Shown here in pieces: positions 1-60,852 of a DNA stretch of 60,852 bases. The notes under the pieces are model-generated. The model searched no databases. It was not told the DNA's origin and was given only the letters and a program-made list of their open reading frames with translations. The stretch spans positions 1 through 60,852 of the forward strand of contig JAIKYR010000043.1 in the NCBI GenBank assembly GCA_024682995.1, written 5' to 3'. Position 1 is the first letter of the stretch. Every line of letters starts with the position of its first letter. This DNA is from Bacteroidales bacterium (GTDB taxonomy: Bacteria; Bacteroidota; Bacteroidia; Bacteroidales; WCHB1-69). The position numbers were made by a program, and so were the translations under genes.

Positions 1-26
1 CTATTGTTTAATTTAAATTCATACTT

Positions 27-956
27 ATGAAAAAAACTATTTTATTAGGAGCCATTTTGGTCCTCGGATTGTTTTTCGTATCCTGCGAAAAAGAGGGCCA
101 GTACACCCCGAAGAACAAAATCGACAGAATCAGTTACTCATCAAGTACCACCTTTCAGATGTACTTGAACGACGTCTGGAATGATGTGGGTACCAGCACT
201 GTTTCCAAGTATGTCAGTGAAATATGGAACTGGGATGGCAAAATGCTGAAAAGCATCACCCACTATAACGATAAAGGGGAATTGATGTACACTGAAAATT
301 ACGAATACGACGGCAAACGTCTTGTGTCCGTTTCTTGGGGCACCGCCGGACGTTATACCATCTCCTACGATAAAGGCAAAATCTCCACCATCGACGGCTA
401 TAACGGCACCGAGAAAATGATCACTTATGTGTTCTCCCATGAAAATGGTAAAGTGACCAAGATTGCCATCACAGACTATGATGCCAAGAAAGCCGCTGTC
501 AACCCTCTGCCCACCAACATCCTCCGCTTCTTCATCCCGAATGCCAACATCCAGTCCCTGAAAGAAATGATGAAATCCATCCAATCCGACCCCAACACGA
601 AGGAGATTGAATCATACGACATCAATTTTGAGTGGACTGGCAACAACATCAGCAAAATGACCATGCTGAGAGGTGCTTCCACCACCACCGCCAATTACAC
701 GTATGATAACAAAACCAATCCGTTCTACGGCCTGTTTGACATTAGTGAGTATAGTTATATTCAAATCATGTCCAAAAACAATGTCACCCGCCTGGTTGCC
801 GAAAACTCCAACAACGTGCATGAGGAACGCGATTACATATACACCTATGAGAAAGACCTCCCCACTATGCAAACTTGCTCTTACAAGCAACCCGTAGAGG
901 GTGACATCTACCGTAATTCCATATCCGAAATCTACACTTATGAGTATAAAAAATAG
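27..956 (+). CDS. Putative lipoprotein with beta-strand-rich (YD/DUF4595-like) repeats
   Basis: Signal peptide ending FFVS-C (lipobox); repeated YxY/YTYD motifs and NPFYG; followed by a terminator. Confidence 0.7.
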   Translation: MKKTILLGAILVLGLFFVSCEKEGQYTPKNKIDRISYSSSTTFQMYLNDVWNDVGTSTVSKYVSEIWNWDGKMLKSITHYNDKGELMYTENYEYDGKRLVSVSWGTAGRYTISYDKGKISTIDGYNGTEKMITYVFSHENGKVTKIAITDYDAKKAAVNPLPTNILRFFIPNANIQSLKEMMKSIQSDPNTKEIESYDINFEWTGNNISKMTMLRGASTTTANYTYDNKTNPFYGLFDISEYSYIQIMSKNNVTRLVAENSNNVHEERDYIYTYEKDLPTMQTCSYKQPVEGDIYRNSISEIYTYEYKK

Positions 957-975
957 AATCACCCTCCCATAAACG

Positions 976-1007
976 AAAAGGCAGCCCTGTTTAGGACTGC
1001 CTTTTTT
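976..1007. terminator. Bidirectional rho-independent terminator
   Basis: aaaaggcagccct-gttt-aggactgcctttttt between convergent genes. Confidence 0.8.
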
Positions 1008-1028
1008 AGTATCAAAAAACAGGAAAAC

Positions 1029-2186
1029 TCACGCCCCGGCGAGCAGCCAAAACATCGCTATGCCCAAGTAGTTGCCCACGGCGTACCCCAACAGTCCGAT
1101 GGCGATGCCCGGCAGGATGACATCCTTGTTCTTCAGCACGGCAGCCACCATCGGTACAAAAGGCGGCGAATTGATGAACGCAATGGAAGCGGCCAGCGTC
1201 AGGTCGCCATCCACCTTAAACAGTTTGGCGAGCAACATTTGTAACGCCAGCGATCCGAACACCGCAAATCCGATATAATAGAGAACAAACAGGTAGCGCG
1301 ACAATTCCAGGTCATGTACATTCACCATCATGGCCACCGCCAGACAGAACACATAAACGAAATACAAGCCCATATCGAAGGTACCTTCCAATTTTCTCAT
1401 AGGTTTCCAAAAAGAAACAGCTATGGATAAAGTAGTTATGACTATAATGATGACGGCAACGTTGTTTTTTATCGGCAACAACAGTGAAACGGCATACGCC
1501 ACCGCGGCAATCAGGATGGCGACGCCGACACCTGCTGCACGGTTAAGCAGTAATTCCGGCCAAGTTTTTTTTTCAGATTCCCTGATTCCAACATTGTCGT
1601 TTCCCACATAATTATCATCCTTCTTTTTTCCAAAGACTTTTCTTATTATTATATTTCCAAAAAACACTATAACAATAAGATACAGCCCCGTAATAATCAG
1701 ATCGTAGCCAGAGACAAGCAGAAACAGATGCTGCGGCAGCGACACGGCCTTGGATACGGGTGCCAGATTGGGGATGCCGCCGATGTAGATGCCTGTCATC
1801 ACGGCACTGATTTTCGCGAAATCCGTCCCCTCTACCCCAGATGCCATCGCTTGTCCCCGGAACAGGAAGAAACCCGCCACCGTGACAGCCAGCACACTGA
1901 ATAGCCCGATGAAAAAGGCCTTCAGCGCCATCTTCGCCGACAGCGATTTGTAATCACAACCCAGCAGCATGAGGGGGATGGTGAGCAGCACCACCCCATT
2001 GGAGACTTGGGAGCAGATGTTCGTCGCATTCACTCCCAGCCATCCGCAATTGCCCACGACCAACCCAATGACATACAAAATCACCATTGGACTGATCTTC
2101 TCAATGATGGGCCAGCGTCGAGCCAGCAACATCAGCACAAGAGGGTTACCGAAAAGGAATAGTATAGTGAGCATAACAATAAGCAT
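1029..2186 (-). CDS. DUF819-family multi-pass membrane protein
   Basis: About 11 hydrophobic helices; G-x-Y-I-G-G-x-P-N and SPPFVP..GYAVGNYLG motifs; start moved to MLIVML because the longer ORF runs through the promoter. Confidence 0.75.
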   Translation of the reverse strand: MLIVMLTILFLFGNPLVLMLLARRWPIIEKISPMVILYVIGLVVGNCGWLGVNATNICSQVSNGVVLLTIPLMLLGCDYKSLSAKMALKAFFIGLFSVLAVTVAGFFLFRGQAMASGVEGTDFAKISAVMTGIYIGGIPNLAPVSKAVSLPQHLFLLVSGYDLIITGLYLIVIVFFGNIIIRKVFGKKKDDNYVGNDNVGIRESEKKTWPELLLNRAAGVGVAILIAAVAYAVSLLLPIKNNVAVIIIVITTLSIAVSFWKPMRKLEGTFDMGLYFVYVFCLAVAMMVNVHDLELSRYLFVLYYIGFAVFGSLALQMLLAKLFKVDGDLTLAASIAFINSPPFVPMVAAVLKNKDVILPGIAIGLLGYAVGNYLGIAMFWLLAGA

Positions 2187-2210
2187 TGCTTGGGTCTTCA
2201 GAAAACGGCA

Positions 2211-2262
2211 GCAAAAGTACAAAAACCGCATCACTTTTATTCCAAAATTTTAATACTTTTGC
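2211..2262. promoter_or_regulatory. Back-to-back Bacteroidetes housekeeping promoters (-7 boxes)
   Basis: gcaaaagta (TACTTTTGC on minus) at 2211 and tacttttgc on plus at 2254. Confidence 0.6.
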
Positions 2263-2314
2263 CGTCCTGTTTTATATTAGAAAATCTCACCCTATATTTA
2301 GCTTCTAACTGTTA

Positions 2315-3874
2315 ATGAAATATAGAAAACCAACATCCACTCTGTTACTCACTTTGCTTTTCCTAATGGGTTTTCTGACGATTGGCGCGCAAACCCGATG
2401 CGACTCCGTGTTGCTCACCCCTGACGCCACCATATCGGTCGGGCAGAGTGTTCTCCTTCAAGCGCACAACCTGTTCGATTACCAGTGGCTGCCGGCATCC
2501 GCCTTCAACGACCCCACCGACAGTGTACAAACAGTCTCCCCTACCACCACCTCAACCTATCACATCACCGGGCATTACATATCCGACAACGTAGTCACCA
2601 ACGGCAATTTCGAGAGTGGCAATACCGGGTTCGTCACTGACTATAACTACTCAAACACCGTCTCCTCCTACGGTTGGGGCACTGCCATCATCGGCAATTC
2701 AAATTCCTACACCATCAACACAAGCTCCGCCAACGTCCATTCCCATTTTGCCACCTACAACTGCACCGACCACACCTCCGGTTCCGGACAGTGCATGTTT
2801 GTCAACGGTTCCGGCACGCCCAACACCTGTGTTTGGCAGCAGACCATTCAGACAACCCCGAACACAGATTACATCTTCATAGCCTGGGTGGCCACCCTGT
2901 CATCCAACCCGACTTCCAGTGGAAGTGCCCGAGCGAGTCTCCAGTTCAGCATCAACGGACAGTCCATTGGATCCACCTTTAACTCGCCACCGCAAACCGC
3001 CACATGGGAACGCTTCTATCAACCCTGGAACAGCGGGAACAACACACAGGCGATTATCAAAATCATCAACCAAAACACGGAAGAGGGCGGCGGCAACGAT
3101 TTCGCCCTTGACGACATCAGTTTCTCGCCACTGTATCCCTGCACCGACTCGGTGACGGTGACTGTGGAAATCCCCTTGGACGCCGTGGACGACCAGGTGG
3201 CAGCCTGCCGAGGAACCTCGCTGACCATGCGTCCATTGGACAATGACATCATTGACAATTGGTGCGGTACAGTGCAGCCCGAAATCATTCAGCAGCCCGC
3301 ACACGCCAACGCCCAAGTGAGCAACACCGACATCACCATCAACTTCGACCCCACTTTCACTGGCACTGAAACCATGAAATACAGGATTTGCTGTGGCGGG
3401 AAATGCGACACGGCCGAAATAACCCTCGTCACATCGGGCAAAAACGGAGAAATGTTCGAACAAGCCTGCGACCGCTATACCTGGAACGGACAGACCTATT
3501 CCCAATCGGGAGCCTATACCCATCGCTACATCTCCGCCGACGGTTGCGACAGCATCGTCACCCTCTACCTCACCATCGACGACTGTTCCATACCTGTGCA
3601 TCTGCCCTCCGCCATCTCTCCCAGCATATCCGACGGGCACAACGACCGTCTCTCGCTGCCCGACATCGTGAAACCGCAGATGATGGAGTTCAAAATCCGC
3701 ATATTCGACCGATGGGGAAACCTTGTGTTCTATTCAGAAGACAAAGACTTTGTGTGGGACGGCACGCGCAACGGCAAGCTGCTGCCCAACAGCGTATATA
3801 TCTACGACTTGCGTTACAAAACCGAAACGGACAGCGAGCCGGTTGTGCTCCAAGGGACCATCACCGTACTCTGA
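2315..3874 (+). CDS. T9SS cargo protein with type B (gliding-motility-associated/CHU_C) C-terminal domain, lectin/CBM-like and Ig-like domains
   Basis: Signal peptide; NGNFE...NDFALDDISF domain; AVDD..PLDND Ig-like repeat; C-terminal PSAISP..DGHND..IFDRWGNLVF..WDG..YIY..GTITVL. Confidence 0.85.
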   Translation: MKYRKPTSTLLLTLLFLMGFLTIGAQTRCDSVLLTPDATISVGQSVLLQAHNLFDYQWLPASAFNDPTDSVQTVSPTTTSTYHITGHYISDNVVTNGNFESGNTGFVTDYNYSNTVSSYGWGTAIIGNSNSYTINTSSANVHSHFATYNCTDHTSGSGQCMFVNGSGTPNTCVWQQTIQTTPNTDYIFIAWVATLSSNPTSSGSARASLQFSINGQSIGSTFNSPPQTATWERFYQPWNSGNNTQAIIKIINQNTEEGGGNDFALDDISFSPLYPCTDSVTVTVEIPLDAVDDQVAACRGTSLTMRPLDNDIIDNWCGTVQPEIIQQPAHANAQVSNTDITINFDPTFTGTETMKYRICCGGKCDTAEITLVTSGKNGEMFEQACDRYTWNGQTYSQSGAYTHRYISADGCDSIVTLYLTIDDCSIPVHLPSAISPSISDGHNDRLSLPDIVKPQMMEFKIRIFDRWGNLVFYSEDKDFVWDGTRNGKLLPNSVYIYDLRYKTETDSEPVVLQGTITVL

Positions 3875-3895
3875 CAGCCCATTCCGGCGTCCTCG

Positions 3896-4303
3896 TTACC
3901 GGTCGGGCAGTCCTGCGTGCCGGTTGGCACGGCGCTCCGTGTAAAAATCGTAATAATTGCTTCCTTCTTTTTTGAAAGCCAGATGCAGGATGGAGGGTAT
4001 GCCGATAATGAGCAGGTAGAGCGGCCCGAACAATTTGGAATCCACGGTGTGTCCGTCCATCTCATGGCGGATAGTGTGTGCGTTGTGCGCATATTCGGGA
4101 TGAAAGAAGGCGAAACTGCCCAGCGAGATGCCGCTGGCGTTCTTCGGGAAGCGTTTTCCGGCGAAGCCGATGCAATAGTGACGGTAATCCACAAAGGTCA
4201 ACCGCCCCAGAAAGGGCATGACGAGCAGCGCCACCAGATTCTGCGGCAGCTGCCATAGAAACAACAGTGCGAACATAAGACTGTTACAGAACATCACTTT
4301 CAT
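3896..4303 (-). CDS. Small membrane-associated hypothetical protein with zincin-like motif
   Basis: WQLPQN, GISLG, HEMDGH, GPLYL..IGIPS, E..A motifs; own -7 box at 4307-4315. Confidence 0.65.
   Translation of the reverse strand: MKVMFCNSLMFALLFLWQLPQNLVALLVMPFLGRLTFVDYRHYCIGFAGKRFPKNASGISLGSFAFFHPEYAHNAHTIRHEMDGHTVDSKLFGPLYLLIIGIPSILHLAFKKEGSNYYDFYTERRANRHAGLPDR
4200..4296 (+). repeat. 97-bp direct repeat, copy A (5' part of the 3896-4303 gene)
   Basis: 84/97 identical to 14241-14337 by manual alignment. Confidence 0.95.
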
Positions 4304-4430
4304 GCGGCAAAAGTAATCATTTTGCTAATGCAGACCAAACAATCTGCATGAAAATGCTATATTTGCAACGTTTAATCTTAACGCTGATCTTGAATCATTT
4401 TATAATATAACTCCCTTAATTTCACCCCAT

Positions 4431-7400
4431 ATGAACATCAAACGCTTTTCATTTGGAAACATCATTTTTGTCTTTTTTTTATTAATTGTCTGCTGTCAGG
4501 TTTCAAACGCCCAGAACACCATAGAGTTGCTGTTTACAGGCGTTGACCAGCACAATAATTATGTGAAAATCAACAGCATAGCCATTGAAAACCTGACACG
4601 AGGCTGGTCGGAGACTATCCTGTTTCCAGACACCGTCTTCACCCTGGAAATGGGCGTTGGTGTGGAGGATTACCGGCAGGAGGGGACCATGCAAGTGATG
4701 CCCAACCCCTTTGACGGGAGGACACGGGTCAACATTCCATCTTTCCAAAATGAAACTGTAACGATGTTTTTGGCTGATATTAACGGGAAAAAATGTGCCA
4801 CATTTACCGGGGTTCTCACCCGTGGGGACAACATCTTCGAGATCTCCCTAACCACTCCTCAAGTGTATGTGCTGTCGGTCATCACTCCGTCCGGCACCCG
4901 CAGTTTGAAGATGGTCAACAGAGGTCATGCGGGCACAGACCGAATCAGAGCGGAAAGCAACACAGGGAAGTCGGCAAAGGTGGATTTGAAAAGCACCTCC
5001 ACCCATGACTTTGAATTGGGTGACGAGATGCGATATACCGGCCACACCTCTGTGAACGGGATCACGCTGCAGAGCAGTGTGGTGACCCAAACCCAATATA
5101 TAAGCGAGAATATCACATTAGTGTTCGATGTCGCATCCGGAAGCACCCATGTAACTACCGACTCCATTCAGCTCCACAGCGACGGGACCCTGAGTTGCTA
5201 TGGTTCGGTGCAGTCCGGCCAGCCCATACTTGACCGGGGGTTCTGTTATAGCACAGCACACTACCCTACCATTGACGATTACCGTATTCAAAGCGGCACC
5301 GGCACAGGAGCATTTAACAGCACGATTACCGACTTGGACCCCTCCCTAATCTGGCACATCAGAGCATACGCCACCACCGCCGCCACTACAATCTATGGTG
5401 CCGAATACACCCTTATGGTAAAAATCAATTACACCAACACAGATACCATGTTCATTCCGGATGGAGTAGCTTGCGATGGCAACTGCGGTCGAAACTCTTA
5501 TATCAACATCACAAATCAACCGGCCGGAAGTACAATCCAAAGCATCGAAGACATCCGTTATTTCCGCCTCAAAATGGAACACTCCTGGATTGGCGACCTC
5601 TGGATTTCTTTATCCTGCCCGAACCAACAAAGCGTGACAATACTGAAAAAAAACGCGTCTAGCATTAACGGTAACTGTGCCTCAGCCATACCTGCAACCG
5701 CACTGGGGTGGAGCACAACCGATGCTTCACATGCACATTTTGGTTTGTACTACGAACCCGACGGATATGGGCATTGCAACGGTGATGGAAGCCCAATCGG
5801 TGAATGTTGGAACTACTGCTGGTCAAATGCAGCCACCCAAGGCTACCAATATGCCTGTGGACAGGGTCTCGTGTATGAAAGCTGCAACCACCTGGACAAC
5901 GTTGACAACCCCCATGGTGGTGCATCTGGTTCATCTTCTTCTAATTACGTTGATTCCACCAATATGGCCACTATGACCAACGTGTATCATCCCGACGAAT
6001 CTTTCGCCAACCTCATAGGGTGTCCCCTCAACGGCATCTGGAGCATTCAAGTGGTTGATGCATGGGCCAGCGACAACGGCTACATCTGCGAATGGGAATT
6101 GGCCCTGAATCCAAATACTCCCGTATTCCTCTCCGAAACAGAAGTGTCGGAAACACCCTGTCCGCAGGCGGCGTCCGTCACCGATTATGATGGCAACGTG
6201 TATGGCACGGTGGCCATTGGCAGTCAATGCTGGATGCGGGAGAACCTGCGCACCACCCACACCGCCAGCGGCACCGCCATCATCCCCGGCAATGGGACAG
6301 ATGCGGGCACAGCACACTACTATCTGCCATCCGCATCCGACAGCAGCGGCATCTACGGACACCTATACAATTGGAAGGCCGCCGAAAACGTATGCCCTGA
6401 TGGCTGGCATCTGCCCTCCGACTCGGAATGGGCCCAACTGACGGACTTCCTTGGCAGTCTGGACACCTGCGTGTGCGGAGACAACCCGAACAATGTCGCA
6501 AGAGCCATGGCCAGTGACACTTTCTGGTCTCCTTCCAGCACCCCTTGCGCCGTGGGATCAGACCTTTCTCTGAACAACATCAGCAATTTCTCCACCCTGC
6601 CTGTAGGCTATACCAATGGCACACCCACTGCATTCGGGACAACAGCCCGATTCTGGACTGCCACCTCCTACAACAATGACTACGCTTATTACCGTTCCCT
6701 GTACCACGACAACGGATTTGTGGAGCGCAACCCGTATGGAGACAAAGCCCACGGCATGTCCGTACGATGCATCCTGGCAAAAACGCCGAAGGTGACCACC
6801 GCCGCCGTGACCAATGTGACAGACTCCACGGCCGTATGCGGTGGTGAGGTGACCAGCATCGGAGGCGCACCCATGACGGAAAGGGGCCTTTGCTGGAGCA
6901 CCCATGCGTATCCGACTATAGGAGACAATCTTGTCGCTTGCGGGGCCGGGTTAGGGACTTTCACCGGACAAATGACAGGGCTGATCCCCGGCACCACCTA
7001 CTATGTGCGGGCGTATGCCACCAATGCGGCAGGAACCGTTTACGGAGCCTCAAGGACCTTCTCCACTCTTACAATCCCCACCGTGACCACCCAAAACGTG
7101 GGCAACATCTGGGACAGCACAGCCACTTGCGGCGGAAACATATCCTATGACGGCGGATCACCCGTGACAACCCGAGGCGTCTGTTGGGGTACCGCTCCCA
7201 ATCCTACCATCGCTGACAACCACACCTCTGACGGTTCCGGCATCGGAACATTCTCAAGCCAGCTGACAGGACTGGTTCCGGGCACAGACTACAACGTGCG
7301 AGCTTATGCCATCAATAGCATTGGCATAGCCTATGGAGAACAAAAATCCTTCACCACGAAATCCGCACCCACCATAACCCTAAATCAAGCCACCAACATC

Positions 7401-10400
7401 CTGAGCCTTACAGCTTCCTGCACCTATTATATCAATTCCAATGGCCAGATGACAATCACAAACCGCGGTATTTGCTACAGCACAACCCCCAACCCTACCC
7501 TAAACGACAGCGTGATTGCAGGTACAGCAAACACGGGCACCCTACAATTGTCAGGCCTGACACCCGGCACCACCTACTACGTAAGAGCCTACGCCACCAA
7601 TGCCATTGGCACCAGCTATAGTGCCCAGATTTCATTTACCACACAGACTATCCCCACGCTGACGACGGCGGCAGTGAGCGACATCGATTTCTTCACAGCC
7701 ACGGGCGGCGGCGAAGTGCTGAACACTGGTGTACCTGCCATTACGGCTCGGGGCGTTTGTTGGAACACATCACCCAACCCCACCATCGCTAATAGTCATA
7801 CCTCCGACAGCACCGGCTTCGGAACATTCGTCAGCCAACTGACGGGTTTGACTATTCACACCACTTATTACGTGCGAGCTTATGCCACCAACAGTTCCGG
7901 CACCGGTTACGGCGAACAAGTAACCTTCACCACTTTGAACATTCCGACAGTAACCACCAAAAATGTCACCAACATTTTAGACAGTACAGCCACCTGCGGC
8001 GGTTCGCTCACCTCCAATGGTGATGGAACACTGCTGGCCACGGGCATCTGTTGGAGTACGGCTATGAGTCCCACCATCAACGACTTTGTGGCTACAGACA
8101 CGTCCCTCCAATCCAACTTCACTTGCACCATGACTGGTTTGATTCCAAACACCACGTATTACGTGCGGGCCTTTGCCACCAACGGAGGTGGCACAGCTTA
8201 TGGTCCACAGCGTAATTTTACTACCAAATCCCTACCTACTATAACCCTTGATTCTGCCACCAACATCACAAGTCACACAGCCTCCTGCACCTATCATGTC
8301 ACATTTGCAGGCAACATGGCGGTAACCGCAAGGGGAATATGCTACAGCACCACACCGAATCCCACTCTCCAAGACAGCGTAATTGCGGGCACAAGCAGCA
8401 ATGGAACCATCCAATTGACGGGTCTAACAGCCAGCACCACCTACTATGTGCGGGCTTACGCCACCAACGGAATCGGCACCAGCTACAGCAACCTTATCTC
8501 CTTTACCACATTAAGCATTCCCACATTGACGACGGCGGCGGTGACCGACATCGATTTCTTCACAGCCACCAGCGGCGGCGAAGTGCTGAACACCGGCGTA
8601 CCGGCCATCACGGCCCGAGGTGTTTGCTGGAGCACATCATCCCAACCCACCATTGACGACAACCACACCTCCGACAGTACCGGCTTCGGAGTATTCACGA
8701 GCCATCTGACAGGACTGGTTCCCAACACCACATACTATGTGCGTGCATACGCCATCAACAGTGCAGGTATCAATTACGGCAACCAAATTGTCTTTGCCAC
8801 ACCGAGAACACCCACAGTTTCAACCAAAACCATAAACAATATCACAGACAGTTCGGCCACCTGCGGCGGCAATGTCACCTCCAATGGCGGCGCAATGCTA
8901 TTGGCCACTGGCGTATGCTGGAGCACTTCTCAGAATCCCACCATCAACGATTTTGTTGTCACAGATTCCACCGCTCAACCGAATTTCACCTGTGTGATGA
9001 CGGGATTGGTCCCCAACACTCAGTATTACGTTCGGGCATTCGCCACAAACGGAGGTGGAACCTCCTATGGCGTACAACGCAGCTTCATCACCAGGGCCAT
9101 ACCTACAATAGCTCTTGACACTATCACCAACATTCAGAGTCTCAGTGCCTCTTGCTCTTATCACCTTGTTTATAACGGCGGCGTGAACGTGTCGGACAGG
9201 GGCATTTGCTACAGCACCACCCCCAATCCCACCCTAAACGACAGTGTGATTGCAAGTACTGCAAACACAGGCACCCTACAACTGTCAGGCCTGATTCCCG
9301 GAACCACCTACTATGTGCGAGCCTACGCCACCAACAACTTTGGCACCGGCTATAGCAATCAAATCTCTTTCACCACACTAACCATTCCTACGGTAATAAC
9401 AACCCCAATAAGCGATGTTTCCTTCTTCACAGCCACGGGCGGCGGCGAAGTGCTGGCCACTGGTGTGCCTGCCATCACTGCCCGGGGCGTTTGCTGGAGC
9501 ACAGAGCCTTATCCCACCATTGCCGACAGCCTCACCTCAGACAGTACCGGCTTCGGAACATTCACAAGTCATCTGACCGGTCTGACACCCGGCACCACCT
9601 ACCACGTGCGGGCGTACGCCATCAACAACTCCGGCATTAGCTACGGAGAAGATCTGACATTCACCACAGTATCTGTTAAAACCGAATTGATAACACAATA
9701 CACAGACACCACAGCTCTGGCTGGCGGCTCTTTGACTCCCATCAACGGCAGCACCACGGCAAATTTCGGAGTTTCTGACTGGGGAATATGCTGGAGCACC
9801 ACACCCAACCCATCCGTGCATAACAATATTATCCTGAGTACAGGCACGTTAACCCACTTCACCTGCAACATGACAAATCTCACCTCTGGCAACGCCTATT
9901 GCGTACGGGCTTTTGTCACCATCAATGGAGATACACTGTATGGAAATGAAGTCAGTTTCACCACAAAAGAAGCGGGAATCCAATCCTGCCCGGGAGTTGC
10001 TACCGTAACCGATATTGACGGCAACACTTATAACACAGTGAAAATTGGCGATCAGTGCTGGACGAAGGAGAATATGCGCGCCACCCGTTATTCAGACGGC
10101 ATATCCATTCCCTTGGGGAACACTTCCAGTGGTACCCCATATCACCGTTATTATCCAAATGACTCTATAATCAATGTACCTGTCTATGGATATATGTACG
10201 ACTGGCCTACAACGATGCACGGTGGAATCAGCACCAATGCAACCCCCATTCAAGGGGTATGTCCCAATGGATGGCATGTACCAAGCCATGCGGAATGGTC
10301 ATCTATGGAACAATATGTAAGTAACCATAACACCTTCACATGCAACAACAGCACACCCTGTACCGCTAAAGCTCTCGCCTCGAAAAGAGGATGGATTGGC

Positions 10401-13400
10401 TGTTGGTTCTGCACATCCGAAGAAAACAACACATCGGGTTTCTCCGCCTTCCCTGCAGGCATTGACAATAGAGTATTCGGCGAAAGCGCCTATTTTTGGA
10501 CTTCTTCGAGTGATGAATATGGATGGGAAGCACGCTGTCACTATATCTACTATGAGAGTTGTAGCATAGATAATTTCACCAATAACACAAATTATGGACG
10601 CTCTGTCCGATGCATTTATGGTACAGGATATAATATACCTGTCGTGAAAACCGCATCCGTTTCCAGTCTCGGCTATAGCAGTGTGGCCTGTGGTGGGGAA
10701 ATCACCTCCAACGGTGGCGCAAGCGTAACCCAACGTGGTGTATGCTGGAGCACCCAACCGAATCCGAGTATTGATTTCAATAATAACATTACTGTAAACG
10801 GCAACGGATCCGGCTCATTTAGCAGCAATGTCACCGGTTTAACTCCTGGCACCACCTATTATATGCGAGCATACGCCACCAACAGTGCCGGCACCGCTTA
10901 TGGACAGCAAGTCACATTTACCACACTGAATATACCTGTAATCACCACCAAACCCGTGACCAACATACTGGACAGTACCGCTGTTTGCGGCGGCGTCATC
11001 ACCTTTGTCGGCGACGGTCCCATTATGGCCAAAGGCGTATGCTGGAAAACTTCCGTGAATCCGACGGTTAATGACCATATTACCACAGACACCTCTGCGC
11101 AAGCCGACTTCAACTGTCTGCTGACGGAGCTCACACCCGGCACCCGCTATTATGTCCGGGCTTTCGCCACAAACGCTGGTGGAACCGTTTACGGGGCCCA
11201 AGAAAGTTTCTACACTTCAGATGTAAAACCAACCGTTTCCACCGATATGGTGTATGACATCACCACCAATTCTGCTATCGGTGGCGGCCACATCGTTTCC
11301 ACAGGTCTGTCCAACATCACGGCACAAGGTGTATGCTGGAGCACATCCTCAAATCCAACTATTGCCGACAACCACACATCCGACAGCATCGGCACCAGTG
11401 TTTTCTCAAGCAACATCACAGGGCTTGTCACAGGCACCTTGTACCATATCCGTGCCTACGCCACCAACAGTTCGGGTACTGGCTATGGAGAAGATGTGGC
11501 TTTTTTCACTTTAGGAAATCCTTCACAAGACAACCAGCCCTGCCCCAACACACCTACTTTGACCGACTTTGACGGCAACACCTATAACACGGTGAAGATT
11601 GGGCAACAGTGCTGGATGAAGGAGAACCTGCGAACCACCCATTACGCGAACGGCACAGCTATCCCTTCCGGCACCACGAGCAGTACTACAAGCCCATATT
11701 ATTATTACAACTCATCTTCTGGCATTGCTTTGGCTCAACGCGGCTATTTGTATAATTGGGCTGCTGCCATGCACGGTGAAAACTCCTCCGATGCCATTCC
11801 TTCCGGCGTTCAGGGAATCTGTCCCACAGGATGGCACTTGCCTTCCTCCAGCGAATGGAGACAACTCAACACCTATGTAGGTGCCCAAAGCCAATACCTT
11901 TGCAACGGCAATTCCAGATACATAGCCAAGGCGTTGGCCTCCACCACGGGATGGAACGAACATTACGATGATTGCACAGTGGGCAACATCCTTATGAACA
12001 ACAATGCCACTGGATTCTCTGCCATGCCTGTCGGATACTATACGTCTAATGGGAATCACAGCGTCGGCATCTTTACTGCCTTCTGGTCCTCCACCAACAG
12101 TTCTTCAGATTATACAAATATTCTCTCAATGAGTTCAATGTCACCGTATTCGGCCATAGGAACTGACAGGTCTGACTACTATTATTCTGTCCGCTGCCTG
12201 CAAAATGGAAGTATCAGTGGCCTGACAATTCCCACAATCACGACCAATAGTGTGAGCAACGTGATACCCACCTCTGCCCAATGTGGTGGTGATGTAATCT
12301 GCCATGACGAAGTGCCCATCACCGCCAAAGGTATCTGTTGGAGTACGGCGCACAATCCGACAACAGATGACAACCACACGTCTGATGGCAGTGGAGCAGG
12401 AAGTTTTGGCAGCAGTATGACAGGACTGACTCCCGGTGTCACATACTACGTGCGAGCATACGCCGTGAGCGATGCCCTCACCGCCTACGGCAATGAAATC
12501 TCCTTCACCACGCTGGCAGACGGAATACCCTGCGTGGGTGTTGAAACCGTTACCGACATTGACAGCAACGTTTACAATACGGTTCAGATTGGCCAACAAT
12601 GTTGGATGAAGGAAAATCTACGCACGACACACTATCCTGATGGAGAACTGATACCCATAGGTGGCACTTCACAAGACATGTATCCCACCCGTTATGCACC
12701 AGACAACAACATTGCCAACGTACCTGCATACGGATACCTTTACAGTTGGTCAGCAACCATGCATGGGGCCGCTTCCAGCAACTCAAACCCCAGTGGTGTG
12801 CAAGGAATCTGTCCCGATGGCTGGCATGTCCCAAGTCATGCGGAATGGCTCCAGCTTTTCAACTATGTTAGCAATCAAAGCGGTTATATGTGTTCAAAAA
12901 ACAATGGGTCGTCATCTTATGCTAAAGCATTGGCAGCCCCGACAGGATGGTTGGATTATGACTACAATACGGACACTTGGCCTGACGCATGCAGCCCCGG
13001 ATGGCGGCAACAGGGAAGCAACAACGCCACCGGCTTCTCCGCCATGCCCGCCGGATACCACCAAATGCATATTTACGGTTCTTTTGGCCGATTTGGTAAC
13101 TATTGGAGTTCAACCCAAAGTAGTGCCAACCAATGTCATGCCTATTTCTGGGGGTGGAGTTTGGATACGGTATGCATAACCACATTCACCTTTTTTGACT
13201 CGCTTGGCGTCTCTCGTAGTTCGTCTGTTCGCTGTATCCGCAATGCGAATTGGCTGCCTTCTGTTTCAACAAATCCCGTATCATGCAACACCAGCAACAA
13301 GGCTTTCATCAGTGGAAACATCTCAAACGAAGGATCAGCATCTGTCACTGCAAGAGGTGTTTGCTGGAGCACCTCCCACAACCCCACCATTTCCGACAGT

Positions 13401-14240
13401 CACACCAGTGATGGTACTGGCACTGGCTCTTTCAGCACTACAATCACCGGACTACAGCCTTCCACCACCTATTATGCAAGGGCGTATGCCACCAACCATT
13501 ACGGCACTGAATATGGTGATGAGATGAGTTTCACTACTCTTGCTTCCACCAATACGATTCCGGACGGCCAGCCCTGCCCATGCTCGGCTACCGTCACCGA
13601 CATTGACAGTAACACATACAACACGGTGAAGATAGGCAATCAATGCTGGATGAAAGAGAATCTGCGTGTTTTGCACTACGCTAATGGGGAAAACATCCCC
13701 ACTGGGACCCAAGGAAGCTATACCGTTTCCTATTATTACGATTATCCTTCTGGTTTTGCATTGGAGGATCGCGGATATCTGTACAACTGGGCAGCGGTAA
13801 TGCACGGTGTAAACAGCAGCACGGCAAATCCCAGCGGCGTACAAGGTGTCTGTCCAACCGGCTGGCATGTGCCAAGTGAGGCAGAATGGGATCAACTCAC
13901 CAGTTACATGGGCCAAGGCCAATATGCATGCGGAAATTCCAGTTTGTATTTTGCAAAAGCCTTGGCTACCACCACAGGATGGAACACCAGCACTGTCACC
14001 TGTGCGGTAGGCAACACCCCCAGCACGAATAACGCTTCAGGCTTCTCTGCATTCCCAGCAGGTCTTTGGTATAATGGAAGCACATCCAACACATCCGTTT
14101 TTGCCACATTCTGGACTTCTACAGAGGATGACAACAATCAAGCAAAGAGAAAAATTTTACTGAATTCAAGTGTCAGCATGAGCGGTGGAGGCATCCACGA
14201 CAAAAGATACGGCATGTCCGTCCGTTGCCTGCAAGACTAG
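4431..14240 (+). CDS. Giant (3269 aa) surface protein: signal peptide, CTD-like Ig domain, proprotein-convertase-P-like domain, 17 FN3-like repeats, 5 Fibrobacter succinogenes major paralogous (Fib_succ_major/FISUMP) domains
   Basis: Five D-x-D-G/S-N-x-Y-x-TV-x-IG-x-QCW-x-x-EN...CP-x-GWH-x-PS...SVRC domains; repeated RGVCWST..NPT..LTGL.PGTTYYVRAYATN units; EHSWIGDL...LNGIWSIQVVD..DNGYICEW domain. Confidence 0.9.
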   Translation: MNIKRFSFGNIIFVFFLLIVCCQVSNAQNTIELLFTGVDQHNNYVKINSIAIENLTRGWSETILFPDTVFTLEMGVGVEDYRQEGTMQVMPNPFDGRTRVNIPSFQNETVTMFLADINGKKCATFTGVLTRGDNIFEISLTTPQVYVLSVITPSGTRSLKMVNRGHAGTDRIRAESNTGKSAKVDLKSTSTHDFELGDEMRYTGHTSVNGITLQSSVVTQTQYISENITLVFDVASGSTHVTTDSIQLHSDGTLSCYGSVQSGQPILDRGFCYSTAHYPTIDDYRIQSGTGTGAFNSTITDLDPSLIWHIRAYATTAATTIYGAEYTLMVKINYTNTDTMFIPDGVACDGNCGRNSYINITNQPAGSTIQSIEDIRYFRLKMEHSWIGDLWISLSCPNQQSVTILKKNASSINGNCASAIPATALGWSTTDASHAHFGLYYEPDGYGHCNGDGSPIGECWNYCWSNAATQGYQYACGQGLVYESCNHLDNVDNPHGGASGSSSSNYVDSTNMATMTNVYHPDESFANLIGCPLNGIWSIQVVDAWASDNGYICEWELALNPNTPVFLSETEVSETPCPQAASVTDYDGNVYGTVAIGSQCWMRENLRTTHTASGTAIIPGNGTDAGTAHYYLPSASDSSGIYGHLYNWKAAENVCPDGWHLPSDSEWAQLTDFLGSLDTCVCGDNPNNVARAMASDTFWSPSSTPCAVGSDLSLNNISNFSTLPVGYTNGTPTAFGTTARFWTATSYNNDYAYYRSLYHDNGFVERNPYGDKAHGMSVRCILAKTPKVTTAAVTNVTDSTAVCGGEVTSIGGAPMTERGLCWSTHAYPTIGDNLVACGAGLGTFTGQMTGLIPGTTYYVRAYATNAAGTVYGASRTFSTLTIPTVTTQNVGNIWDSTATCGGNISYDGGSPVTTRGVCWGTAPNPTIADNHTSDGSGIGTFSSQLTGLVPGTDYNVRAYAINSIGIAYGEQKSFTTKSAPTITLNQATNILSLTASCTYYINSNGQMTITNRGICYSTTPNPTLNDSVIAGTANTGTLQLSGLTPGTTYYVRAYATNAIGTSYSAQISFTTQTIPTLTTAAVSDIDFFTATGGGEVLNTGVPAITARGVCWNTSPNPTIANSHTSDSTGFGTFVSQLTGLTIHTTYYVRAYATNSSGTGYGEQVTFTTLNIPTVTTKNVTNILDSTATCGGSLTSNGDGTLLATGICWSTAMSPTINDFVATDTSLQSNFTCTMTGLIPNTTYYVRAFATNGGGTAYGPQRNFTTKSLPTITLDSATNITSHTASCTYHVTFAGNMAVTARGICYSTTPNPTLQDSVIAGTSSNGTIQLTGLTASTTYYVRAYATNGIGTSYSNLISFTTLSIPTLTTAAVTDIDFFTATSGGEVLNTGVPAITARGVCWSTSSQPTIDDNHTSDSTGFGVFTSHLTGLVPNTTYYVRAYAINSAGINYGNQIVFATPRTPTVSTKTINNITDSSATCGGNVTSNGGAMLLATGVCWSTSQNPTINDFVVTDSTAQPNFTCVMTGLVPNTQYYVRAFATNGGGTSYGVQRSFITRAIPTIALDTITNIQSLSASCSYHLVYNGGVNVSDRGICYSTTPNPTLNDSVIASTANTGTLQLSGLIPGTTYYVRAYATNNFGTGYSNQISFTTLTIPTVITTPISDVSFFTATGGGEVLATGVPAITARGVCWSTEPYPTIADSLTSDSTGFGTFTSHLTGLTPGTTYHVRAYAINNSGISYGEDLTFTTVSVKTELITQYTDTTALAGGSLTPINGSTTANFGVSDWGICWSTTPNPSVHNNIILSTGTLTHFTCNMTNLTSGNAYCVRAFVTINGDTLYGNEVSFTTKEAGIQSCPGVATVTDIDGNTYNTVKIGDQCWTKENMRATRYSDGISIPLGNTSSGTPYHRYYPNDSIINVPVYGYMYDWPTTMHGGISTNATPIQGVCPNGWHVPSHAEWSSMEQYVSNHNTFTCNNSTPCTAKALASKRGWIGCWFCTSEENNTSGFSAFPAGIDNRVFGESAYFWTSSSDEYGWEARCHYIYYESCSIDNFTNNTNYGRSVRCIYGTGYNIPVVKTASVSSLGYSSVACGGEITSNGGASVTQRGVCWSTQPNPSIDFNNNITVNGNGSGSFSSNVTGLTPGTTYYMRAYATNSAGTAYGQQVTFTTLNIPVITTKPVTNILDSTAVCGGVITFVGDGPIMAKGVCWKTSVNPTVNDHITTDTSAQADFNCLLTELTPGTRYYVRAFATNAGGTVYGAQESFYTSDVKPTVSTDMVYDITTNSAIGGGHIVSTGLSNITAQGVCWSTSSNPTIADNHTSDSIGTSVFSSNITGLVTGTLYHIRAYATNSSGTGYGEDVAFFTLGNPSQDNQPCPNTPTLTDFDGNTYNTVKIGQQCWMKENLRTTHYANGTAIPSGTTSSTTSPYYYYNSSSGIALAQRGYLYNWAAAMHGENSSDAIPSGVQGICPTGWHLPSSSEWRQLNTYVGAQSQYLCNGNSRYIAKALASTTGWNEHYDDCTVGNILMNNNATGFSAMPVGYYTSNGNHSVGIFTAFWSSTNSSSDYTNILSMSSMSPYSAIGTDRSDYYYSVRCLQNGSISGLTIPTITTNSVSNVIPTSAQCGGDVICHDEVPITAKGICWSTAHNPTTDDNHTSDGSGAGSFGSSMTGLTPGVTYYVRAYAVSDALTAYGNEISFTTLADGIPCVGVETVTDIDSNVYNTVQIGQQCWMKENLRTTHYPDGELIPIGGTSQDMYPTRYAPDNNIANVPAYGYLYSWSATMHGAASSNSNPSGVQGICPDGWHVPSHAEWLQLFNYVSNQSGYMCSKNNGSSSYAKALAAPTGWLDYDYNTDTWPDACSPGWRQQGSNNATGFSAMPAGYHQMHIYGSFGRFGNYWSSTQSSANQCHAYFWGWSLDTVCITTFTFFDSLGVSRSSSVRCIRNANWLPSVSTNPVSCNTSNKAFISGNISNEGSASVTARGVCWSTSHNPTISDSHTSDGTGTGSFSTTITGLQPSTTYYARAYATNHYGTEYGDEMSFTTLASTNTIPDGQPCPCSATVTDIDSNTYNTVKIGNQCWMKENLRVLHYANGENIPTGTQGSYTVSYYYDYPSGFALEDRGYLYNWAAVMHGVNSSTANPSGVQGVCPTGWHVPSEAEWDQLTSYMGQGQYACGNSSLYFAKALATTTGWNTSTVTCAVGNTPSTNNASGFSAFPAGLWYNGSTSNTSVFATFWTSTEDDNNQAKRKILLNSSVSMSGGGIHDKRYGMSVRCLQD
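7365..9965 (+). repeat. Higher-order tandem repeat of three FN3-like subtypes (ABC)x3, 867-bp period
   Basis: Subtype A starts at 7365, 8232 and 9099 (289-codon spacing); third C unit is diverged. Confidence 0.85.
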
Positions 14241-14339
14241 AACCGGCCCAGAAAGGGCATCACGAGTAGAGCCACCAGATTCTGCGGCAGCTGCCAAAGG
14301 AACAATAACGCGAATATAAGACTGTTGCGGAGCATCATC
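14238..14339 (-). pseudogene. Truncated second allele of the 3896-4303 gene (MMLRNSLIFALLFLWQLPQNLVALLVMPFLGRF*), approximate bounds; contains direct repeat copy B (14241-14337)
   Basis: Start overlaps the stop of the upstream 14338-15111 gene (TGATG); ends at the palindromic CTAG shared with the giant gene's stop. Confidence 0.85.
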
Positions 14340-15111
14340 AATTCATCTTGCCTAATCGTATGCCAACTTTGACATAGCCGAAATGCAGATTGTTCTTTCG
14401 GCTAGCATGAAAAAGGGTATATCCCGCACTTACCGTAGCCCTTTGATACTCAAGGCCAAACCCCGCTTGTAATCGAAAGACAGTCATGGGGAAAAGATTA
14501 TAATACTGGCCCTGATAATACACCAATCCCCCAAAACGAGTTATGAAATCCGCTCCCAATGCCACCTCCATATAAGGATGGAATGCATTTTGTGAGGGAA
14601 AGAAGCCCCGAAGGTCCAACACAAGCGGGAAATTGGCCACATCAAAACCGGCATATCCGGCAGCGGGCGCTAAAAACAGAGCATCTATGCCAGACCCGAT
14701 TCCAATAAAAAACTTATCCCAACAACGGAATCCAAGCGCAACATTCAGCATTGGTCCGGCCTCCTCCTTCGTAAACAAACAGCCTCCCTCTATATAGGTC
14801 TGAAATATAACCTTGTTCACCAAATCATTTCCAGGTCTGTATTTGGGTTTGAGCATATATGATTCCGTCACAGCATCATTATACACCTCTTTTGTCCCAT
14901 TAGCATATTTTATATAAAAAACATCTTTCTTGGCAATCTGATACGAGGGGCCCTCCAAATTGTCCCATTTCTTATAAGTAATCTCATCAATGCCGACAAT
15001 AAGGACCTTAGCTTGTATTTCCTCCGCATTGAGCAGGACAATGACATCCTGGGCAAAAGAGGCGGAAAAGCAGGCAAAGAGAATGGCAAGTGTCAATATT
15101 ATGCGATTCAT
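14338..15111 (-). CDS. Outer-membrane beta-barrel-like protein with N-terminal small beta domain
   Basis: Signal peptide (ASFA-QD); QDVI...EEIQAKV...ITYKK N-domain; alternating beta strands ending GYVKVGIRL. Confidence 0.7.
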   Translation of the reverse strand: MNRIILTLAILFACFSASFAQDVIVLLNAEEIQAKVLIVGIDEITYKKWDNLEGPSYQIAKKDVFYIKYANGTKEVYNDAVTESYMLKPKYRPGNDLVNKVIFQTYIEGGCLFTKEEAGPMLNVALGFRCWDKFFIGIGSGIDALFLAPAAGYAGFDVANFPLVLDLRGFFPSQNAFHPYMEVALGADFITRFGGLVYYQGQYYNLFPMTVFRLQAGFGLEYQRATVSAGYTLFHASRKNNLHFGYVKVGIRLGKMN

Positions 15112-15161
15112 GCAGATTGTTTTTTCGGCAAAAATACACTTTTTTCAAACACTCTTCCCCT

Positions 15162-15214
15162 CTGCCAAAATGTCAGCGTTTTCCACCCGATTCTTTTTTT
15201 GGCACAATTGTTGT
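15162..15214 (+). promoter_or_regulatory. Candidate sigma54-like promoter plus upstream palindrome for dnaK
   Basis: TGGCAC-N5-TTGT at 15200-15214; ctgcca-aaa-tgtcag imperfect palindrome at 15162-15176. Confidence 0.45.
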
Positions 15215-15297
15215 AACAATGTCCTCGCCGTTTTTGGACCAACGCAGGTTCAGAGGCGGGTAACAAACTGAAATAATAACAATTAAATAAAATTATC

Positions 15298-17232
15298 ATG
15301 GGAAAAATTATCGGAATTGACTTAGGAACTACAAACTCTTGCGTTGCCGTCATGGAAGGCAACGAAGCCACTGTCATCCCCAACAGCGAAGGCAGACGGA
15401 CCACGCCGTCCATCGTGGCTTTCGTGGGTGACAACGAACGTAAAATCGGTGATCCTGCCAAACGTCAGGCCATCACCAACCCCACCAAGACCATCTTCTC
15501 CATCAAGCGTTTCATGGGCGAGACCTACGACCGCGTCACGAAGGAGATTGAGCGCGTGCCCTACACCGTGGAACGCGCGGCCAACAACATGCCGAAGGTG
15601 AAAATCGACGACCGCGGCTACACCGCTCAAGAGATTTCCGCCATGATTCTTCAAAAGATGAAGAAAACGGCTGAAGACTATCTCGGCCAAGAAGTTACGG
15701 AAGCCGTCATCACGGTGCCGGCCTACTTCAGCGACTCGCAGCGTCAGGCCACCAAGGAGGCCGGTGAGATTGCCGGTCTCACGGTGAAGCGTATCATCAA
15801 CGAGCCTACCGCAGCCGCATTGGCCTACGGTCTGGACAAGAAGAAATCCGACTCCAAAGTGGCCGTGTTCGACCTCGGCGGCGGCACCTTCGATATCTCC
15901 ATCCTCGAGCTGGGCGACGGCGTATTCGAAGTGAAGTCCACCAACGGCGACACGCACCTCGGCGGCGACGACTTCGACCATAAGATCATCGACTGGCTGG
16001 CCAACGAGTTCATGAAAGACTACAACGTGGATTTGCGTAAGGACGCCATGGCCCTGCAACGTCTGAAAGAGGCTGCCGAGAAGGCCAAGATCGAGCTTTC
16101 CAGCTCCAACTCCACGGAAATCAACCTGCCGTACATCATGCCCATTGACGGCGTACCGCAACACCTGGTGCGCACGCTCACCCGTGCCCAGTTCGAACAG
16201 CTGTGCGACGACCTGATCCGCGCCACCATCGAGCCGTGCAAGAAGGCTCTGGCCGACGCCGGCTACACCACCTCCGATATTGACGAGGTGATCCTCGTGG
16301 GCGGCTCCACCCGTATCCCGGCCATCCAGGAAATCGTGGAAAAATTCTTCGGCAAGACCCCGTCCAAGGGTGTCAACCCCGATGAAGTAGTGGCCATCGG
16401 TGCTGCTATCCAAGGCGGTGTGCTCACCGGTGAGGTGAAGGACATCCTCCTGCTGGATGTGACCCCGCTGTCCCTCGGTTTGGAAACCCTCGGCGGCGTG
16501 ATGACCAAACTCATCGAAAGCAACACCACCATCCCGACCAAGAAGACGGAGACGTTCACCACGGCCGTTGATAACCAGACCTCTGTGGAAATCCACGTGC
16601 TGCAAGGCGAACGTCCGATGGCAGCCCAGAACAAGAGCATCGGCCGCTTCCACCTGGACGGCATCCCGGCCGCACAACGCGGCGTGCCGCAAATCGAAGT
16701 CACCTTCGACATCGACACCAACGGCATCCTCAGTGTGACAGCCAAAGACAAAGCCTCCGGCAAGGAACAGAAGATCCGCATCGAAGCCTCTTCCGGCCTC
16801 TCCGATGACGAAATCAAACGGATGAAGGCCGAGGCCGAAGCCAACGCCGATGCCGACAAAAAAGCCAAGGAGGAAATCGACAAGCTGAACGCCGCCGACA
16901 GCCTGGTGTTCCAGACCGAAAAGCAGCTCAAGGAGTTCGGCGACAAGGTGCCCGCTGACGACAAGGCCAAGATTGAGGCTGCGGCAGCCAAGCTGAGAAC
17001 CGCACACGACAACAAGGATTTCGCCGCCATTGACGCCGCCACGGCTGAGTTGCAGGGCGCTTGGCAGGCCGCTTCCGCCAAGATGTACCAACAGGGCGGT
17101 GCCCAACAGCCCGGCGCCGACTTCAACGCCGGTGGATTCAACCAGCAGGCTGGCCAACAAGGTCCGCAGGGTGGTACCCACAACGGCAACGACGGAGAAG
17201 TCCAAGACGTTGATTTCGAGGAGGTCCATTAG
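15298..17232 (+). CDS. dnaK: Chaperone DnaK (Hsp70)
   Basis: [32 protein letters not shown]-terminal DVDFEEV. Confidence 0.99.
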
Positions 17233-17241
17233 AAATCACAC

Positions 17242-17271
17242 TGTATAGACGCCATGAATCGCGTCTATACA
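17242..17271. repeat. REP-like palindrome
   Basis: tgtatagacgc-catgaatc-gcgtctataca, perfect 11-bp arms just after dnaK stop. Confidence 0.75.
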
Positions 17272-17280
17272 AAACACCCC

Positions 17281-17317
17281 AACGGGTGCCGCTAAAAACG
17301 GTGCCCGTTTTTTTTTT
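17281..17317 (+). terminator. dnaK rho-independent terminator
   Basis: aacgggtgccg-ctaaaaa-cggtgcccgtt followed by a T run. Confidence 0.8.
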
Positions 17318-17320
17318 AAA

Positions 17321-17579
17321 CAATGACATAGAAGTTGACCTATCATTATCCTTATGGCATCGCAGGATGTCAATTATCATAGCTGAATGATTTGTTCTTC
17401 ACCTATGATTGAGCGGGTGTCAGCAACGATCCATTGTCCGCACATCCGTGCGGGCATCTTAAAACTCCCCTTCTGTTGCAGAAGGGGAGTTGACTTCGTG
17501 CGGCACCAAGGTGCCACAAGCATTATTAACAATGGAAAAATGTCGCCATAATCTTCTTGGGTCAACTTCTATATCATTG
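17321..17579. other. 259-bp structured element with 20-bp terminal inverted repeats (MITE-like or ncRNA)
   Basis: caatgacatagaagttgacc / ggtcaacttctatatcattg (19/20) enclosing nested stems. Confidence 0.6.
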
Positions 17580-17609
17580 CTTTTTATGAATAGACCTCTT
17601 TCGCCAAAC

Positions 17610-17641
17610 AAAAAAGGGAAGGATCCCCTTCCCTTTTTTTT
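17610..17641 (-). terminator. Terminator downstream of arcC (bidirectional form)
   Basis: aaaaaagggaagg-atcc-ccttccctttttttt. Confidence 0.85.
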
Positions 17642-17662
17642 GTAAATTATTTGCTATTGCGT

Positions 17663-18616
17663 TTATTCGCCGTCCGCCACAATGCGCGTGCCGCAAGTGT
17701 CGTCGCCAAGGCGGCCCGCTTCCGTGATGATGCAGGGATGTCCCGTCTTTTCCACGAACATGATGGCCGCACGCACCTTGGGGGCCATCGAGCCTTCCGT
17801 GAACTGTCCATCGGCCAGGTACTGTTTGGCCTCAGATATCGTTATGGTGTCCAATGCCTTTTCATCCGGCTTGCGGAAGTTGATATAGACTTTAGGCACG
17901 TCGGTGAGGATGTAGAATTCATCGGCGTTGATTTCCACGGCCGTGATGGCAGAGGCAAGGTCCTTGTCAATGACTGCCTGCACGCCTTTCAGATAGCCGT
18001 CCTTCATGGCCACAGGAATGCCGCCACCACCAACCGTGATGACGATGATGCCCTGGTCGGCCAGCTGGCGCACCAGCTTGATGTTCTGGATGCGGATAGG
18101 TTTCGGGGAAGCCACCACCTTGCGCCAACCATTGCCCTTGGGGTCCTCGCGATACACATCGCCGGTCTCTGCCTGATAGGCTTCCGCCTCCTCTTTCGTG
18201 ACATACGGGCCAACAGGTTTGGTAGGATTCTGGAACAGGGGGTCGTTGCCGTCCACCTCCACATGAGTGAGTAGTGTCACCGTATCGCGGTCCCAGCCCT
18301 CCTCGGCGAAAATACGCCGGAAACCCTCCTCTATCAGCGCTCCAATAGAACCTTGGGTTTCCGCCACACAGAAGTTCAAAGGCATGTCCTCCACCTCAAA
18401 AGTCTCCTTGCCGGCCTTGTGCTGCAACATAACATTGCCCACCTGCGGACCGTTGCCATGTCCAATGACCATGCGATAACCTGCCTTCAACATTGGGACA
18501 AGGCATCTGCAAGTTTCCGTAACATTCTCTATCTGTTCACGATAAGTGCCTTTTTGATGGCTTTTCAATAAAGCATTGCCGCCAAAGGCAATAACGGCGA
18601 GTTTGCTGTTTGTCAT
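17663..18616 (-). CDS. arcC: Carbamate kinase
   Basis: AFGGNAL, HGNGPQVG, PTKPVGP, RKVVASPKP, AVIDKD, GSMAPKV. Confidence 0.95.
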   Translation of the reverse strand: MTNSKLAVIAFGGNALLKSHQKGTYREQIENVTETCRCLVPMLKAGYRMVIGHGNGPQVGNVMLQHKAGKETFEVEDMPLNFCVAETQGSIGALIEEGFRRIFAEEGWDRDTVTLLTHVEVDGNDPLFQNPTKPVGPYVTKEEAEAYQAETGDVYREDPKGNGWRKVVASPKPIRIQNIKLVRQLADQGIIVITVGGGGIPVAMKDGYLKGVQAVIDKDLASAITAVEINADEFYILTDVPKVYINFRKPDEKALDTITISEAKQYLADGQFTEGSMAPKVRAAIMFVEKTGHPCIITEAGRLGDDTCGTRIVADGE

Positions 18617-18630
18617 AAAAACTATATAAC

Positions 18631-18666
18631 GTTTGTAAGGTTTGTAATGTTAAAAGTGGAAAAGTA
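18631..18666 (+). repeat. 36-bp repeat arm, inverted copy at 52077-52112
   Basis: gtttgtaaggtttgtaatgttaaaagtggaaaagta, 33/36 to the reverse complement of 52077-52112. Confidence 0.85.
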
Positions 18667-18744
18667 TTTAAAGTAAAAAGTGAGAAAAATCAAAGTACAT
18701 CGTTCTTAGTTTTTCAACTTCTTAACTCCACTATCCACGGCCAA

Positions 18745-20805
18745 TTACCAGATTCTGGCGCGTTTCGCGGGATCCAGGAACATGGGGTCGCTTGGCTGGA
18801 TATTGAAGGCCTTATAGAAAGCGTCAATATGGGGCAGCGTACCGTTCACGCGCCAGCGGCCGAGGGAATGGGGATCCTCTTTGGTACGACGAAGGATTTC
18901 CTCCGGACGGATGTTGGCAGCCCACACGGCGGCGTATGCCAAGAAGAAGCGTTGCTCAGGAGTGAAACCGTCCATATCGCCTTTGATAGCTCCGTCGGCC
19001 TTGGCCTTCTGGAATGCCGTATAGGAGACGTTCAGACCACCATTGTCGGCGATATTCTCACCCAATGTAAAGGAACCGTTGCCAAACACGCCGGGTGCCA
19101 CCTCAATGGCATTAAAATGATCCACAATCAGTTGGGCTCTTGATTTGAAGGTCTCCGCATCCTGCTCTGTCCACCAGTCAGTGAGGTTGCCGTGCAGGTC
19201 ATAGTTGCGTCCCTGGTCATCAAAACCGTGCGTCATCTCGTGGCCGATCACCACACCAATGGCACCGTAGTTGGCTGCATCGTCGGCGTTCATGTCAAAG
19301 AAGGGCGGTTGGAGGATACCTGCCGGGAAGCAGATCTCATTGGTGTTCGGCTCATAGTAAGCGTTGACCGTCTGCGGGGTCATCTGCCATTCATCCTTAT
19401 CAACGGGCTTACCGATCTTGGCCAGACGATACGCACTCTCAAAGCGGCGGGCGCGCACCACGTTGGCATAATAGCTGTCGTTAGTGATATTGAGGTCGCT
19501 GTAGTCTCTCCATTTGTCAGGATAGCCAATTTTCACATGGAAGGCAGCAAGCTTGTCCAGGGCGTTCTTCTTGGTCACATCGGTCATCCAAGTGGAAGCC
19601 TTGATGCGCTCGCCGAGGGCCCACTGCAGGTTCTTCACCAGCTGTTCCATACGGGCCTTAGCCTCAGCCGGAAAATAGCTCTTCACATACATCTGTCCAA
19701 GTGCCTCACCCAGACAGCCGTCCACGGTTCCAATCACTCGTTTCCAGCGGGGCTTGTTCTCCTGCTTGCCCGAGAGCACCTTGCCGTAAAACTCGAAATC
19801 GGCATTTACGAACTCATCGCTCAGATAGGGAGCCGCGGCATTGATAACATTCCAAGCCAGATAGGCACGGATAACCTCCATATCAGCCACCGAAAGGATG
19901 TTATTCAATCCGGCAAAATAGGAAGGTTGGGCCACATTCAGCGTGTCAATATTCTTAAGATTCAGCGTATGCAGATATTCATTGACATCAATGGCGGGAA
20001 TCATATTTTGGAAATCCAGCGGAGTACATTTGTGGATGGTCTGATAGGGATCGCGGAGCGTGATCTTGTCCACAAAACAGTTGGCCATCATCGTTTCCAA
20101 TGCTAAAACTCGTTTGGCGAGCATTTTCTCGCGGCCTTGGCAGTTCGCCAATTGACTATAGCCAGACATCCGGAACATCTTGGCCATAAGGTTCGCATAC
20201 TCGTCGCGAATATGCTGCTGGTCGGCATCCAAGTAATAGTCGCGGTCGCCAATGCCGAGGCCCGTCTGCCAGAGGTAAGCGATGGTCATATCGCTATTGT
20301 CGGGATCGGAGGAGCCGAAAAGACCGAAGAAAGGATTCAAACCTTCCAACGACATCAAGGCCAGCTTTTTGGTGATGCCCTCACGATTCAGAGCGGCAAT
20401 ATCTTTCAATTCACCTTGTATGGGCTGGGCACCCTGTTTCTCCAACTGCACAGTGTCCATACCAATCTTATAGAGATCACCCACCTTCTGTTCCACCGTA
20501 CCGACGGCATTTTTCTGCGAAGCGAGCTTCAGCACCAGATCCTTAAGCTGTTTCTGGTTGTTTTCAGCCAGCACATCGAAGCTGCCGAAACGGGAATACT
20601 CATTGCCCAGCGGATTGAGCTTCATCCATCCGCCGCAGGCATACTGATAGAAATCCACAGTGGGCTTCACGGAATTGTCCAGATTGGAAGCCACGATACC
20701 GGATTTGACTTTTTTAGGTTTCACTTTGGAGGTCATAGGTGCAGAACTTGAAAAAACGACAAACAAAGCCGCAAGAGACAGCGTCAAAAGGCAACTTTTT
20801 TTCAT
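18745..20805 (-). CDS. pepO: M13 family metalloendopeptidase (PepO/neprilysin-like)
   Basis: DFYQYACGGW, VNAYY, HEMTHGFD, GENIADNGG, DPHS..RVNG; signal peptide. Confidence 0.92.
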   Translation of the reverse strand: MKKSCLLTLSLAALFVVFSSSAPMTSKVKPKKVKSGIVASNLDNSVKPTVDFYQYACGGWMKLNPLGNEYSRFGSFDVLAENNQKQLKDLVLKLASQKNAVGTVEQKVGDLYKIGMDTVQLEKQGAQPIQGELKDIAALNREGITKKLALMSLEGLNPFFGLFGSSDPDNSDMTIAYLWQTGLGIGDRDYYLDADQQHIRDEYANLMAKMFRMSGYSQLANCQGREKMLAKRVLALETMMANCFVDKITLRDPYQTIHKCTPLDFQNMIPAIDVNEYLHTLNLKNIDTLNVAQPSYFAGLNNILSVADMEVIRAYLAWNVINAAAPYLSDEFVNADFEFYGKVLSGKQENKPRWKRVIGTVDGCLGEALGQMYVKSYFPAEAKARMEQLVKNLQWALGERIKASTWMTDVTKKNALDKLAAFHVKIGYPDKWRDYSDLNITNDSYYANVVRARRFESAYRLAKIGKPVDKDEWQMTPQTVNAYYEPNTNEICFPAGILQPPFFDMNADDAANYGAIGVVIGHEMTHGFDDQGRNYDLHGNLTDWWTEQDAETFKSRAQLIVDHFNAIEVAPGVFGNGSFTLGENIADNGGLNVSYTAFQKAKADGAIKGDMDGFTPEQRFFLAYAAVWAANIRPEEILRRTKEDPHSLGRWRVNGTLPHIDAFYKAFNIQPSDPMFLDPAKRARIW

Positions 20806-21073
20806 AGAATCTAATTAATTATCAATATCTTAAAACAAAAAACTCCCCTCTCTCAAGGGGAGCGCAAATATACACTATTTTTTTTAATCCTTTGTTCACG
20901 GCAGTCAAAAACATTTATCTACTGCCGTTGAGGAATCATGAACATCCGTGATGTTACAAAAATCTTGTACAAATTTCTGGGTTCATTGTATTTTCCTGTG
21001 TTATATGTTTTTTTTCTACTTTTGCAGACATATTTGTGATACGGCGTTTTTGTCATCTATTTTAATTGTGCTT

Positions 21074-23647
21074 ATGAAGAAATTATCACTTATTATAGGC
21101 TCCATTCTTTTGTTCATAACCGCCCATGCGCAGTACAATCTTGCCACCACCAGCATCGATCCTGCAGCTGACTCGGTGGCGGTTACCCGGATGCGGCAAA
21201 AGATGGACTCCATTCGCAAGTTCCGTCCCACCGTGGCCGTGGTGTTGGCGGGAGGTGGCGCCAAAGGTGCTGCCCACGTGGGCGCGCTCGAATACATCGA
21301 GGAACTCGGCATCCCTGTTGACATGGTGCTCGGCACCAGCATGGGGGGACTCGTTGGCGGCCTTTACGCCATGGGCTATCCCGCAGCCCTCATCGACAGC
21401 ATCCTCATCAACATGAACTGGGGGGTGATGATGAGTGATTTCGTGCCCACGGAAAAACTCAACTACCGGCGACGCAAGTTCAACGAAACTTACGCCCTGC
21501 GCATCCCGCTCTATTACGAAAACGACCAAAAGTGGCATGGACGTGAGCTCCTGAAGAGATATCAAGAGAGCGTGAAGATCAATGAAGGGGACCAAAACGC
21601 CTCTTCCGACATCGGCGAGCAGACTCTCCGGCGAGGCATTGTCGCCAACATACCGGAAGGCGTACTCTTTGGATACAATGTCTATAACCTGATCAACAGC
21701 CTAACAGTCGGCTATCAGGATTCCATGAACTTCTCTGATCTGCCCATCCCCTATTGCTGCGTGGCCACAGACCTCGTGACCTTGAAGGCCAAGTACTGGA
21801 CCAGCGGCTACCTGACGGAGGCGATGCGCTCCACGATGTCCATTCCGCTCTATTTCACGCCGGTACGCAACAAGGATATGGTGCTCGTGGACGGCGGCAC
21901 GCGCAACAATTTTCCTACCGACATGGCTTGTGCCATGGGTGCCGACTATATCATTGGCATTGACTTGAGCCAGCCGAGAGGATATGAGGAGATTAATGGC
22001 GTGGGCAAACTGCTGCAACAGAACATTGCGCTCATGGGCAAGGAGGCCTTCGACCACAACAGGCCGCTCGCCAATGTCTATATCCACCCCAAGATGGATG
22101 GCATGAACATGTTCAGTTTCCAGACCAAGAACATTGTCGAATGCATTCAACGGGGAAAGGAGGCCGCAAGGCAGCAGGACTCCAGCTTGCAAGTCATCCT
22201 CCGTGCCGTGACGCCCGGGCTTGTCCAATCGAAAGCGATGAAAGACCAAAAGCAACAACCTCTAGGGGTGAATATCGCCACAAAGGACATTCTTGTCGGC
22301 AGTATTCGGTTCGAGGGGATCAGCAGCGAGCTCACGGACTTCCTTCTGCGGAACATCGAGTTGGACACGGGCAAACGCTACAATCGCGATGACATTGAGA
22401 ATGCACTGGCCGTGCTCTATGGCAGCGGCCTCTTCAAGAACGCATCCTATCGGATCGAGGGCTCGCGTGAACCACACACCTTGGTGTTCAAGGGCGAGAG
22501 AGGCCCCATCCACCAAGTGGGCGTCGGGCTGCGGTTCACCTCTCACGACCTGATCTCGTTGGGACTCAATTTCGGATTCAACAGCCGAAAGCCGTACGGC
22601 TTCAAATTCGACGCCTCGGCGGTCATAGGCAAGAACCTCAAGGGCGAGTTGGACCTCTATTACGTCCCGCGTCACGGCCCCGCCTTCGGAATGGATATTA
22701 AAACATACTATACTCAATTGAAAGTCAGCCCTCTGCATTCCATATTATCCGATTACACCCTCAATACACTTTGTACATACAGCTACTGGAACAACCGGCT
22801 GCAACTCTATATCAGAGACAACCAATGGCTGCATAACGGTTATTATAAAGGAGGATTTGAGCTGAATGTGATGCCGTATGCTTTGTCCACCGTTTTCTTG
22901 AATGTAATGTCTGACGACAGTACTGCAAATAATGCTGCCTATGAATACGACTATTACATGGATGGCGCGGCTTATCTGTACCGGAACCGTTGGGATAACC
23001 ATGCCCTATCCTTTTTCGTGGAGGGAGCATACGACAATACTGATGACAAATATTTCCCCACTCATGGCATTGATGTCGGCGGCCGATATGACTTGGTCTT
23101 TTACAGCAGAAATCCGGAAAAAAACACTCTCCGTTATCATAACTTTAACATGCACATCAAGGGTGTCATCCCCGTGGTCAACCGTTTTGTTATCATGCTC
23201 TCCGGAAATTTAGGATCTATCCAGGCATTGAATTTTTCCAGCTTCAATCGGGATGTTGCGGTACATAATGATGTCCATCAGACATTTGTCGGCGGCATAC
23301 GTGACGGGGAATATATCCAAAATCAGCTCTCGTATGTAGGATATAATGTGCTACAAGCCGTGTACCGCAGCAACACCACCGCTGTCGCCAGGATGGATCT
23401 GCGTTACCAAATCGGGCGCAAGGATTACATTTCGTTCATAACGTCCCTCTATAAGGCCTTCGTCTTATTCGATAAAAATGGGAACCACATACATGGCGTT
23501 GATTACATACGGCCCACGGATTATTGTTTTGTCCTCCAGTACGGTCACAAGTCGCTCATCGGGCCGATATTGTTCAACGTCCACTGGTCGGCCAACGGCA
23601 AGCCCGCCCGATGGGGAGCCTATTTGAGCATCGGGTTCGATTTCTAG
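21074..23647 (+). CDS. Patatin-like phospholipase fused to POTRA and outer-membrane beta-barrel (PlpD-like)
   Basis: GGGAKG, GTSMG, DGG motifs; C-terminal YLSIGFDF; start at MKKLSL after -7 box tacttttgc at about 21018. Confidence 0.88.
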   Translation: MKKLSLIIGSILLFITAHAQYNLATTSIDPAADSVAVTRMRQKMDSIRKFRPTVAVVLAGGGAKGAAHVGALEYIEELGIPVDMVLGTSMGGLVGGLYAMGYPAALIDSILINMNWGVMMSDFVPTEKLNYRRRKFNETYALRIPLYYENDQKWHGRELLKRYQESVKINEGDQNASSDIGEQTLRRGIVANIPEGVLFGYNVYNLINSLTVGYQDSMNFSDLPIPYCCVATDLVTLKAKYWTSGYLTEAMRSTMSIPLYFTPVRNKDMVLVDGGTRNNFPTDMACAMGADYIIGIDLSQPRGYEEINGVGKLLQQNIALMGKEAFDHNRPLANVYIHPKMDGMNMFSFQTKNIVECIQRGKEAARQQDSSLQVILRAVTPGLVQSKAMKDQKQQPLGVNIATKDILVGSIRFEGISSELTDFLLRNIELDTGKRYNRDDIENALAVLYGSGLFKNASYRIEGSREPHTLVFKGERGPIHQVGVGLRFTSHDLISLGLNFGFNSRKPYGFKFDASAVIGKNLKGELDLYYVPRHGPAFGMDIKTYYTQLKVSPLHSILSDYTLNTLCTYSYWNNRLQLYIRDNQWLHNGYYKGGFELNVMPYALSTVFLNVMSDDSTANNAAYEYDYYMDGAAYLYRNRWDNHALSFFVEGAYDNTDDKYFPTHGIDVGGRYDLVFYSRNPEKNTLRYHNFNMHIKGVIPVVNRFVIMLSGNLGSIQALNFSSFNRDVAVHNDVHQTFVGGIRDGEYIQNQLSYVGYNVLQAVYRSNTTAVARMDLRYQIGRKDYISFITSLYKAFVLFDKNGNHIHGVDYIRPTDYCFVLQYGHKSLIGPILFNVHWSANGKPARWGAYLSIGFDF

Positions 23648-23670
23648 TTGTCAGCAGTTGCAGAAAGATA

Positions 23671-25827
23671 CTATTCCACCATTACCTTGCGGATGAGGCG
23701 GCCTTTTTCGGTGGCCAATTCCAAGAGATAGAGTCCTGCGGGGAGCGAGGACACGTCCAGACGCTGATGCTGTTCACCCTGCACCGCGGGCCATGTCTCC
23801 GCACGGAGCACCTTGCCCGTGACATCCGTCAGGCGCATCGTCACCGGCAGCGACTCGGGATTGGTGAACAAGATATTCAGTTGGTCGGCGACAGGATTGG
23901 GATACACCTGCGCATCCTGCACACCGTTGTGGTCATCCACACTGGCGATGGCGTAATATTCGAAGTTGAAACCGTCACCCTGGTCCCAGTTGTCGGCCAC
24001 AAAAACGACACGCATCTTCGGGAAAGTAACGTTGTAGGTACCTGATGGCATGTTATTGTTATCGAAACGCTTATAGAATGTAGGCGGATTAGTGGTATTA
24101 TCATACACATCCACAAAATCGCCGCTGCCGAGCTCGAATTTCGGGAACGCGAAAGCATATCCGCTAATGTAATTAATGGACACATTCCAGTTACAGGTGG
24201 TTTCGGGCATATAATCCTTGCCTGCCGCCGTGCCATCAGAGAGAATGGTATGCCAGTCTGTCACATTGGTTGAAAAATCGCAGGGTGTTAATTCGCCAAG
24301 CTGGCTCTGATAACTGATGAGGAATCCGTAATAGTCCGTATTCGTCGTCTCATTGCCCGTTGTGGTGAACGTGATCAGCACGCTGTCGGCATTCACCGTA
24401 TAAGTGGCGGTGGGCACCTGATTGCCCGTGAGCGACACCTTCTCGCCAGAGGAGACATCCGGACCGTTGTAGATCGTCACATAATCCACATTCGGTTTCA
24501 GGTCAAGACGGTCGAAGGAGAACGTGTAGCTGTTGGCTCCGGGCGCGGCCACAATCCAAGAGCAGTCGGGATTCGGCTGGTAAGGTCTTGCCGTCTGGGA
24601 ACCATCGGACACATAGCCGAAGGTGGCCGTATTGCGCTGGCGTTGCACACAAGTGCTGGGCGTGATGGCCCCTGACGGGAAAATGTTCGTGATGGCTATG
24701 CAGCCACTGTTGAAGCTGCTGCCGCCTACGGTGAAGTTATCCATAGCAAAATAGGCATTGGAACCTCCACCCCACCCCCAATTGATATGGAAGCGGTCGT
24801 TGTCGTCATAATCGTCCAACACGAATGCGTGTCCGCCCGAGCCATCATCAGGATGTCCGGAATAGAGGATTGGACGGCGGTGGTCAATTTCACTCTTCAG
24901 CACACTGATATACTCCGAGACAAGCGCACCCGGGTAGGAATCCCGCACATATTTGGTGATACTTTGATCATAAAAGAAATTCTCGTACAAACGTCTGGCG
25001 GCGGTCTCCGTATAAGCGCCGGATCCTGTGGGATTATACCCCATCTTTATGGCCACGCCAATATGGTATGCCAGTTTGGATATTTCATTGGCATACGAAA
25101 AAGGTTCATTACACATGGCATCCCAGTTGTACGTGTGATGGGCAAAATTCACGCTCTGCATCCCATAGCCCTGGGCGGCATACATCGAGGCTCCTTGTCC
25201 CTGTTTAGGATGGCGGTGATAGTTCATAATCTGCGCGGTGGCCAGGGCCGTACAGCCGTTGGGCACGCGGAAGTCGTAATACGGACCCGACGCCACATCC
25301 CACGGGCAGTAGGTATTGTAGTACATGTTCTGGTTCCAGCGGGTCGTGAGCAAGGGGCCGCGGACGGGTATCTTGGAGACCTTCGGCACGAACTCGTCGG
25401 CCAGGTAGCGGTCCCAGTCGGCGGCATCGCGCGGAAGCGCACCCACCTTGGCCGCCTCCACGCGGCGGGTCTCCGACGCATAGCCGGCAAAGGCACTCTT
25501 AACGGGCGGTATCGCCTCATAGTCATCTTCCAGCGAATAGGCCAGCACTGGCATCACGGACTTGGAGGCGGAGACCAGCACAAAGCCGTGCGGAACCAGT
25601 GCGAAACGGTACAGATAGACCATACCGTCCGCATCCGCGACGGATTCCTGCAGGGTTGCCGACAGAGCGGCAGCCGCCGCTGGGGAGGTCTTCTCAATCA
25701 GGAAACGCTGACAGACCTTGGCAGCCTCTTCCGCCGTAACTGATTGCGCCGACATCCTGCCGGCCATAAAAAAGAACAGGATGCCGACCACAATGGCAAA
25801 CAGCCCGTTAAGAGAGTCTTTTTTCAT
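23671..25827 (-). CDS. C10 (streptopain-like) cysteine peptidase with prodomain, CUB-like domains and T9SS type A CTD
   Basis: WNQ, GCTALATAQIM (Cys), GHAFV (His), HINWGWGG; VYPNP...LPAGLYLL...RKVMVE. Confidence 0.9.
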   Translation of the reverse strand: MKKDSLNGLFAIVVGILFFFMAGRMSAQSVTAEEAAKVCQRFLIEKTSPAAAAALSATLQESVADADGMVYLYRFALVPHGFVLVSASKSVMPVLAYSLEDDYEAIPPVKSAFAGYASETRRVEAAKVGALPRDAADWDRYLADEFVPKVSKIPVRGPLLTTRWNQNMYYNTYCPWDVASGPYYDFRVPNGCTALATAQIMNYHRHPKQGQGASMYAAQGYGMQSVNFAHHTYNWDAMCNEPFSYANEISKLAYHIGVAIKMGYNPTGSGAYTETAARRLYENFFYDQSITKYVRDSYPGALVSEYISVLKSEIDHRRPILYSGHPDDGSGGHAFVLDDYDDNDRFHINWGWGGGSNAYFAMDNFTVGGSSFNSGCIAITNIFPSGAITPSTCVQRQRNTATFGYVSDGSQTARPYQPNPDCSWIVAAPGANSYTFSFDRLDLKPNVDYVTIYNGPDVSSGEKVSLTGNQVPTATYTVNADSVLITFTTTGNETTNTDYYGFLISYQSQLGELTPCDFSTNVTDWHTILSDGTAAGKDYMPETTCNWNVSINYISGYAFAFPKFELGSGDFVDVYDNTTNPPTFYKRFDNNNMPSGTYNVTFPKMRVVFVADNWDQGDGFNFEYYAIASVDDHNGVQDAQVYPNPVADQLNILFTNPESLPVTMRLTDVTGKVLRAETWPAVQGEQHQRLDVSSLPAGLYLLELATEKGRLIRKVMVE

Positions 25828-25862
25828 ATTCTTGAATTTAATATACTACAATATAATATGTA

Positions 25863-26939
25863 TTACAGACGGTCCACGCAGTTGAGATCCTGGAAAGCCA
25901 CTTTCAGGCGCTCCACCATGGACTTCTCGCCTTCGCGAAGGAATACACGCGGATCATAATACTTCTTGTTCGGTTTGTCCTCGCCTTCGGGATTGCCAAT
26001 CTGTCCCTGCAGGTAAGCCTCATTCTTTTTATAGTAGTTCATGACGCCTTCCCAAAATGCCCATTGCGTGTCGGTGTCAATGTTCATCTTGACCACACCA
26101 TAGCTGATGGCTTCCTTGATCTTGGCTGGTTCAGAGCCGGAGCCGCCATGGAATACGAAGTTGACAGGATTCTCAGCCGTACCATACTTCTTCTGGATGT
26201 ATTCCTGGGAGTTGTGCAGGATGATGGGCTCAAGTTTCACATTGCCGGGTTTATATACGCCATGTACGTTGCCGAAAGAGGCAGCGATAGTGAAGTTCGG
26301 GCTGATCTTGCTCAGTTCCTCGTAGGCATAGGCCACATCTTCGGGCTGGGTGTAGAGGCGGGCACTGTCAATGCCGGTATTATCCACACCATCCTCCTCG
26401 CCACCGGTGATGCCGAGCTCGATTTCGAGGGTCATCTCAATCTTAGCCATGCGGGTGAGATACTTCTTGCAGATTTCAATATTCTCTTTCAGAGGTTCTT
26501 CCGAAAGGTCAAGCATGTGGGAGCTGAAAAGCGGCTTGCCATATTGGGCATAATATTTCTCACCAGCATCCAAAAGGCCGTCAATCCAGGGAAGGAGTTT
26601 CTTGGCGGCGTGGTCGGTGTGGAGCACCACAGGTACGCCGTACATCTCGGCCATCTCGTGCACATGCATGGCACCGGAGACCGTACCACGGATGGCTGCC
26701 GCCTGACCGTCATTGTTCAAAGACTTTCCGCCGAAGAAGACACCGCCTCCGTTGGAGAACTGGATCATCACCGGTGAGTTGACCGTCTTGGCTGCCTCCA
26801 GCACGGCATTCACAGAGTTTGTTCCCACCACATTCACGGCGGGCATGGCGAACTTGCCAGCTTTCGCGATTCTGAAAATTTCCTGTAAATCTTTTCCGTA
26901 AACCACTCCGGGTTTCACTTTACTTAAAATCTTTTCCAT
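25863..26939 (-). CDS. fbaA: Class II fructose-bisphosphate aldolase
   Basis: HTDH, FSSHMLDLSEE, GNVHGVYKPG, FHGGSG, KMNIDTD. Confidence 0.97.
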   Translation of the reverse strand: MEKILSKVKPGVVYGKDLQEIFRIAKAGKFAMPAVNVVGTNSVNAVLEAAKTVNSPVMIQFSNGGGVFFGGKSLNNDGQAAAIRGTVSGAMHVHEMAEMYGVPVVLHTDHAAKKLLPWIDGLLDAGEKYYAQYGKPLFSSHMLDLSEEPLKENIEICKKYLTRMAKIEMTLEIELGITGGEEDGVDNTGIDSARLYTQPEDVAYAYEELSKISPNFTIAASFGNVHGVYKPGNVKLEPIILHNSQEYIQKKYGTAENPVNFVFHGGSGSEPAKIKEAISYGVVKMNIDTDTQWAFWEGVMNYYKKNEAYLQGQIGNPEGEDKPNKKYYDPRVFLREGEKSMVERLKVAFQDLNCVDRL

Positions 26940-26974
26940 GTCTTTCTACTGTTTTTTATTGTAAATTAAAAAAA

Positions 26975-27298
26975 TTATCTTTTCCGTTTCCGTTTCCAAA
27001 GCCATCCCACCACCTTTGCCCCCACAGACAAGGCCGTCACAAGACCCGGCTTGTTGGACAAAGCCGATATTTTGGATAATCCTGACGACACGCTGTCGGG
27101 CACATTCCGTTTGCGGAACGTGGCGATGCTGACAATACGATTCCAGACACGCTTCAACGTGTCCACATCATCCTGATAGGCATCGAAGTCGCGGTTCAAG
27201 CGTTTTTCCTGTTTTGCTATCTGCTTGCGCAGCTGTGCCTTACGGAGGGCTATCTCCTCCAGATTCTGATAAGGCGACGATTGGATGCGATTAGTCAT
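26975..27298 (-). CDS. Hypothetical basic protein (YqjK-like position)
   Basis: Overlaps upstream stop; coiled-coil then amphipathic C-terminus. Confidence 0.55.
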   Translation of the reverse strand: MTNRIQSSPYQNLEEIALRKAQLRKQIAKQEKRLNRDFDAYQDDVDTLKRVWNRIVSIATFRKRNVPDSVSSGLSKISALSNKPGLVTALSVGAKVVGWLWKRKRKR

Positions 27299-27731
27299 GG
27301 TCATCTCCTTCCTTGTCAAAAATAACCTCCAGCGGTGTCTGCGGTTCTTCCGGTTCCGAGGTTTCCTTTTCGGAACGGCCATAGAGGATGCGGCTGAACT
27401 TCCGAATCAGAGGTTTTACAAATAACATATCCTTATAGTGGAGCACCACCAGAATGATGACCACAAACAAGGCGCATACGATGGTGTATGCCCATCCTGC
27501 GTTCAGGGCCAGCGTGAGCCAGCTGATCAGCGCGGAAGAGAGGTAGATGAGCACCGCCAACGCACACACCACGACAATCAGCATAGACAAGATCACCGAC
27601 AACAGCTGCGACGACTTCTCCAGCAGTTCGAGTTTGAGCAAATCGTAACGCTGAGACAAGTAGGTCTTCACATCCTTGATTGTCCGAGCATTACGTGGCG
27701 AATCTTTGGAAAATAAACTGAAGATATCCAT
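27291..27731 (-). CDS. Two-TM 'phage holin family'/YqjE-like membrane protein
   Basis: Y...RYDLLKLELLEK then two TM helices. Confidence 0.7.
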   Translation of the reverse strand: MDIFSLFSKDSPRNARTIKDVKTYLSQRYDLLKLELLEKSSQLLSVILSMLIVVVCALAVLIYLSSALISWLTLALNAGWAYTIVCALFVVIILVVLHYKDMLFVKPLIRKFSRILYGRSEKETSEPEEPQTPLEVIFDKEGDDHD

Positions 27732-27741
27732 TCGGCGAGAA

Positions 27742-27984
27742 TTACGCTTGAACGTCTTCTTCCTCCATGTCATCCAACAAGTCGTCCATCTCCACTTCCT
27801 CCTCGGCGGGAGCGGCACATCTCTTGCTTTTCAACTTCTCAATGATGCGGTCAATCTCCTCCTTAGTCATTCTCTTGGAGACATTAGTACGGATTTCCTT
27901 ACCTTTTTCTGTGGTGAACAACAAGGTTACACCTACTGCTGCTGCAGCGCCAGCGGCAAACGCCAAAATTTCAGATGCTTTCAT
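27742..27984 (-). CDS. YtxH-domain protein
   Basis: AFAAGAAAAVGVTLLFTTEKGKEIR. Confidence 0.75.
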   Translation of the reverse strand: MKASEILAFAAGAAAAVGVTLLFTTEKGKEIRTNVSKRMTKEEIDRIIEKLKSKRCAAPAEEEVEMDDLLDDMEEEDVQA

Positions 27985-28028
27985 AAATGTGTGTTTTAAA
28001 TTGTGATTTGTAATTTATAAACTGTAAT

Positions 28029-28066
28029 CTATTAATTATTAATTGTTAATTGTTAATTGTTAATTG
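28029..28066 (-). repeat. Heptamer tandem repeat (CAATTAA)n supplying the uvrA stop
   Basis: caattaacaattaacaattaacaattaataattaatag on minus strand. Confidence 0.9.
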
Positions 28067-30894
28067 TTATTTGTCAGTTTCCCCGAGATGGCCTGTGCCG
28101 TATAAGAGCGTTTCCGTTCCACCAGTTTCTCAGGCGTACCCTCGAAAACGATCTTGCCACCCTGATCCCCGCCTTCCGGCCCCATATCGATGATCCAGTC
28201 GGCGCATTTGATGATTTCAGCATTATGCTCAATGACCACAATGGTGTTATTGCGTTCTATCAGGCGGTTAAAAGCCACGCATAATTTATTAATATCGTGG
28301 AAATGAAGTCCCGTAGTAGGCTCGTCGAAGATGAAGAGCTTGTTCTGGTCATCATCGTTGAGCGACAGATAGTAGGCTAACTTCACACGCTGCGCCTCGC
28401 CGCCGGACAGTGTAGCCGAAGACTGGCCCATCACCAGATAGCCGAGGCCCACATCCTGCAACGGCATCAATTTGCGGATAATATTGGTGGTCATATCATT
28501 CACGGGAAGGCCCTTGAAAAAATCGAGGGCTTCCGAGACTGTCATATTCAGGATGTCAGTGATAGTCTTGTCTTTCAGCTTGATATCCTGGGCTTCCTCT
28601 CGGAATCGGCTTCCATTGCACGAAGGGCACACCATCTCCACATCCGCCATAAACTGCATATTGATCCGGATAACGCCTTCGCCCTCGCACTCCTCGCATC
28701 GGCCACCAGCCACATTAAATGAAAAGAAGCTGGGCTTGTAGTTGCGCTGCTTGGAAAGAGGCTGGCTGGCAAACAACTCGCGAATATAATCGTAGGCTTT
28801 CACGTATGTTACAGGATTAGAGCGGCTGGAGCGGCCTATGGGATTCTGATCCACAAATACCACATCCGAAATCTTGGTCAAGTCGGCATCGATTCTCGAA
28901 TAGCGTCCGGGTTTCAGATTCCCCTTGTTGAGCATCTTCAGCAGGCCGGGGTACAGCACATTCGCTATCAGACTGCTCTTGCCGGAACCACTGACCCCTG
29001 TGATGACCGTGAAGCACTCCAACGGGATTTTCACATCTATATTCTTAAGATTATGCTCTTTAGCCCCGATGATTTCCACATAATTGCGCCAGTGTCTCCG
29101 CCGCTTGGGCAGCGGGATATAGCGGCATAACTCCTGCGGATAACCACCTGTCATCCCACGCAGATAGGAGGCCGTAAGGTTGTCCGGTTCTTTCATCAAA
29201 TCATCTATCAAACCTGAGAAAACTATTTCGCCACCATTACGTCCCGCTTTGGGGCCGATATCTATGATGCAGTCGGCGGCACGGATGATAGACTCATCGT
29301 GTTCAACCACCACCACGGTATTGCCAATGTCACGCAACCTCTGCAGCACCCGTATCAGGTTCTGCGTGTCGCGGGAATGGAGTCCGATGCTGGGTTCATC
29401 CAACACATAAAGAGAACCCACCAGACTGCTACCCAAGGAGGTGGCCAGGTTGATACGCTGGGCCTCCCCGCCCGACAATGTTGACGTGGAGCGGTCCAAG
29501 GTAAGATAGCCGAGGCCCACATCATCCAGCAATGCCACCCGATTGGCGAGTTCCTTCACCAGACGGGAGGCCACCTCGCGCTCATAGTCACTGCTGTATT
29601 TGAACTCCTGGAAAAAGGGTTTCAATTCTGAGACAGGCATGGCTGTCAACTCCATGATGGAGTGTCCCTTCACCTTCACATAATGTGCATCCTTGCGCAG
29701 ACGGGTCCCGTGGCAGTCGGGACAAATCTCCCGTCCACGGTAACGGGCCTGCAGTACCCGGTATTGAATTTTGAATGTGTTGGCCGCCACAAACTGGAAA
29801 AATTGCGTAATACCATCCACATGGTGTTTCTCATCCCCATACCACAAAAGGTCGTACTCCTTTGGACTCAAATCCTCAATAGCCCTGTGTACAGGGAAAT
29901 CGAGGCGGGAAGCCTGGCGGATGAACTGGCGTTTCCACTCGCTGAGCACGTCGCCATGCCAGCATGCCACTGCGTCGTCGGCCACCGACAATGTCTTGTC
30001 CGGAAACACCAAGTCCGGGTCCACGCCCTCCACCATACCAGTGCCGGAACAGGTCTTGCACGCGCCGTACGGGTTGTTGAAACTGAACAGGTTGGCACTC
30101 GGTTCCTCGAAACTCATCCCATCGGCCTCGAAAAGGTCGCTGAATGTCTTCTGGGAGACGTTGTCCCCCTCTGTTTGGATGACACACACACCCTTTCCTT
30201 CAGAGAAGGCTATCTGGATGGAGTCGGTAAGGCGTGCGATATTGTCGGCTATCTTCTCCGACTTGAAACGGTCCACCAGCACGAACATGCCCGACTCACG
30301 GGTGGCCTTTCGGCCTTTCAGGAACTCGTCAATTTCATGCAGCTGCCGATTATAGACCACACGGCTGAAGCCCTGCTGGCTGAGGATAGCGAGCTGTTCC
30401 TTCAAGGTGCGCCCTGACGGCAGCACTACTGGGGCAAGGACATACACTCTCTTGCCTTCGGGTACTTTCTGTACGTATGCCAGCACGTCCGACACACGCT
30501 CGCGCTTCACCTCCTTGCCCGATATCGGCGATATGGTGCGCCCGATACGGGCGAAGAGCAGTTTCAGATATTCGTATATTTCTGTCACCGTGCCCACCGT
30601 GGAGCGCGGGTTATGCGACATGCTATGCTGTTCGATGGCTATGGCGGGGGGTATGCCCGTGATGGATTGGACTTCGGGTTTGTGCATCCGGCCCATGAAC
30701 TGGCGGGCATAGGAACTGAGACTTTCCACGTAGCGACGCTGACCCTCGGCATACAGTGTGTCAAAAGCCAACGACGACTTGCCCGACCCCGACAAACCGG
30801 TGATGACCACCAGTTTGTTGCGCGGTATGTCAACATCTATGTTTTTCAGATTGTTGACTTTGGCACCCCGAACTTCAATCACCTTCTGACCCAT
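28060..30894 (-). CDS. uvrA: Excinuclease ABC subunit A
   Basis: Two Walker A motifs ([18 protein letters not shown]), two LSGGEAQR signatures, CxxC zinc modules. Confidence 0.97.
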
Positions 30895-31757
30895 CAACTC
30901 AAAATTATAAAAAGGAACAGCATAGCCGGAAATACGGCTAACAGGATAGAATCAAACCGGTCGAGCATCCCGCCATGTCCCGGAATGGCCTTGCCCGTGT
31001 CTTTCACACCAGCATTCCGCTTGAAGGCAGACTCCAGTAAATCACCAAAGGTGCCGAACACAACCACGATGACCGCGAAACAGACCCATGCCCATATCGG
31101 CATGTGCACACGTCCGAAAAAAGGGATGCTAGGGAAGACCACCGCCGCTATCACGGTAATAACAAAGCCCGTAAACGTCCCCTCCCAAGTCTTCTTGGGC
31201 GAGACACGTTCGAACATCTTGGTACGACCATATAATGTTCCGCCCAAGTAGGCGGCGGTATCATTAATCCATATCAACAGCAAGAATGCCAATGCCATAG
31301 GCTTGCACCAGATGGCGAAAGCGGCCAGCATGGCCAAAGGAGCCACAATCCAGCAGAAGCCAAATACCGACTTGCCGATCTGCTCCACAGGACAGGCCCG
31401 ATGGCGGAATATTTCAACGATGGAGAGGATAATCGACAACAGCATCATCAACATCGGAATCATAAGAAAAACGGCTGTCAATGTCTTCATACCCGGCGTA
31501 AAAATGAACGTGCGGGGCTGCAGGCTGTAGTAGCAGGCCACAGCAAACAAAGACACGGCGAAGGCCATCATCAAATAGCGGGCGGGCTTGTCCTCGGGAC
31601 CGCAGGTGATTTTCGACAATTCGTAAATGCACACACAGGCCGCCACACAAAGGACAACATCCATCAGAGCGGGGTAAAACACGCCGGCAATCATCAGGGC
31701 CACATACACGGCACCCGCCAACGTTCTAACGATCAGATTCTTCAGTTTGGGATTCAT
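30894..31757 (-). CDS. cdsA: Phosphatidate cytidylyltransferase
   Basis: SPKKTWEG, GDLLESAFKR..VKD.G..IPGHGGMLDRFDS. Confidence 0.95.
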   Translation of the reverse strand: MNPKLKNLIVRTLAGAVYVALMIAGVFYPALMDVVLCVAACVCIYELSKITCGPEDKPARYLMMAFAVSLFAVACYYSLQPRTFIFTPGMKTLTAVFLMIPMLMMLLSIILSIVEIFRHRACPVEQIGKSVFGFCWIVAPLAMLAAFAIWCKPMALAFLLLIWINDTAAYLGGTLYGRTKMFERVSPKKTWEGTFTGFVITVIAAVVFPSIPFFGRVHMPIWAWVCFAVIVVVFGTFGDLLESAFKRNAGVKDTGKAIPGHGGMLDRFDSILLAVFPAMLFLFIILS

Positions 31758-32466
31758 GTTGCGTTTCGTTTGAGTTATTCGATTCAGGTTGGTCGGATTC
31801 CTGGGGATGGTTCTCCTCCACCATCATCAGGATAAAGCGCGGATTCTGTGGGGTGAACACATCGTTTCCCTCCGACTTTTCCGGCTGTGACGGGCAGATG
31901 AACTCCGTGATGGGGTTCGGAGTGTTGTTATTGCGAGAGAGCTGGTATGTCAGGGCATCCTCCATATCCCGGAAGATGCAACGCTCGCGGGAGACCACGA
32001 TGATGTCGCGGGCAAGGTTCCGGACGGAGGGATAAAGCGACACAGAGGGCGTGAAGCCGATGGCACCGGTACGGGCGATCAGCATATCCGAAAAGAAAAG
32101 CGCGGCATCCACCGTCTCCATGGGGTTCACCGCCGTGACATGACGCACATGATGCTTCAACAGAAACTGGCCCAGGTTGGGGCTGGTGTTCAACAGCGTA
32201 CCATACTGCTGGCCCTGTGCAATCTTGATGAGGCGGGGAATCAGATTATCCTTGGTGCAGGGAATGTACTTGCCGCCGGCACCGCGGAAATGGCGGACAA
32301 ACTCCACCAAAGGATGTTCCTGCGATGTAACACCCAATCCTGAACTGAGATCCGGTGGCACCGTCGGATAAGTTTTCTTATAGGCCAGGCCGTTACGAAT
32401 GTTCCGGCGAATATTCTCCTTATCCGTCAGAAGTTGATTTCCCATCGAATTGCTGTTGCTTGCCAT
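31726..32466 (-). CDS. LUD (lactate utilization)-domain-like protein
   Basis: F...GG, LIARTG motif; position between ftsH and cdsA. Confidence 0.6.
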   Translation of the reverse strand: MASNSNSMGNQLLTDKENIRRNIRNGLAYKKTYPTVPPDLSSGLGVTSQEHPLVEFVRHFRGAGGKYIPCTKDNLIPRLIKIAQGQQYGTLLNTSPNLGQFLLKHHVRHVTAVNPMETVDAALFFSDMLIARTGAIGFTPSVSLYPSVRNLARDIIVVSRERCIFRDMEDALTYQLSRNNNTPNPITEFICPSQPEKSEGNDVFTPQNPRFILMMVEENHPQESDQPESNNSNETQHESQTEESDR

Positions 32467-32469
32467 ATT

Positions 32470-34548
32470 CTATTCGTTTTTATCTGATTCTGTAACAATA
32501 CTGTCTGCGCTTCCATCAGGAATGGACGGTTTCTCCTGCGTTGCAGCGGACGACTCCTTCTGGAACGGACGCGGACCTAAAATGCGCTCCACATCTTCCG
32601 TGAAAATGACCTCATGCTCAATCAACAGGGAGGCTAGCTCGTCCAGTTGGCTCTTATGGGTGGAAAGAATGTCCTTGGCCCGCTGGTAGCAGGATTCTAT
32701 CAACGTATGGACCTGCTCGTCAATCTCGCGGGCGGTCGCCTCGCTATAGGGTTTGCTGAGGCCATATTCCTGTTGTCCCGTGGAATCATAATAGCTGATG
32801 TTTCCGATTTTCTTGTCCAAGCCATAATAAACCACCATGGCATACGCCTGTTTGGAGACGCGCTCCAGGTCGTTGAGGGCACCCGTGGAGAGTTGTCCGA
32901 AAACGACATCCTCGGCGGCGCGGCCGCCCAGAAGAGCAGTCATCTCGTCCAGCAGCTGGTCGTAGGTGGTCAGCTGGCGTTCCTCGGGCAGATACCAGGC
33001 CGCGCCGAGGGCCTTGCCTCGCGGCACGATGGTGACCTTGACCAAGGGAGATGCATAACGCAATAGCCAGCTCACACAGGCGTGGCCGGACTCGTGATAG
33101 GCGATGGCCTTCTTCTCCTCTGGGGTGAACACGCTGCCCCGACGCTCCAGACCGCCGATGATGCGGTCCACGGCGGCCAGAAAGTCGGCCTTCTCAATAT
33201 GCGGTTTGTTATTACGGGCCGCTATCAGAGCGGCCTCATTACACACATTGGCAATGTCGGCACCCGAGAAGCCGGGCGTCTGCTTGGCAAAGAATTCCAG
33301 GTCCACATCGGGACCGAGTTTGAGGTTGCGCACATGCACGCCGAAGATGCCGCGACGCTCGTTGAGGTTGGGCAGCTCCACCGTAATCTGGCGGTCGAAA
33401 CGTCCGGCACGCAACAGGGCCCGGTCGAGGATGTCGGCGCGGTTAGTGGCGGCCATGATGATGACACCGGCGTTGGTGGAGAAGCCGTCCATCTCAGTCA
33501 GCAGCTGGTTGAGCGTGCTCTCGCGCTCATCGTTGACGCTGGACATGGCGTTCTTGCCGCGGGCACGCCCGATGGCATCAATCTCATCGATGAAAATGAT
33601 ACACGGGGCTTTCTCCTTGGCTGTCTTGAAGAGGTCACGCACGCGGGAGGCGCCCACGCCCACGAACATCTCCACGAAGTCGGAGCCCGACAGGGAGAAG
33701 AAGGGCACCTTGGCCTCGCCGGCGACGGCCTTAGCCAGAAGGGTCTTACCCGTTCCCGGAGGTCCGACAAGGAGCACGCCCTTGGGTATCTTGCCACCCA
33801 AGACGGTATATTTCTGCGGGTTTTTGAGGAAATCCACCACCTCTTCAATCTCGAACTTGGCCCCTTCCAATCCAGCCACATCCTTGAATGTGACCAGCTG
33901 TCCCGACTTCTCGTCAAACTCCTGCGCCCGCGATTTGCCAATATTGAAAATGCTGCTGCCGCCACCCATGCCACCCCGCATGGTACGCGTGGAGTAGTAG
34001 AACAGCAATATGAGCATCACCATTGGCAGGATCCAGAAGATAACCTCAAAACCCCAGCTCTTGCTTTTGTCCTGCTTGGTGGGAAAGTCATATTCCCGAG
34101 CCAAGTCATTCACATTCAACGTGCTGTCCGAAGCCAACGTCTCCCGTACGGCCTGCGATTTCACCTCTTTCAAATTCTCATTGAACACCTGGAGGTCGGT
34201 GACGGTGATAAAGAACTGCGGTCCGCTCACATTATCCTTGATCTTCTCGTAGGCAGGATTGGCCTGCAGGGCCTCCTTTTTCAGGAACACATTGACCTGC
34301 TCATTCTTTCGGACATACTCCACATGTTCGATTTCCTTGTTCCGCACCATCTGGTTGAACGACATGTCATCAATTTCCTCCGGTTGTCCGCCGCCCGTAT
34401 TGAACATCCAAAAGGAAATCAGGGCGACACCCACAAGGAGATAAATTACAGTGAGGAGAGGGAATTTCTGTTTGGGTCCTTTATTCTGACCCATTCCCAA
34501 CGGGGAGTTGGCTCCTCCATTATTGCGCGGCGAGTTCTTGACTGGCAT
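32470..34548 (-). CDS. ftsH: ATP-dependent zinc metalloprotease FtsH
   Basis: Two TM helices, [27 protein letters not shown]. Confidence 0.98.
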
Positions 34549-34567
34549 AGGATTTCAAATTGTAGGG

Positions 34568-34957
34568 TTAGAAACTCTGAACATCGGCGTCACTCCAAAG
34601 CGACTCAATGTTGTAATAGGCTCGGGCCTCAGGTTGGAAAATGTGCACCAGCACGTTGAAATAGTCCAGCAGAATCCATTCGCAATTCTCCAGACCTTCC
34701 ACATGGACGGGTTTCGTGCCTGCCACACGTTGTGTCTGTTCCTGGACATAATCGCACAACGTTTCCACATGGGGCTTCGAATTTCCCGTGCAGATGATGA
34801 AATAGTCGAAAAAAACATGGTTCAGCTTTTTGAGGTTGATGCATTTGATATCAACCCCCTGCTTTTCAATAAGTGCCTGAATTATAAGTTCATCAATATT
34901 CCCTTCATAGGGAGTTCCTTCAAATTTGACTTTTTTTCTTACGGTCATTACATTCAT
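34568..34957 (-). CDS. rsfS: Ribosome silencing factor
   Basis: DYFIICTGNS..HV, EG...WILLDY..VLVHIF...R.YY.IESLW. Confidence 0.93.
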   Translation of the reverse strand: MNVMTVRKKVKFEGTPYEGNIDELIIQALIEKQGVDIKCINLKKLNHVFFDYFIICTGNSKPHVETLCDYVQEQTQRVAGTKPVHVEGLENCEWILLDYFNVLVHIFQPEARAYYNIESLWSDADVQSF

Positions 34958-35023
34958 TTTATTTTAGCGGGCAAAGGTACATTTTTTTTTATATTTTTGC
35001 AGCCCTAAAAAACACAATCTGAA

Positions 35024-36658
35024 ATGATGAAAAAAGTATTCTTTTTTTTGACGGTTTTGTCGTTGGCTTGGATAGCCAACGCTCAAGAAAATGCAAATGA
35101 TCTTCCGTATTCTTTCACCCACAAAGATGTATCCTATTCCATTGATGAAATGACGATGCCTGCGGTGGACCGCGAGGCCTTGCTCACGGAAGATGCACAG
35201 AACATCAAGAACGGGACCCCCATGCGTATCGGTATCAACCACCATGTGGGCTATACGTTCGACAACAGCGGACGCACGGACATACTGTCCAACGGTGCGA
35301 AGCTGTGGCGGCTTGGAATAAAATCGGAAGGAGCCATCTCCATGTCCGTCTATTTCTCCCAATTCAACATCCCGGAAGGGGCCACCCTGCACGTCTACAA
35401 CGGTGACCGCTCCCAAGTTACCGGCACATACACCAATGCCGACATCCAGCAGAACGGCATTCTAGTGTCTGACGACATCGACGACGACAATCTGATCATC
35501 GAATACTATGAGCCCGCCGATGTGCTATTCCACGGCACCATTCAAATCGACCGTATCAGCCATCGTTACCGCGACATCAACAAGATTTCCATGTCGGATG
35601 ACGAAAAAGCACTCTCGGGCAGCTGCCATTTCAACGTTTCCTGTCCTGAAGGAAATGGCTGGCGTGACCAGATTAACTCGGTGGTGCGCATCGAGATTTC
35701 CAACAGTGCCGGCAACTTCCTGTGTACCGGTGCCCTGATCAACAACACCCGCTATGACAAAACCTTCTACGTGCTCAGTGCCAACCACTGCATCAACAAT
35801 GACATGAGCAGCACATTCAAATTTTTCTTCAAATATGAAACGACATCCTGCGATGTGTATGAATACGGCTTTGCCAACCAGTGGGTAAAAGGCGGCACTA
35901 TCGTCGCCACCGACGGACTCAACAACAGTTCCGACTTCCTGCTGTTGAAAATCACCGGCAGCATGAGTAGAGTCAACATGGACAATGTCTTCTTCGCCGG
36001 ATGGGATGTCAGCGGGGCCGCCTCTGTGGGTATGGCCATCCATCACCCGGCAGGAGACTTCAAGAAGCTGAGTATCCCTAAGTCCGTATCCTCCTCCTAC
36101 TACAACAGCTATTGGACGACAAGCTGGTACGTCAACCCCCAAAAGGGCTGCACAGAACAAGGTTCCTCCGGATCGCCCCTATTCAACGCCAAGAAGCTCA
36201 TCATCGGAGACCTCAGCAATGGAACCTCCTCCTGCAGTGAGCCTTGGGGTAATGACAACTATGGTAAGCTTTCCTATTCCTGGACGAACAACAACAACTA
36301 TAACAACGCGAAAAAACTTAAACCCTGGCTGGATCCTGACAACACGGGCGTGACTTGGATTCCGGGTATGCGCTATGACGGCACCATCGTGGGCGTGGAG
36401 CAATACGATGCCGACATCCGCACCTTCAACATCTTCCCGAACCCATCTACAGGCCAAGTCTCCATCCAAGGACATTTCGATGCCGAGCAGGGTGTCTGCA
36501 ACGTGTACAATATGATGGGGGCGAAACTGGGCTCCTATAATGTGAATCTCGAACCCACTTTCTCCATGAGCTTCAACGACCTCCCCAGCGGCATCTACGT
36601 GGTGGAAATTTTGGGCGACACACACACATACAAGAGCAAAATGGTGATCACCCGTTAG
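35024..36658 (+). CDS. Trypsin-fold (lysyl endopeptidase-like, S1) serine protease with T9SS type A CTD
   Basis: CTGALINN, SANHC (His), SDFLLL (Asp), GSSGSP (Ser); IFPNPS...LPSGIYVV...KMVI. Confidence 0.9.
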   Translation: MMKKVFFFLTVLSLAWIANAQENANDLPYSFTHKDVSYSIDEMTMPAVDREALLTEDAQNIKNGTPMRIGINHHVGYTFDNSGRTDILSNGAKLWRLGIKSEGAISMSVYFSQFNIPEGATLHVYNGDRSQVTGTYTNADIQQNGILVSDDIDDDNLIIEYYEPADVLFHGTIQIDRISHRYRDINKISMSDDEKALSGSCHFNVSCPEGNGWRDQINSVVRIEISNSAGNFLCTGALINNTRYDKTFYVLSANHCINNDMSSTFKFFFKYETTSCDVYEYGFANQWVKGGTIVATDGLNNSSDFLLLKITGSMSRVNMDNVFFAGWDVSGAASVGMAIHHPAGDFKKLSIPKSVSSSYYNSYWTTSWYVNPQKGCTEQGSSGSPLFNAKKLIIGDLSNGTSSCSEPWGNDNYGKLSYSWTNNNNYNNAKKLKPWLDPDNTGVTWIPGMRYDGTIVGVEQYDADIRTFNIFPNPSTGQVSIQGHFDAEQGVCNVYNMMGAKLGSYNVNLEPTFSMSFNDLPSGIYVVEILGDTHTYKSKMVITR

Positions 36659-36660
36659 TA

Positions 36661-37299
36661 GTGGACAACACAACGCTCCTTTCAACGGCCTATCTCCCGC
36701 CCATAGAATACATCGCCTGCCTGATACAGGGTACGGCATGGGTGGACACCCGCGAGCGCTACCACAAACAGAGCTACCGGAACCGGGCCTGCATCCTCAC
36801 CGGCAACGGTGTCCAGACGCTCACCGTACCCGTGGAGCATCGTACCGGGCCAACTCCCATCCGCGATGCCCGCATCGACTACAAGATGCCCTGGCAACGC
36901 ACACACTGGAGATCCATCATCTCCGCCTATGGCAACAGTCCCTACCTCCTCTACTACCTCGACCCGCTGAAGCCTTTTTACGAGAAACGTTTCGAATTCC
37001 TGTTCGACTACAACCTGCAACTGACCGATACTATCCTGCGTATGATGCGCATCCCGGCAGAGCTACATCTGACGGATGAAGACACCCCCAAAACAACATG
37101 CGACCTTCGGGAAGTCATCCATCCGAAGAACGCCTGGCAACCAGACTACCGATTCCGACTGCAAAGCCCGTACTACCAAGTCTTTGAGGATCGCTACGGT
37201 TTCATTCCGAACCTCTCCATCCTCGACCTGCTGTTCAACACCGGCCCTGACGCACCCGCCTACATGAAAGCACAAATGGACCTTTACACCTCCTGCTGA
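36661..37299 (+). CDS. WbqC-family protein
   Basis: YLPP, KQSYRNR, LTVPV, AYG.SP, Y.QVF...F.PNLSILDLLFN.GP. Confidence 0.88.
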   Translation: MDNTTLLSTAYLPPIEYIACLIQGTAWVDTRERYHKQSYRNRACILTGNGVQTLTVPVEHRTGPTPIRDARIDYKMPWQRTHWRSIISAYGNSPYLLYYLDPLKPFYEKRFEFLFDYNLQLTDTILRMMRIPAELHLTDEDTPKTTCDLREVIHPKNAWQPDYRFRLQSPYYQVFEDRYGFIPNLSILDLLFNTGPDAPAYMKAQMDLYTSC

Positions 37300-39173
37300 T
37301 GAATAAAACGAACCTGAATTTCGGAGAACGCATCTTCCATCTGATGAGACAACTGGTGGACAAGTTCACCTATTCCAAAGACTTGTTTGCCGATGACGTG
37401 TGGAGATTGCGGGTGTCGAAGCAGTTCCGGCAGAAGGACAAATACGCATCCCTGCACAAGAGGCTGTTCGCCTTTTCCTTCAAAGAGCCCGATGATTTCT
37501 ACAAATATCTGTTCATCATCGTCATGGCGGTCATGCTCGTCAACATGGTGCTGATGAGCCGGAATGTGGGCATTTCCACCCGCGAACTGGAGCAGAATCA
37601 CTATTCCGAGCTGGTTTACAACCATTTCCACCACATTGGCGACACGGAAGCCTACAAGGAGCACCCGTTCGCTTCCACCCAAGCACAATACATCGACCTC
37701 ATCCTCTTTTCGTTATGCAAGGCACTGCATATCCAGGACATATTTATGGTCAAACACATCACCAGTGCCATCTTCGGGTGGCTACTCATCCTGTATTTGT
37801 CCATTCTGGTTTTGAGGGCTTTCCGCTGGCGAGCGGCGTTTTTCACCGCATTCTTCCTCCTCATATCGCCCCGTTTTCTCGGGTACTCCCTCTGCAACGT
37901 GGTGGATGTGACCTTCGCCTTCGGATTCATCTTCGCCATCACACAGATATACTATTTCTGTCGCGAGCTGCCCACCATACGCATATACCGGGTCCTCAAG
38001 ATCATTTGGGGCATACTGATAGCCCTTTCCACCTATAATGCCGGCTTCGTGCTGCTTCACTTCCTGTTCATCTTCACCCTTTTAAACTTCCTTCTCTACA
38101 ACCCCATAAAAAAATTCTTCAAATGGGAATATCTGAAGCCTTTACTGCAACTGGTTGCACTGGTTTATAGCATCTCACTGTTAATCATGTGCATACACTG
38201 CCTATGCACGATTTTCCTCACCACCTCGATGGTACCGCCGCGCCAGGCTTTCGTCCTGTTGGCCAACAACTACCCACTGTCCGACAACCAGCTGTTCGCC
38301 GGCTATGAAATCGGCCCCGACAACTTCCCACGCCGTTATCTCATCCAATATCTGTTCATCACCATCCCGTCGGTCGTGCTCATGGGTTTCCTCCTTTTCT
38401 TCATCTTCTTCAAAACGGCGGTCCGGAATCTGAAGCCATTCTCCATCTTCATCTTCCTGTACGCCTTCTGCTATTGCATTATGAAGGTGAAAAACATCTA
38501 CATGAATCCTGACACGGCATGGGCCATCTACTATTTCATCTATCCGCTCTTCATGCTGATTGCCGTCAGCGGCATAGAATGTACACTGGAAAGCATCCAA
38601 GACCGTTACACCAACGTCGTCATCATCGCAATCATCGGCTTGCTATCCTTCATGCCCATCCGGCATATCGCCTACAACCACCCACTCACCGCCCTCTATT
38701 TCAATGAGTTGTCTGGGGGCATCCATAATGCCTACGCCAAATACGAGCTGGACTACAACGACCTGTGCAACAAGAAGGCTTGCCAGGCCATGCAGACATA
38801 TATCCATCGTGAGGATGTGGGGCAGCACGTCAGCCAGGAGCCGTTCCTGTTGGCCACCAACGGCAATGCGGCCTGCGAGCTGTTCTTCCACGCCGACAGC
38901 AACATCGTTCTTGTCCACACGCCTTATTTGGCAAGTGACACCACCTGGGACTACTACCTGTACTTCTGCCATGACATTGCCGCCACGCAGCTGCGCAACG
39001 GCACGTGGCCGGTGGACACGCCGTTCACCACGCTCAACATTGAGAACAAACCCATCGTGGCCTTCTATAAAAACCGCTATCGGGCGGCGCAGCGGGCCTA
39101 CAACGACAGCATCGCCAAAACCATCACCGACAGTCTGACCGCACTGGCCGACATGGAGGGAATCGAAAAATAA
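37299..39173 (+). CDS. Multi-pass membrane protein, GT-C/PMT-like glycosyltransferase
   Basis: About 11 TM helices; SPRFLG..N..D, Y.FIT.P, HP...YFNEL.GG...AY..YELDY motifs. Confidence 0.6.
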   Translation: MNKTNLNFGERIFHLMRQLVDKFTYSKDLFADDVWRLRVSKQFRQKDKYASLHKRLFAFSFKEPDDFYKYLFIIVMAVMLVNMVLMSRNVGISTRELEQNHYSELVYNHFHHIGDTEAYKEHPFASTQAQYIDLILFSLCKALHIQDIFMVKHITSAIFGWLLILYLSILVLRAFRWRAAFFTAFFLLISPRFLGYSLCNVVDVTFAFGFIFAITQIYYFCRELPTIRIYRVLKIIWGILIALSTYNAGFVLLHFLFIFTLLNFLLYNPIKKFFKWEYLKPLLQLVALVYSISLLIMCIHCLCTIFLTTSMVPPRQAFVLLANNYPLSDNQLFAGYEIGPDNFPRRYLIQYLFITIPSVVLMGFLLFFIFFKTAVRNLKPFSIFIFLYAFCYCIMKVKNIYMNPDTAWAIYYFIYPLFMLIAVSGIECTLESIQDRYTNVVIIAIIGLLSFMPIRHIAYNHPLTALYFNELSGGIHNAYAKYELDYNDLCNKKACQAMQTYIHREDVGQHVSQEPFLLATNGNAACELFFHADSNIVLVHTPYLASDTTWDYYLYFCHDIAATQLRNGTWPVDTPFTTLNIENKPIVAFYKNRYRAAQRAYNDSIAKTITDSLTALADMEGIEK

Positions 39174-39233
39174 TGTACTTTTGCACAAAATTACAAGAAC
39201 CGGATTATATCACTACAAGTATCTCATTACTTT

Positions 39234-39902
39234 ATGATTGAATACAACACCAAACGGAACAAGCTCGCCATACGGGAGTACGGACGCAACGTCCAGAAGA
39301 TGGTGGAAGATGCGATGGCCATCCCGGACCGCGAAAAACGGAACGAGACTGCGCGCGCCATCGTGCGAGTCATGGCCCAGCTGAGCGAGGTGAAAGACCC
39401 GTCCGTTGCCAACAAGAAGGAGTCGCTGGACTATTGGCACAAACTCTGGGACCATCTCTTTATCATGTCGGACTACAAGCTGGACGTGGACGCCCCGTTC
39501 CCGAAGCCGGTGCCGGATTTAACAGAGAAGACGGTTGTGAAGCCGGATTACAACAAGCATCATATCGCCTTGCGCACGTACGGGCGCAACATGGAGAACA
39601 TACTCAAGGAGGTGGCCGGATACCCTGCACAAGAGCGTGACCGCATGGTCGCCCAGCTGGCAAACCATCTCAAAATGATGTACCTGACCTACAACCGCGA
39701 TTCCGTCAACGACGCCCTCATCGCCCGACAGATTTTCGAATTGTCCGGAGAAAAGATCACCGTACCCGAAGGCTTTGTCTTCGCCACCACCGGCGAGCTG
39801 CTGCAAACAGCCAACAGCAATATGGCCTTCTACGTCACTCCCGACAAGAAAAAGAAGAAAAAGAAGAAGAAAAAAAAGAAGAAAACGCCCATCACCCAAT
39901 GA
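39234..39902 (+). CDS. DUF4290-family protein with poly-lysine tail
   Basis: YNT.R..L...EYGRNVQKMV, HKLWDHLFIMS..LDVD.PFP, YGR. Confidence 0.85.
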   Translation: MIEYNTKRNKLAIREYGRNVQKMVEDAMAIPDREKRNETARAIVRVMAQLSEVKDPSVANKKESLDYWHKLWDHLFIMSDYKLDVDAPFPKPVPDLTEKTVVKPDYNKHHIALRTYGRNMENILKEVAGYPAQERDRMVAQLANHLKMMYLTYNRDSVNDALIARQIFELSGEKITVPEGFVFATTGELLQTANSNMAFYVTPDKKKKKKKKKKKKKTPITQ

Positions 39903-40837
39903 ACATTCTTGACGTAAACGACGTTAGCAAGCAATACGCCCGTCATCTGGCACTGGACCGGGTTTCCCTCAGTGTGCGGGAGGGTGTGATTTTCGGCCTG
40001 CTCGGTCCCAACGGAGCGGGTAAGACCACGCTTATCCGTATTCTGAACCAGATCATCTACCCCGACTCCGGAAATGTCCTGTTTAAAGGAAAGCCCTTGT
40101 CAGCGGACGATGTGCGGCAAATCGGTTATCTTCCCGAAGAGCGCGGCCTCTACAAGAAGATGAAAGCCGGCGAACAGGCCCTTTACCTGGCACGCCTCAA
40201 AGGTATGGAGCGCATGGAGGCCCTCACCCGCCTGCACCACAAATTCGAGGAGTACGGCATTCTGGACTGGTGGAACCGTCCTGTGGAAGAACTCTCCAAG
40301 GGAATGCAGCAGAAAGTACAATTCATCACCACCACCATCCACCAGCCGGCGTTCCTGATCCTGGACGAGCCCTTCAGCGGCTTCGACCCCATCAACGCCA
40401 ACCTGCTGAAAGAAGAGATACTGAAGCTCAAGGCTGCCGGCACCACCATCATCCTCTCTACGCACAATATGGCCTCGGTAGAGGAAATATGCGATGAGAT
40501 AGCCCTCATCAACCACGCCCAGAAGATTCTGGACGGCAATCTTTTTGAAATCAAAAACCGCTTCAAGAAGAACATCTTCGCCGTGGAAGTAGCGAACGAA
40601 GGGAACTCTTTGGCTGACAACCTCCAGAATGATTTCGAGGTTATCCACAGACAGGCACTCCCCCACTCCATCCACTACGACATCCGCCTGCCGGAAGGCA
40701 AGACGGCCAATGACCTGCTGGACATTTGTATGCGCCACAGCAACATCCTCTCCTTCCACGAGACACTTCCCTCCATGAACGAGATTTTCATCGAACAAGT
40801 AGAACATTTCAACCAACAGCGCCATGAAAAAGAATAA
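39899..40837 (+). CDS. ABC transporter ATP-binding protein (NatA/YhaQ-like)
   Basis: GPNGAGKTT, LSKGMQQK, LILDEPFSGFDP. Confidence 0.93.
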   Translation: MNILDVNDVSKQYARHLALDRVSLSVREGVIFGLLGPNGAGKTTLIRILNQIIYPDSGNVLFKGKPLSADDVRQIGYLPEERGLYKKMKAGEQALYLARLKGMERMEALTRLHHKFEEYGILDWWNRPVEELSKGMQQKVQFITTTIHQPAFLILDEPFSGFDPINANLLKEEILKLKAAGTTIILSTHNMASVEEICDEIALINHAQKILDGNLFEIKNRFKKNIFAVEVANEGNSLADNLQNDFEVIHRQALPHSIHYDIRLPEGKTANDLLDICMRHSNILSFHETLPSMNEIFIEQVEHFNQQRHEKE

Positions 40838-42149
40838 CCCCGTCCTGCTCATCATTGCACGAGAATATCTCACACGTGTACGGAAGAAATCCTTCATCCT
40901 GCTGACTATCCTGCTGCCCATCCTGATGGCAGCCATCATCATGCTGCCGGTACTCCTTATGATCAACAGCGAGAAAAAGCAACACACCCATGTGCTGGTG
41001 GTGGACGAGACAGAGATTTTCCTCAATGCGTTTGAACCGAACGACAACGTCACGTTCAGCTATGCCTCCGGCGACATCACCACGTTCAAGCAGGATATCC
41101 TCCAGAACGACAAGTACAACTGCATCCTACACATCCTTAACAACTCGCAAGCACTGAAATCGAACCTCTATTACAAAGACAAGGTGCCGAACAGCCTGCC
41201 CTCCTATCTCGAGCGGCAGATGGATGATATCTTTTTCGACCGCATCCTGCAAGACTCACTACACATCAATCCGGCCCAATTCGAGAAGCTCCAAGAGCTC
41301 ACCAAAGCCGATGTAACCACCATCCAGATGGATGAAAAAGGCAACGAGCGCGAGAACATCGCCGAGATCAACGAGGTCATCGGCATGGTATGCGGCTTCT
41401 TCATCTACTTCATCATCATCATCTTCGCCAGCCAGGTGCTGCGCGGCGTGTTGGAGGAGAAGACCAGCCGCATCGTGGAGGTCATCGTCTCCTCGGTGAA
41501 GCCTGTCCAACTGCTGATTGGCAAGATTGTCGGCATCGCCTTGGTCGGCATCACGCAGTTCGTCATCTGGGTCATGCTCACCTTCGGCATCCTGCTCATT
41601 GCCCAGATAGCCGCTCCGTCGCTGATGTCCGGTTCCGTGTCCGAAACCGCCGTTCCGGGAGCTGAGATTGCCGCCGACACCCTGCCCGCCGACTTCAGCA
41701 TTTTCCAGAAGATCAACGAATATTTCTCCGTCTCCTTTGGCGAGATCATTCTCTGTTTCTTCTTCTTCTTTGTGGTCGGATACCTGACATACGCCTCCCT
41801 GTATGCCGCCATGGGCTCCGTGGTGGACAACGAGAGCGACTCGCAACAATATACGCTACCCATCACCCTGCCTCTGCTGCTTTCCATCATTGTGGTACCC
41901 TCCATCGCCAACAACCCCAACGGCAGTCTGGCATTCTGGTTCTCCATGATTCCGCTCACCTCGCCAGTCTCCATGCTCGTGCGCCTGCCCGCTGGCGTAC
42001 CTCTGTGGCAGGTGTTTCTCTCTATGGGGTTGGCCGTCGCCTTCCTTGTCTTCTGCATCTGGTTCGCCGCCAAAGTCTATCGGATGGGCATCCTGATGTA
42101 CGGGAAAAAAGTCAGCTGGCGGGAGATTTTCAAATGGTTGAGAAAATGA
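40824..42149 (+). CDS. ABC-2 type permease (NatB/YhaP-like)
   Basis: REYL.RV, EEKTSRIVE, GKIVG, YR.GILMYGK. Confidence 0.9.
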   Translation: MKKNNPVLLIIAREYLTRVRKKSFILLTILLPILMAAIIMLPVLLMINSEKKQHTHVLVVDETEIFLNAFEPNDNVTFSYASGDITTFKQDILQNDKYNCILHILNNSQALKSNLYYKDKVPNSLPSYLERQMDDIFFDRILQDSLHINPAQFEKLQELTKADVTTIQMDEKGNERENIAEINEVIGMVCGFFIYFIIIIFASQVLRGVLEEKTSRIVEVIVSSVKPVQLLIGKIVGIALVGITQFVIWVMLTFGILLIAQIAAPSLMSGSVSETAVPGAEIAADTLPADFSIFQKINEYFSVSFGEIILCFFFFFVVGYLTYASLYAAMGSVVDNESDSQQYTLPITLPLLLSIIVVPSIANNPNGSLAFWFSMIPLTSPVSMLVRLPAGVPLWQVFLSMGLAVAFLVFCIWFAAKVYRMGILMYGKKVSWREIFKWLRK

Positions 42150-44047
42150 AACGACTGCTGTGTTGGATGATGCTCTGCCTGATTGGATTGTCAGCCTATG
42201 CACAGGACGACAACCCGACGGAGACGCCGAAGATTGACTCGGCGATGGCCATCTCGCCCGCCTACATGCCCGTTTCCACAGCCTCTCTGTCCGGCACCTT
42301 CTTCCTTCCACTGCAGTACCACCCCATTGACACGACCATTTTCCACACCTCCGACTATGACCCGTTCTTCCACACGCAGAATCTGTACCAGACCCTTGGC
42401 ATCGTCGGTCAGGCCCACAAAAACATGATCTTCGGATACGACCGCGAAATCGGATTCTCGCTGATTACATTACCATATCCTCTTTATTTTAAAACTCAGA
42501 AAGACCTGAAACACTACGATCTGGAGACCTCCTTCACCAATATCGCCTACACATACGGTACCACGATAGAGCTAACGAGCGAGCATCACTTCCAGGCCAC
42601 CCACGCACAGAAATTCAAGCATGTGAGTTTTGCAGGAAACCTGTTCGGATACAGCAACAAAGGCTATTTCATGCGCCAGGGCACCAATCTGATGGCCTTC
42701 GACCTTCTGCTGCACTACCAGACACCCCGCAACATCTACGGATTCACCACCTCCTACATCTTCAACCGGAGCAAATACCAGGAGAACGGCGGCCTGAGCG
42801 ACTACCACTCCTTTGCCGACCGGCCTGCACGTGACACCAACGCCGTACCGCGACTTGGCAGTTACAGCGTGGTGTTCAAGGAAGCCGCCTCCACTATCCT
42901 CACCCACGACCTGCTATTCCAGCAATACGTAAACATCAAAGACAAGAAAGACCGCTACTACGGAACGCTGAGCCACAGTTTCCAGTTCAAATCCACCAAG
43001 TGTTCCTTTTTGGACGAGAACCTGAACAACGACTTCTATCAGGACCGTTATTTCTTCAGCACAGACACCACCTATGACACGCTCTACTACCACCATTTCA
43101 TCAACACGTTGCAATGGTCGAATTTTGACCCCTTGACGAGACTCAGCGAGAAGAACTATGCCCTGCACATCGCAGGCGGCATCCAACATGAGTTTGTAAA
43201 ATCCCGCCTGCCCCATTATATCGCCAACCACTTCTCGTTATTCGCCCGCACCCATATCCGACTCTTCAAGGTGTGGGACATCTACAGTTCCATATCATAC
43301 TCGTTCCTGAATTATACGAAGAACGATGCCATCGCAGACGTGTCGGCCACCTTTGCCCTTAACCGGAAATGGCGGCACTACCTCGGCTTTGCCGCCGGAT
43401 TCTACCGTGTGTCGCCCGATTTTTTCTTTACCCATTATTATGGGAACAACAACTACTGGTACCACGAGTGGCCCAAAGAGAACAACCTCAAACTCAGTGC
43501 CTTCTATACCATTTTTGACTATAAGCTGAGTTTTAACTATTTCATGCTAAATAACTATATGTTCATCAATTCAGACTACGTTCCGCAACGTTCCGAAAAG
43601 AGTATCAACGTTGTACAGCTCAACCTGTTTGCACCTTTGCGGCTGAAGAATTTCAAGATGGATGTCAACATGTCGCTGCAACACGCCACCCAATCCTACG
43701 TGGCGGTGCCGCTTTTCACCGGTAAGCTGTACGCCGCCTACTGCTTCCGCATCTTCCGCAACCGTCTGAAACTCATGGTCGGCGGCGACCTCATGTACAA
43801 CACCTCCTATTATGCCGACGCCTACAATCCCCTACTACACCAGTTCTACCACCAGGAGAGTGAGAAGGTGGGCAACTACCTCTACTTTGACGCCAACCTG
43901 ACGATGCAGGTGCAGCGCATCGCCTTCTTCTTCCGTGCCGGCAACATCTTCGCCGGAGCCTTCGGCTACGACTACTGCACCACCCCCAACTACCCGATGC
44001 AAGGCCTGAACTTCGAAGTCGGTATTACGTGGAAATTCTATGATTAA
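42146..44047 (+). CDS. Putative outer-membrane porin (Bacteroidetes)
   Basis: Signal peptide, LG..GQ, ENGG motif, aromatic beta strands, C-terminal GITWKFYD; ATGA overlap with permease stop. Confidence 0.8.
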   Translation: MKRLLCWMMLCLIGLSAYAQDDNPTETPKIDSAMAISPAYMPVSTASLSGTFFLPLQYHPIDTTIFHTSDYDPFFHTQNLYQTLGIVGQAHKNMIFGYDREIGFSLITLPYPLYFKTQKDLKHYDLETSFTNIAYTYGTTIELTSEHHFQATHAQKFKHVSFAGNLFGYSNKGYFMRQGTNLMAFDLLLHYQTPRNIYGFTTSYIFNRSKYQENGGLSDYHSFADRPARDTNAVPRLGSYSVVFKEAASTILTHDLLFQQYVNIKDKKDRYYGTLSHSFQFKSTKCSFLDENLNNDFYQDRYFFSTDTTYDTLYYHHFINTLQWSNFDPLTRLSEKNYALHIAGGIQHEFVKSRLPHYIANHFSLFARTHIRLFKVWDIYSSISYSFLNYTKNDAIADVSATFALNRKWRHYLGFAAGFYRVSPDFFFTHYYGNNNYWYHEWPKENNLKLSAFYTIFDYKLSFNYFMLNNYMFINSDYVPQRSEKSINVVQLNLFAPLRLKNFKMDVNMSLQHATQSYVAVPLFTGKLYAAYCFRIFRNRLKLMVGGDLMYNTSYYADAYNPLLHQFYHQESEKVGNYLYFDANLTMQVQRIAFFFRAGNIFAGAFGYDYCTTPNYPMQGLNFEVGITWKFYD

Positions 44048-44128
44048 CAATTAAAACAATAAGCTTCACAATAGAGCTCAACACATTATCATTTTAAATA
44101 CTTTTACATATTACAAACATTATAAACA

Positions 44129-45502
44129 ATGAATTATCGAATCGAAAAAGACACGCTCGGCGAGATGCGCGTTGAAGCGGACAAATTATGGGGAGCGCAA
44201 ACGCAGCGCGCCATGGAGAATTTCGTCATCGGCAAGAAAAAGATGCCGATTGAGATCATCTACGGCATCGCCACGGCCAAGAAGGCCGCCGCATGCGCCA
44301 ACTGCGATCTGGGGGTACTGCCCACCGACAAACGCGACCTTATCGTAGCCGCCTGCGACGAAATCCTAGCTGGCCAGTGGGACGACCAGTTCCCGTTGCA
44401 TATCTGGCAGACCGGTTCGGGCACGCAGACCAACATGAACGTCAACGAGGTAATCGCCCACCGCGGCCAGCAGCTGCACGGCGGAAAGCTGGACGACTAT
44501 CCGCTCTATCTCTCGCCCAATGACGATGTTAACAAGTCGCAGTCCACCAACGACATCTTCCCCACAGGCATGCGCATCGCCGCCACCAAGATGCTGCTCA
44601 CGCACACCATCCCAGCCATTTTGGATATCATGAAGACCTATCAGGAGAAGATTGTCGAATACGCCGACATCCGCAAGATCGGGCGCACACACCTGATGGA
44701 CGCCACCCCGCTCACCCTCGGGCAGGAGCTCTCTGGCCATCTGTCGCAAATTGAGCATGGACTGGACTCGCTGCTCAAGAGCATGGAGCACCTCAAGGAG
44801 CTGCCCATTGGCGGCACGGCAGTGGGCAACGGCATCAACGCTCCGGAAGGCTACGACAAGCTGGCGCTCCAATACATCAACACCATCACCGGGCTTGATT
44901 TCGTGAACACGCCCAACAAGTTCGAGGCTATGGCCTCCCACGACTCGCTGGCCGAAGTGTCCGGCGCACTGAAACGCTTGGCCATCTCGTTCATGAAGAT
45001 CGCCAACGACTTCCGGCTGCTCAACTCGGGCCCGCGCTGCGGTATCGGCGAAGTGGTGCTGCCTGCCAACGAGCCCGGCTCGTCCATCATGCCAGGGAAA
45101 GTGAACCCCACGCAGTGTGAAGCCCTCTCGCAAGTGTGCTGCCAAGTCATCGGCAATGACGTGGCTATCACCACGGGCGCCATGCAGGGCCACCTGCAAC
45201 TCAACGTCTTCATGCCCCTCATCGGGCGCGACCTCCTGCAGTCTTCCCGCCTGCTGGCCGACGTGATCCGCTCCTTCAACGACCATTGCCTGAAAGGTAT
45301 CACGCCCAACCGCGAACGCATCCGCATGCACCTCAACAACTCCCTCATGCTGGTCACCAAGCTGAGCCCCGTCATCGGATACTACAACGCGGCCAAGATC
45401 GCCCAACATGCCCTCAACGAAGGCCTTACCCTGCGCGAAGCCGCCCTCGAACTGAAACTTATCAGCGAAGAAGAGTTTGATAAGTGGATGGATGTCAATT
45501 AA
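44129..45502 (+). CDS. fumC: Class II fumarate hydratase
   Basis: WGAQTQR, WQTGSGTQTNMN, GRTHLMDA, GSSIMPGKVNP. Confidence 0.95.
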   Translation: MNYRIEKDTLGEMRVEADKLWGAQTQRAMENFVIGKKKMPIEIIYGIATAKKAAACANCDLGVLPTDKRDLIVAACDEILAGQWDDQFPLHIWQTGSGTQTNMNVNEVIAHRGQQLHGGKLDDYPLYLSPNDDVNKSQSTNDIFPTGMRIAATKMLLTHTIPAILDIMKTYQEKIVEYADIRKIGRTHLMDATPLTLGQELSGHLSQIEHGLDSLLKSMEHLKELPIGGTAVGNGINAPEGYDKLALQYINTITGLDFVNTPNKFEAMASHDSLAEVSGALKRLAISFMKIANDFRLLNSGPRCGIGEVVLPANEPGSSIMPGKVNPTQCEALSQVCCQVIGNDVAITTGAMQGHLQLNVFMPLIGRDLLQSSRLLADVIRSFNDHCLKGITPNRERIRMHLNNSLMLVTKLSPVIGYYNAAKIAQHALNEGLTLREAALELKLISEEEFDKWMDVN

Positions 45503-45620
45503 CAATTAACAATTAATAATTAATAGGGAGAGAAGGGAAAGGTTTGTTAGTGTAAAGGTATTAAAGTAAAAGGTTCAAGGTTCATTGTCAAAACTCTTAA
45601 TTTCTTAACTCCTTAGTTTC
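45496..45620 (+). repeat. Mosaic of short tandem-repeat arms between fumC and prsW
   Basis: (caattaa)n at 45496-45526, gtttgt..gtaaaggtatt arm at 45542-45566, aggttcaaggttca at 45571-45584, 9-mer ttaactcct-type units at 45594-45620. Confidence 0.75.
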
Positions 45621-45636
45621 AAAGCCCATCGTTCCC

Positions 45637-46326
45637 ATGCTGATTATTCTTGCCGCCTCCTTGCTGCCCGTCATTGTCCTGCTGGTATATATCTATCGCA
45701 AAGACCAATACCAGAAAGAGCCACTATCCCTGCTTCTGAAAGCCCTGCTTGGTGGTGTTTTAGCAGGACTGATGGACATCGCATTGCTTACATTTTTCCG
45801 ATTTGCCGAAGTCACCTCGTTTTCAAGCGGGCTGCACCACTCTTTATATCAGGCATTTTGCCAAGCGGCCATGCCGGAAGAATTCTGCAAGCTGTTTTTC
45901 CTATATCTTTTCATTTGGAAAAGTAAATATTTCGATGAATACTACGACGGCCTTGAATATGCGGCCTGTGTGGGCTTGGGGTTTGCCGGTTTGGAGAATC
46001 TGATGTACGTTTTGGAAGGGGGACTTGCCGTGGCGGTGGGGCGTGCCCTGTTTGCCGTGCCCGCCCATTTCTTCTTCGCCATCATCATGGGCTATTTCTT
46101 CGCTTTCGCCAAGTTCAGGCCCTGGAAGAAGAGCACTTACCTCGCGTTAGCCTATATCTGCCCCGTCATCCTGCACGGCATCTACGATTTCATCCTGATG
46201 TATGGTGAATTCATCCAGAAGACCGACACTGCCGTCGCCTCCGTACTGAACCTTATCTTCTACATCTTTTTCATATTCGTATGGAAGACAGCCAACAAAC
46301 GGATCCAACGGATGTCGGGCCAATAA
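45637..46326 (+). CDS. prsW: PrsW-family intramembrane metalloprotease
   Basis: EP, EEFCK, GLGFAGLEN, R...AVPAH, HGIYD. Confidence 0.88.
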   Translation: MLIILAASLLPVIVLLVYIYRKDQYQKEPLSLLLKALLGGVLAGLMDIALLTFFRFAEVTSFSSGLHHSLYQAFCQAAMPEEFCKLFFLYLFIWKSKYFDEYYDGLEYAACVGLGFAGLENLMYVLEGGLAVAVGRALFAVPAHFFFAIIMGYFFAFAKFRPWKKSTYLALAYICPVILHGIYDFILMYGEFIQKTDTAVASVLNLIFYIFFIFVWKTANKRIQRMSGQ

Positions 46327-46329
46327 CAA

Positions 46330-47298
46330 TTACCGGCGGCTGAAGAAGAAATCGCTCATCACGACGCGCACCAGCACCCCGTAGTTGAACGTGAATTTAT
46401 TGCCCTCGCGAAACTCGGGCCGCGGCGAATTCTTCATCTGATAAATACCCGATCGGCCCATATAGCAATAGAACGTGGGATCCAATGACACCGTCTTGTT
46501 GATGGCAATCTTCAATCCCGCCGCGCCGGAAAATCCGAAGCCAGGACCGCCATACGTGATATCATAGGTTTGCGCACCAGGATAATAACTCTCACCATTA
46601 TACGGATCCAGCAACGTATATTCATTACCTACAGATTTTCCCTCCCTATCCAACAACACAGCCTTAAAGGACTTGGCTTTCGCATAGTTAAACTGAATTC
46701 CCAGTTCCAAAAAAGGTTTCACATTCTTGTGTACTTTGGAAAAAAGATAGGAAGCCATAAAGTCAATGGTGGAACGGTCCTCCTTGCCCACCAATGCCAT
46801 CACTGGCAGACGCATCTCGTTGCCCAACGGCTGATCAGACGAAAGCAGACATTGTGCTGAAGAGGTCAACCGGCTGAAGGAATAGGACAACGACAAGCCC
46901 CACCCGTTTTTGATTTTATAACGCATACCTAACGCTATCATCATGCTCAACTTGTAGTGGTTTTCCCAATTGTAAATATCAGAACCGGGATCCAATTCCA
47001 AAGATGCACTCCCCATCTGCATGCTGGGATAATACTCATTAATAATCTGATCCAATTCATCTTTCCAATATTGGTTAGCAAAAATGTAGTACAGATTATT
47101 CTCATTGAGATTACTGCCATTATAATAATTGGCGTTGAACTTGTTGCCGATGAACATACCGCCACCGATGTAAAAATCAAAACCTTTGTCGCACCAGGTG
47201 GTATCGGAGAAATGGACAGGAATGACTTCCTGCTCCGGCTGTGCACAAAGGGTCAGCGAGAGCAGAGTTGTCACTATTATCAAAAATAATTTCCTCAT
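46330..47298 (-). CDS. Putative outer-membrane beta-barrel protein
   Basis: Signal peptide MRKLFLII..LCA-Q; alternating beta strands; start moved downstream of lpdA stop. Confidence 0.65.
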   Translation of the reverse strand: MRKLFLIIVTTLLSLTLCAQPEQEVIPVHFSDTTWCDKGFDFYIGGGMFIGNKFNANYYNGSNLNENNLYYIFANQYWKDELDQIINEYYPSMQMGSASLELDPGSDIYNWENHYKLSMMIALGMRYKIKNGWGLSLSYSFSRLTSSAQCLLSSDQPLGNEMRLPVMALVGKEDRSTIDFMASYLFSKVHKNVKPFLELGIQFNYAKAKSFKAVLLDREGKSVGNEYTLLDPYNGESYYPGAQTYDITYGGPGFGFSGAAGLKIAINKTVSLDPTFYCYMGRSGIYQMKNSPRPEFREGNKFTFNYGVLVRVVMSDFFFSRR

Positions 47299-47327
47299 AC
47301 AGGGTTTATTATGGTGAACGGGATCCA

Positions 47328-48725
47328 TTACAGATGGACGCACTCCTTGTAGGCATCGGCGGCGGCCTCCATAATGGCCTCCGACATGGTGGGGTGCGGG
47401 AACACGGAGCGAATCACTTCCTCGCCGGTCATCTTGTTGCGGCGGGCCATCACGGCACCGGCAATCATCTCGGTCACATTGTCGCCAATGAGGTGGCATC
47501 CAAGCCATTCGCCCGTTTGTTTGTCGAAGATCACCTTCACCAAGCCGTCGCGGCTGCCGGCAGCGGTAGCCTTTCCGGATGCGGTGAACGGGAACTTGCC
47601 GATCAGCACCTCACGGCCCTGTTCCACGCAGGCGCGCTCGGTGAGGCCCACGGATGCGATTTCCGGTGTGGTATAGGTGCAGCCCGGAATATTGCCATAA
47701 TCAACAGGTTCGGGATTCAGGCCGGCGATTTTCTCCACGCACACCTCAGCCTCGTGCGAGGCCACGTGCGCCAGCGCAGGACCGTGTACAATATCGCCGA
47801 TGGCATACACACCCTCCACATTGGTGCGGTAGAAGTCGTCCACCACCACCTTGCCGCGTTCGGTCTGCACACCGCACTCCTCAAGGCCAATGCCCTCAAT
47901 GTTGGTGGCCACGCCCACAGCGGAGAGTACGATGTCGCACTCAATCTCCGTGATTTTCTCCTTGGCGTCCTTCACGGTGACCACACATTTGTCGTTCACA
48001 AGGTCCACCTTCTCCACTGCGGCGGCGGTCATGGTCTTGATGCCGGCCTTGCGGAAGCAGCGGGCCAGCGTGGCGGCGATGTCGTCGTCCTCCACGGGCA
48101 CTAAACGGGGCATATATTCCACAATCGTGACCTTAGTACCCATCGTGGCGTAGAAGTAAGCAAGCTCGCTGCCAATGGCGCCGGAGCCCATCACCACCAT
48201 CGTCTCCGGCAATGCGGGCAGTGTGAGGGCCTCGCGGTAGCCGATGATCTTCTTGCCGTCTTGCGGCACGTTGGGCAGGCTGCGCGAGCGGGCGCCCGTG
48301 GCCAGAATCACGTGCGTGGCCCCATAGACCGTCACGGTGCCGTCGGCGGCGGTCACCTCCACCTGATGGCCCGGCAGCAGTTTGCCGAAGCCGGCGATGA
48401 CCTCCACATTGTTTTTCTTGAGCAGATACTGAACCCCCTTGCTCATCGTCTCGGCCACCGTGCGACTACGTTTCACCACCGCCTCGAAGTCCGGCTTCAC
48501 GGCACCCTCCACCTGCAAGCCGTACTCGGCGGCATGCGACATATACTTATACACTTGGGCCGACTTCAGCAGCGCCTTGGTGGGAATACAGCCCCAATTG
48601 AGGCAGATGCCGCCCAATTCGGCACGTTCCACAACGGCAACCTTCATATTCAACTGCGAAGCGCGAATGGCAGCCACATAACCGCCGGGGCCGCTTCCGA
48701 CCACGATTAAATCATACGTATTCAT
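47328..48725 (-). CDS. lpdA: Dihydrolipoamide dehydrogenase
   Basis: GSGPGGY, GGICLNWGCIPTK, GSGAIG, HPTMSE. Confidence 0.96.
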   Translation of the reverse strand: MNTYDLIVVGSGPGGYVAAIRASQLNMKVAVVERAELGGICLNWGCIPTKALLKSAQVYKYMSHAAEYGLQVEGAVKPDFEAVVKRSRTVAETMSKGVQYLLKKNNVEVIAGFGKLLPGHQVEVTAADGTVTVYGATHVILATGARSRSLPNVPQDGKKIIGYREALTLPALPETMVVMGSGAIGSELAYFYATMGTKVTIVEYMPRLVPVEDDDIAATLARCFRKAGIKTMTAAAVEKVDLVNDKCVVTVKDAKEKITEIECDIVLSAVGVATNIEGIGLEECGVQTERGKVVVDDFYRTNVEGVYAIGDIVHGPALAHVASHEAEVCVEKIAGLNPEPVDYGNIPGCTYTTPEIASVGLTERACVEQGREVLIGKFPFTASGKATAAGSRDGLVKVIFDKQTGEWLGCHLIGDNVTEMIAGAVMARRNKMTGEEVIRSVFPHPTMSEAIMEAAADAYKECVHL

Positions 48726-48819
48726 ATTTCTGCATTTTATTGGATTAATTCTGAAAAAGCCTGCAAATGTACATAATTTTCAAAAACGCACGGACGGGGA
48801 ATTAACACCGTTGGATTTG

Positions 48820-49321
48820 ACCGGTGTCGGAGACACCGCATCTTATTAACCCTAGATTAGCGCAGCTTAATCTGGGGTGGCGAACACCCACGCGACACCT
48901 GCGCGGCGCGGCAGGCGCGTGCCACGGAGAAGGATACATACTCGCCGCGCAACGACGGGGGAAAATTATGTTCATTTTCTTTGGTCTTGCACAAAGAAAA
49001 CGAACCAAAAGAAATGCGCCTTGCCGCTGAGCAAATGACGGCTAAAATCGGGTCTCGCTCGCTAAACGGCGAAAACTTGCAACACTGCACTGCGTTCCGT
49101 GTTGCTTCAAACAGTTCGCCGTTCTTCACGCTCACTCACCACCGATTTCTTCACGCCCTCATTTGCAAGGCGGCGAATTCGAGGCCACAGGCGTGCCGGT
49201 ACGCAAACACCGGTGTCGGAGACACCACATCTCAATAACCCCAGATGAGCGCAGCGTAATCTGGGGGAAATGCCGCGCATACGCACACCTCCGCGCGGCG
49301 CGGCAGGCGCGTGCCACGGAG
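48820..49321. repeat. Composite palindromic element: two ~110-bp direct repeats (48820-48929, 49209-49321) around a ~205-bp long hairpin (48970-49174)
   Basis: ggtgtc-gga-gacacc, cccagat..gcgcagc..atctgggg and gcgcggcgcggcaggcgcgtgccacggag modules in both copies (cctagat in copy 1). Confidence 0.85.
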
Positions 49322-49395
49322 GTGTGTGCGTGCACGCCGCGAAAAGGAATGAATGCCATAATGCATATAATCACCCAAATTAATTCCTTCATCCC

Positions 49396-50484
49396 TTATG
49401 GATCATCATTCTTTCCCCAACAAACGACATTGTCACATTGCTTTAGCACTTCATCTCTTTTTCTTGTACTAAACTTATAATTACCACATGGACAATGACG
49501 ATTATATCCAAGATATCTGCATTTTAGTTGATATTTTTCTTGATTCTTTATAATGTTTCCATATTCACACAAAAAGGGAGTAGGATATTTCATGCCATCT
49601 TCGTGACTTTTTATAGCATAGAGCACCTCTTGGTAAATAGGAGCTAGGTTATTTGAACTTAGTATGACTTCCTTCTCGGCTTTAGGATCATAATGTAAAC
49701 CTTCCGCACAAAGGGTATCATCTACTGCCAGGACTTTTCCATACAAACCTGACAAACTTTTAATGTGTCGGAACCATTTTCCCGGCTTAACGGAAACAGG
49801 GTTAGCAAAATTGAAGAAACGTATAGGTCGTTCTTCATCATCGCATTCAACAAGATCTCGTACAGCATCTTTTTCATCATTGATTTTAATCTCAATTATT
49901 CTCCCACCATTTTGTTTTTTATCGTCAGTGCACTCATGAGTAACCCAGACTTCTATACACACTGGCTGTCTTTTATCATTTTGACTATCTGTCAAAAACA
50001 GATCGGCTATATATTTTTTTCTACCATCAGGCAATAGTTGATAATACCCCTTTTCAGAAGTACATGTATCATAAATTTTTTTCAAATCGACAGAATACAA
50101 TCCCTCACAATCGCACTCTCTCCAATGATATTTATCATAGAAAACACAATTTGACACATTCTTACAGACCTGCTTAGCATGATAACTCACAATAAAACTA
50201 TCATTTTCTTCAAATCGCTTTTTTATTGCAGCTTTCGCATATTCATGCAAATATTTGTTTGGATCACAAACACTACCTTTTTCATGTCGAAAATGATGTT
50301 CTCGAACTTCCCCTAGCACTGGAAACAATTCAGCCCCACAACCATAGCAATGATATTGGGTCTGACTTTTATTCTCTTTAGTAATTTCATTTATAAATAC
50401 AGGATTCCCATTGTCGTCTATGGCATAGGGATAAGTATATGCATTATTATCACTTATCTTCGCTGGGGTATTCTTACAAATCAT
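49396..50484 (-). CDS. CoiA-like protein (CxxC/HFxH zinc module plus PD-(D/E)XK-like nuclease domain)
   Basis: CYGCG..L....HHFRH..C; LHEYAK; IADL....CIEVWVTH; AT-rich. Confidence 0.7.
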   Translation of the reverse strand: MICKNTPAKISDNNAYTYPYAIDDNGNPVFINEITKENKSQTQYHCYGCGAELFPVLGEVREHHFRHEKGSVCDPNKYLHEYAKAAIKKRFEENDSFIVSYHAKQVCKNVSNCVFYDKYHWRECDCEGLYSVDLKKIYDTCTSEKGYYQLLPDGRKKYIADLFLTDSQNDKRQPVCIEVWVTHECTDDKKQNGGRIIEIKINDEKDAVRDLVECDDEERPIRFFNFANPVSVKPGKWFRHIKSLSGLYGKVLAVDDTLCAEGLHYDPKAEKEVILSSNNLAPIYQEVLYAIKSHEDGMKYPTPFLCEYGNIIKNQEKYQLKCRYLGYNRHCPCGNYKFSTRKRDEVLKQCDNVVCWGKNDDP

Positions 50485-51052
50485 CTATAGCGGAATTTTT
50501 AACTTTTTCTGTATTAATCTCATCCCAATAAGACAAGACTACAAAACAAGAACTAACTCCATCATGGTTTATCTTTAGTATTATATCACCTTTTGATGTT
50601 TTCCATGATGTCTCATATTTACAACGGTCAAACTTAACTTCATACATCCGCGAATTATCATCTTTAGGCTCAGAATAGCCCTCAAATTTTTCATTCACTT
50701 CCTCTGGCACTCCATACTTTTGTATCAACATCTCCTTAAGATGACTATATGTACCATACAATTGAGACCACGTTTCATTTTCAGGAAATATCACAGCCAC
50801 CTTACTTACCACACCCGTGGACTTGGCACTAATTGCGCCAACTTTACAGTTCTTATAGGCAGCAAATTCACCAGAGAATAAGGCAACACCATCCTGAGTC
50901 ACTTCATGGGTAAATCCTTTCTGTTTCATCTTCATAACAAAATCACTAAGACTTCCATTAATAGGAACACCTTTAAAGGTCATATGTTCCACCTGAGCAT
51001 TAATGGTGATCATTACAAAACATGACAAAATCAAAAAAACAATCTTTCTCAT
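50474..51052 (-). CDS. Secreted hypothetical protein
   Basis: Signal peptide; HMTFKGVPING, L..KYG.P, Y.D..N...DDL. Confidence 0.7.
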   Translation of the reverse strand: MRKIVFLILSCFVMITINAQVEHMTFKGVPINGSLSDFVMKMKQKGFTHEVTQDGVALFSGEFAAYKNCKVGAISAKSTGVVSKVAVIFPENETWSQLYGTYSHLKEMLIQKYGVPEEVNEKFEGYSEPKDDNSRMYEVKFDRCKYETSWKTSKGDIILKINHDGVSSCFVVLSYWDEINTEKVKNSAIDDL

Positions 51053-51069
51053 ATCTAAAATTTCAAAGG

Positions 51070-51711
51070 TTATTTATTAAACATTCGCTTGGGCAATTTC
51101 ACATATTTCAAACAGTTGTCTTTCAAAAAACGCATAACAGACTCCCACTCTTCCTCTGTCTTATAATCAAGCTTCACATCTATCATAGTGGAGTTACCGT
51201 ACTCACTATCAATAATATCAACCAAAAATCCATCTTCGGATTCCAAAGTCTTAACCTTAAAATAAGGATTTGTATTGACATGTGCCTTATCCACCCAGCG
51301 TTCACCGATAGTAAAGCACACAAGATAATCAGGCAGAATCATATCGGGAAGCGGATTACCGTCCGTACTTACATCCTTAAAGAATGTTATACAATTACTC
51401 AATCCCATTCTAGTCAAAATCCCAGGCATCACCTCAAAGAATTGTGAAACAGCATCTTTTCCCGTCTTGTCTTTCCCTGTTTCATCAGCACAAAGCACCG
51501 CCAAATCCGGATTATCGGCCAAATCTTGAAAATAATTATGTTTCAACACTTTGGAAATCCTCGCCAATAATTGAATATCCATATTGTTTCGCCTAAAGAT
51601 ATTATACACATTACTTCTTTTGCAGTTAATAGCTTCTGCAAATTCAGTAATATTCCACTGATTCTTACGAACTTCATTTTCTATCAATTCGCCTATAGTT
51701 TTCTCAGTCAT
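51070..51711 (-). CDS. XRE-family HTH transcriptional regulator with C-terminal extension
   Basis: IGELI....FAEAINCKRSNVYNIF.R..D..LL.RIS..L.HNYF; -7 box TATTTTTGC at about 51738-51746 (minus). Confidence 0.8.
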   Translation of the reverse strand: MTEKTIGELIENEVRKNQWNITEFAEAINCKRSNVYNIFRRNNMDIQLLARISKVLKHNYFQDLADNPDLAVLCADETGKDKTGKDAVSQFFEVMPGILTRMGLSNCITFFKDVSTDGNPLPDMILPDYLVCFTIGERWVDKAHVNTNPYFKVKTLESEDGFLVDIIDSEYGNSTMIDVKLDYKTEEEWESVMRFLKDNCLKYVKLPKRMFNK

Positions 51712-52076
51712 AATGATATTGTTTTTTTTAATCGGTTGCAAAAATATCTTTTCTTTTAAAACAACATTAAAAACTGGTGTATCATATTTTTGTACATAAT
51801 TTTTCAGACATAACCTGCCAGCTTCAAAAAAGATGTTTACATTGAGGATACATAAAAAAGAGCATATACGCAAATCTTAAAGAATGTATCGAAAATGGCA
51901 GGAATGAGATAACAAACTATCTGCTTTACAACCAATTATCTTTTTATAGGGATGCCTGCTTTTGCTTTCTGGCGTTATTTTACCATAAAAGAGCCCTTGG
52001 CTTTTGGTCGTTAGTTATCGGGACTTTGAACCTTGAACCTCAACTAAGAATTTTGAACTATAGCTATGAACTTCCT

Positions 52077-52112
52077 TACTTTCCCACTTTCAACATTACA
52101 AACCCTACAAAC
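52077..52112 (-). repeat. 36-bp repeat arm immediately downstream of lolA
   Basis: Minus strand gtttgtagggtttgtaatgttgaaagtgggaaagta; partner at 18631-18666. Confidence 0.85.
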
Positions 52113-52120
52113 TTCGGGAT

Positions 52121-52765
52121 TTATCGCATATCGTTTACCTCCACGCCGGGGTGCTGGCTTTTGTCAAACACAAAATAGCTGTCTGACAGGGTGACGTTGG
52201 ATTTGAACTGCTCTATATAATAGGTATATACCGTATTGTCTTTGTCATACATCGCAATACGAAGAATATGATGGTTGCTTTTCTGGATATAAAGGCGGAT
52301 ACGGTAATACGACTGCGCGCGCAACGGGGTGAGGTCCACGATGGAGACCGACTGGTTGTTGATGAATTCTTCCCGGATGAACTTGGCGCGGAAATGCTTG
52401 TCCCAACCTTTGAGGATGCGTTGCGGATTCATCATATTGTCATCATCCTCCGGATCATACTCATAAATAGAAACTTCATTAGTGGATTTCTGGTAATTCC
52501 AAATGCTCTTCCCGTCGCAGAAAAACGATTGCCCATTGTAGGTAGTGCGGTATTTTTCACCCTTGATGGCGAAATCACCCTGCGAGGTGCTCAAGGTCTT
52601 GCCCTCTTTGGTGGCTTTCAAGGTGTAATGAAACTGCATAGAGGTGTATGACTGGTACTTTGCAGAGACAGCCTTCAGCAAATCGCCGGCCCCGCCGTCC
52701 ACATTCTGGGCCGACAGGCTCCACGTCAGGAAGAGAGCAATGAACAGGGAAAGGGTATTTTTCAT
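52121..52765 (-). CDS. lolA: Outer-membrane lipoprotein carrier LolA-like protein
   Basis: Signal peptide; KGEKY, DGKSIWNY..NEV.I, F.FD...PGVEVNDMR; downstream of ftsK. Confidence 0.85.
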   Translation of the reverse strand: MKNTLSLFIALFLTWSLSAQNVDGGAGDLLKAVSAKYQSYTSMQFHYTLKATKEGKTLSTSQGDFAIKGEKYRTTYNGQSFFCDGKSIWNYQKSTNEVSIYEYDPEDDDNMMNPQRILKGWDKHFRAKFIREEFINNQSVSIVDLTPLRAQSYYRIRLYIQKSNHHILRIAMYDKDNTVYTYYIEQFKSNVTLSDSYFVFDKSQHPGVEVNDMR

Positions 52766-52867
52766 AATCGATGTTTCAAAAAGGGTTAAATCAAAGGTTT
52801 GCAAAACCGAGTTGCGAAAAAAACGCGGAATAGGATGCTTTATTGTGGCAAATGTTTAAACGTTCGC

Positions 52868-55468
52868 TCAAAGCAGTCCTTTGCTGGCCAGCAGGTCGCG
52901 CAGCTGGGCCTCGGTCTTCATCAGCACCTCGCGGGGCTTGCTGCCGTTGGCCTTGCCCACGATGCCGAACTCAGAGAGCTGGTCCATGATACGGCCGGCA
53001 CGGTTATACCCCAGTTTCATACGACGTTGTATCAAGGACGTGGATCCCTGTTGCGTCTGCACTACCAGCACGGCGGCATCCACAAACAGCGAATCGATAG
53101 CGTCGCCGCCAGCGTCATCATCACCATCATCGAAATTGCCGGCATCGCCTGCCGCCGGATCGGGCACGTCAGGCAACTCGTACGGATGCAACAGCGGACT
53201 CAGCTCGGATTTTTCCTGAATGTAGTTGGCAATCTTCTCCACCTCGGGCGTGTCCACGAAGGCGCATTGCAGACGGATGAGGTCGCTGCCCGTGGATATG
53301 AGCATGTCGCCCTTGCCGATGAGCTGGTTGGCACCCGTGGTGTCGAGAATGGTCTTGGAGTCCACACCCGACTGCACGCGGAAGGCAATACGCGCCGGGA
53401 AGTTGGCCTTGATGCTGCCAGTGATGATGTTGACCGACGGACGTTGCGTAGCGATGACCAGATGAATGCCGATGGCACGAGCCAGCTGGGCCAAGCGGGC
53501 GAGCGGCTGTTCCACCTCGCGCCCCGCGGTCATGATCAGATCACCGAACTCATCGATAATCAACACGATATACGGCAGATAACGGTGGCCCATCGCAGGC
53601 GAAAGGCCGCGCGAGCAGAATTTGGCATTATACTCCTTGATGTTGCGCATCCGCGCCATCTTCAGCAGATCATAGCGGTCGTCCATCTCCTTGCAGAGGG
53701 AATTGAGCACATGCACCACCTTCTTCACATCGTTGATGATGGCCTCCTCCTCGTCGGGCAGCTTGGCCAGATAGTAATTCTCTATAGCCGAATAGAGCGT
53801 GAACTCCACCTTCTTGGGGTCTATGAGCACGAACTTCATCTCCGCCGGATGCTTCGTGTAAAGCAGCGATGTGATGATGGCATTGAGGCCCACTGACTTG
53901 CCTTGACCGGTGGCACCGGCCACCAACAGGTGCGGCATTTTGGCCAGATCCACCACAAACGCCTCGTTGCTGATGGTGCGTCCCAACCCGATAGGCAGTT
54001 CATACTTGTTGTTTTGGAATTTGTCAGAAGAGATTATCTCCTTCATGGAGACGATGTTAGAGTTCTTATTGGGCACCTCGATGCCGATGGTGCCGCGTCC
54101 GGGTATCGGAGCGATGATACGGATGCCCAATGCAGCGAGGCTCAAGGCAATATCATCCTCCAGATTCTTGATCTTGCTGATACGCACACCCTCATCGGGG
54201 ATGATTTCGTACAACGTGACCGTAGGTCCGATGGTGGCGGTGATTTTACGGATAGGGATGCCAAAACTCTTCAATGTGGCCTCGATACGTTTCTTGTTGT
54301 CTAACAATTCGCGTTTCATCAGCTCTTCCGTGGCCTCCTTGGCGGGATAGTCGTTCAGCAGGTCTATAGGCGGGAACTCGTAAGTGGACAATTCCTTGCG
54401 CGGGTCATAGGGTTCCAGATTCCGGACTTCCTCCGCCGTAAGCTCGTGTGGCTCTTCTTCCGGGACTTCCTCAACATCCTCTTCCAAATCATCCTCTGAA
54501 CCAAACGTTTCATCTTTCACTTCATTGGAAACCAGTTCAAAAGGCACTTCCACATCTTCCTTCACTGGTGTGAACGGTGAATTGGAATATTCGGTTTTCT
54601 CGTCGGTATCCTTCTCCGTTTCAAATTCCACCACATTGGCGCCATGGTACTCTTTGCTGAGGCATCCGTGGTCGGTCACATAGAGATCATCGAGGTCCTC
54701 GTGCCGGGTATCCGTCTCTTGCGCGGTGGTCTGTTTGCGTTGTTTCCAAGTCTTGCGTTCCGCCGGCGGGTTCTGTTTCCGTTCCTCGATGGAGGTCTGG
54801 ATCCGCCCGAACCATTCGCTCAGTGGTATGTCATAACACAAGATAAGAATAATGACAAGCAGCACCGCAACTATGAGGTACGTGACCGCCTTCTGCACTG
54901 AAGCGAGCAGGAAGGTGTCCACCAGCGTGCCGAAATAGCCGGCCACGAAGGCATAGTCGCCGTCGGGGCGCACGAAGAGGCCGAGGAACATGGATAGCCA
55001 TGCCATGGTAAGTATCACGTTGATAGTCGTCTTCAGCAAGTTGACGGGAGATTTGCCCACGGTCAGACGCCAGCCATAGAGGAAGAACAGGAATGCGAAG
55101 CCGATGGAGCTGACCCCGAAGAGATCGTTGACGAAAAAGTAGGCCAGATAGGCCCCCACCGTGCGGGCGATGTTATGTGACGCATCCTGCCCATCTGACA
55201 GGACGAAGTGAATGTTGTTGTGCGCATGGAAGTAGAACGACACGATGGAGACGAAAAGCAGCAGGGCGAAGCACATCAACAGCACACCATAGACCTGAAT
55301 CATACGCGGGCTTTTCAACTGCTGGAAAAAGGAGCTCCCCCCCGACGACTTCGAGCTGCTCTTACGTTTGCCTTTCGGGGTGGACCCTTTGCGGACCTTG
55401 GCATGGCGGGTATTGACAGGCTTTGCCGTCTTGGAGTTTCGGGTGATGACTTGACTGGTAACTTTCAT
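52868..55468 (-). CDS. ftsK: DNA translocase FtsK
   Basis: N-terminal TM domain, PHLLVAGATGQGKS, IDEFGD, ATQRPS, gamma domain LIQRRMKLGYNRAGRI. Confidence 0.97.
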   Translation of the reverse strand: MKVTSQVITRNSKTAKPVNTRHAKVRKGSTPKGKRKSSSKSSGGSSFFQQLKSPRMIQVYGVLLMCFALLLFVSIVSFYFHAHNNIHFVLSDGQDASHNIARTVGAYLAYFFVNDLFGVSSIGFAFLFFLYGWRLTVGKSPVNLLKTTINVILTMAWLSMFLGLFVRPDGDYAFVAGYFGTLVDTFLLASVQKAVTYLIVAVLLVIILILCYDIPLSEWFGRIQTSIEERKQNPPAERKTWKQRKQTTAQETDTRHEDLDDLYVTDHGCLSKEYHGANVVEFETEKDTDEKTEYSNSPFTPVKEDVEVPFELVSNEVKDETFGSEDDLEEDVEEVPEEEPHELTAEEVRNLEPYDPRKELSTYEFPPIDLLNDYPAKEATEELMKRELLDNKKRIEATLKSFGIPIRKITATIGPTVTLYEIIPDEGVRISKIKNLEDDIALSLAALGIRIIAPIPGRGTIGIEVPNKNSNIVSMKEIISSDKFQNNKYELPIGLGRTISNEAFVVDLAKMPHLLVAGATGQGKSVGLNAIITSLLYTKHPAEMKFVLIDPKKVEFTLYSAIENYYLAKLPDEEEAIINDVKKVVHVLNSLCKEMDDRYDLLKMARMRNIKEYNAKFCSRGLSPAMGHRYLPYIVLIIDEFGDLIMTAGREVEQPLARLAQLARAIGIHLVIATQRPSVNIITGSIKANFPARIAFRVQSGVDSKTILDTTGANQLIGKGDMLISTGSDLIRLQCAFVDTPEVEKIANYIQEKSELSPLLHPYELPDVPDPAAGDAGNFDDGDDDAGGDAIDSLFVDAAVLVVQTQQGSTSLIQRRMKLGYNRAGRIMDQLSEFGIVGKANGSKPREVLMKTEAQLRDLLASKGLL

Positions 55469-55649
55469 TTACACAGGAAAATTTATAAAAGAGAGGAAAA
55501 TATTCTATTATGATGCAAAATTAGTATAATTTTATCTTAGTTATTCCGTTAAGTAATTCGGAATATGAACATATTCATGTTAGAAAAAAACAAGTCAGAT
55601 AGGATTCTATTCGGCTCATTGATATTATTTTTGCTCAAAATTTTTAGCT

Positions 55650-56348
55650 ATGCGTCATTTATTGTTATTACAGGCCGATTCCGGTGCCATGCCGGTTGTT
55701 GCCGAACAGGCCTCCCAAGTGCAGGAGACCTCCTATTTCCAACTTGTATTTGCGCTCAACAGCTTATGGATTATGATCCCGCTGTTTCTCATGCTGGGCT
55801 TCGCCATCTACCTGTTTGTCAAGAAGCTGATGGTGCTGAACCGTGCCTCCAAGGAGGAATACAACTTCATGAACAACATCCGCGACTTCATCCACGATGG
55901 CAAGCTGGACTCCGCCATGGCGCTTTGCAAGGGCAACGACAATCCGTCGGCCCGTCTGATTGAGAAGGGTCTTACGCGCATCGGCCGCCCACTGGATGAT
56001 GTGCGCACTGCCGTGGAGAACGAAGGTAACATTGAGGTAGGCCGTCTGGAGAAAGGCGTGTCCGCGCTGGCCACCATCGCCGCCATCGCCCCGATGCTCG
56101 GATTCTTGGGTACTGTCGTGGGTATGGTCTCCGCCTTCCACAACATGGCCGCCGACCCGAACAACTTCAACATCGGCACCCTGTCATCTGGCATCTACAC
56201 CGCCATGATCACCACCGTGGCCGGTCTTATCGTCGGCGTCATCGCCCTGGTGTTCCACAACATGATCGTTTCCAAGATCTCCAACGTGGTCTATATGCTG
56301 GAGGTCCGCACCACAGAGTTCATGGACCTGCTTCACGAAAACGTCTAA
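55650..56348 (+). CDS. exbB: MotA/TolQ/ExbB proton channel protein
   Basis: APMLGFLGTVVGM, GIYTAMITTVAGL. Confidence 0.9.
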   Translation: MRHLLLLQADSGAMPVVAEQASQVQETSYFQLVFALNSLWIMIPLFLMLGFAIYLFVKKLMVLNRASKEEYNFMNNIRDFIHDGKLDSAMALCKGNDNPSARLIEKGLTRIGRPLDDVRTAVENEGNIEVGRLEKGVSALATIAAIAPMLGFLGTVVGMVSAFHNMAADPNNFNIGTLSSGIYTAMITTVAGLIVGVIALVFHNMIVSKISNVVYMLEVRTTEFMDLLHENV

Positions 56349-56360
56349 AAAAGCTCCGCC

Positions 56361-56801
56361 ATGGCTATCAAGATGCAAAACAAAATCGATACGACGTTCA
56401 GCGCCACGTCCATGTCCGACTTGGTGTTCCTGTTGTTGATTTTCTTCATGCTCACCTCCACGATGGTCTCCCCGAACGCCATCAACCTGGTGCTCCCGAA
56501 GAGCAACACAGACAAGCAGCTCGTATCCAAGAACATAGAGGTCTATATCAACGAAGACCTCCTCTACTTTGTCAATCCGGGAGGTTCCAAGGCGCAGCCC
56601 ATCCCGTTTGAGGAGTTGCTGCCAGCCCTTCAGGATGCCGCCGCCAAGGACAACTCCGACATGAAATCCATCGTGTTGCGCGCCGACAAGAGCGTACCTG
56701 TGGAGAATGTGGTTGCCCTCATGGACGTGCTCAATGAAATGAACGAAGCCTACCCGGAAGGGGAACGCTATAAAATGGTTTTAGCCACCGAAGGGAAATG
56801 A
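56361..56801 (+). CDS. exbD: Biopolymer transport ExbD/TolR protein
   Basis: SMSDLVFLLLIFFM, LP, LRADK. Confidence 0.9.
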   Translation: MAIKMQNKIDTTFSATSMSDLVFLLLIFFMLTSTMVSPNAINLVLPKSNTDKQLVSKNIEVYINEDLLYFVNPGGSKAQPIPFEELLPALQDAAAKDNSDMKSIVLRADKSVPVENVVALMDVLNEMNEAYPEGERYKMVLATEGK

Positions 56802-57493
56802 GAGAATCGAACGAGAATAGAAAAGACACTATCGTATCCTGGGGAACGACGGTCGGCACAATGGCACTCATCATTGTGTTGCTGCTTGCCTTCGGCCTGA
56901 AGTCCCAGATTCCACCTCCACCGCCCAAGAAGACCTTCTACGTAGAACTGGAAGCTCCGACGGGTGGTGGCGGCGGCGGTGGCATGGACGCTCCCTCTCC
57001 CACTCATTCCCGTCAACCCTCGGCTCCCAACTACGCCACCCAGAACGCACAAGACGCGCCTTCCGTGGCCCATTCCACCAAAACATCCACCACCCCGCAG
57101 CCCACACAACCTAAAGTGGACCAGACGGCCATTTTCAAAGGCGGCAAAGGTGGTAGTGGAAGCGGCGGCGGCCAAGGTTCCGGCATCGGCACGGGCACAG
57201 GCTCCGGCCTCGGTCCCGGCGAAGGCGGTGGCTCGGGCGGCGGCATCGGCTACGGCACGGGCGCAAGAGGCATGGTGAACAATATTAATACAACTGTTTC
57301 TGAAGAGGGACAGGTAAGTGTGGAAGTTCATGTGATGGCCGACGGCACCGTCAGTGAAGCCCGCGTGGTGAACACATCGAAAAACAAAACCACTATCACC
57401 AATCGCCTCATTCAACAGCAATGTGTGCAAGAAGCAAAACGAGCTCACTACAAACCAGGGAAAGAGGAATTAAGAATAATTTTATTCCACTAA
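56798..57493 (+). CDS. TonB-like energy transducer
   Basis: N-terminal TM, Pro/Gly-rich linker, EEGQVSVEVHV..DG.V..AR C-terminal domain. Confidence 0.75.
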   Translation: MRESNENRKDTIVSWGTTVGTMALIIVLLLAFGLKSQIPPPPPKKTFYVELEAPTGGGGGGGMDAPSPTHSRQPSAPNYATQNAQDAPSVAHSTKTSTTPQPTQPKVDQTAIFKGGKGGSGSGGGQGSGIGTGTGSGLGPGEGGGSGGGIGYGTGARGMVNNINTTVSEEGQVSVEVHVMADGTVSEARVVNTSKNKTTITNRLIQQQCVQEAKRAHYKPGKEELRIILFH

Positions 57494-57496
57494 TAA

Positions 57497-58040
57497 ACGC
57501 GAAGGGCGTGAAGGACGCAAAGTGTTCGCAAAGTCTTTATAATCCATTCACAATCCGCTTGATTCCCTGCTTCATCAATTCCACATTGAAGTTCATCAGC
57601 AATCCTAACTTATAACCTCCCAGTCGAAGATATGTCAACGTTTGCGCCATGTGAATACCTGCCAAAGCAGCCACGCTTTTTGTTTCAATCACCACTTTCT
57701 GATCAACTAATAAATCAATTCGAAAGGCGTGCTCAATAACGATATCGTAATATATTATAGGTAAATATTTTTCCTTCTCCACCCGCAAGTCTCGAGATAG
57801 TAACTCATAAAACATACATTCTTGGTATGTCTTCTCCAATAATCCCGGCCCCAGATACTTATGTACTTTCACCGCCGCATCCACAATAATCCGCGCCAAT
57901 TCATTCTCACTCATAACCAACCATTTTTAACATAACACTATATGTAAAACATTAATATCATTAAATTATTGCATAAAAAACAATAAAAATAAAAAAATAT
58001 TAATCCCAATAATTCTTTGCGTCCTTCGTGTCCTTTGCGT
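57497..58040. mobile_element. GxxExxY cassette bounded by 26-bp tandem-unit inverted repeats
   Basis: Left arm 57497-57522, right arm 58015-58040; AT-rich interior; antisense to host operon. Confidence 0.75.
57537..57914 (-). CDS. GxxExxY protein (PD-(D/E)XK-like nuclease fold)
   Basis: VH..LGPGLLEKTY, RIDLLV...VVIETKSV, AQ.LTYL...GLLMNF. Confidence 0.93.
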   Translation of the reverse strand: MSENELARIIVDAAVKVHKYLGPGLLEKTYQECMFYELLSRDLRVEKEKYLPIIYYDIVIEHAFRIDLLVDQKVVIETKSVAALAGIHMAQTLTYLRLGGYKLGLLMNFNVELMKQGIKRIVNGL

Positions 58041-58043
58041 ATC

Positions 58044-59330
58044 ATGTATAACTCCCTTCTCGAAGAAATATTCCACGCCTACCCGATGTACCATAAAGTT
58101 GGGACGGCAGCATATAAAGAGGGCCTCGAGAATATCGAAGCCCTGTTGCAAATCGTGGGCAATCCTGAAAGAAAACTCAAAGCCATACACATCGCCGGCA
58201 CCAACGGCAAAGGCTCCGTGGCCCATCTCACCGCCTCCTATTGCCAGGAACGCGGACTGAAGACCGGCCTCTTTACCTCCCCACATCTGGTGGACTTCCG
58301 CGAACGCATCCGCATCAACGGCGTAATGATTCCTGAAGAAAAAGTGCTTGAGTTCTTCCAGAAATTCAAACCCTCTTTCAACAAACTCGAACCCTCTTTC
58401 TTTGAGATGACTACTGCTTTGGCGTTCTGGTATTTCGCCGAGCAGCATGTGGATGTCGCCGTGGTGGAAGTGGGCCTCGGCGGGCGGCTTGACGCCACCA
58501 ACGTACTCTCCCCCATCCTCTCCGTCATCACCAACATCACTCTGGAACACACCAACTTGTTAGGCGACAGCATTGCCAAAATAGCCTTCGAAAAAGCCGG
58601 CATCATCAAACAGGACACCCCCGTGGTTGTGGGCGAATTTCACCCGGAAAGCTATCCCGTCTTCACCGACATTGCCAACCAGAAAAACGCCCCGCTCTTC
58701 TTAGCGGAAAACAATTTCTCCGTGGAGGGCAATCTCTCCGACTGCAAAATCCTTGACATGGAGGGTGAAACCCTTTATGAGCACGTGCACACCCCTCTCG
58801 AAGGCGAATACCAGCGTAAAAACCTCGTCACATTCCTGCAAGTGGCGGAACTGCTCCAGCAAATAATGCCCTATGACAAGGATGTCACCGTGCAGGCCAT
58901 TGAACACGTTACGACTAACACGGGACTGTGCGGGCGCTGGCAGGTGCTGCGCCGCGAGCCGCTCACCATCTGCGACGTGGGACACAATCTCGGCGGGTTG
59001 AGCCTCACCATGAAGCAATTGGCTGACATTCCCTGCCGACAGCTACGTATGGTGTTCGGCATGGCCGCCGACAAGGACCTTGACCATATCCTACCACTCT
59101 TGCCCTCAAAAGCAAAATATTACGTTTGCCAAGCGCCTACCAACCGAGCCATTGTCGCGGAGGAGTTATCCAGCCGTCTGACGGCTCTCGGGTTGTCGTG
59201 CACCACCATTCCCGATGTGTGCGAGGCGTTCCGAAAAGCCAACAGCGATGCCGCGCCCGACGACATAGTATTCATCGGAGGAAGCTGCTTCGTCGTGGGT
59301 GAGCTCCTCTCCCATCTCTTCCTCTCTTAA
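58044..59330 (+). CDS. folC: Bifunctional folylpolyglutamate synthase/dihydrofolate synthase
   Basis: HIAGTNGKGS, TSPHL..FRERIRING, EVGLGGRLDATN, GRWQ, DVGHN. Confidence 0.96.
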   Translation: MYNSLLEEIFHAYPMYHKVGTAAYKEGLENIEALLQIVGNPERKLKAIHIAGTNGKGSVAHLTASYCQERGLKTGLFTSPHLVDFRERIRINGVMIPEEKVLEFFQKFKPSFNKLEPSFFEMTTALAFWYFAEQHVDVAVVEVGLGGRLDATNVLSPILSVITNITLEHTNLLGDSIAKIAFEKAGIIKQDTPVVVGEFHPESYPVFTDIANQKNAPLFLAENNFSVEGNLSDCKILDMEGETLYEHVHTPLEGEYQRKNLVTFLQVAELLQQIMPYDKDVTVQAIEHVTTNTGLCGRWQVLRREPLTICDVGHNLGGLSLTMKQLADIPCRQLRMVFGMAADKDLDHILPLLPSKAKYYVCQAPTNRAIVAEELSSRLTALGLSCTTIPDVCEAFRKANSDAAPDDIVFIGGSCFVVGELLSHLFLS

Positions 59331-59383
59331 CTCCTTAACTTCTTAGTTTCTTAATTCATCCCTCTGATTACACTTAAAACAAT

Positions 59384-59424
59384 AAAAAAGAGGACAACCT
59401 TTCGGTCGTCCTCTTCATTTTTTT
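59384..59424. terminator. Bidirectional terminator between folC and gdhA
   Basis: aaaaaagaggacaacc-tttc-ggtcgtcctctt. Confidence 0.8.
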
Positions 59425-59438
59425 GGCTAAACTGTCGA

Positions 59439-60782
59439 TTAGATGATACCTTGAGCTAACATAGCTTTTGCAACGCGCATGAAACCGGCGATGTTGGCAC
59501 CCTTCACATAGTTGATGGTACCATCAGCCTCACGACCGTGCTCAACGCACATGTCGTAAATGTCGTTCATGATCTTGTGCAGTTTGGCGTCAACCTCAGG
59601 AGCCGTCCAGTTGATGTGACCGGCGTTCTGGCAGATCTCGAGACCAGAGGTAGCAACACCACCGGCGTTGACAGCCTTACCAGGTCCGAACGGAACCTTA
59701 GCGGCTTGGAAAGCAGCGATAGCGCCGGGTTGGCAACCCATGTTGGAGACCTCAGCAACGTATTTAACGCCGTTAGCAAGGAGTTCCTTAGCGTCTTCTT
59801 CGCTCAACTCGTTCTGGAAAGCGCACGGGCAAGCGATGTCGCACTTCACGCTCCAAGCTTTCTTGCCGGCCGTGAATTTGGCTTTACCAGGGAATTTGTC
59901 GGCCATGTCTTGAACTTTGTTGCGGTTGGAAGCACGCATGTCAAGCATATAGTCAATCATTTCTTTGTCGATGCCGTCAGGAAGTTCGCAGACGCCGTCG
60001 GGACCGGAGATGGCCACAACCTTAGCGCCGAGTTCGGTAGCCTTGGTGGCAGCACCCCAAGCAACGTTACCGAAGCCGGAGAGGGCGATGCGTTTGCCTT
60101 CCATCGTGTCATTCTGTTGTTTTACCATGCGTTCCACATAGTAGATAGCACCGAAACCGGTAGCTTCCGGACGGATGAGGGAACCACCCCAGCCATAGCT
60201 CTTTCCAGTGAGGGCACCGGTAGAATGCTCGCGGGCGAGTTTCTTATAAGCACCGTAGAGGTAGCCGATCTCACGACCGCCAACACCCACGTCGCCTGCA
60301 GGGCTGTCCTGATCAGGACCGATGTTGCGCCACAATTCATACATGAAGGCTTGGCAGAAACGCATGATTTCAGCGTCGCTCTTGCCAACGGGATCGAAAT
60401 CGGAGCCACCCTTGCCACCGCCGAGAGGCAGATTGGTCAGAGAGTTTTTGAAGATCTGTTCGAAACCTAAGAACTTCAACATGGAGACGTTAACAGCCTT
60501 GTGGAAACGGAGACCGCCCTTGTATGCGCCGAGAGCAGCATTGAATTGGACGCGGTAGCCGAGGTTCGTGCAAACCTCACCCTTGTCGTTAACCCAGGTC
60601 ACGCGGAATGTGAAGATACGATCGGGTTCAACAATGCGCTCAACGATCTTGGCAGCCTCGAATTCGGGGTGCTTGTTGTATTCTTCTTCAATCGTTTCCA
60701 GGACTTCGCGAACGGCCTGCAAATACTCATTCTCACCAGGATGTTTGGCCTCCAGGTTAGCCATGATTTCATTTACTTTCAT
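59439..60782 (-). CDS. gdhA: Glutamate dehydrogenase (NAD(P)-dependent, hexameric GdhA type)
   Basis: YKGGLRFH, GGGKGGSDF, PAGDVGVG, RPEATG, GFGNV, NAGGVATS. Confidence 0.96.
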   Translation of the reverse strand: MKVNEIMANLEAKHPGENEYLQAVREVLETIEEEYNKHPEFEAAKIVERIVEPDRIFTFRVTWVNDKGEVCTNLGYRVQFNAALGAYKGGLRFHKAVNVSMLKFLGFEQIFKNSLTNLPLGGGKGGSDFDPVGKSDAEIMRFCQAFMYELWRNIGPDQDSPAGDVGVGGREIGYLYGAYKKLAREHSTGALTGKSYGWGGSLIRPEATGFGAIYYVERMVKQQNDTMEGKRIALSGFGNVAWGAATKATELGAKVVAISGPDGVCELPDGIDKEMIDYMLDMRASNRNKVQDMADKFPGKAKFTAGKKAWSVKCDIACPCAFQNELSEEDAKELLANGVKYVAEVSNMGCQPGAIAAFQAAKVPFGPGKAVNAGGVATSGLEICQNAGHINWTAPEVDAKLHKIMNDIYDMCVEHGREADGTINYVKGANIAGFMRVAKAMLAQGII

Positions 60783-60852
60783 ATTATTGAAATTTAAAAT
60801 TTAGGATAGTTGTAGAACTTTTTAATCGCTTTTGAAAAGCGGTGCAAAGGTA

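What the first reader, a model, noticed from the sequence alone, without database searches (positions are those of the whole stretch)
4200..14337. 10-kb giant-adhesin block bracketed by two alleles of a neighbour gene's 5' end, with no integrase
Seen: 4200-4296 and 14241-14337 are 84/97 identical direct repeats with a 26-bp identical core (gccaccagattctgcggcagctgcca). Homology begins at the first base after the giant gene's TAG, and the palindromic CTAG acts as the stop on both strands. Copy B is a truncated reading frame translationally coupled (TGATG) to the upstream barrel gene. Copy A heads the intact gene and has its own -7 box. Ten of the 13 differences are synonymous, so both copies diverged as functional coding sequence. 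Inference: the block came from a related lineage and entered the resident gene Campbell-style or by homology-assisted recombination, supplying a replacement promoter and 5' end. It could loop out again by recombination between the repeats, restoring the barrel-gene operon.
Basis: partly seen in the sequence, partly recalled or inferred. Interest (0 to 1): 0.7.

Follow-up and report, generated by a model that had tools for sequence, protein, structure and literature searches.

The report
Old gene-insertion scar splitting an operon
A 10-kb gene for a giant surface protein was inserted long ago into the start of a small membrane-protein gene in a rumen Bacteroidales lineage, leaving a 97-base stub of the old gene start; it is a fixed recombination scar and not an active mobile element.

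Summary
Window 4200-4296 and 14241-14337 are 84/97 identical direct repeats. They are the 5' end of an intact 135-aa gene (copy A) and a 33-codon stub (copy B) still coupled by TGATG to the upstream barrel gene. Between them lie one 3269-aa FISUMP/fn3 gene and a 127-nt promoter region.

The predicted empty site exists. In three same-genus genomes (G024, G046, G041) the barrel gene is directly followed by the intact small gene, and G024 and G046 show no giant-gene orthologue.

A second species (G054) and metagenome contigs L089/L090 carry the same filled layout. Contigs from four sequencing runs bridge both junctions, so this is not a mis-assembly.

The event is old. In G054 the stub has a stop codon and the barrel gene is deleted. 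A and B differ mostly at synonymous sites (10 of 13; pS 0.44, pN 0.04), so they are diverged functional alleles and not a fresh target duplication. The 26-nt core encodes WQLPQNLVA, which is conserved family-wide and is not an attachment site.

No integrase, transposase, tRNA or inverted repeat was found, and no excised form was seen.

Best reading: a one-off homology-anchored import, either one-ended or Campbell-type (unresolved), later blurred by recombination between lineages.

The parts
1029..2234 (-). DUF819 membrane protein gene. It is part of the conserved left flank, present next to the small gene in G024, G046, G041, G054 and L089.
   Evidence: Pfam PF05684 E=5e-32; orthologues
2315..3874 (+). 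T9SS type-B sorting-domain (CHU_C) protein gene in the left flank. It is present in G024 and G054 and absent at this place in G046, G041 and L089.
   Evidence: PF13585 E=1.4e-14 and TIGR04131
3896..4303 (-). Intact small gene (135 aa, no Pfam or NCBIfam family, motifs WQLPQNLVA and HEMDGH). In relatives it lies directly downstream of the barrel gene.
4200..4296 (-). Repeat copy A: codons 4-35 of the intact small gene.
4304..4430 (.). 127-nt intergenic region that came with the block. It holds TAnnTTTG boxes at 4315-4308(-) for the small gene and 4358-4365(+) for the giant gene. Within the genus it matches only G054; it is also present in L089 and L090.
4431..14240 (+). Giant gene, 3269 aa: signal-peptide-like N-terminus, about 15 fn3-like repeats of 291 nt, five FISUMP domains. 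The last domain is complete to 2 residues before the stop.
14237..14240 (.). CTAG palindrome that provides the TAG stop of the giant gene (+) and of the copy-B stub (-). This is the illegitimate junction, and homology to the small gene begins at 14241.
   Evidence: the same junction in G054
14241..14337 (-). Repeat copy B: a 33-codon 5' stub of the resident small gene, still overlapping the barrel gene's TGA (TGATG) as the intact gene does in G024.
14338..15111 (-). Barrel gene (257 aa, no Pfam family). The nearest named Atlas cluster is 'outer membrane protein beta-barrel domain-containing protein', which is a lead only. The gene is deleted in G054.
15298..17232 (+). dnaK, the conserved right flank, divergent from the barrel gene.
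12915..14414 (.). Tract that is 97-100% identical between G000 and G054, where the surrounding DNA is about 90-93% identical. It covers the giant gene's last 1.3 kb and copy B.

Best explanation
The locus is the fixed scar of one old gene gain. The ancestor of this sub-clade had the order dnaK <> barrel gene -> small gene, translationally coupled. This order is still seen in G024, G046 and G041. In the common ancestor of G000 and G054, DNA from another lineage was recombined in. That DNA already carried a small-gene allele with its own promoter lying head-to-head with a giant FISUMP/fn3 gene. One end was anchored by homology in or beyond the small gene. The other end, immediately after the giant gene's stop codon, was joined illegitimately to codon 33 of the resident small gene. 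This is a homology-facilitated illegitimate recombination type of event. The incoming allele became the working small gene (copy A). The resident gene's first 97 nt stayed behind as a stub (copy B) coupled to the barrel gene. The stub has no function of its own and is decaying. The block has no machinery to move, and afterwards the whole region kept exchanging segments with related lineages by ordinary homologous recombination.

Shown: the insertion relative to empty sites, the shared junctions in two species, the decay of the stub, the allele-like divergence, and the absence of mobility genes.

Inferred: the one-ended mechanism and the donor's gene layout.

I put about 0.85 on 'old fixed insertion scar, not an active element' and 0.45 on the one-ended mechanism specifically.
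For: Empty sites: in G024 the barrel gene (95% aa) is followed directly by the intact small gene (92% aa), with the same TGATGATG overlap and the same left flank. G046 and G041 also have barrel and small adjacent.

The giant gene has no orthologue in G024. Its best DNA matches there are 65-70% identical paralogue domains. In the genus only G054 has an orthologue (89% aa over the first 600 aa); the next best matches are 52% (55 genomes).

The same layout and the same junction letters are found in G054. Contigs of 4 runs from 4 studies bridge both junctions.

Age and decay: in G054 the stub has CAG>TAG and the barrel gene lacks window 14405-15109. The B copies of G000 and G054 differ with pS = pN = 0.04.

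Allelic origin: A against B gives pS 0.44 and pN 0.04 (Fisher p=2.5e-5). That pS is as deep as G000-G024 gene pairs (pS 0.15-0.52).

The junction is abrupt, with no repeat or inverted repeat. The last FISUMP domain is complete.

Other small-gene homologues have their own TAnnTTTG-type upstream regions and other neighbours, so a donor with a promoter-bearing allele is plausible. Barrel lies upstream in only 3 of 28 loci.

No integrase, transposase or tRNA was found.

One-ended anchoring with an illegitimate far joint is a described process and has been proposed for displaced gene remnants elsewhere (PMC5361080, passages read; PMC3240628, abstract in the search listing only).
Against: No donor-type locus was found, meaning a small gene, the A-type promoter and this giant gene together without a stub. 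The promoter block matches only G054 in the genus.

The 93-nt tree is unresolved apart from B+B' (92/94), so a foreign origin of copy A is not shown phylogenetically.

The site pattern has B like G024 in the first 42 nt (3 differences against 9 for A) and A closer to B in the last 54 nt. This fits a crossover inside the repeat (Campbell) or later recombination at least as well as a pure resident stub.

The low barrel dS between G000 and G024 (0.16, against 0.39-0.90 for the left-flank genes DUF819, small and CHU_C and 0.31-0.63 for dnaK 5' and M13) shows later exchange that may have rewritten the stub. That would weaken inference from today's sequence.

A joint exactly at the stop codon is improbable for a random illegitimate end and remains unexplained.
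Confidence: 0.45

Rival explanations
1. A circular DNA carried the giant gene, the promoter region and the first 97 nt of a foreign small-gene allele. It integrated by a single (Campbell-type) crossover inside the 97-nt homology, perhaps in the conserved 26-nt core. The block can loop out again by recombination between the repeats and restore the operon.
For: The structure is exactly what a single crossover with a 5'-end fragment gives: one intact and one truncated copy in direct orientation. The mosaic site pattern fits a crossover near the core. Upstream of the core B resembles G024 (3/42 differences) and A is the outlier (9/42). Downstream of the core A shares G024's state at 2 of the sites where the copies differ and B at none (my count gives 5:1 against 0:2, Fisher p about 0.1). 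G024's own gene is B-like at the 5' end and A-like at the 3' end, which is also what an excision product would look like.
Against: No circular or excised form was seen: none of the 15 joints listed (of 57) in 4 runs links the repeats (contigs only). The arrangement is fixed across two species while the stub and the barrel gene decay. That is not expected if excision were frequent or selected. The repeats are only 87% identical, with 26 nt as the longest identical run. The core is conserved in the whole family for coding reasons. The site counts are too small to be significant, and the tree is unresolved. The model also needs an unexplained circle whose closure joint lies exactly at the giant gene's stop codon.
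Confidence: 0.2
2. The giant gene entered by two illegitimate joins, or a replication template switch, that duplicated 97 nt of the target. Copies A and B were identical at first and diverged in place.
For: Insertions flanked by a duplication of the target are a common outcome of staggered breaks (general knowledge). In L089 a second small-gene stub of 262 nt is most similar to the intact copy beside it (91.7%) and carries many amino-acid changes. That looks like an in-place duplication followed by decay.
Against: Ten of the 13 A/B differences are synonymous (pN/pS about 0.1). A truncated stub should have drifted neutrally, as the G000/G054 stubs do (pS = pN). The A-B distance (14/96) is not smaller than B-G024 (13/96), although G024 has the empty site. 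The 127-nt promoter region adjoining copy A is new DNA, and its boundary with the repeat falls exactly at the start codon. That fits two differently embedded alleles better than a copied target.
Confidence: 0.1
3. The polarity is reversed. The filled arrangement is ancestral for the sub-clade, and G024, G046 and G041 lost the giant gene by recombination between the two repeats.
For: A lineage about as distant from G000 as G024 and G046 are (L089/L090, 79-86% nt) also has the giant gene at the same A-side junction. G024's small gene is a B-like/A-like mosaic.
Against: This needs three independent precise losses, including in G041, whose barrel gene is only 45% identical. Barrel-small coupling in the empty sites uses different junction sequences (TGATG in G024, TAAAGGATG in G046), which argues for old, independently evolving intact operons. 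A stub can only arise from an intact barrel-small pair, so that pair must be older than the block.
Confidence: 0.08
4. The repeat is an assembly artefact, with a chimeric join at 14240 or 4300 in a metagenome-assembled genome.
For: The genome is a fragmented MAG (181 contigs, 87.75% complete), and the giant gene is internally repetitive.
Against: Contigs in 4 runs of 4 studies span 3300 to at least 5021 and 14179-15057 or more. One of these runs may be the window's own source, so not all four are independent. G054 has both junctions on two contigs. L089 and L090 have the A-side junction.
Confidence: 0.01

Closest known systems
Homology-facilitated illegitimate recombination (one-ended anchoring), described for transformable Acinetobacter, Streptococcus pneumoniae and Pseudomonas stutzeri and for E. 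coli conjugation (PMC3240628 abstract; references listed in PMC5361080)
   Same: Foreign DNA with no counterpart in relatives sits beside a homologous anchor. The far end is an abrupt joint without repeats. Resident DNA between anchor and joint is replaced, which leaves a truncated resident gene.
   Different: The experimental cases insert hundreds to a few thousand bases, whereas this block is 9.9 kb holding exactly one gene. The donor and the uptake route are unknown here, and the mechanism is inferred from a scar and was not observed.
Displacement arrays at T6SS effector-immunity, Rhs and CDI loci (orphan modules left behind when a new module recombines in through a conserved segment; PMC5361080, passages read)
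   Same: A conserved coding segment acts as the homology anchor for an incoming module. The displaced resident piece is kept next to the newcomer as a remnant that carries a short copy of the conserved segment. No integrase is involved.
   Different: In those loci the conserved part is a 5' core and the displaced parts are 3' toxin tips with immunity genes, often stacked in series and sometimes reactivated. Here the remnant is a 5' stub of a small membrane-protein gene, the cargo is a surface-protein gene on the opposite strand, there are no toxin or immunity genes, and I found two cases (this locus and L089).
Campbell-type integration of a circular element, or of a suicide plasmid carrying a 5' gene fragment
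   Same: Direct repeats of the gene's 5' end bracket the insert, with one intact and one truncated copy.
   Different: There is no integrase, no identical att sites and no replicon genes. The repeats are 87% identical, and no excised form was seen.
FISUMP-domain (Fibrobacter succinogenes major paralogous domain, PF09603/TIGR02145) multi-domain surface proteins of Bacteroidales and Fibrobacter
   Same: The cargo gene has five FISUMP domains and fn3-type repeats. Every genus genome but one has paralogues (54 of 55).
   Different: This particular gene is found only in G000, G054 and L089/L090. A role as an adhesin is not tested.

Membership tests
Integrative element / genomic island (Campbell-type, integrase-mediated) | Tyrosine or serine recombinase gene in or beside the element | tested here: not met
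   The block holds one ORF, the giant gene. Pfam and NCBIfam scans of the 11 large ORFs in window 1-23647 gave no integrase or transposase. ORF 27-956 has no family.
Integrative element / genomic island (Campbell-type, integrase-mediated) | Identical or near-identical att direct repeats, often at a tRNA or tmRNA gene | tested here: not met
   The repeats are 84/97 identical coding sequence. No tRNA or tmRNA gene lies in window 1-25000.
Integrative element / genomic island (Campbell-type, integrase-mediated) | Excised circle or restored empty junction within a population that carries the element | tested here: inconclusive
   No joint linking 4200-4296 to 14241-14337 is among the 15 listed of 57 joints in 4 runs. 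These are assembled contigs, which drop rare forms.
Transposon / insertion sequence | Terminal inverted repeats, a transposase and a short identical target duplication | tested here: not met
   0 inverted repeats of 30 nt or more in window 1-25000; no transposase; the flanking repeat is 97 nt and diverged.
Product of homology-facilitated illegitimate recombination | Insert absent from relatives that keep both flanks adjacent | tested here: met
   Empty sites in G024, G046 and G041; no orthologue of the giant gene in G024.
Product of homology-facilitated illegitimate recombination | One abrupt non-homologous joint with truncation of a resident gene | tested here: met
   Homology to the small gene stops at 14241/14240, directly at the giant gene's stop. 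G054 has the identical joint.
Product of homology-facilitated illegitimate recombination | The anchor side is donor DNA that runs continuously into homologous sequence | tested here: inconclusive
   The left flank is more diverged from G024 than the right flank (83% against 93% nt; dS 0.39-0.90 against 0.16 for barrel). However, gene-to-gene dS is mosaic everywhere, also between G000 and G054 (0.11-0.58), and the tree is unresolved.
FISUMP-domain protein (PF09603 / TIGR02145), the cargo gene | Match to the family model above the curated cut-off | tested here: met
   PF09603 526.6 bits (cut-off 33.9), 5 stretches; TIGR02145 493.9 bits (cut-off 41.65). The last domain covers model positions 1-186 of 187.
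Outer-membrane beta-barrel protein (the 'barrel gene') | Match to a beta-barrel family model or a predicted barrel fold | tested here: inconclusive
   No Pfam or NCBIfam family at E<=0.01. The Atlas feature search puts it beside a cluster auto-named 'outer membrane protein beta-barrel domain-containing protein' (score 0.98) and one with PF13505 on 18% of members. No structure was predicted.

The most novel reading that the evidence does not exclude
The nucleotide-conserved 5' segment of the small gene (WQLPQNLVA core) is a recurrent landing pad. Giant surface-protein genes, each travelling with a promoter and a small-gene 5' end, are repeatedly captured, displaced or swapped there without any recombinase. 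This would be a surface-protein counterpart of Rhs/CDI/T6SS orphan arrays. Two differently cut stubs support recurrence: at nt 97 next to the barrel gene in G000/G054, and at nt 262 behind an A-type promoter in L089.
Probability: 0.12. Interest if true: 0.6.

Novelty: new member of a known kind. Interest (0 to 1): 0.35.

Why it matters
This is a clean, datable example of how a very large surface-protein gene can be added to a gut or rumen Bacteroidales genome without any mobile-element machinery. An operon was split, the downstream gene was rescued by an imported allele with its own promoter, and the upstream barrel gene was later lost in one descendant. It also shows that short, diverged direct repeats around big genes can be scars of homology-anchored recombination and need not be att sites, which matters when such repeats are used to call genomic islands. 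It does not open a new kind of system.

Tried and rejected
(1) A phylogeny of the 93 shared bases across 9 copies, and of the small gene's 3' part across 6 copies, was unresolved. Only the two B stubs group (92/94), so no donor could be inferred.

(2) Search for a donor arrangement. The promoter block plus giant-gene start (window 4297-5200) matched only G054 over its whole length among 55 genus genomes. Other hits begin at query base 211 or later, inside the coding region, at 64-79% identity. The giant N-terminus gave only paralogues of 52% or less apart from G054.

(3) Search for more stubs. The degenerate core motif found only the known copies in the genus (15 matches in 12 of 55 genomes). 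Across species representatives it found 31 stretches: 28 full-length homologues, 2 with no small-gene match, and 1 chance match inside an ATPase gene. The exact-match scan cannot see a stub that carries a mismatch, such as G054's.

(4) Reads. All 24 runs found are held as assembled contigs, with no raw reads. No excision joint is among the 15 listed of 57, and the listed joints inside the giant gene have short sides (23-46 nt) typical of repeats or other organisms. This cannot show absence.

(5) Naming the small gene. There was no Pfam or NCBIfam hit. The Atlas gave only unnamed clusters, and the eCIS_core lead at 0.89 is below the trust level.

(6) Rfam over the whole window gave no match at gathering score.

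(7) The sigma-70-type promoter and terminator scans are not suited to Bacteroidetes promoters. No terminator-like site follows the giant gene's stop.

(8) One dS value (patatin, G000 against G024) came from a mis-framed alignment and was dropped.


Full report
**1. The observation**

Window 4200-4296 and 14241-14337 are a two-copy direct repeat of 97 nt at 87% identity (84/97; family D10).

Copy A is the 5' end of ORF 3896-4303(-), which encodes a 135-aa protein with no Pfam or NCBIfam family. Copy B is read on the minus strand from ATGATG, which overlaps the TGA of ORF 14338-15111(-). It runs for 33-34 codons and ends in a TAG. That TAG and the TAG of the giant ORF 4431-14240(+) share the palindrome CTAG at 14237-14240. 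Similarity to the small gene begins at 14241.

The giant ORF (3269 aa) has five FISUMP domains and many fn3-type repeats. Its last FISUMP domain is complete to two residues before the stop, so the block ends exactly at the natural end of the gene.

A TAnnTTTG box lies 4 nt before copy A's first ATG (4315-4308, minus strand), and another lies at 4358-4365(+) ahead of the giant gene. The first is conserved in G054 and in both L089 copies. That this motif is the Bacteroidetes -7 promoter element is recalled knowledge.

Ten of the 13 differences between the copies are synonymous.

**2. Empty and filled sites in relatives**

The window is contig C142 of a 2.59-Mb, 181-contig MAG. Relatives found by motif are uncultured Bacteroidales, mostly from ruminants (record titles). 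The runs that hold the window's DNA are ruminant gut metagenomes.

Empty sites:
- G024 is about 87% identical at nucleotide level over 13 kb of the window. Its barrel gene (95% aa) is followed directly by the intact small gene (92% aa), with the same TGATGATG overlap. The CHU_C and DUF819 genes follow, as in the window.
- G024's single 5' end aligns to both window copies.
- G046 and G041 also have barrel and small adjacent, although G041's barrel protein is only 45% identical.
- The giant gene has no orthologue in G024, where the best DNA matches are 65-70% identical paralogue domains.
- Among 55 genus genomes only G054 has an orthologue (89% aa over the first 600 aa); the next best are 52%.

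Filled sites:
- G054 has the same layout. Contig C96 matches window 10520-1 and contig C87 ends at window 10518, so the two contigs abut inside the repetitive gene. Both junctions are present with the same junction letters.
- Metagenome contigs L089 and L090, from a lineage 79-86% identical to all of the above, carry the A-side junction.
- Contigs from four runs of four studies span both junctions. The A side is covered from 3300 to at least 5021 and the B side over 14179-15057 or more. One of these runs may be the window's own source.

The arrangement is therefore real and is not a mis-assembly.

**3. Age and fate**

The event predates the split of G000 and G054, whose typical dS is about 0.3 (range 0.11-0.58).

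In G054 the stub has an in-frame CAG>TAG, and the barrel gene is deleted except for its last 19 codons (window 14405-15109 is missing). Between the two stubs pS equals pN (0.04). The stub therefore behaves as a decaying remnant and not as a maintained mini-gene or attachment site.

No integrase, transposase, tRNA or inverted repeat lies in or beside the block.

**4. Are the two copies alleles?**

A against B gives pS 0.44 and pN 0.04 (Fisher p=2.5e-5). This divergence is as deep as that between G000 and G024 genes (pS 0.15-0.52), and it was accumulated under coding constraint. A truncated stub could not have accumulated it in place.

B shares GCG/GTG-TTA with G024 and L089, where A shares GCA-CTG with the more distant G041.

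There are limits to this inference:
- A tree of the 93 shared bases is unresolved apart from the two stubs (92/94).
- The region is a recombination mosaic. Barrel dS between G000 and G024 is 0.16, against 0.39-0.90 for the left-flank genes (DUF819, small, CHU_C) and 0.31-0.63 for dnaK 5' and M13.
- G000 and G054 are 97-100% identical over window 12915-14414 but about 90-93% identical around it.
- L089's intact gene combines the A-type promoter with a B/G024-like coding start that is 93% identical to copy B.

Later exchange may therefore have rewritten parts of either copy. The near-identical G000/G054 tract could also reflect cross-binning of MAG contigs, which I cannot exclude.

**5. The 26-nt core**

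The core encodes WQLPQNLVA. With synonymous wobble allowed, the motif occurs once per small-gene copy:
- 15 matches in 12 of 55 genus genomes, all at copies already known.
- 31 stretches among species representatives, of which 28 are full-length homologues, 2 have no small-gene match and 1 is a chance hit inside an ATPase gene.

It is a conserved coding motif. It would make a convenient patch of homology, but its identity in A and B is not evidence of a crossover there.

**6. Mechanism**

The robust part is as follows. A barrel-small operon was split by the arrival of one promoter-plus-gene block, the small gene was rescued by a second 5' end with its own promoter, and nothing in the block can move itself.

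For the entry route I favour a one-ended, homology-anchored import (HFIR type). The donor DNA carried a small-gene allele with its own promoter head-to-head with the giant gene. Other homologues do have their own TAnnTTTG upstream regions and varied neighbours, and barrel lies upstream in only 3 of 28 loci. One end recombined homologously in or left of the small gene. The other end joined illegitimately at codon 33 of the resident gene.

This route needs only a linear fragment and is a described process. It has been proposed for displaced remnants at T6SS and Rhs loci (PMC5361080, passages read; PMC3240628, abstract from the search listing only).

The Campbell alternative is not excluded. The site pattern is compatible with a crossover near the core: B is like G024 upstream of the core, and A is like G024 at two sites downstream. 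With 8 informative sites this is not significant (my Fisher estimate is about 0.1).

An in-place 97-nt target duplication is disfavoured by the synonymous excess.

The fact that the illegitimate joint falls exactly at the stop codon is unexplained under every model.

**7. A second bracket**

L089 carries a truncated version of the giant gene (1364 aa, ending in fn3 repeats with no FISUMP domain). At that gene's 3' end lies another small-gene 5' fragment, 262 nt long, preceded by a diverged copy of the A-type promoter.

The fragment is closest to L089's own intact copy (91.7%) and has many amino-acid changes. It may be an in-place duplication that is decaying, or a second displacement event. 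The contig ends 96 nt upstream of the fragment, so this cannot be settled. It is the only hint that the site is used repeatedly.

**8. Verdict**

The locus is best seen as an old, fixed recombination scar of a gene gain. It is analogous to HFIR and displacement scars known elsewhere, and it is not a mobile element poised to excise. It is a new example of a known kind and of moderate interest.

Noticed in passing
L089:94-423 and L089:413-4507 (metagenome contig): There is a second small-gene 5' fragment (262 nt, with its own A-type promoter). It abuts the 3' end of a truncated 1364-aa version of the giant gene that lacks all FISUMP domains. About 55 nt of unassigned filler lie between them.
   Followed up: partly
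window 14405-15109 (compared with L073, G054:C87): G054 has lost almost the whole barrel gene and keeps only its last 19 codons and the stub. After being uncoupled from the small gene, the barrel gene seems dispensable.
   Followed up: partly
window 12915-14414: This tract is 97-100% identical between G000 and G054 inside a region otherwise about 90-93% identical. It reflects either a recent recombination tract or cross-binning between MAGs.
   Followed up: partly
window 14324 (run X1, table 7): One contig matches the barrel gene rightwards from 14324. To the left it continues with sequence unlike either the stub or an intact small gene. This may be a third arrangement downstream of the barrel gene in a related strain.
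   Followed up: no
window 12052-12183: Contigs of runs X1 and X3 replace 130 nt of the giant gene with 127 other letters. This is a variable segment inside the gene among strains.
   Followed up: no
L074 (G046:C31) right of the barrel gene: In G046 the barrel gene is followed by DNA matching window 60852-51605 in reverse, instead of by dnaK. This is an inversion or rearrangement with a breakpoint beside the barrel gene. G046's barrel gene is also unusually diverged (dS about 2 against 0.36-0.95 for neighbouring genes).
   Followed up: no
window 15322-17229 (-): A 635-aa open frame antisense to dnaK hits Pfam NAD-GH (PF10712) at E=6.8e-162. It lies fully inside dnaK on the opposite strand, so it is most likely not a gene.
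   Followed up: no
window 28036-28072: An AT-rich tandem run (taattgt repeats) lies in an intergenic region. Short stretches like it match many G024 contigs.
   Followed up: no
window 17318-17557: An intergenic stretch after dnaK matches several unrelated G024 contigs at 84-96% over 60-170 nt. No tRNA and no Rfam family was found there, so it may be a small dispersed repeat.
   Followed up: no

Follow-up and report, generated by a model that had tools for sequence, protein, structure and literature searches.

A GxxExxY nuclease gene between inverted arms of tandem units at a tonB-folC junction in Bacteroidales: a candidate intervening-sequence-type cassette outside rRNA

In a Bacteroidales genome, the spacer between a TonB-like gene and folC was found to be filled exactly by a cassette in which an antisense GxxExxY gene lies between two inverted arms (positions 57497-58040 of the window, the whole 60,852-nt stretch of DNA that was analyzed). 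By analogy with the intervening sequences (IVSs) of rRNA, it may well be a resident, old IVS-type cassette outside rRNA, with read-through RNA that is cut at the stem and not rejoined. We give this reading an even chance of being right.

The cassette would then represent a type widespread in Bacteroidota, in which a small gene is placed between terminal inverted repeats made of short tandem units, the cargo being a GxxExxY PD-(D/E)XK nuclease here and a four-helix-bundle "IVS protein" in sister cassettes. The arms would belong to the cassette lineage, with a unit type (CGCAAAG here) that follows the nuclease phylogeny, and their likeness would be maintained in the DNA itself, with neither strand favored. 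A transcript reading through from tonB is predicted to fold the arms into a 26-bp duplex, which RNase III would cut as it does the stems of rRNA IVSs. Cut in this way and not rejoined, the transcript would yield distinct tonB and folC messages, and the cargo RNA, which is antisense, would be lost.

The cassette at the window locus

The cassette and the genes around it were laid out as follows (window coordinates).

55650 to 56348, + strand: exbB (MotA/ExbB proton channel), opening gene of the host operon (PF01618, 7.7e-30)
56361 to 56801, + strand: exbD (PF02472, 3.3e-22)
56798 to 57493, + strand: TonB-like gene (open reading frame; stop TAA at 57491-57493, second TAA at 57494-57496)
57497 to 57522, no strand assigned: left arm, acgcgaagggcgtgaaggacgcaaag, three tandem 8-9-nt units (acgcgaagg gcgtgaagg acgcaaag)
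57537 to 57920, - strand: cargo GxxExxY / PD-(D/E)XK nuclease gene (PF13366, TIGR04256)
57921 to 58014, - strand: AT-rich stretch upstream of the cargo, presumed promoter region (from the sequence)
58015 to 58040, no strand assigned: right arm, ctttgcgtccttcgtgtcctttgcgt, inverse of the left arm (ctttgcgt ccttcgtgt cctttgcgt)
58044 to 59330, + strand: folC (TIGR01499, 1.2e-109)

The initial annotation had placed an antisense GxxExxY gene inside exbB-exbD-tonB-folC, and the profile matches to exbB, exbD, folC and the GxxExxY gene bore this out. Its naming of the upstream gene as tonB held in position, since a TonB-like gene beside exbD was kept in 23/30 of the genus loci examined, but was weak by profile, with a TIGR01352 (tonB_Cterm) score of 21.1 bits against a cut-off of 27.1. 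The left arm, lying 3' of the cargo gene, begins 3 nt past the tonB stop, and the right arm is followed by atc and then the folC ATG (58044), leaving a gap of 3 nt. In searches with Pfam and TIGRFAMs profiles, the only open reading frame of the cassette was the PF13366 / TIGR04256 gene, and neither a known transposase family nor any other family was matched.

Compared without gaps, the arms form 22 Watson-Crick pairs over 26 nt, and the four transition mismatches are all G-U on the + strand and all A-C on the - strand. It follows from the coordinates that a closed stem would put the tonB stop and the folC start 6 nt apart. All of these particulars, which had been read from the DNA in the initial annotation, were recovered in the sequence. 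Positions 57480-58060 were then folded as RNA on each strand and compared with 100 shuffles. The MFE and centroid structures of the + strand each contained an unbroken 26-bp helix (z = -4.27; equaled by 0/100 shuffles), whereas on the - strand the helix was interrupted (z = -1.07; equaled by 14/100). The earlier account of a separate cassette closed off by a long stem was thereby upheld, the 26-bp helix being a prediction for host-sense RNA. The inverted-repeat score of 40 was above chance, the 95th percentile of 158 positional controls being 26, and an unbiased scan of 1800 genes of its genome for flanking inverted repeats placed the cassette 11th. In the sister species L032 and L033 the left arm was 26/26 identical, and three of the four window mismatches fall where the right arm has T against C in L032.

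The cargo is 127 aa long if read from TTG at 57920, or 125 aa from ATG at 57914. It matched PF13366 (PDDEXK_3) at 8e-39 with 133.1 bits (cut-off, 22) and TIGR04256 (GxxExxY) at 5e-40 with 136.5 bits (cut-off, 35). In an alignment of 24 homologues, G26 and Y32 were invariant and E29, E39, D69, E79, K81, Q93 and Y97 were each at least 90% conserved, so that both the PD-(D/E)XK catalytic triad (D69...E79-x-K81) and the GxxExxY motif were retained. An AlphaFold (AF2) model built from this alignment had a pLDDT of 96.6, and its best Foldseek matches were Cas4 SSO0001 (E 6.6e-4), lambda exonuclease/RecE and Hjc resolvase, at TM of about 0.45 to 0.5. The model clearly points to the PD-(D/E)XK fold class and indicates no specific enzyme subfamily; model, Foldseek matches and conserved triad agree with the PD-(D/E)XK-like fold named in the initial annotation. 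Among sequence relatives of the cargo no solved structure was found (best E-value, 0.25), and PADLOC and PHROGs gave no cargo match. The entry for PF13366 in a 2012 survey of the PD-(D/E)XK superfamily gives its function as unknown and notes "multiple transfers." Since dN was far below dS (0.003 and 0.238 against L033; 0.059 and 0.75 for another pair), the cargo sequence is under purifying selection.

Inverted tandem-unit arms around GxxExxY and PF05635 genes

The GxxExxY gene is single-copy in the window genome, and tandem units of the window arm type were found nowhere else in that genome by a strict pattern search matching the left-arm form only. The family was present in 32/41 genomes of relatives, at 1 to 13 copies per genome, and in 83/151 genomes of a phylum sample. 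At 92 loci of the order and phylum samples, the two flanks of the gene (400 nt each) were aligned, G-U and A-C being weighted equally, and the threshold was set at the 95th percentile of positional controls. Flanking inverted arms exceeded it at 70/92 GxxExxY loci and 7/158 controls, and under a stricter test a 6-mer was repeated on the left, and its reverse complement on the right, at 60/92 loci, although these counts overstate the sample size because loci of related genomes are not independent. By sequence, then, the arms are a property of the GxxExxY family and not of the window locus.

The units themselves varied by lineage (CGCAAAG in the window, and CACAGAG, CACGGAT, CGCAGAT, GCGAAT and others elsewhere), and unit type tracked the protein clades of the nuclease tree. 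Judged by eye, an RCRRA-type core recurred in distant GxxExxY cassettes. At 55 classifiable loci, a purine-type core was in the left arm at 48 and in the opposite configuration at 7, a bias of which common descent may be a cause. A fixed polarity of the purine-rich arm relative to the cargo was considered and rejected, because an inverted repeat reads identically on both strands.

Some loci carried whole local hairpins (units, loop, inverse units) at one or both sides, and cargo-less hairpin modules stood beside full cassettes at L009, L036 and L082. Two paralogues in one genome were 91% identical over 481 nt, comprising the gene plus its arms, and their homology stopped 11 to 33 nt outside the arms. 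Across diverged empty and filled sites, no target-site duplication was readable.

The same architecture was found around genes of PF05635, the four-helix-bundle "23S rRNA IVS protein" family, which occurred in 37/41 relatives and with four genes in the window genome. Flanking inverted arms exceeded the control threshold at 28/29 PF05635 loci, all from related genomes, and consisted of inverted arrays of 6-8-nt units (GGCAATA, GACTTAA, GGCTAAC and CGATTTA). In the scan of 1800 genes, three PF05635 genes ranked 2nd, 7th and 13th. As a separate observation, ranks 1 and 3 of that scan were held by two DUF559 nuclease genes with hairpin flanks.

A published rRNA IVS offers a close parallel. According to passages of PMC4990558, the Coxiella 23S IVS is 428 nt long, lies in helix 45 and carries an S23p four-helix-bundle open reading frame; its terminal inverted repeats make up a stem of 28 bp, and tandem GACAGAT heptamers, whose number varies between strains, precede the reading frame. 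The same passages report excision by RNase III in vitro with a cut at the first repeat, and state that IVS excision from rRNA leaves fragments that are not re-ligated. The comparison with rRNA IVSs that the initial annotation had drawn is therefore apt, given the like build around PF05635 genes and the published 28-bp stem with tandem heptamers cut by RNase III. None of the 149 cassette or junction loci matched a 23S rRNA fragment, 23S rRNA having been recovered, in pieces, in 3/31 genus genomes searched and being unassembled in 28.

Strand pattern, junction history and transcripts

The initial annotation had proposed a stem tuned to the host mRNA strand, in which, for either orientation of the cargo, mismatches would be G-U on the strand of the host operon, and with loop-out or excision restoring tonB-folC coupling across 6 nt. 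We consider this very unlikely. The window, with 4/4 G-U pairs and the fold difference between the strands given above, agrees with it, as do two sister species in which only host-strand G-U pairs occur (1:0 and 3:0). However, no such preference was seen when mismatches were counted across loci.

Host strand, 45 loci with co-directional neighbors: G-U 77, A-C 81
Host strand, the 15 of these loci with antisense cargo, window orthologues included: G-U 29, A-C 32
GxxExxY cassettes, cargo-sense against antisense strand: 145 and 143
PF05635 cassettes, cargo-sense against antisense strand: 51 and 64

Orthologues of the window locus had host-strand G-U:A-C counts of 3:3 (L036), 1:2 (L047), 2:2 (L048), 4:4 (L050), 2:3 (L051) and 1:1 (L052). 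The only one-sided loci were the window (4:0) and its two sister species, and these share changes, which leaves about four events, all on one strand (two-sided p = 0.125). Thus, the asymmetry is true of the window and strand-random across loci, the outcome that the initial annotation had itself set against its claim. The all-G-U pattern of the window is most likely a chance outcome of four transitions, as judged from the sequences compared, and four one-sided wobble pairs at one locus are insufficient to infer RNA-level selection.

Selection acting solely on an RNA stem should favor G-U on the transcribed strand, and as no excess was observed, RNA pairing is not established as the force that preserves the arms. 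A stem alone explains neither the recurring RCRRA-type core nor the unequal arms of L050 and L052. For these reasons together, a constraint beyond RNA pairing can be argued. A protein that recognizes the units, perhaps the cargo itself, could impose it, as could homogenization at the DNA level.

Rejoining of the host mRNA, the other part of the host-strand proposal, was likewise not borne out: no ribozyme, intron or other Rfam family was matched by the cassette at E <= 1, and known IVS excision proceeds without re-ligation. That the closed stem mimics the ancestral junction, a point for the proposal, follows from clean relatives with stop and start 1 to 21 nt apart. The placing of cassettes counts against it. 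With neighbors called from ATG starts, the cargo was co-directional with the upstream gene at 46 loci against 16, antisense insertion in an operon being the exception. The suggestion that operon junctions are targeted fared better, as cassettes abut gene boundaries: an arm began at most 10 nt past the stop of a co-directional upstream gene at 25/46 loci, and the 3' arm lay at most 30 nt before the next ATG in 19/34 and at most 10 nt from a convergent stop in 13/23.

The tonB-folC junction was followed through the genus in the 30 best folC matches among 52 folC-positive genomes (55 searched), the 22 more distant ones being left out. Its states were as follows.

Intact cassette, cargo always antisense: 10 of 30
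Degraded remnant (L034): 1 of 30
Solo right arm just ahead of the folC ATG (L038, L039, L046): 3 of 30
Weaker arm remains: 2 of 30
Clean junction, stop-start gap of 1 to 81 nt (TAAcATG in L055): 7 of 30
No tonB upstream of folC: 6 of 30
Contig end: 1 of 30

The empty alleles that the initial annotation had proposed to look for thus exist, as the seven clean junctions. In the three solo-arm loci the right arm lies 4 to 8 nt before the folC ATG and the cargo gene is absent. On the folC tree, filled loci fell in several well-supported clades, solo-arm loci were sister to filled loci (support, 100/99) and the clean L055 was sister to the filled L052 (95/89); from these placements, the simplest history is a single old insertion followed by repeated loss. 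An ancestor shared by much of the genus would have acquired the cassette in its very short tonB-folC spacer and passed it on vertically, with occasional loss. Cargo and folC identities were correlated (r = 0.74 over 45 pairs). Arms grew and shrank by whole units, with long arrays in L050 and L052 and very unequal unit numbers. In L036 and L037 the left-side units were oriented like the right arm, and deletion between such direct repeats would leave a solo arm, as seen in their sisters L038 and L039. At the window locus, the selfish element of the initial annotation has not acted as an invader, being single-copy in its genome and vertically inherited.

An invertible, phase-variable segment, in which recombination between the arms flips the gene together with its promoter, was also considered, as inverted repeats do flank a stretch with a promoter-like region and invertible promoters are common in gut Bacteroidota. 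It was rejected on the identical cargo orientation in 10/10 filled orthologues; moreover, the DNA contigs contained no strand-changing (inversion) joint, and no recombinase gene adjoins the cassette in the open reading frame list of the window. We regard it as extremely unlikely.

Transcripts were checked in three metatranscriptome contig sets and one DNA contig set. In none of the four was there a contig joint that skips 57497-58040, RNA cover being thin and mostly absent over the cassette. One RNA-library contig covers 57416-57788, that is, the end of tonB, the left arm and the 3' half of the cargo, and another, from a relative at 90-95%, ends at 58036. These contigs neither favor nor oppose excision, because contigs cannot show strand, ends or level.

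The Bacteroidota-type -7 box is TAnnTTTG. This motif was found 20 to 34 nt ahead of the cargo start in 6/10 orthologues, inside the 5' arm; if it serves as promoter, the cargo's own mRNA would lack one arm, a point against the IVS-type reading. In the window's clade no exact TAnnTTTG was present upstream of the cargo, and at some loci the 5' arm leaves no promoter space before the cargo ATG. In the host sense, an exact TAnnTTTG lay 26 to 34 nt before the folC ATG in L047 and L050 only, created by arm modules.

An explanation at the DNA level is unlikely but is the main rival. The arms would be iterated recognition sites, with (CGCAAAGG)n as the candidate, of the cassette's own nuclease or of a partner; cutting would drive duplication, homing or excision, and the RNA stem would be a by-product. 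The strand-symmetric mismatches fit this explanation, as do iterated units of variable spacing and number, which resemble protein-binding arrays. The agreement of unit type with the nuclease tree and the left-arm position of the purine-type core at 48/55 loci also count in its favor, but a correlation of unit and protein is expected from plain co-inheritance too. Further points for it are the conserved catalytic D-E-K, a dN far below dS, the range of 1 to 13 copies per genome, paralogue homology that stops near the arms and the clean L055 nested beside the filled L052. Against it, PF05635 genes, which are not nucleases, are bracketed likewise, no known transposase was matched, a target-site duplication was not readable, the window genome has one copy and arm units nowhere else, and the locus is stable through most of the genus. 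The IVS-type cassette remains our preferred reading.

Short tandem arrays and comparison with known systems

The 2.6-Mb window genome contains 309 tandem arrays of period 6 to 10, of which 171 are heptamers, and 205/309 are intergenic, though intergenic DNA makes up only about 10% of the genome. Cyanobacterial STRR repeats are similar short tandem intergenic units. It is conceivable, though distinctly unlikely in our estimate, that the arms are sites of this genome-wide kind in a regulatory system, with cargo proteins binding cognate arrays and the right arm serving folC, and for this reason retained where the gene has been lost. The abundance of intergenic arrays agrees with this, and so does the solo right arm that L038, L039 and L046 keep close ahead of the folC ATG, as well as the TAnnTTTG that arm modules create ahead of folC in L047 and L050. 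However, there are far more unit classes than cargo genes (one GxxExxY and four PF05635 in the genome), tandem copies of the window arm unit occur at the window locus only, and clean junctions show that folC needs no arm. Such a system would also agree with the heptamer direct repeats reported immediately ahead of start codons in Bacteroidetes, Cyanobacteria and Beggiatoaceae (PMC4679880); the abstract and section 10 of that article draw no link between these repeats and the GxxExxY or PF05635 families.

The nature and origin of rRNA IVSs, the role of the GxxExxY and "IVS protein" families and the short intergenic repeats that fill some phyla have each long been unexplained. Our analysis suggests that these three puzzles belong together, because genes of both families, at ordinary boundaries between genes, are enclosed by the stem-and-tandem-unit build known from an rRNA IVS, in genomes that also have hundreds of solo arrays. 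A bolder proposal, which we put forward as a long shot, is that GxxExxY nucleases and "IVS proteins" are the protein partners of short tandem intergenic arrays in Bacteroidota, Cyanobacteria and Beggiatoaceae, each paralogue reading its own unit and having its gene set between inverted arrays of it, so that rRNA IVSs, cassettes and solo arrays would form one repeat-guided system of nucleic-acid processing or mobility. For annotation, cassettes of this kind account for many of the breaks between contigs in assemblies of gut and rumen Bacteroidota, and for many of the small genes labeled "hypothetical" there. No GxxExxY or PF05635 gene bracketed by inverted tandem arrays outside rRNA was found in the literature covered, most subscription journals, supplements and family curation text lying beyond its scope; flanking repeats may already be mentioned in the NCBIfam/TIGRFAMs text for TIGR04256 or TIGR02436, or in supplements to papers.

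Among known systems, transposons with terminal inverted repeats and MITEs share with the cassette their terminal inverted repeats, the occurrence of cargo-less hairpin modules and a copy number that varies between genomes. They differ from it in that the cassette has no recognized transposase and no readable target-site duplication, and has resided stably at one site for a long time. In REP/RAYT systems and REPINs, the gene encodes an enzyme acting on nucleic acid, is present once, is inherited vertically and has inverted, hairpin-forming short repeats on its flanks, and the window gene is likewise single-copy, vertically inherited and placed between inverted, hairpin-capable repeats. Its enzyme, however, belongs to the PD-(D/E)XK nucleases rather than to the Y1 transposases, the arms consist of tandem 8-9-nt units, and dispersed copies of the window unit were not found in the genome. 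The TAACTGA-type intergenic heptamer direct repeats, as treated in the sections cited above (MacGregor 2015, PMC4679880), resemble the arms as units of about 7 to 9 nt near start or stop codons, in Bacteroidota, in arrays that change by whole units, whereas the window has two inverted arrays around a specific small gene, an arrangement that those sections do not describe.

The closest comparison is with the 23S rRNA IVSs of Coxiella, Leptospira, Salmonella and others. The rRNA location by which IVSs are defined is not that of the window cassette, which sits between protein-coding genes, the TonB-like gene and folC, and not in 23S helix 25 or 45; its cargo is a PD-(D/E)XK nuclease antisense to the host transcript, and excision by RNase III is here a prediction. 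In build, the two are alike: both are inserts of a few hundred nucleotides with terminal inverted repeats and a stem of about 26 to 28 bp, both carry heptamer-like tandem units, variable in number, in the arm beside a small open reading frame, and in relatives of the window genome, genes of S23p / PF05635, the reading-frame family of those rRNA IVSs, are bracketed in like manner.

Mosaic identity at the tonB-folC junction

Positions 56544-60143 of the window were compared with the corresponding locus of the sister species (L032, G024:C26), and identity was found to be mosaic along the stretch. exbD and tonB were 97% identical and the GxxExxY nuclease gene carried as cargo 99.5% identical, while the identity of folC was only 85 to 91%, with the switch located near the right arm. 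Synonymous divergence followed the same division (dS of 0.024 for the cargo versus 0.514 for folC). Because identity is mosaic, switches near the right arm and leaves the cargo with a dS far below that of folC, these sequence comparisons suggest interspecies recombination with a breakpoint at the cassette.

Growth, decay and tandem copies of the cassette

In two genus relatives, the arms had expanded to long arrays within the following intervals:

G007:C32 (L050), tonB-folC spacer
G016:C27 (L052), tonB-folC spacer

The left arm of L052 comprised approximately seven three-unit modules and its right arm a long array of the CTCTTTG type; the right arm of L050 held approximately 10 modules. Spacer lengths in this pair reached up to 1098 and 1030 nt. 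A cassette copy in decay was observed in another relative (L034, G046:C31), where the 274-nt spacer retained a nuclease remnant reduced to residues 66 to 127 and flanked by still recognizable arms.

Two cassettes can also occur in tandem, as at L115 (G209:C4), L118 (G105:C1) and G031:C1 432148-434584, the copies at L115 sharing 94% identity over 906 nt. Several contigs, including G033:C242, G008:C89 and G008:C64, terminated no more than tens of nucleotides from a GxxExxY gene, and short-read assemblies were probably broken by the cassette arms.

Tandem arrays in the genome

Across the whole genome containing the window (G000), 309 short tandem arrays with a period of 6 to 10 were counted, 171 of them heptamers. 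The most common classes were AATAATT (28), AACAATT (24) and AAACTCT (11). Intergenic sequence, only ∼10% of the genome, harbored 205/309 arrays. Those in the window were as follows:

28032-28074, tandem array, TTAATTG x6.1
45496-45523, tandem array, CAATTAA x4
45595-45620, tandem array

At L040 (G058:C17), from a species whose folC gene is not preceded by tonB, ∼13 tandem GGCTAAA/GGCTAAT units were observed 150 nt upstream of folC, leading toward its start. These units resembled the arm type of cassettes carrying PF05635, a four-helix-bundle family.

Inverted flanks of other gene families

When 1800 G000 genes were scanned, the strongest flanking inverted repeats included those of two genes of DUF559 (PF04480, 4.9e-24), another small PD-(D/E)XK nuclease family, which ranked first and third:

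C55:9425-9736, plus strand, DUF559 gene
C21:44831-45256, plus strand, DUF559 gene

These flanks were GC-rich local hairpins rather than tandem units. Four genes in G000 belonged to PF05635 ("23S rRNA IVS protein"):

C77:8152-8517, plus strand, PF05635 gene
C40:2798-3151, minus strand, PF05635 gene
C176:15760-16125, minus strand, PF05635 gene
C68:14264-14488, PF05635 gene

All three of those examined carried inverted heptamer-unit arrays on both sides, and 28/29 PF05635 loci of relatives were likewise bracketed by inverted arrays.
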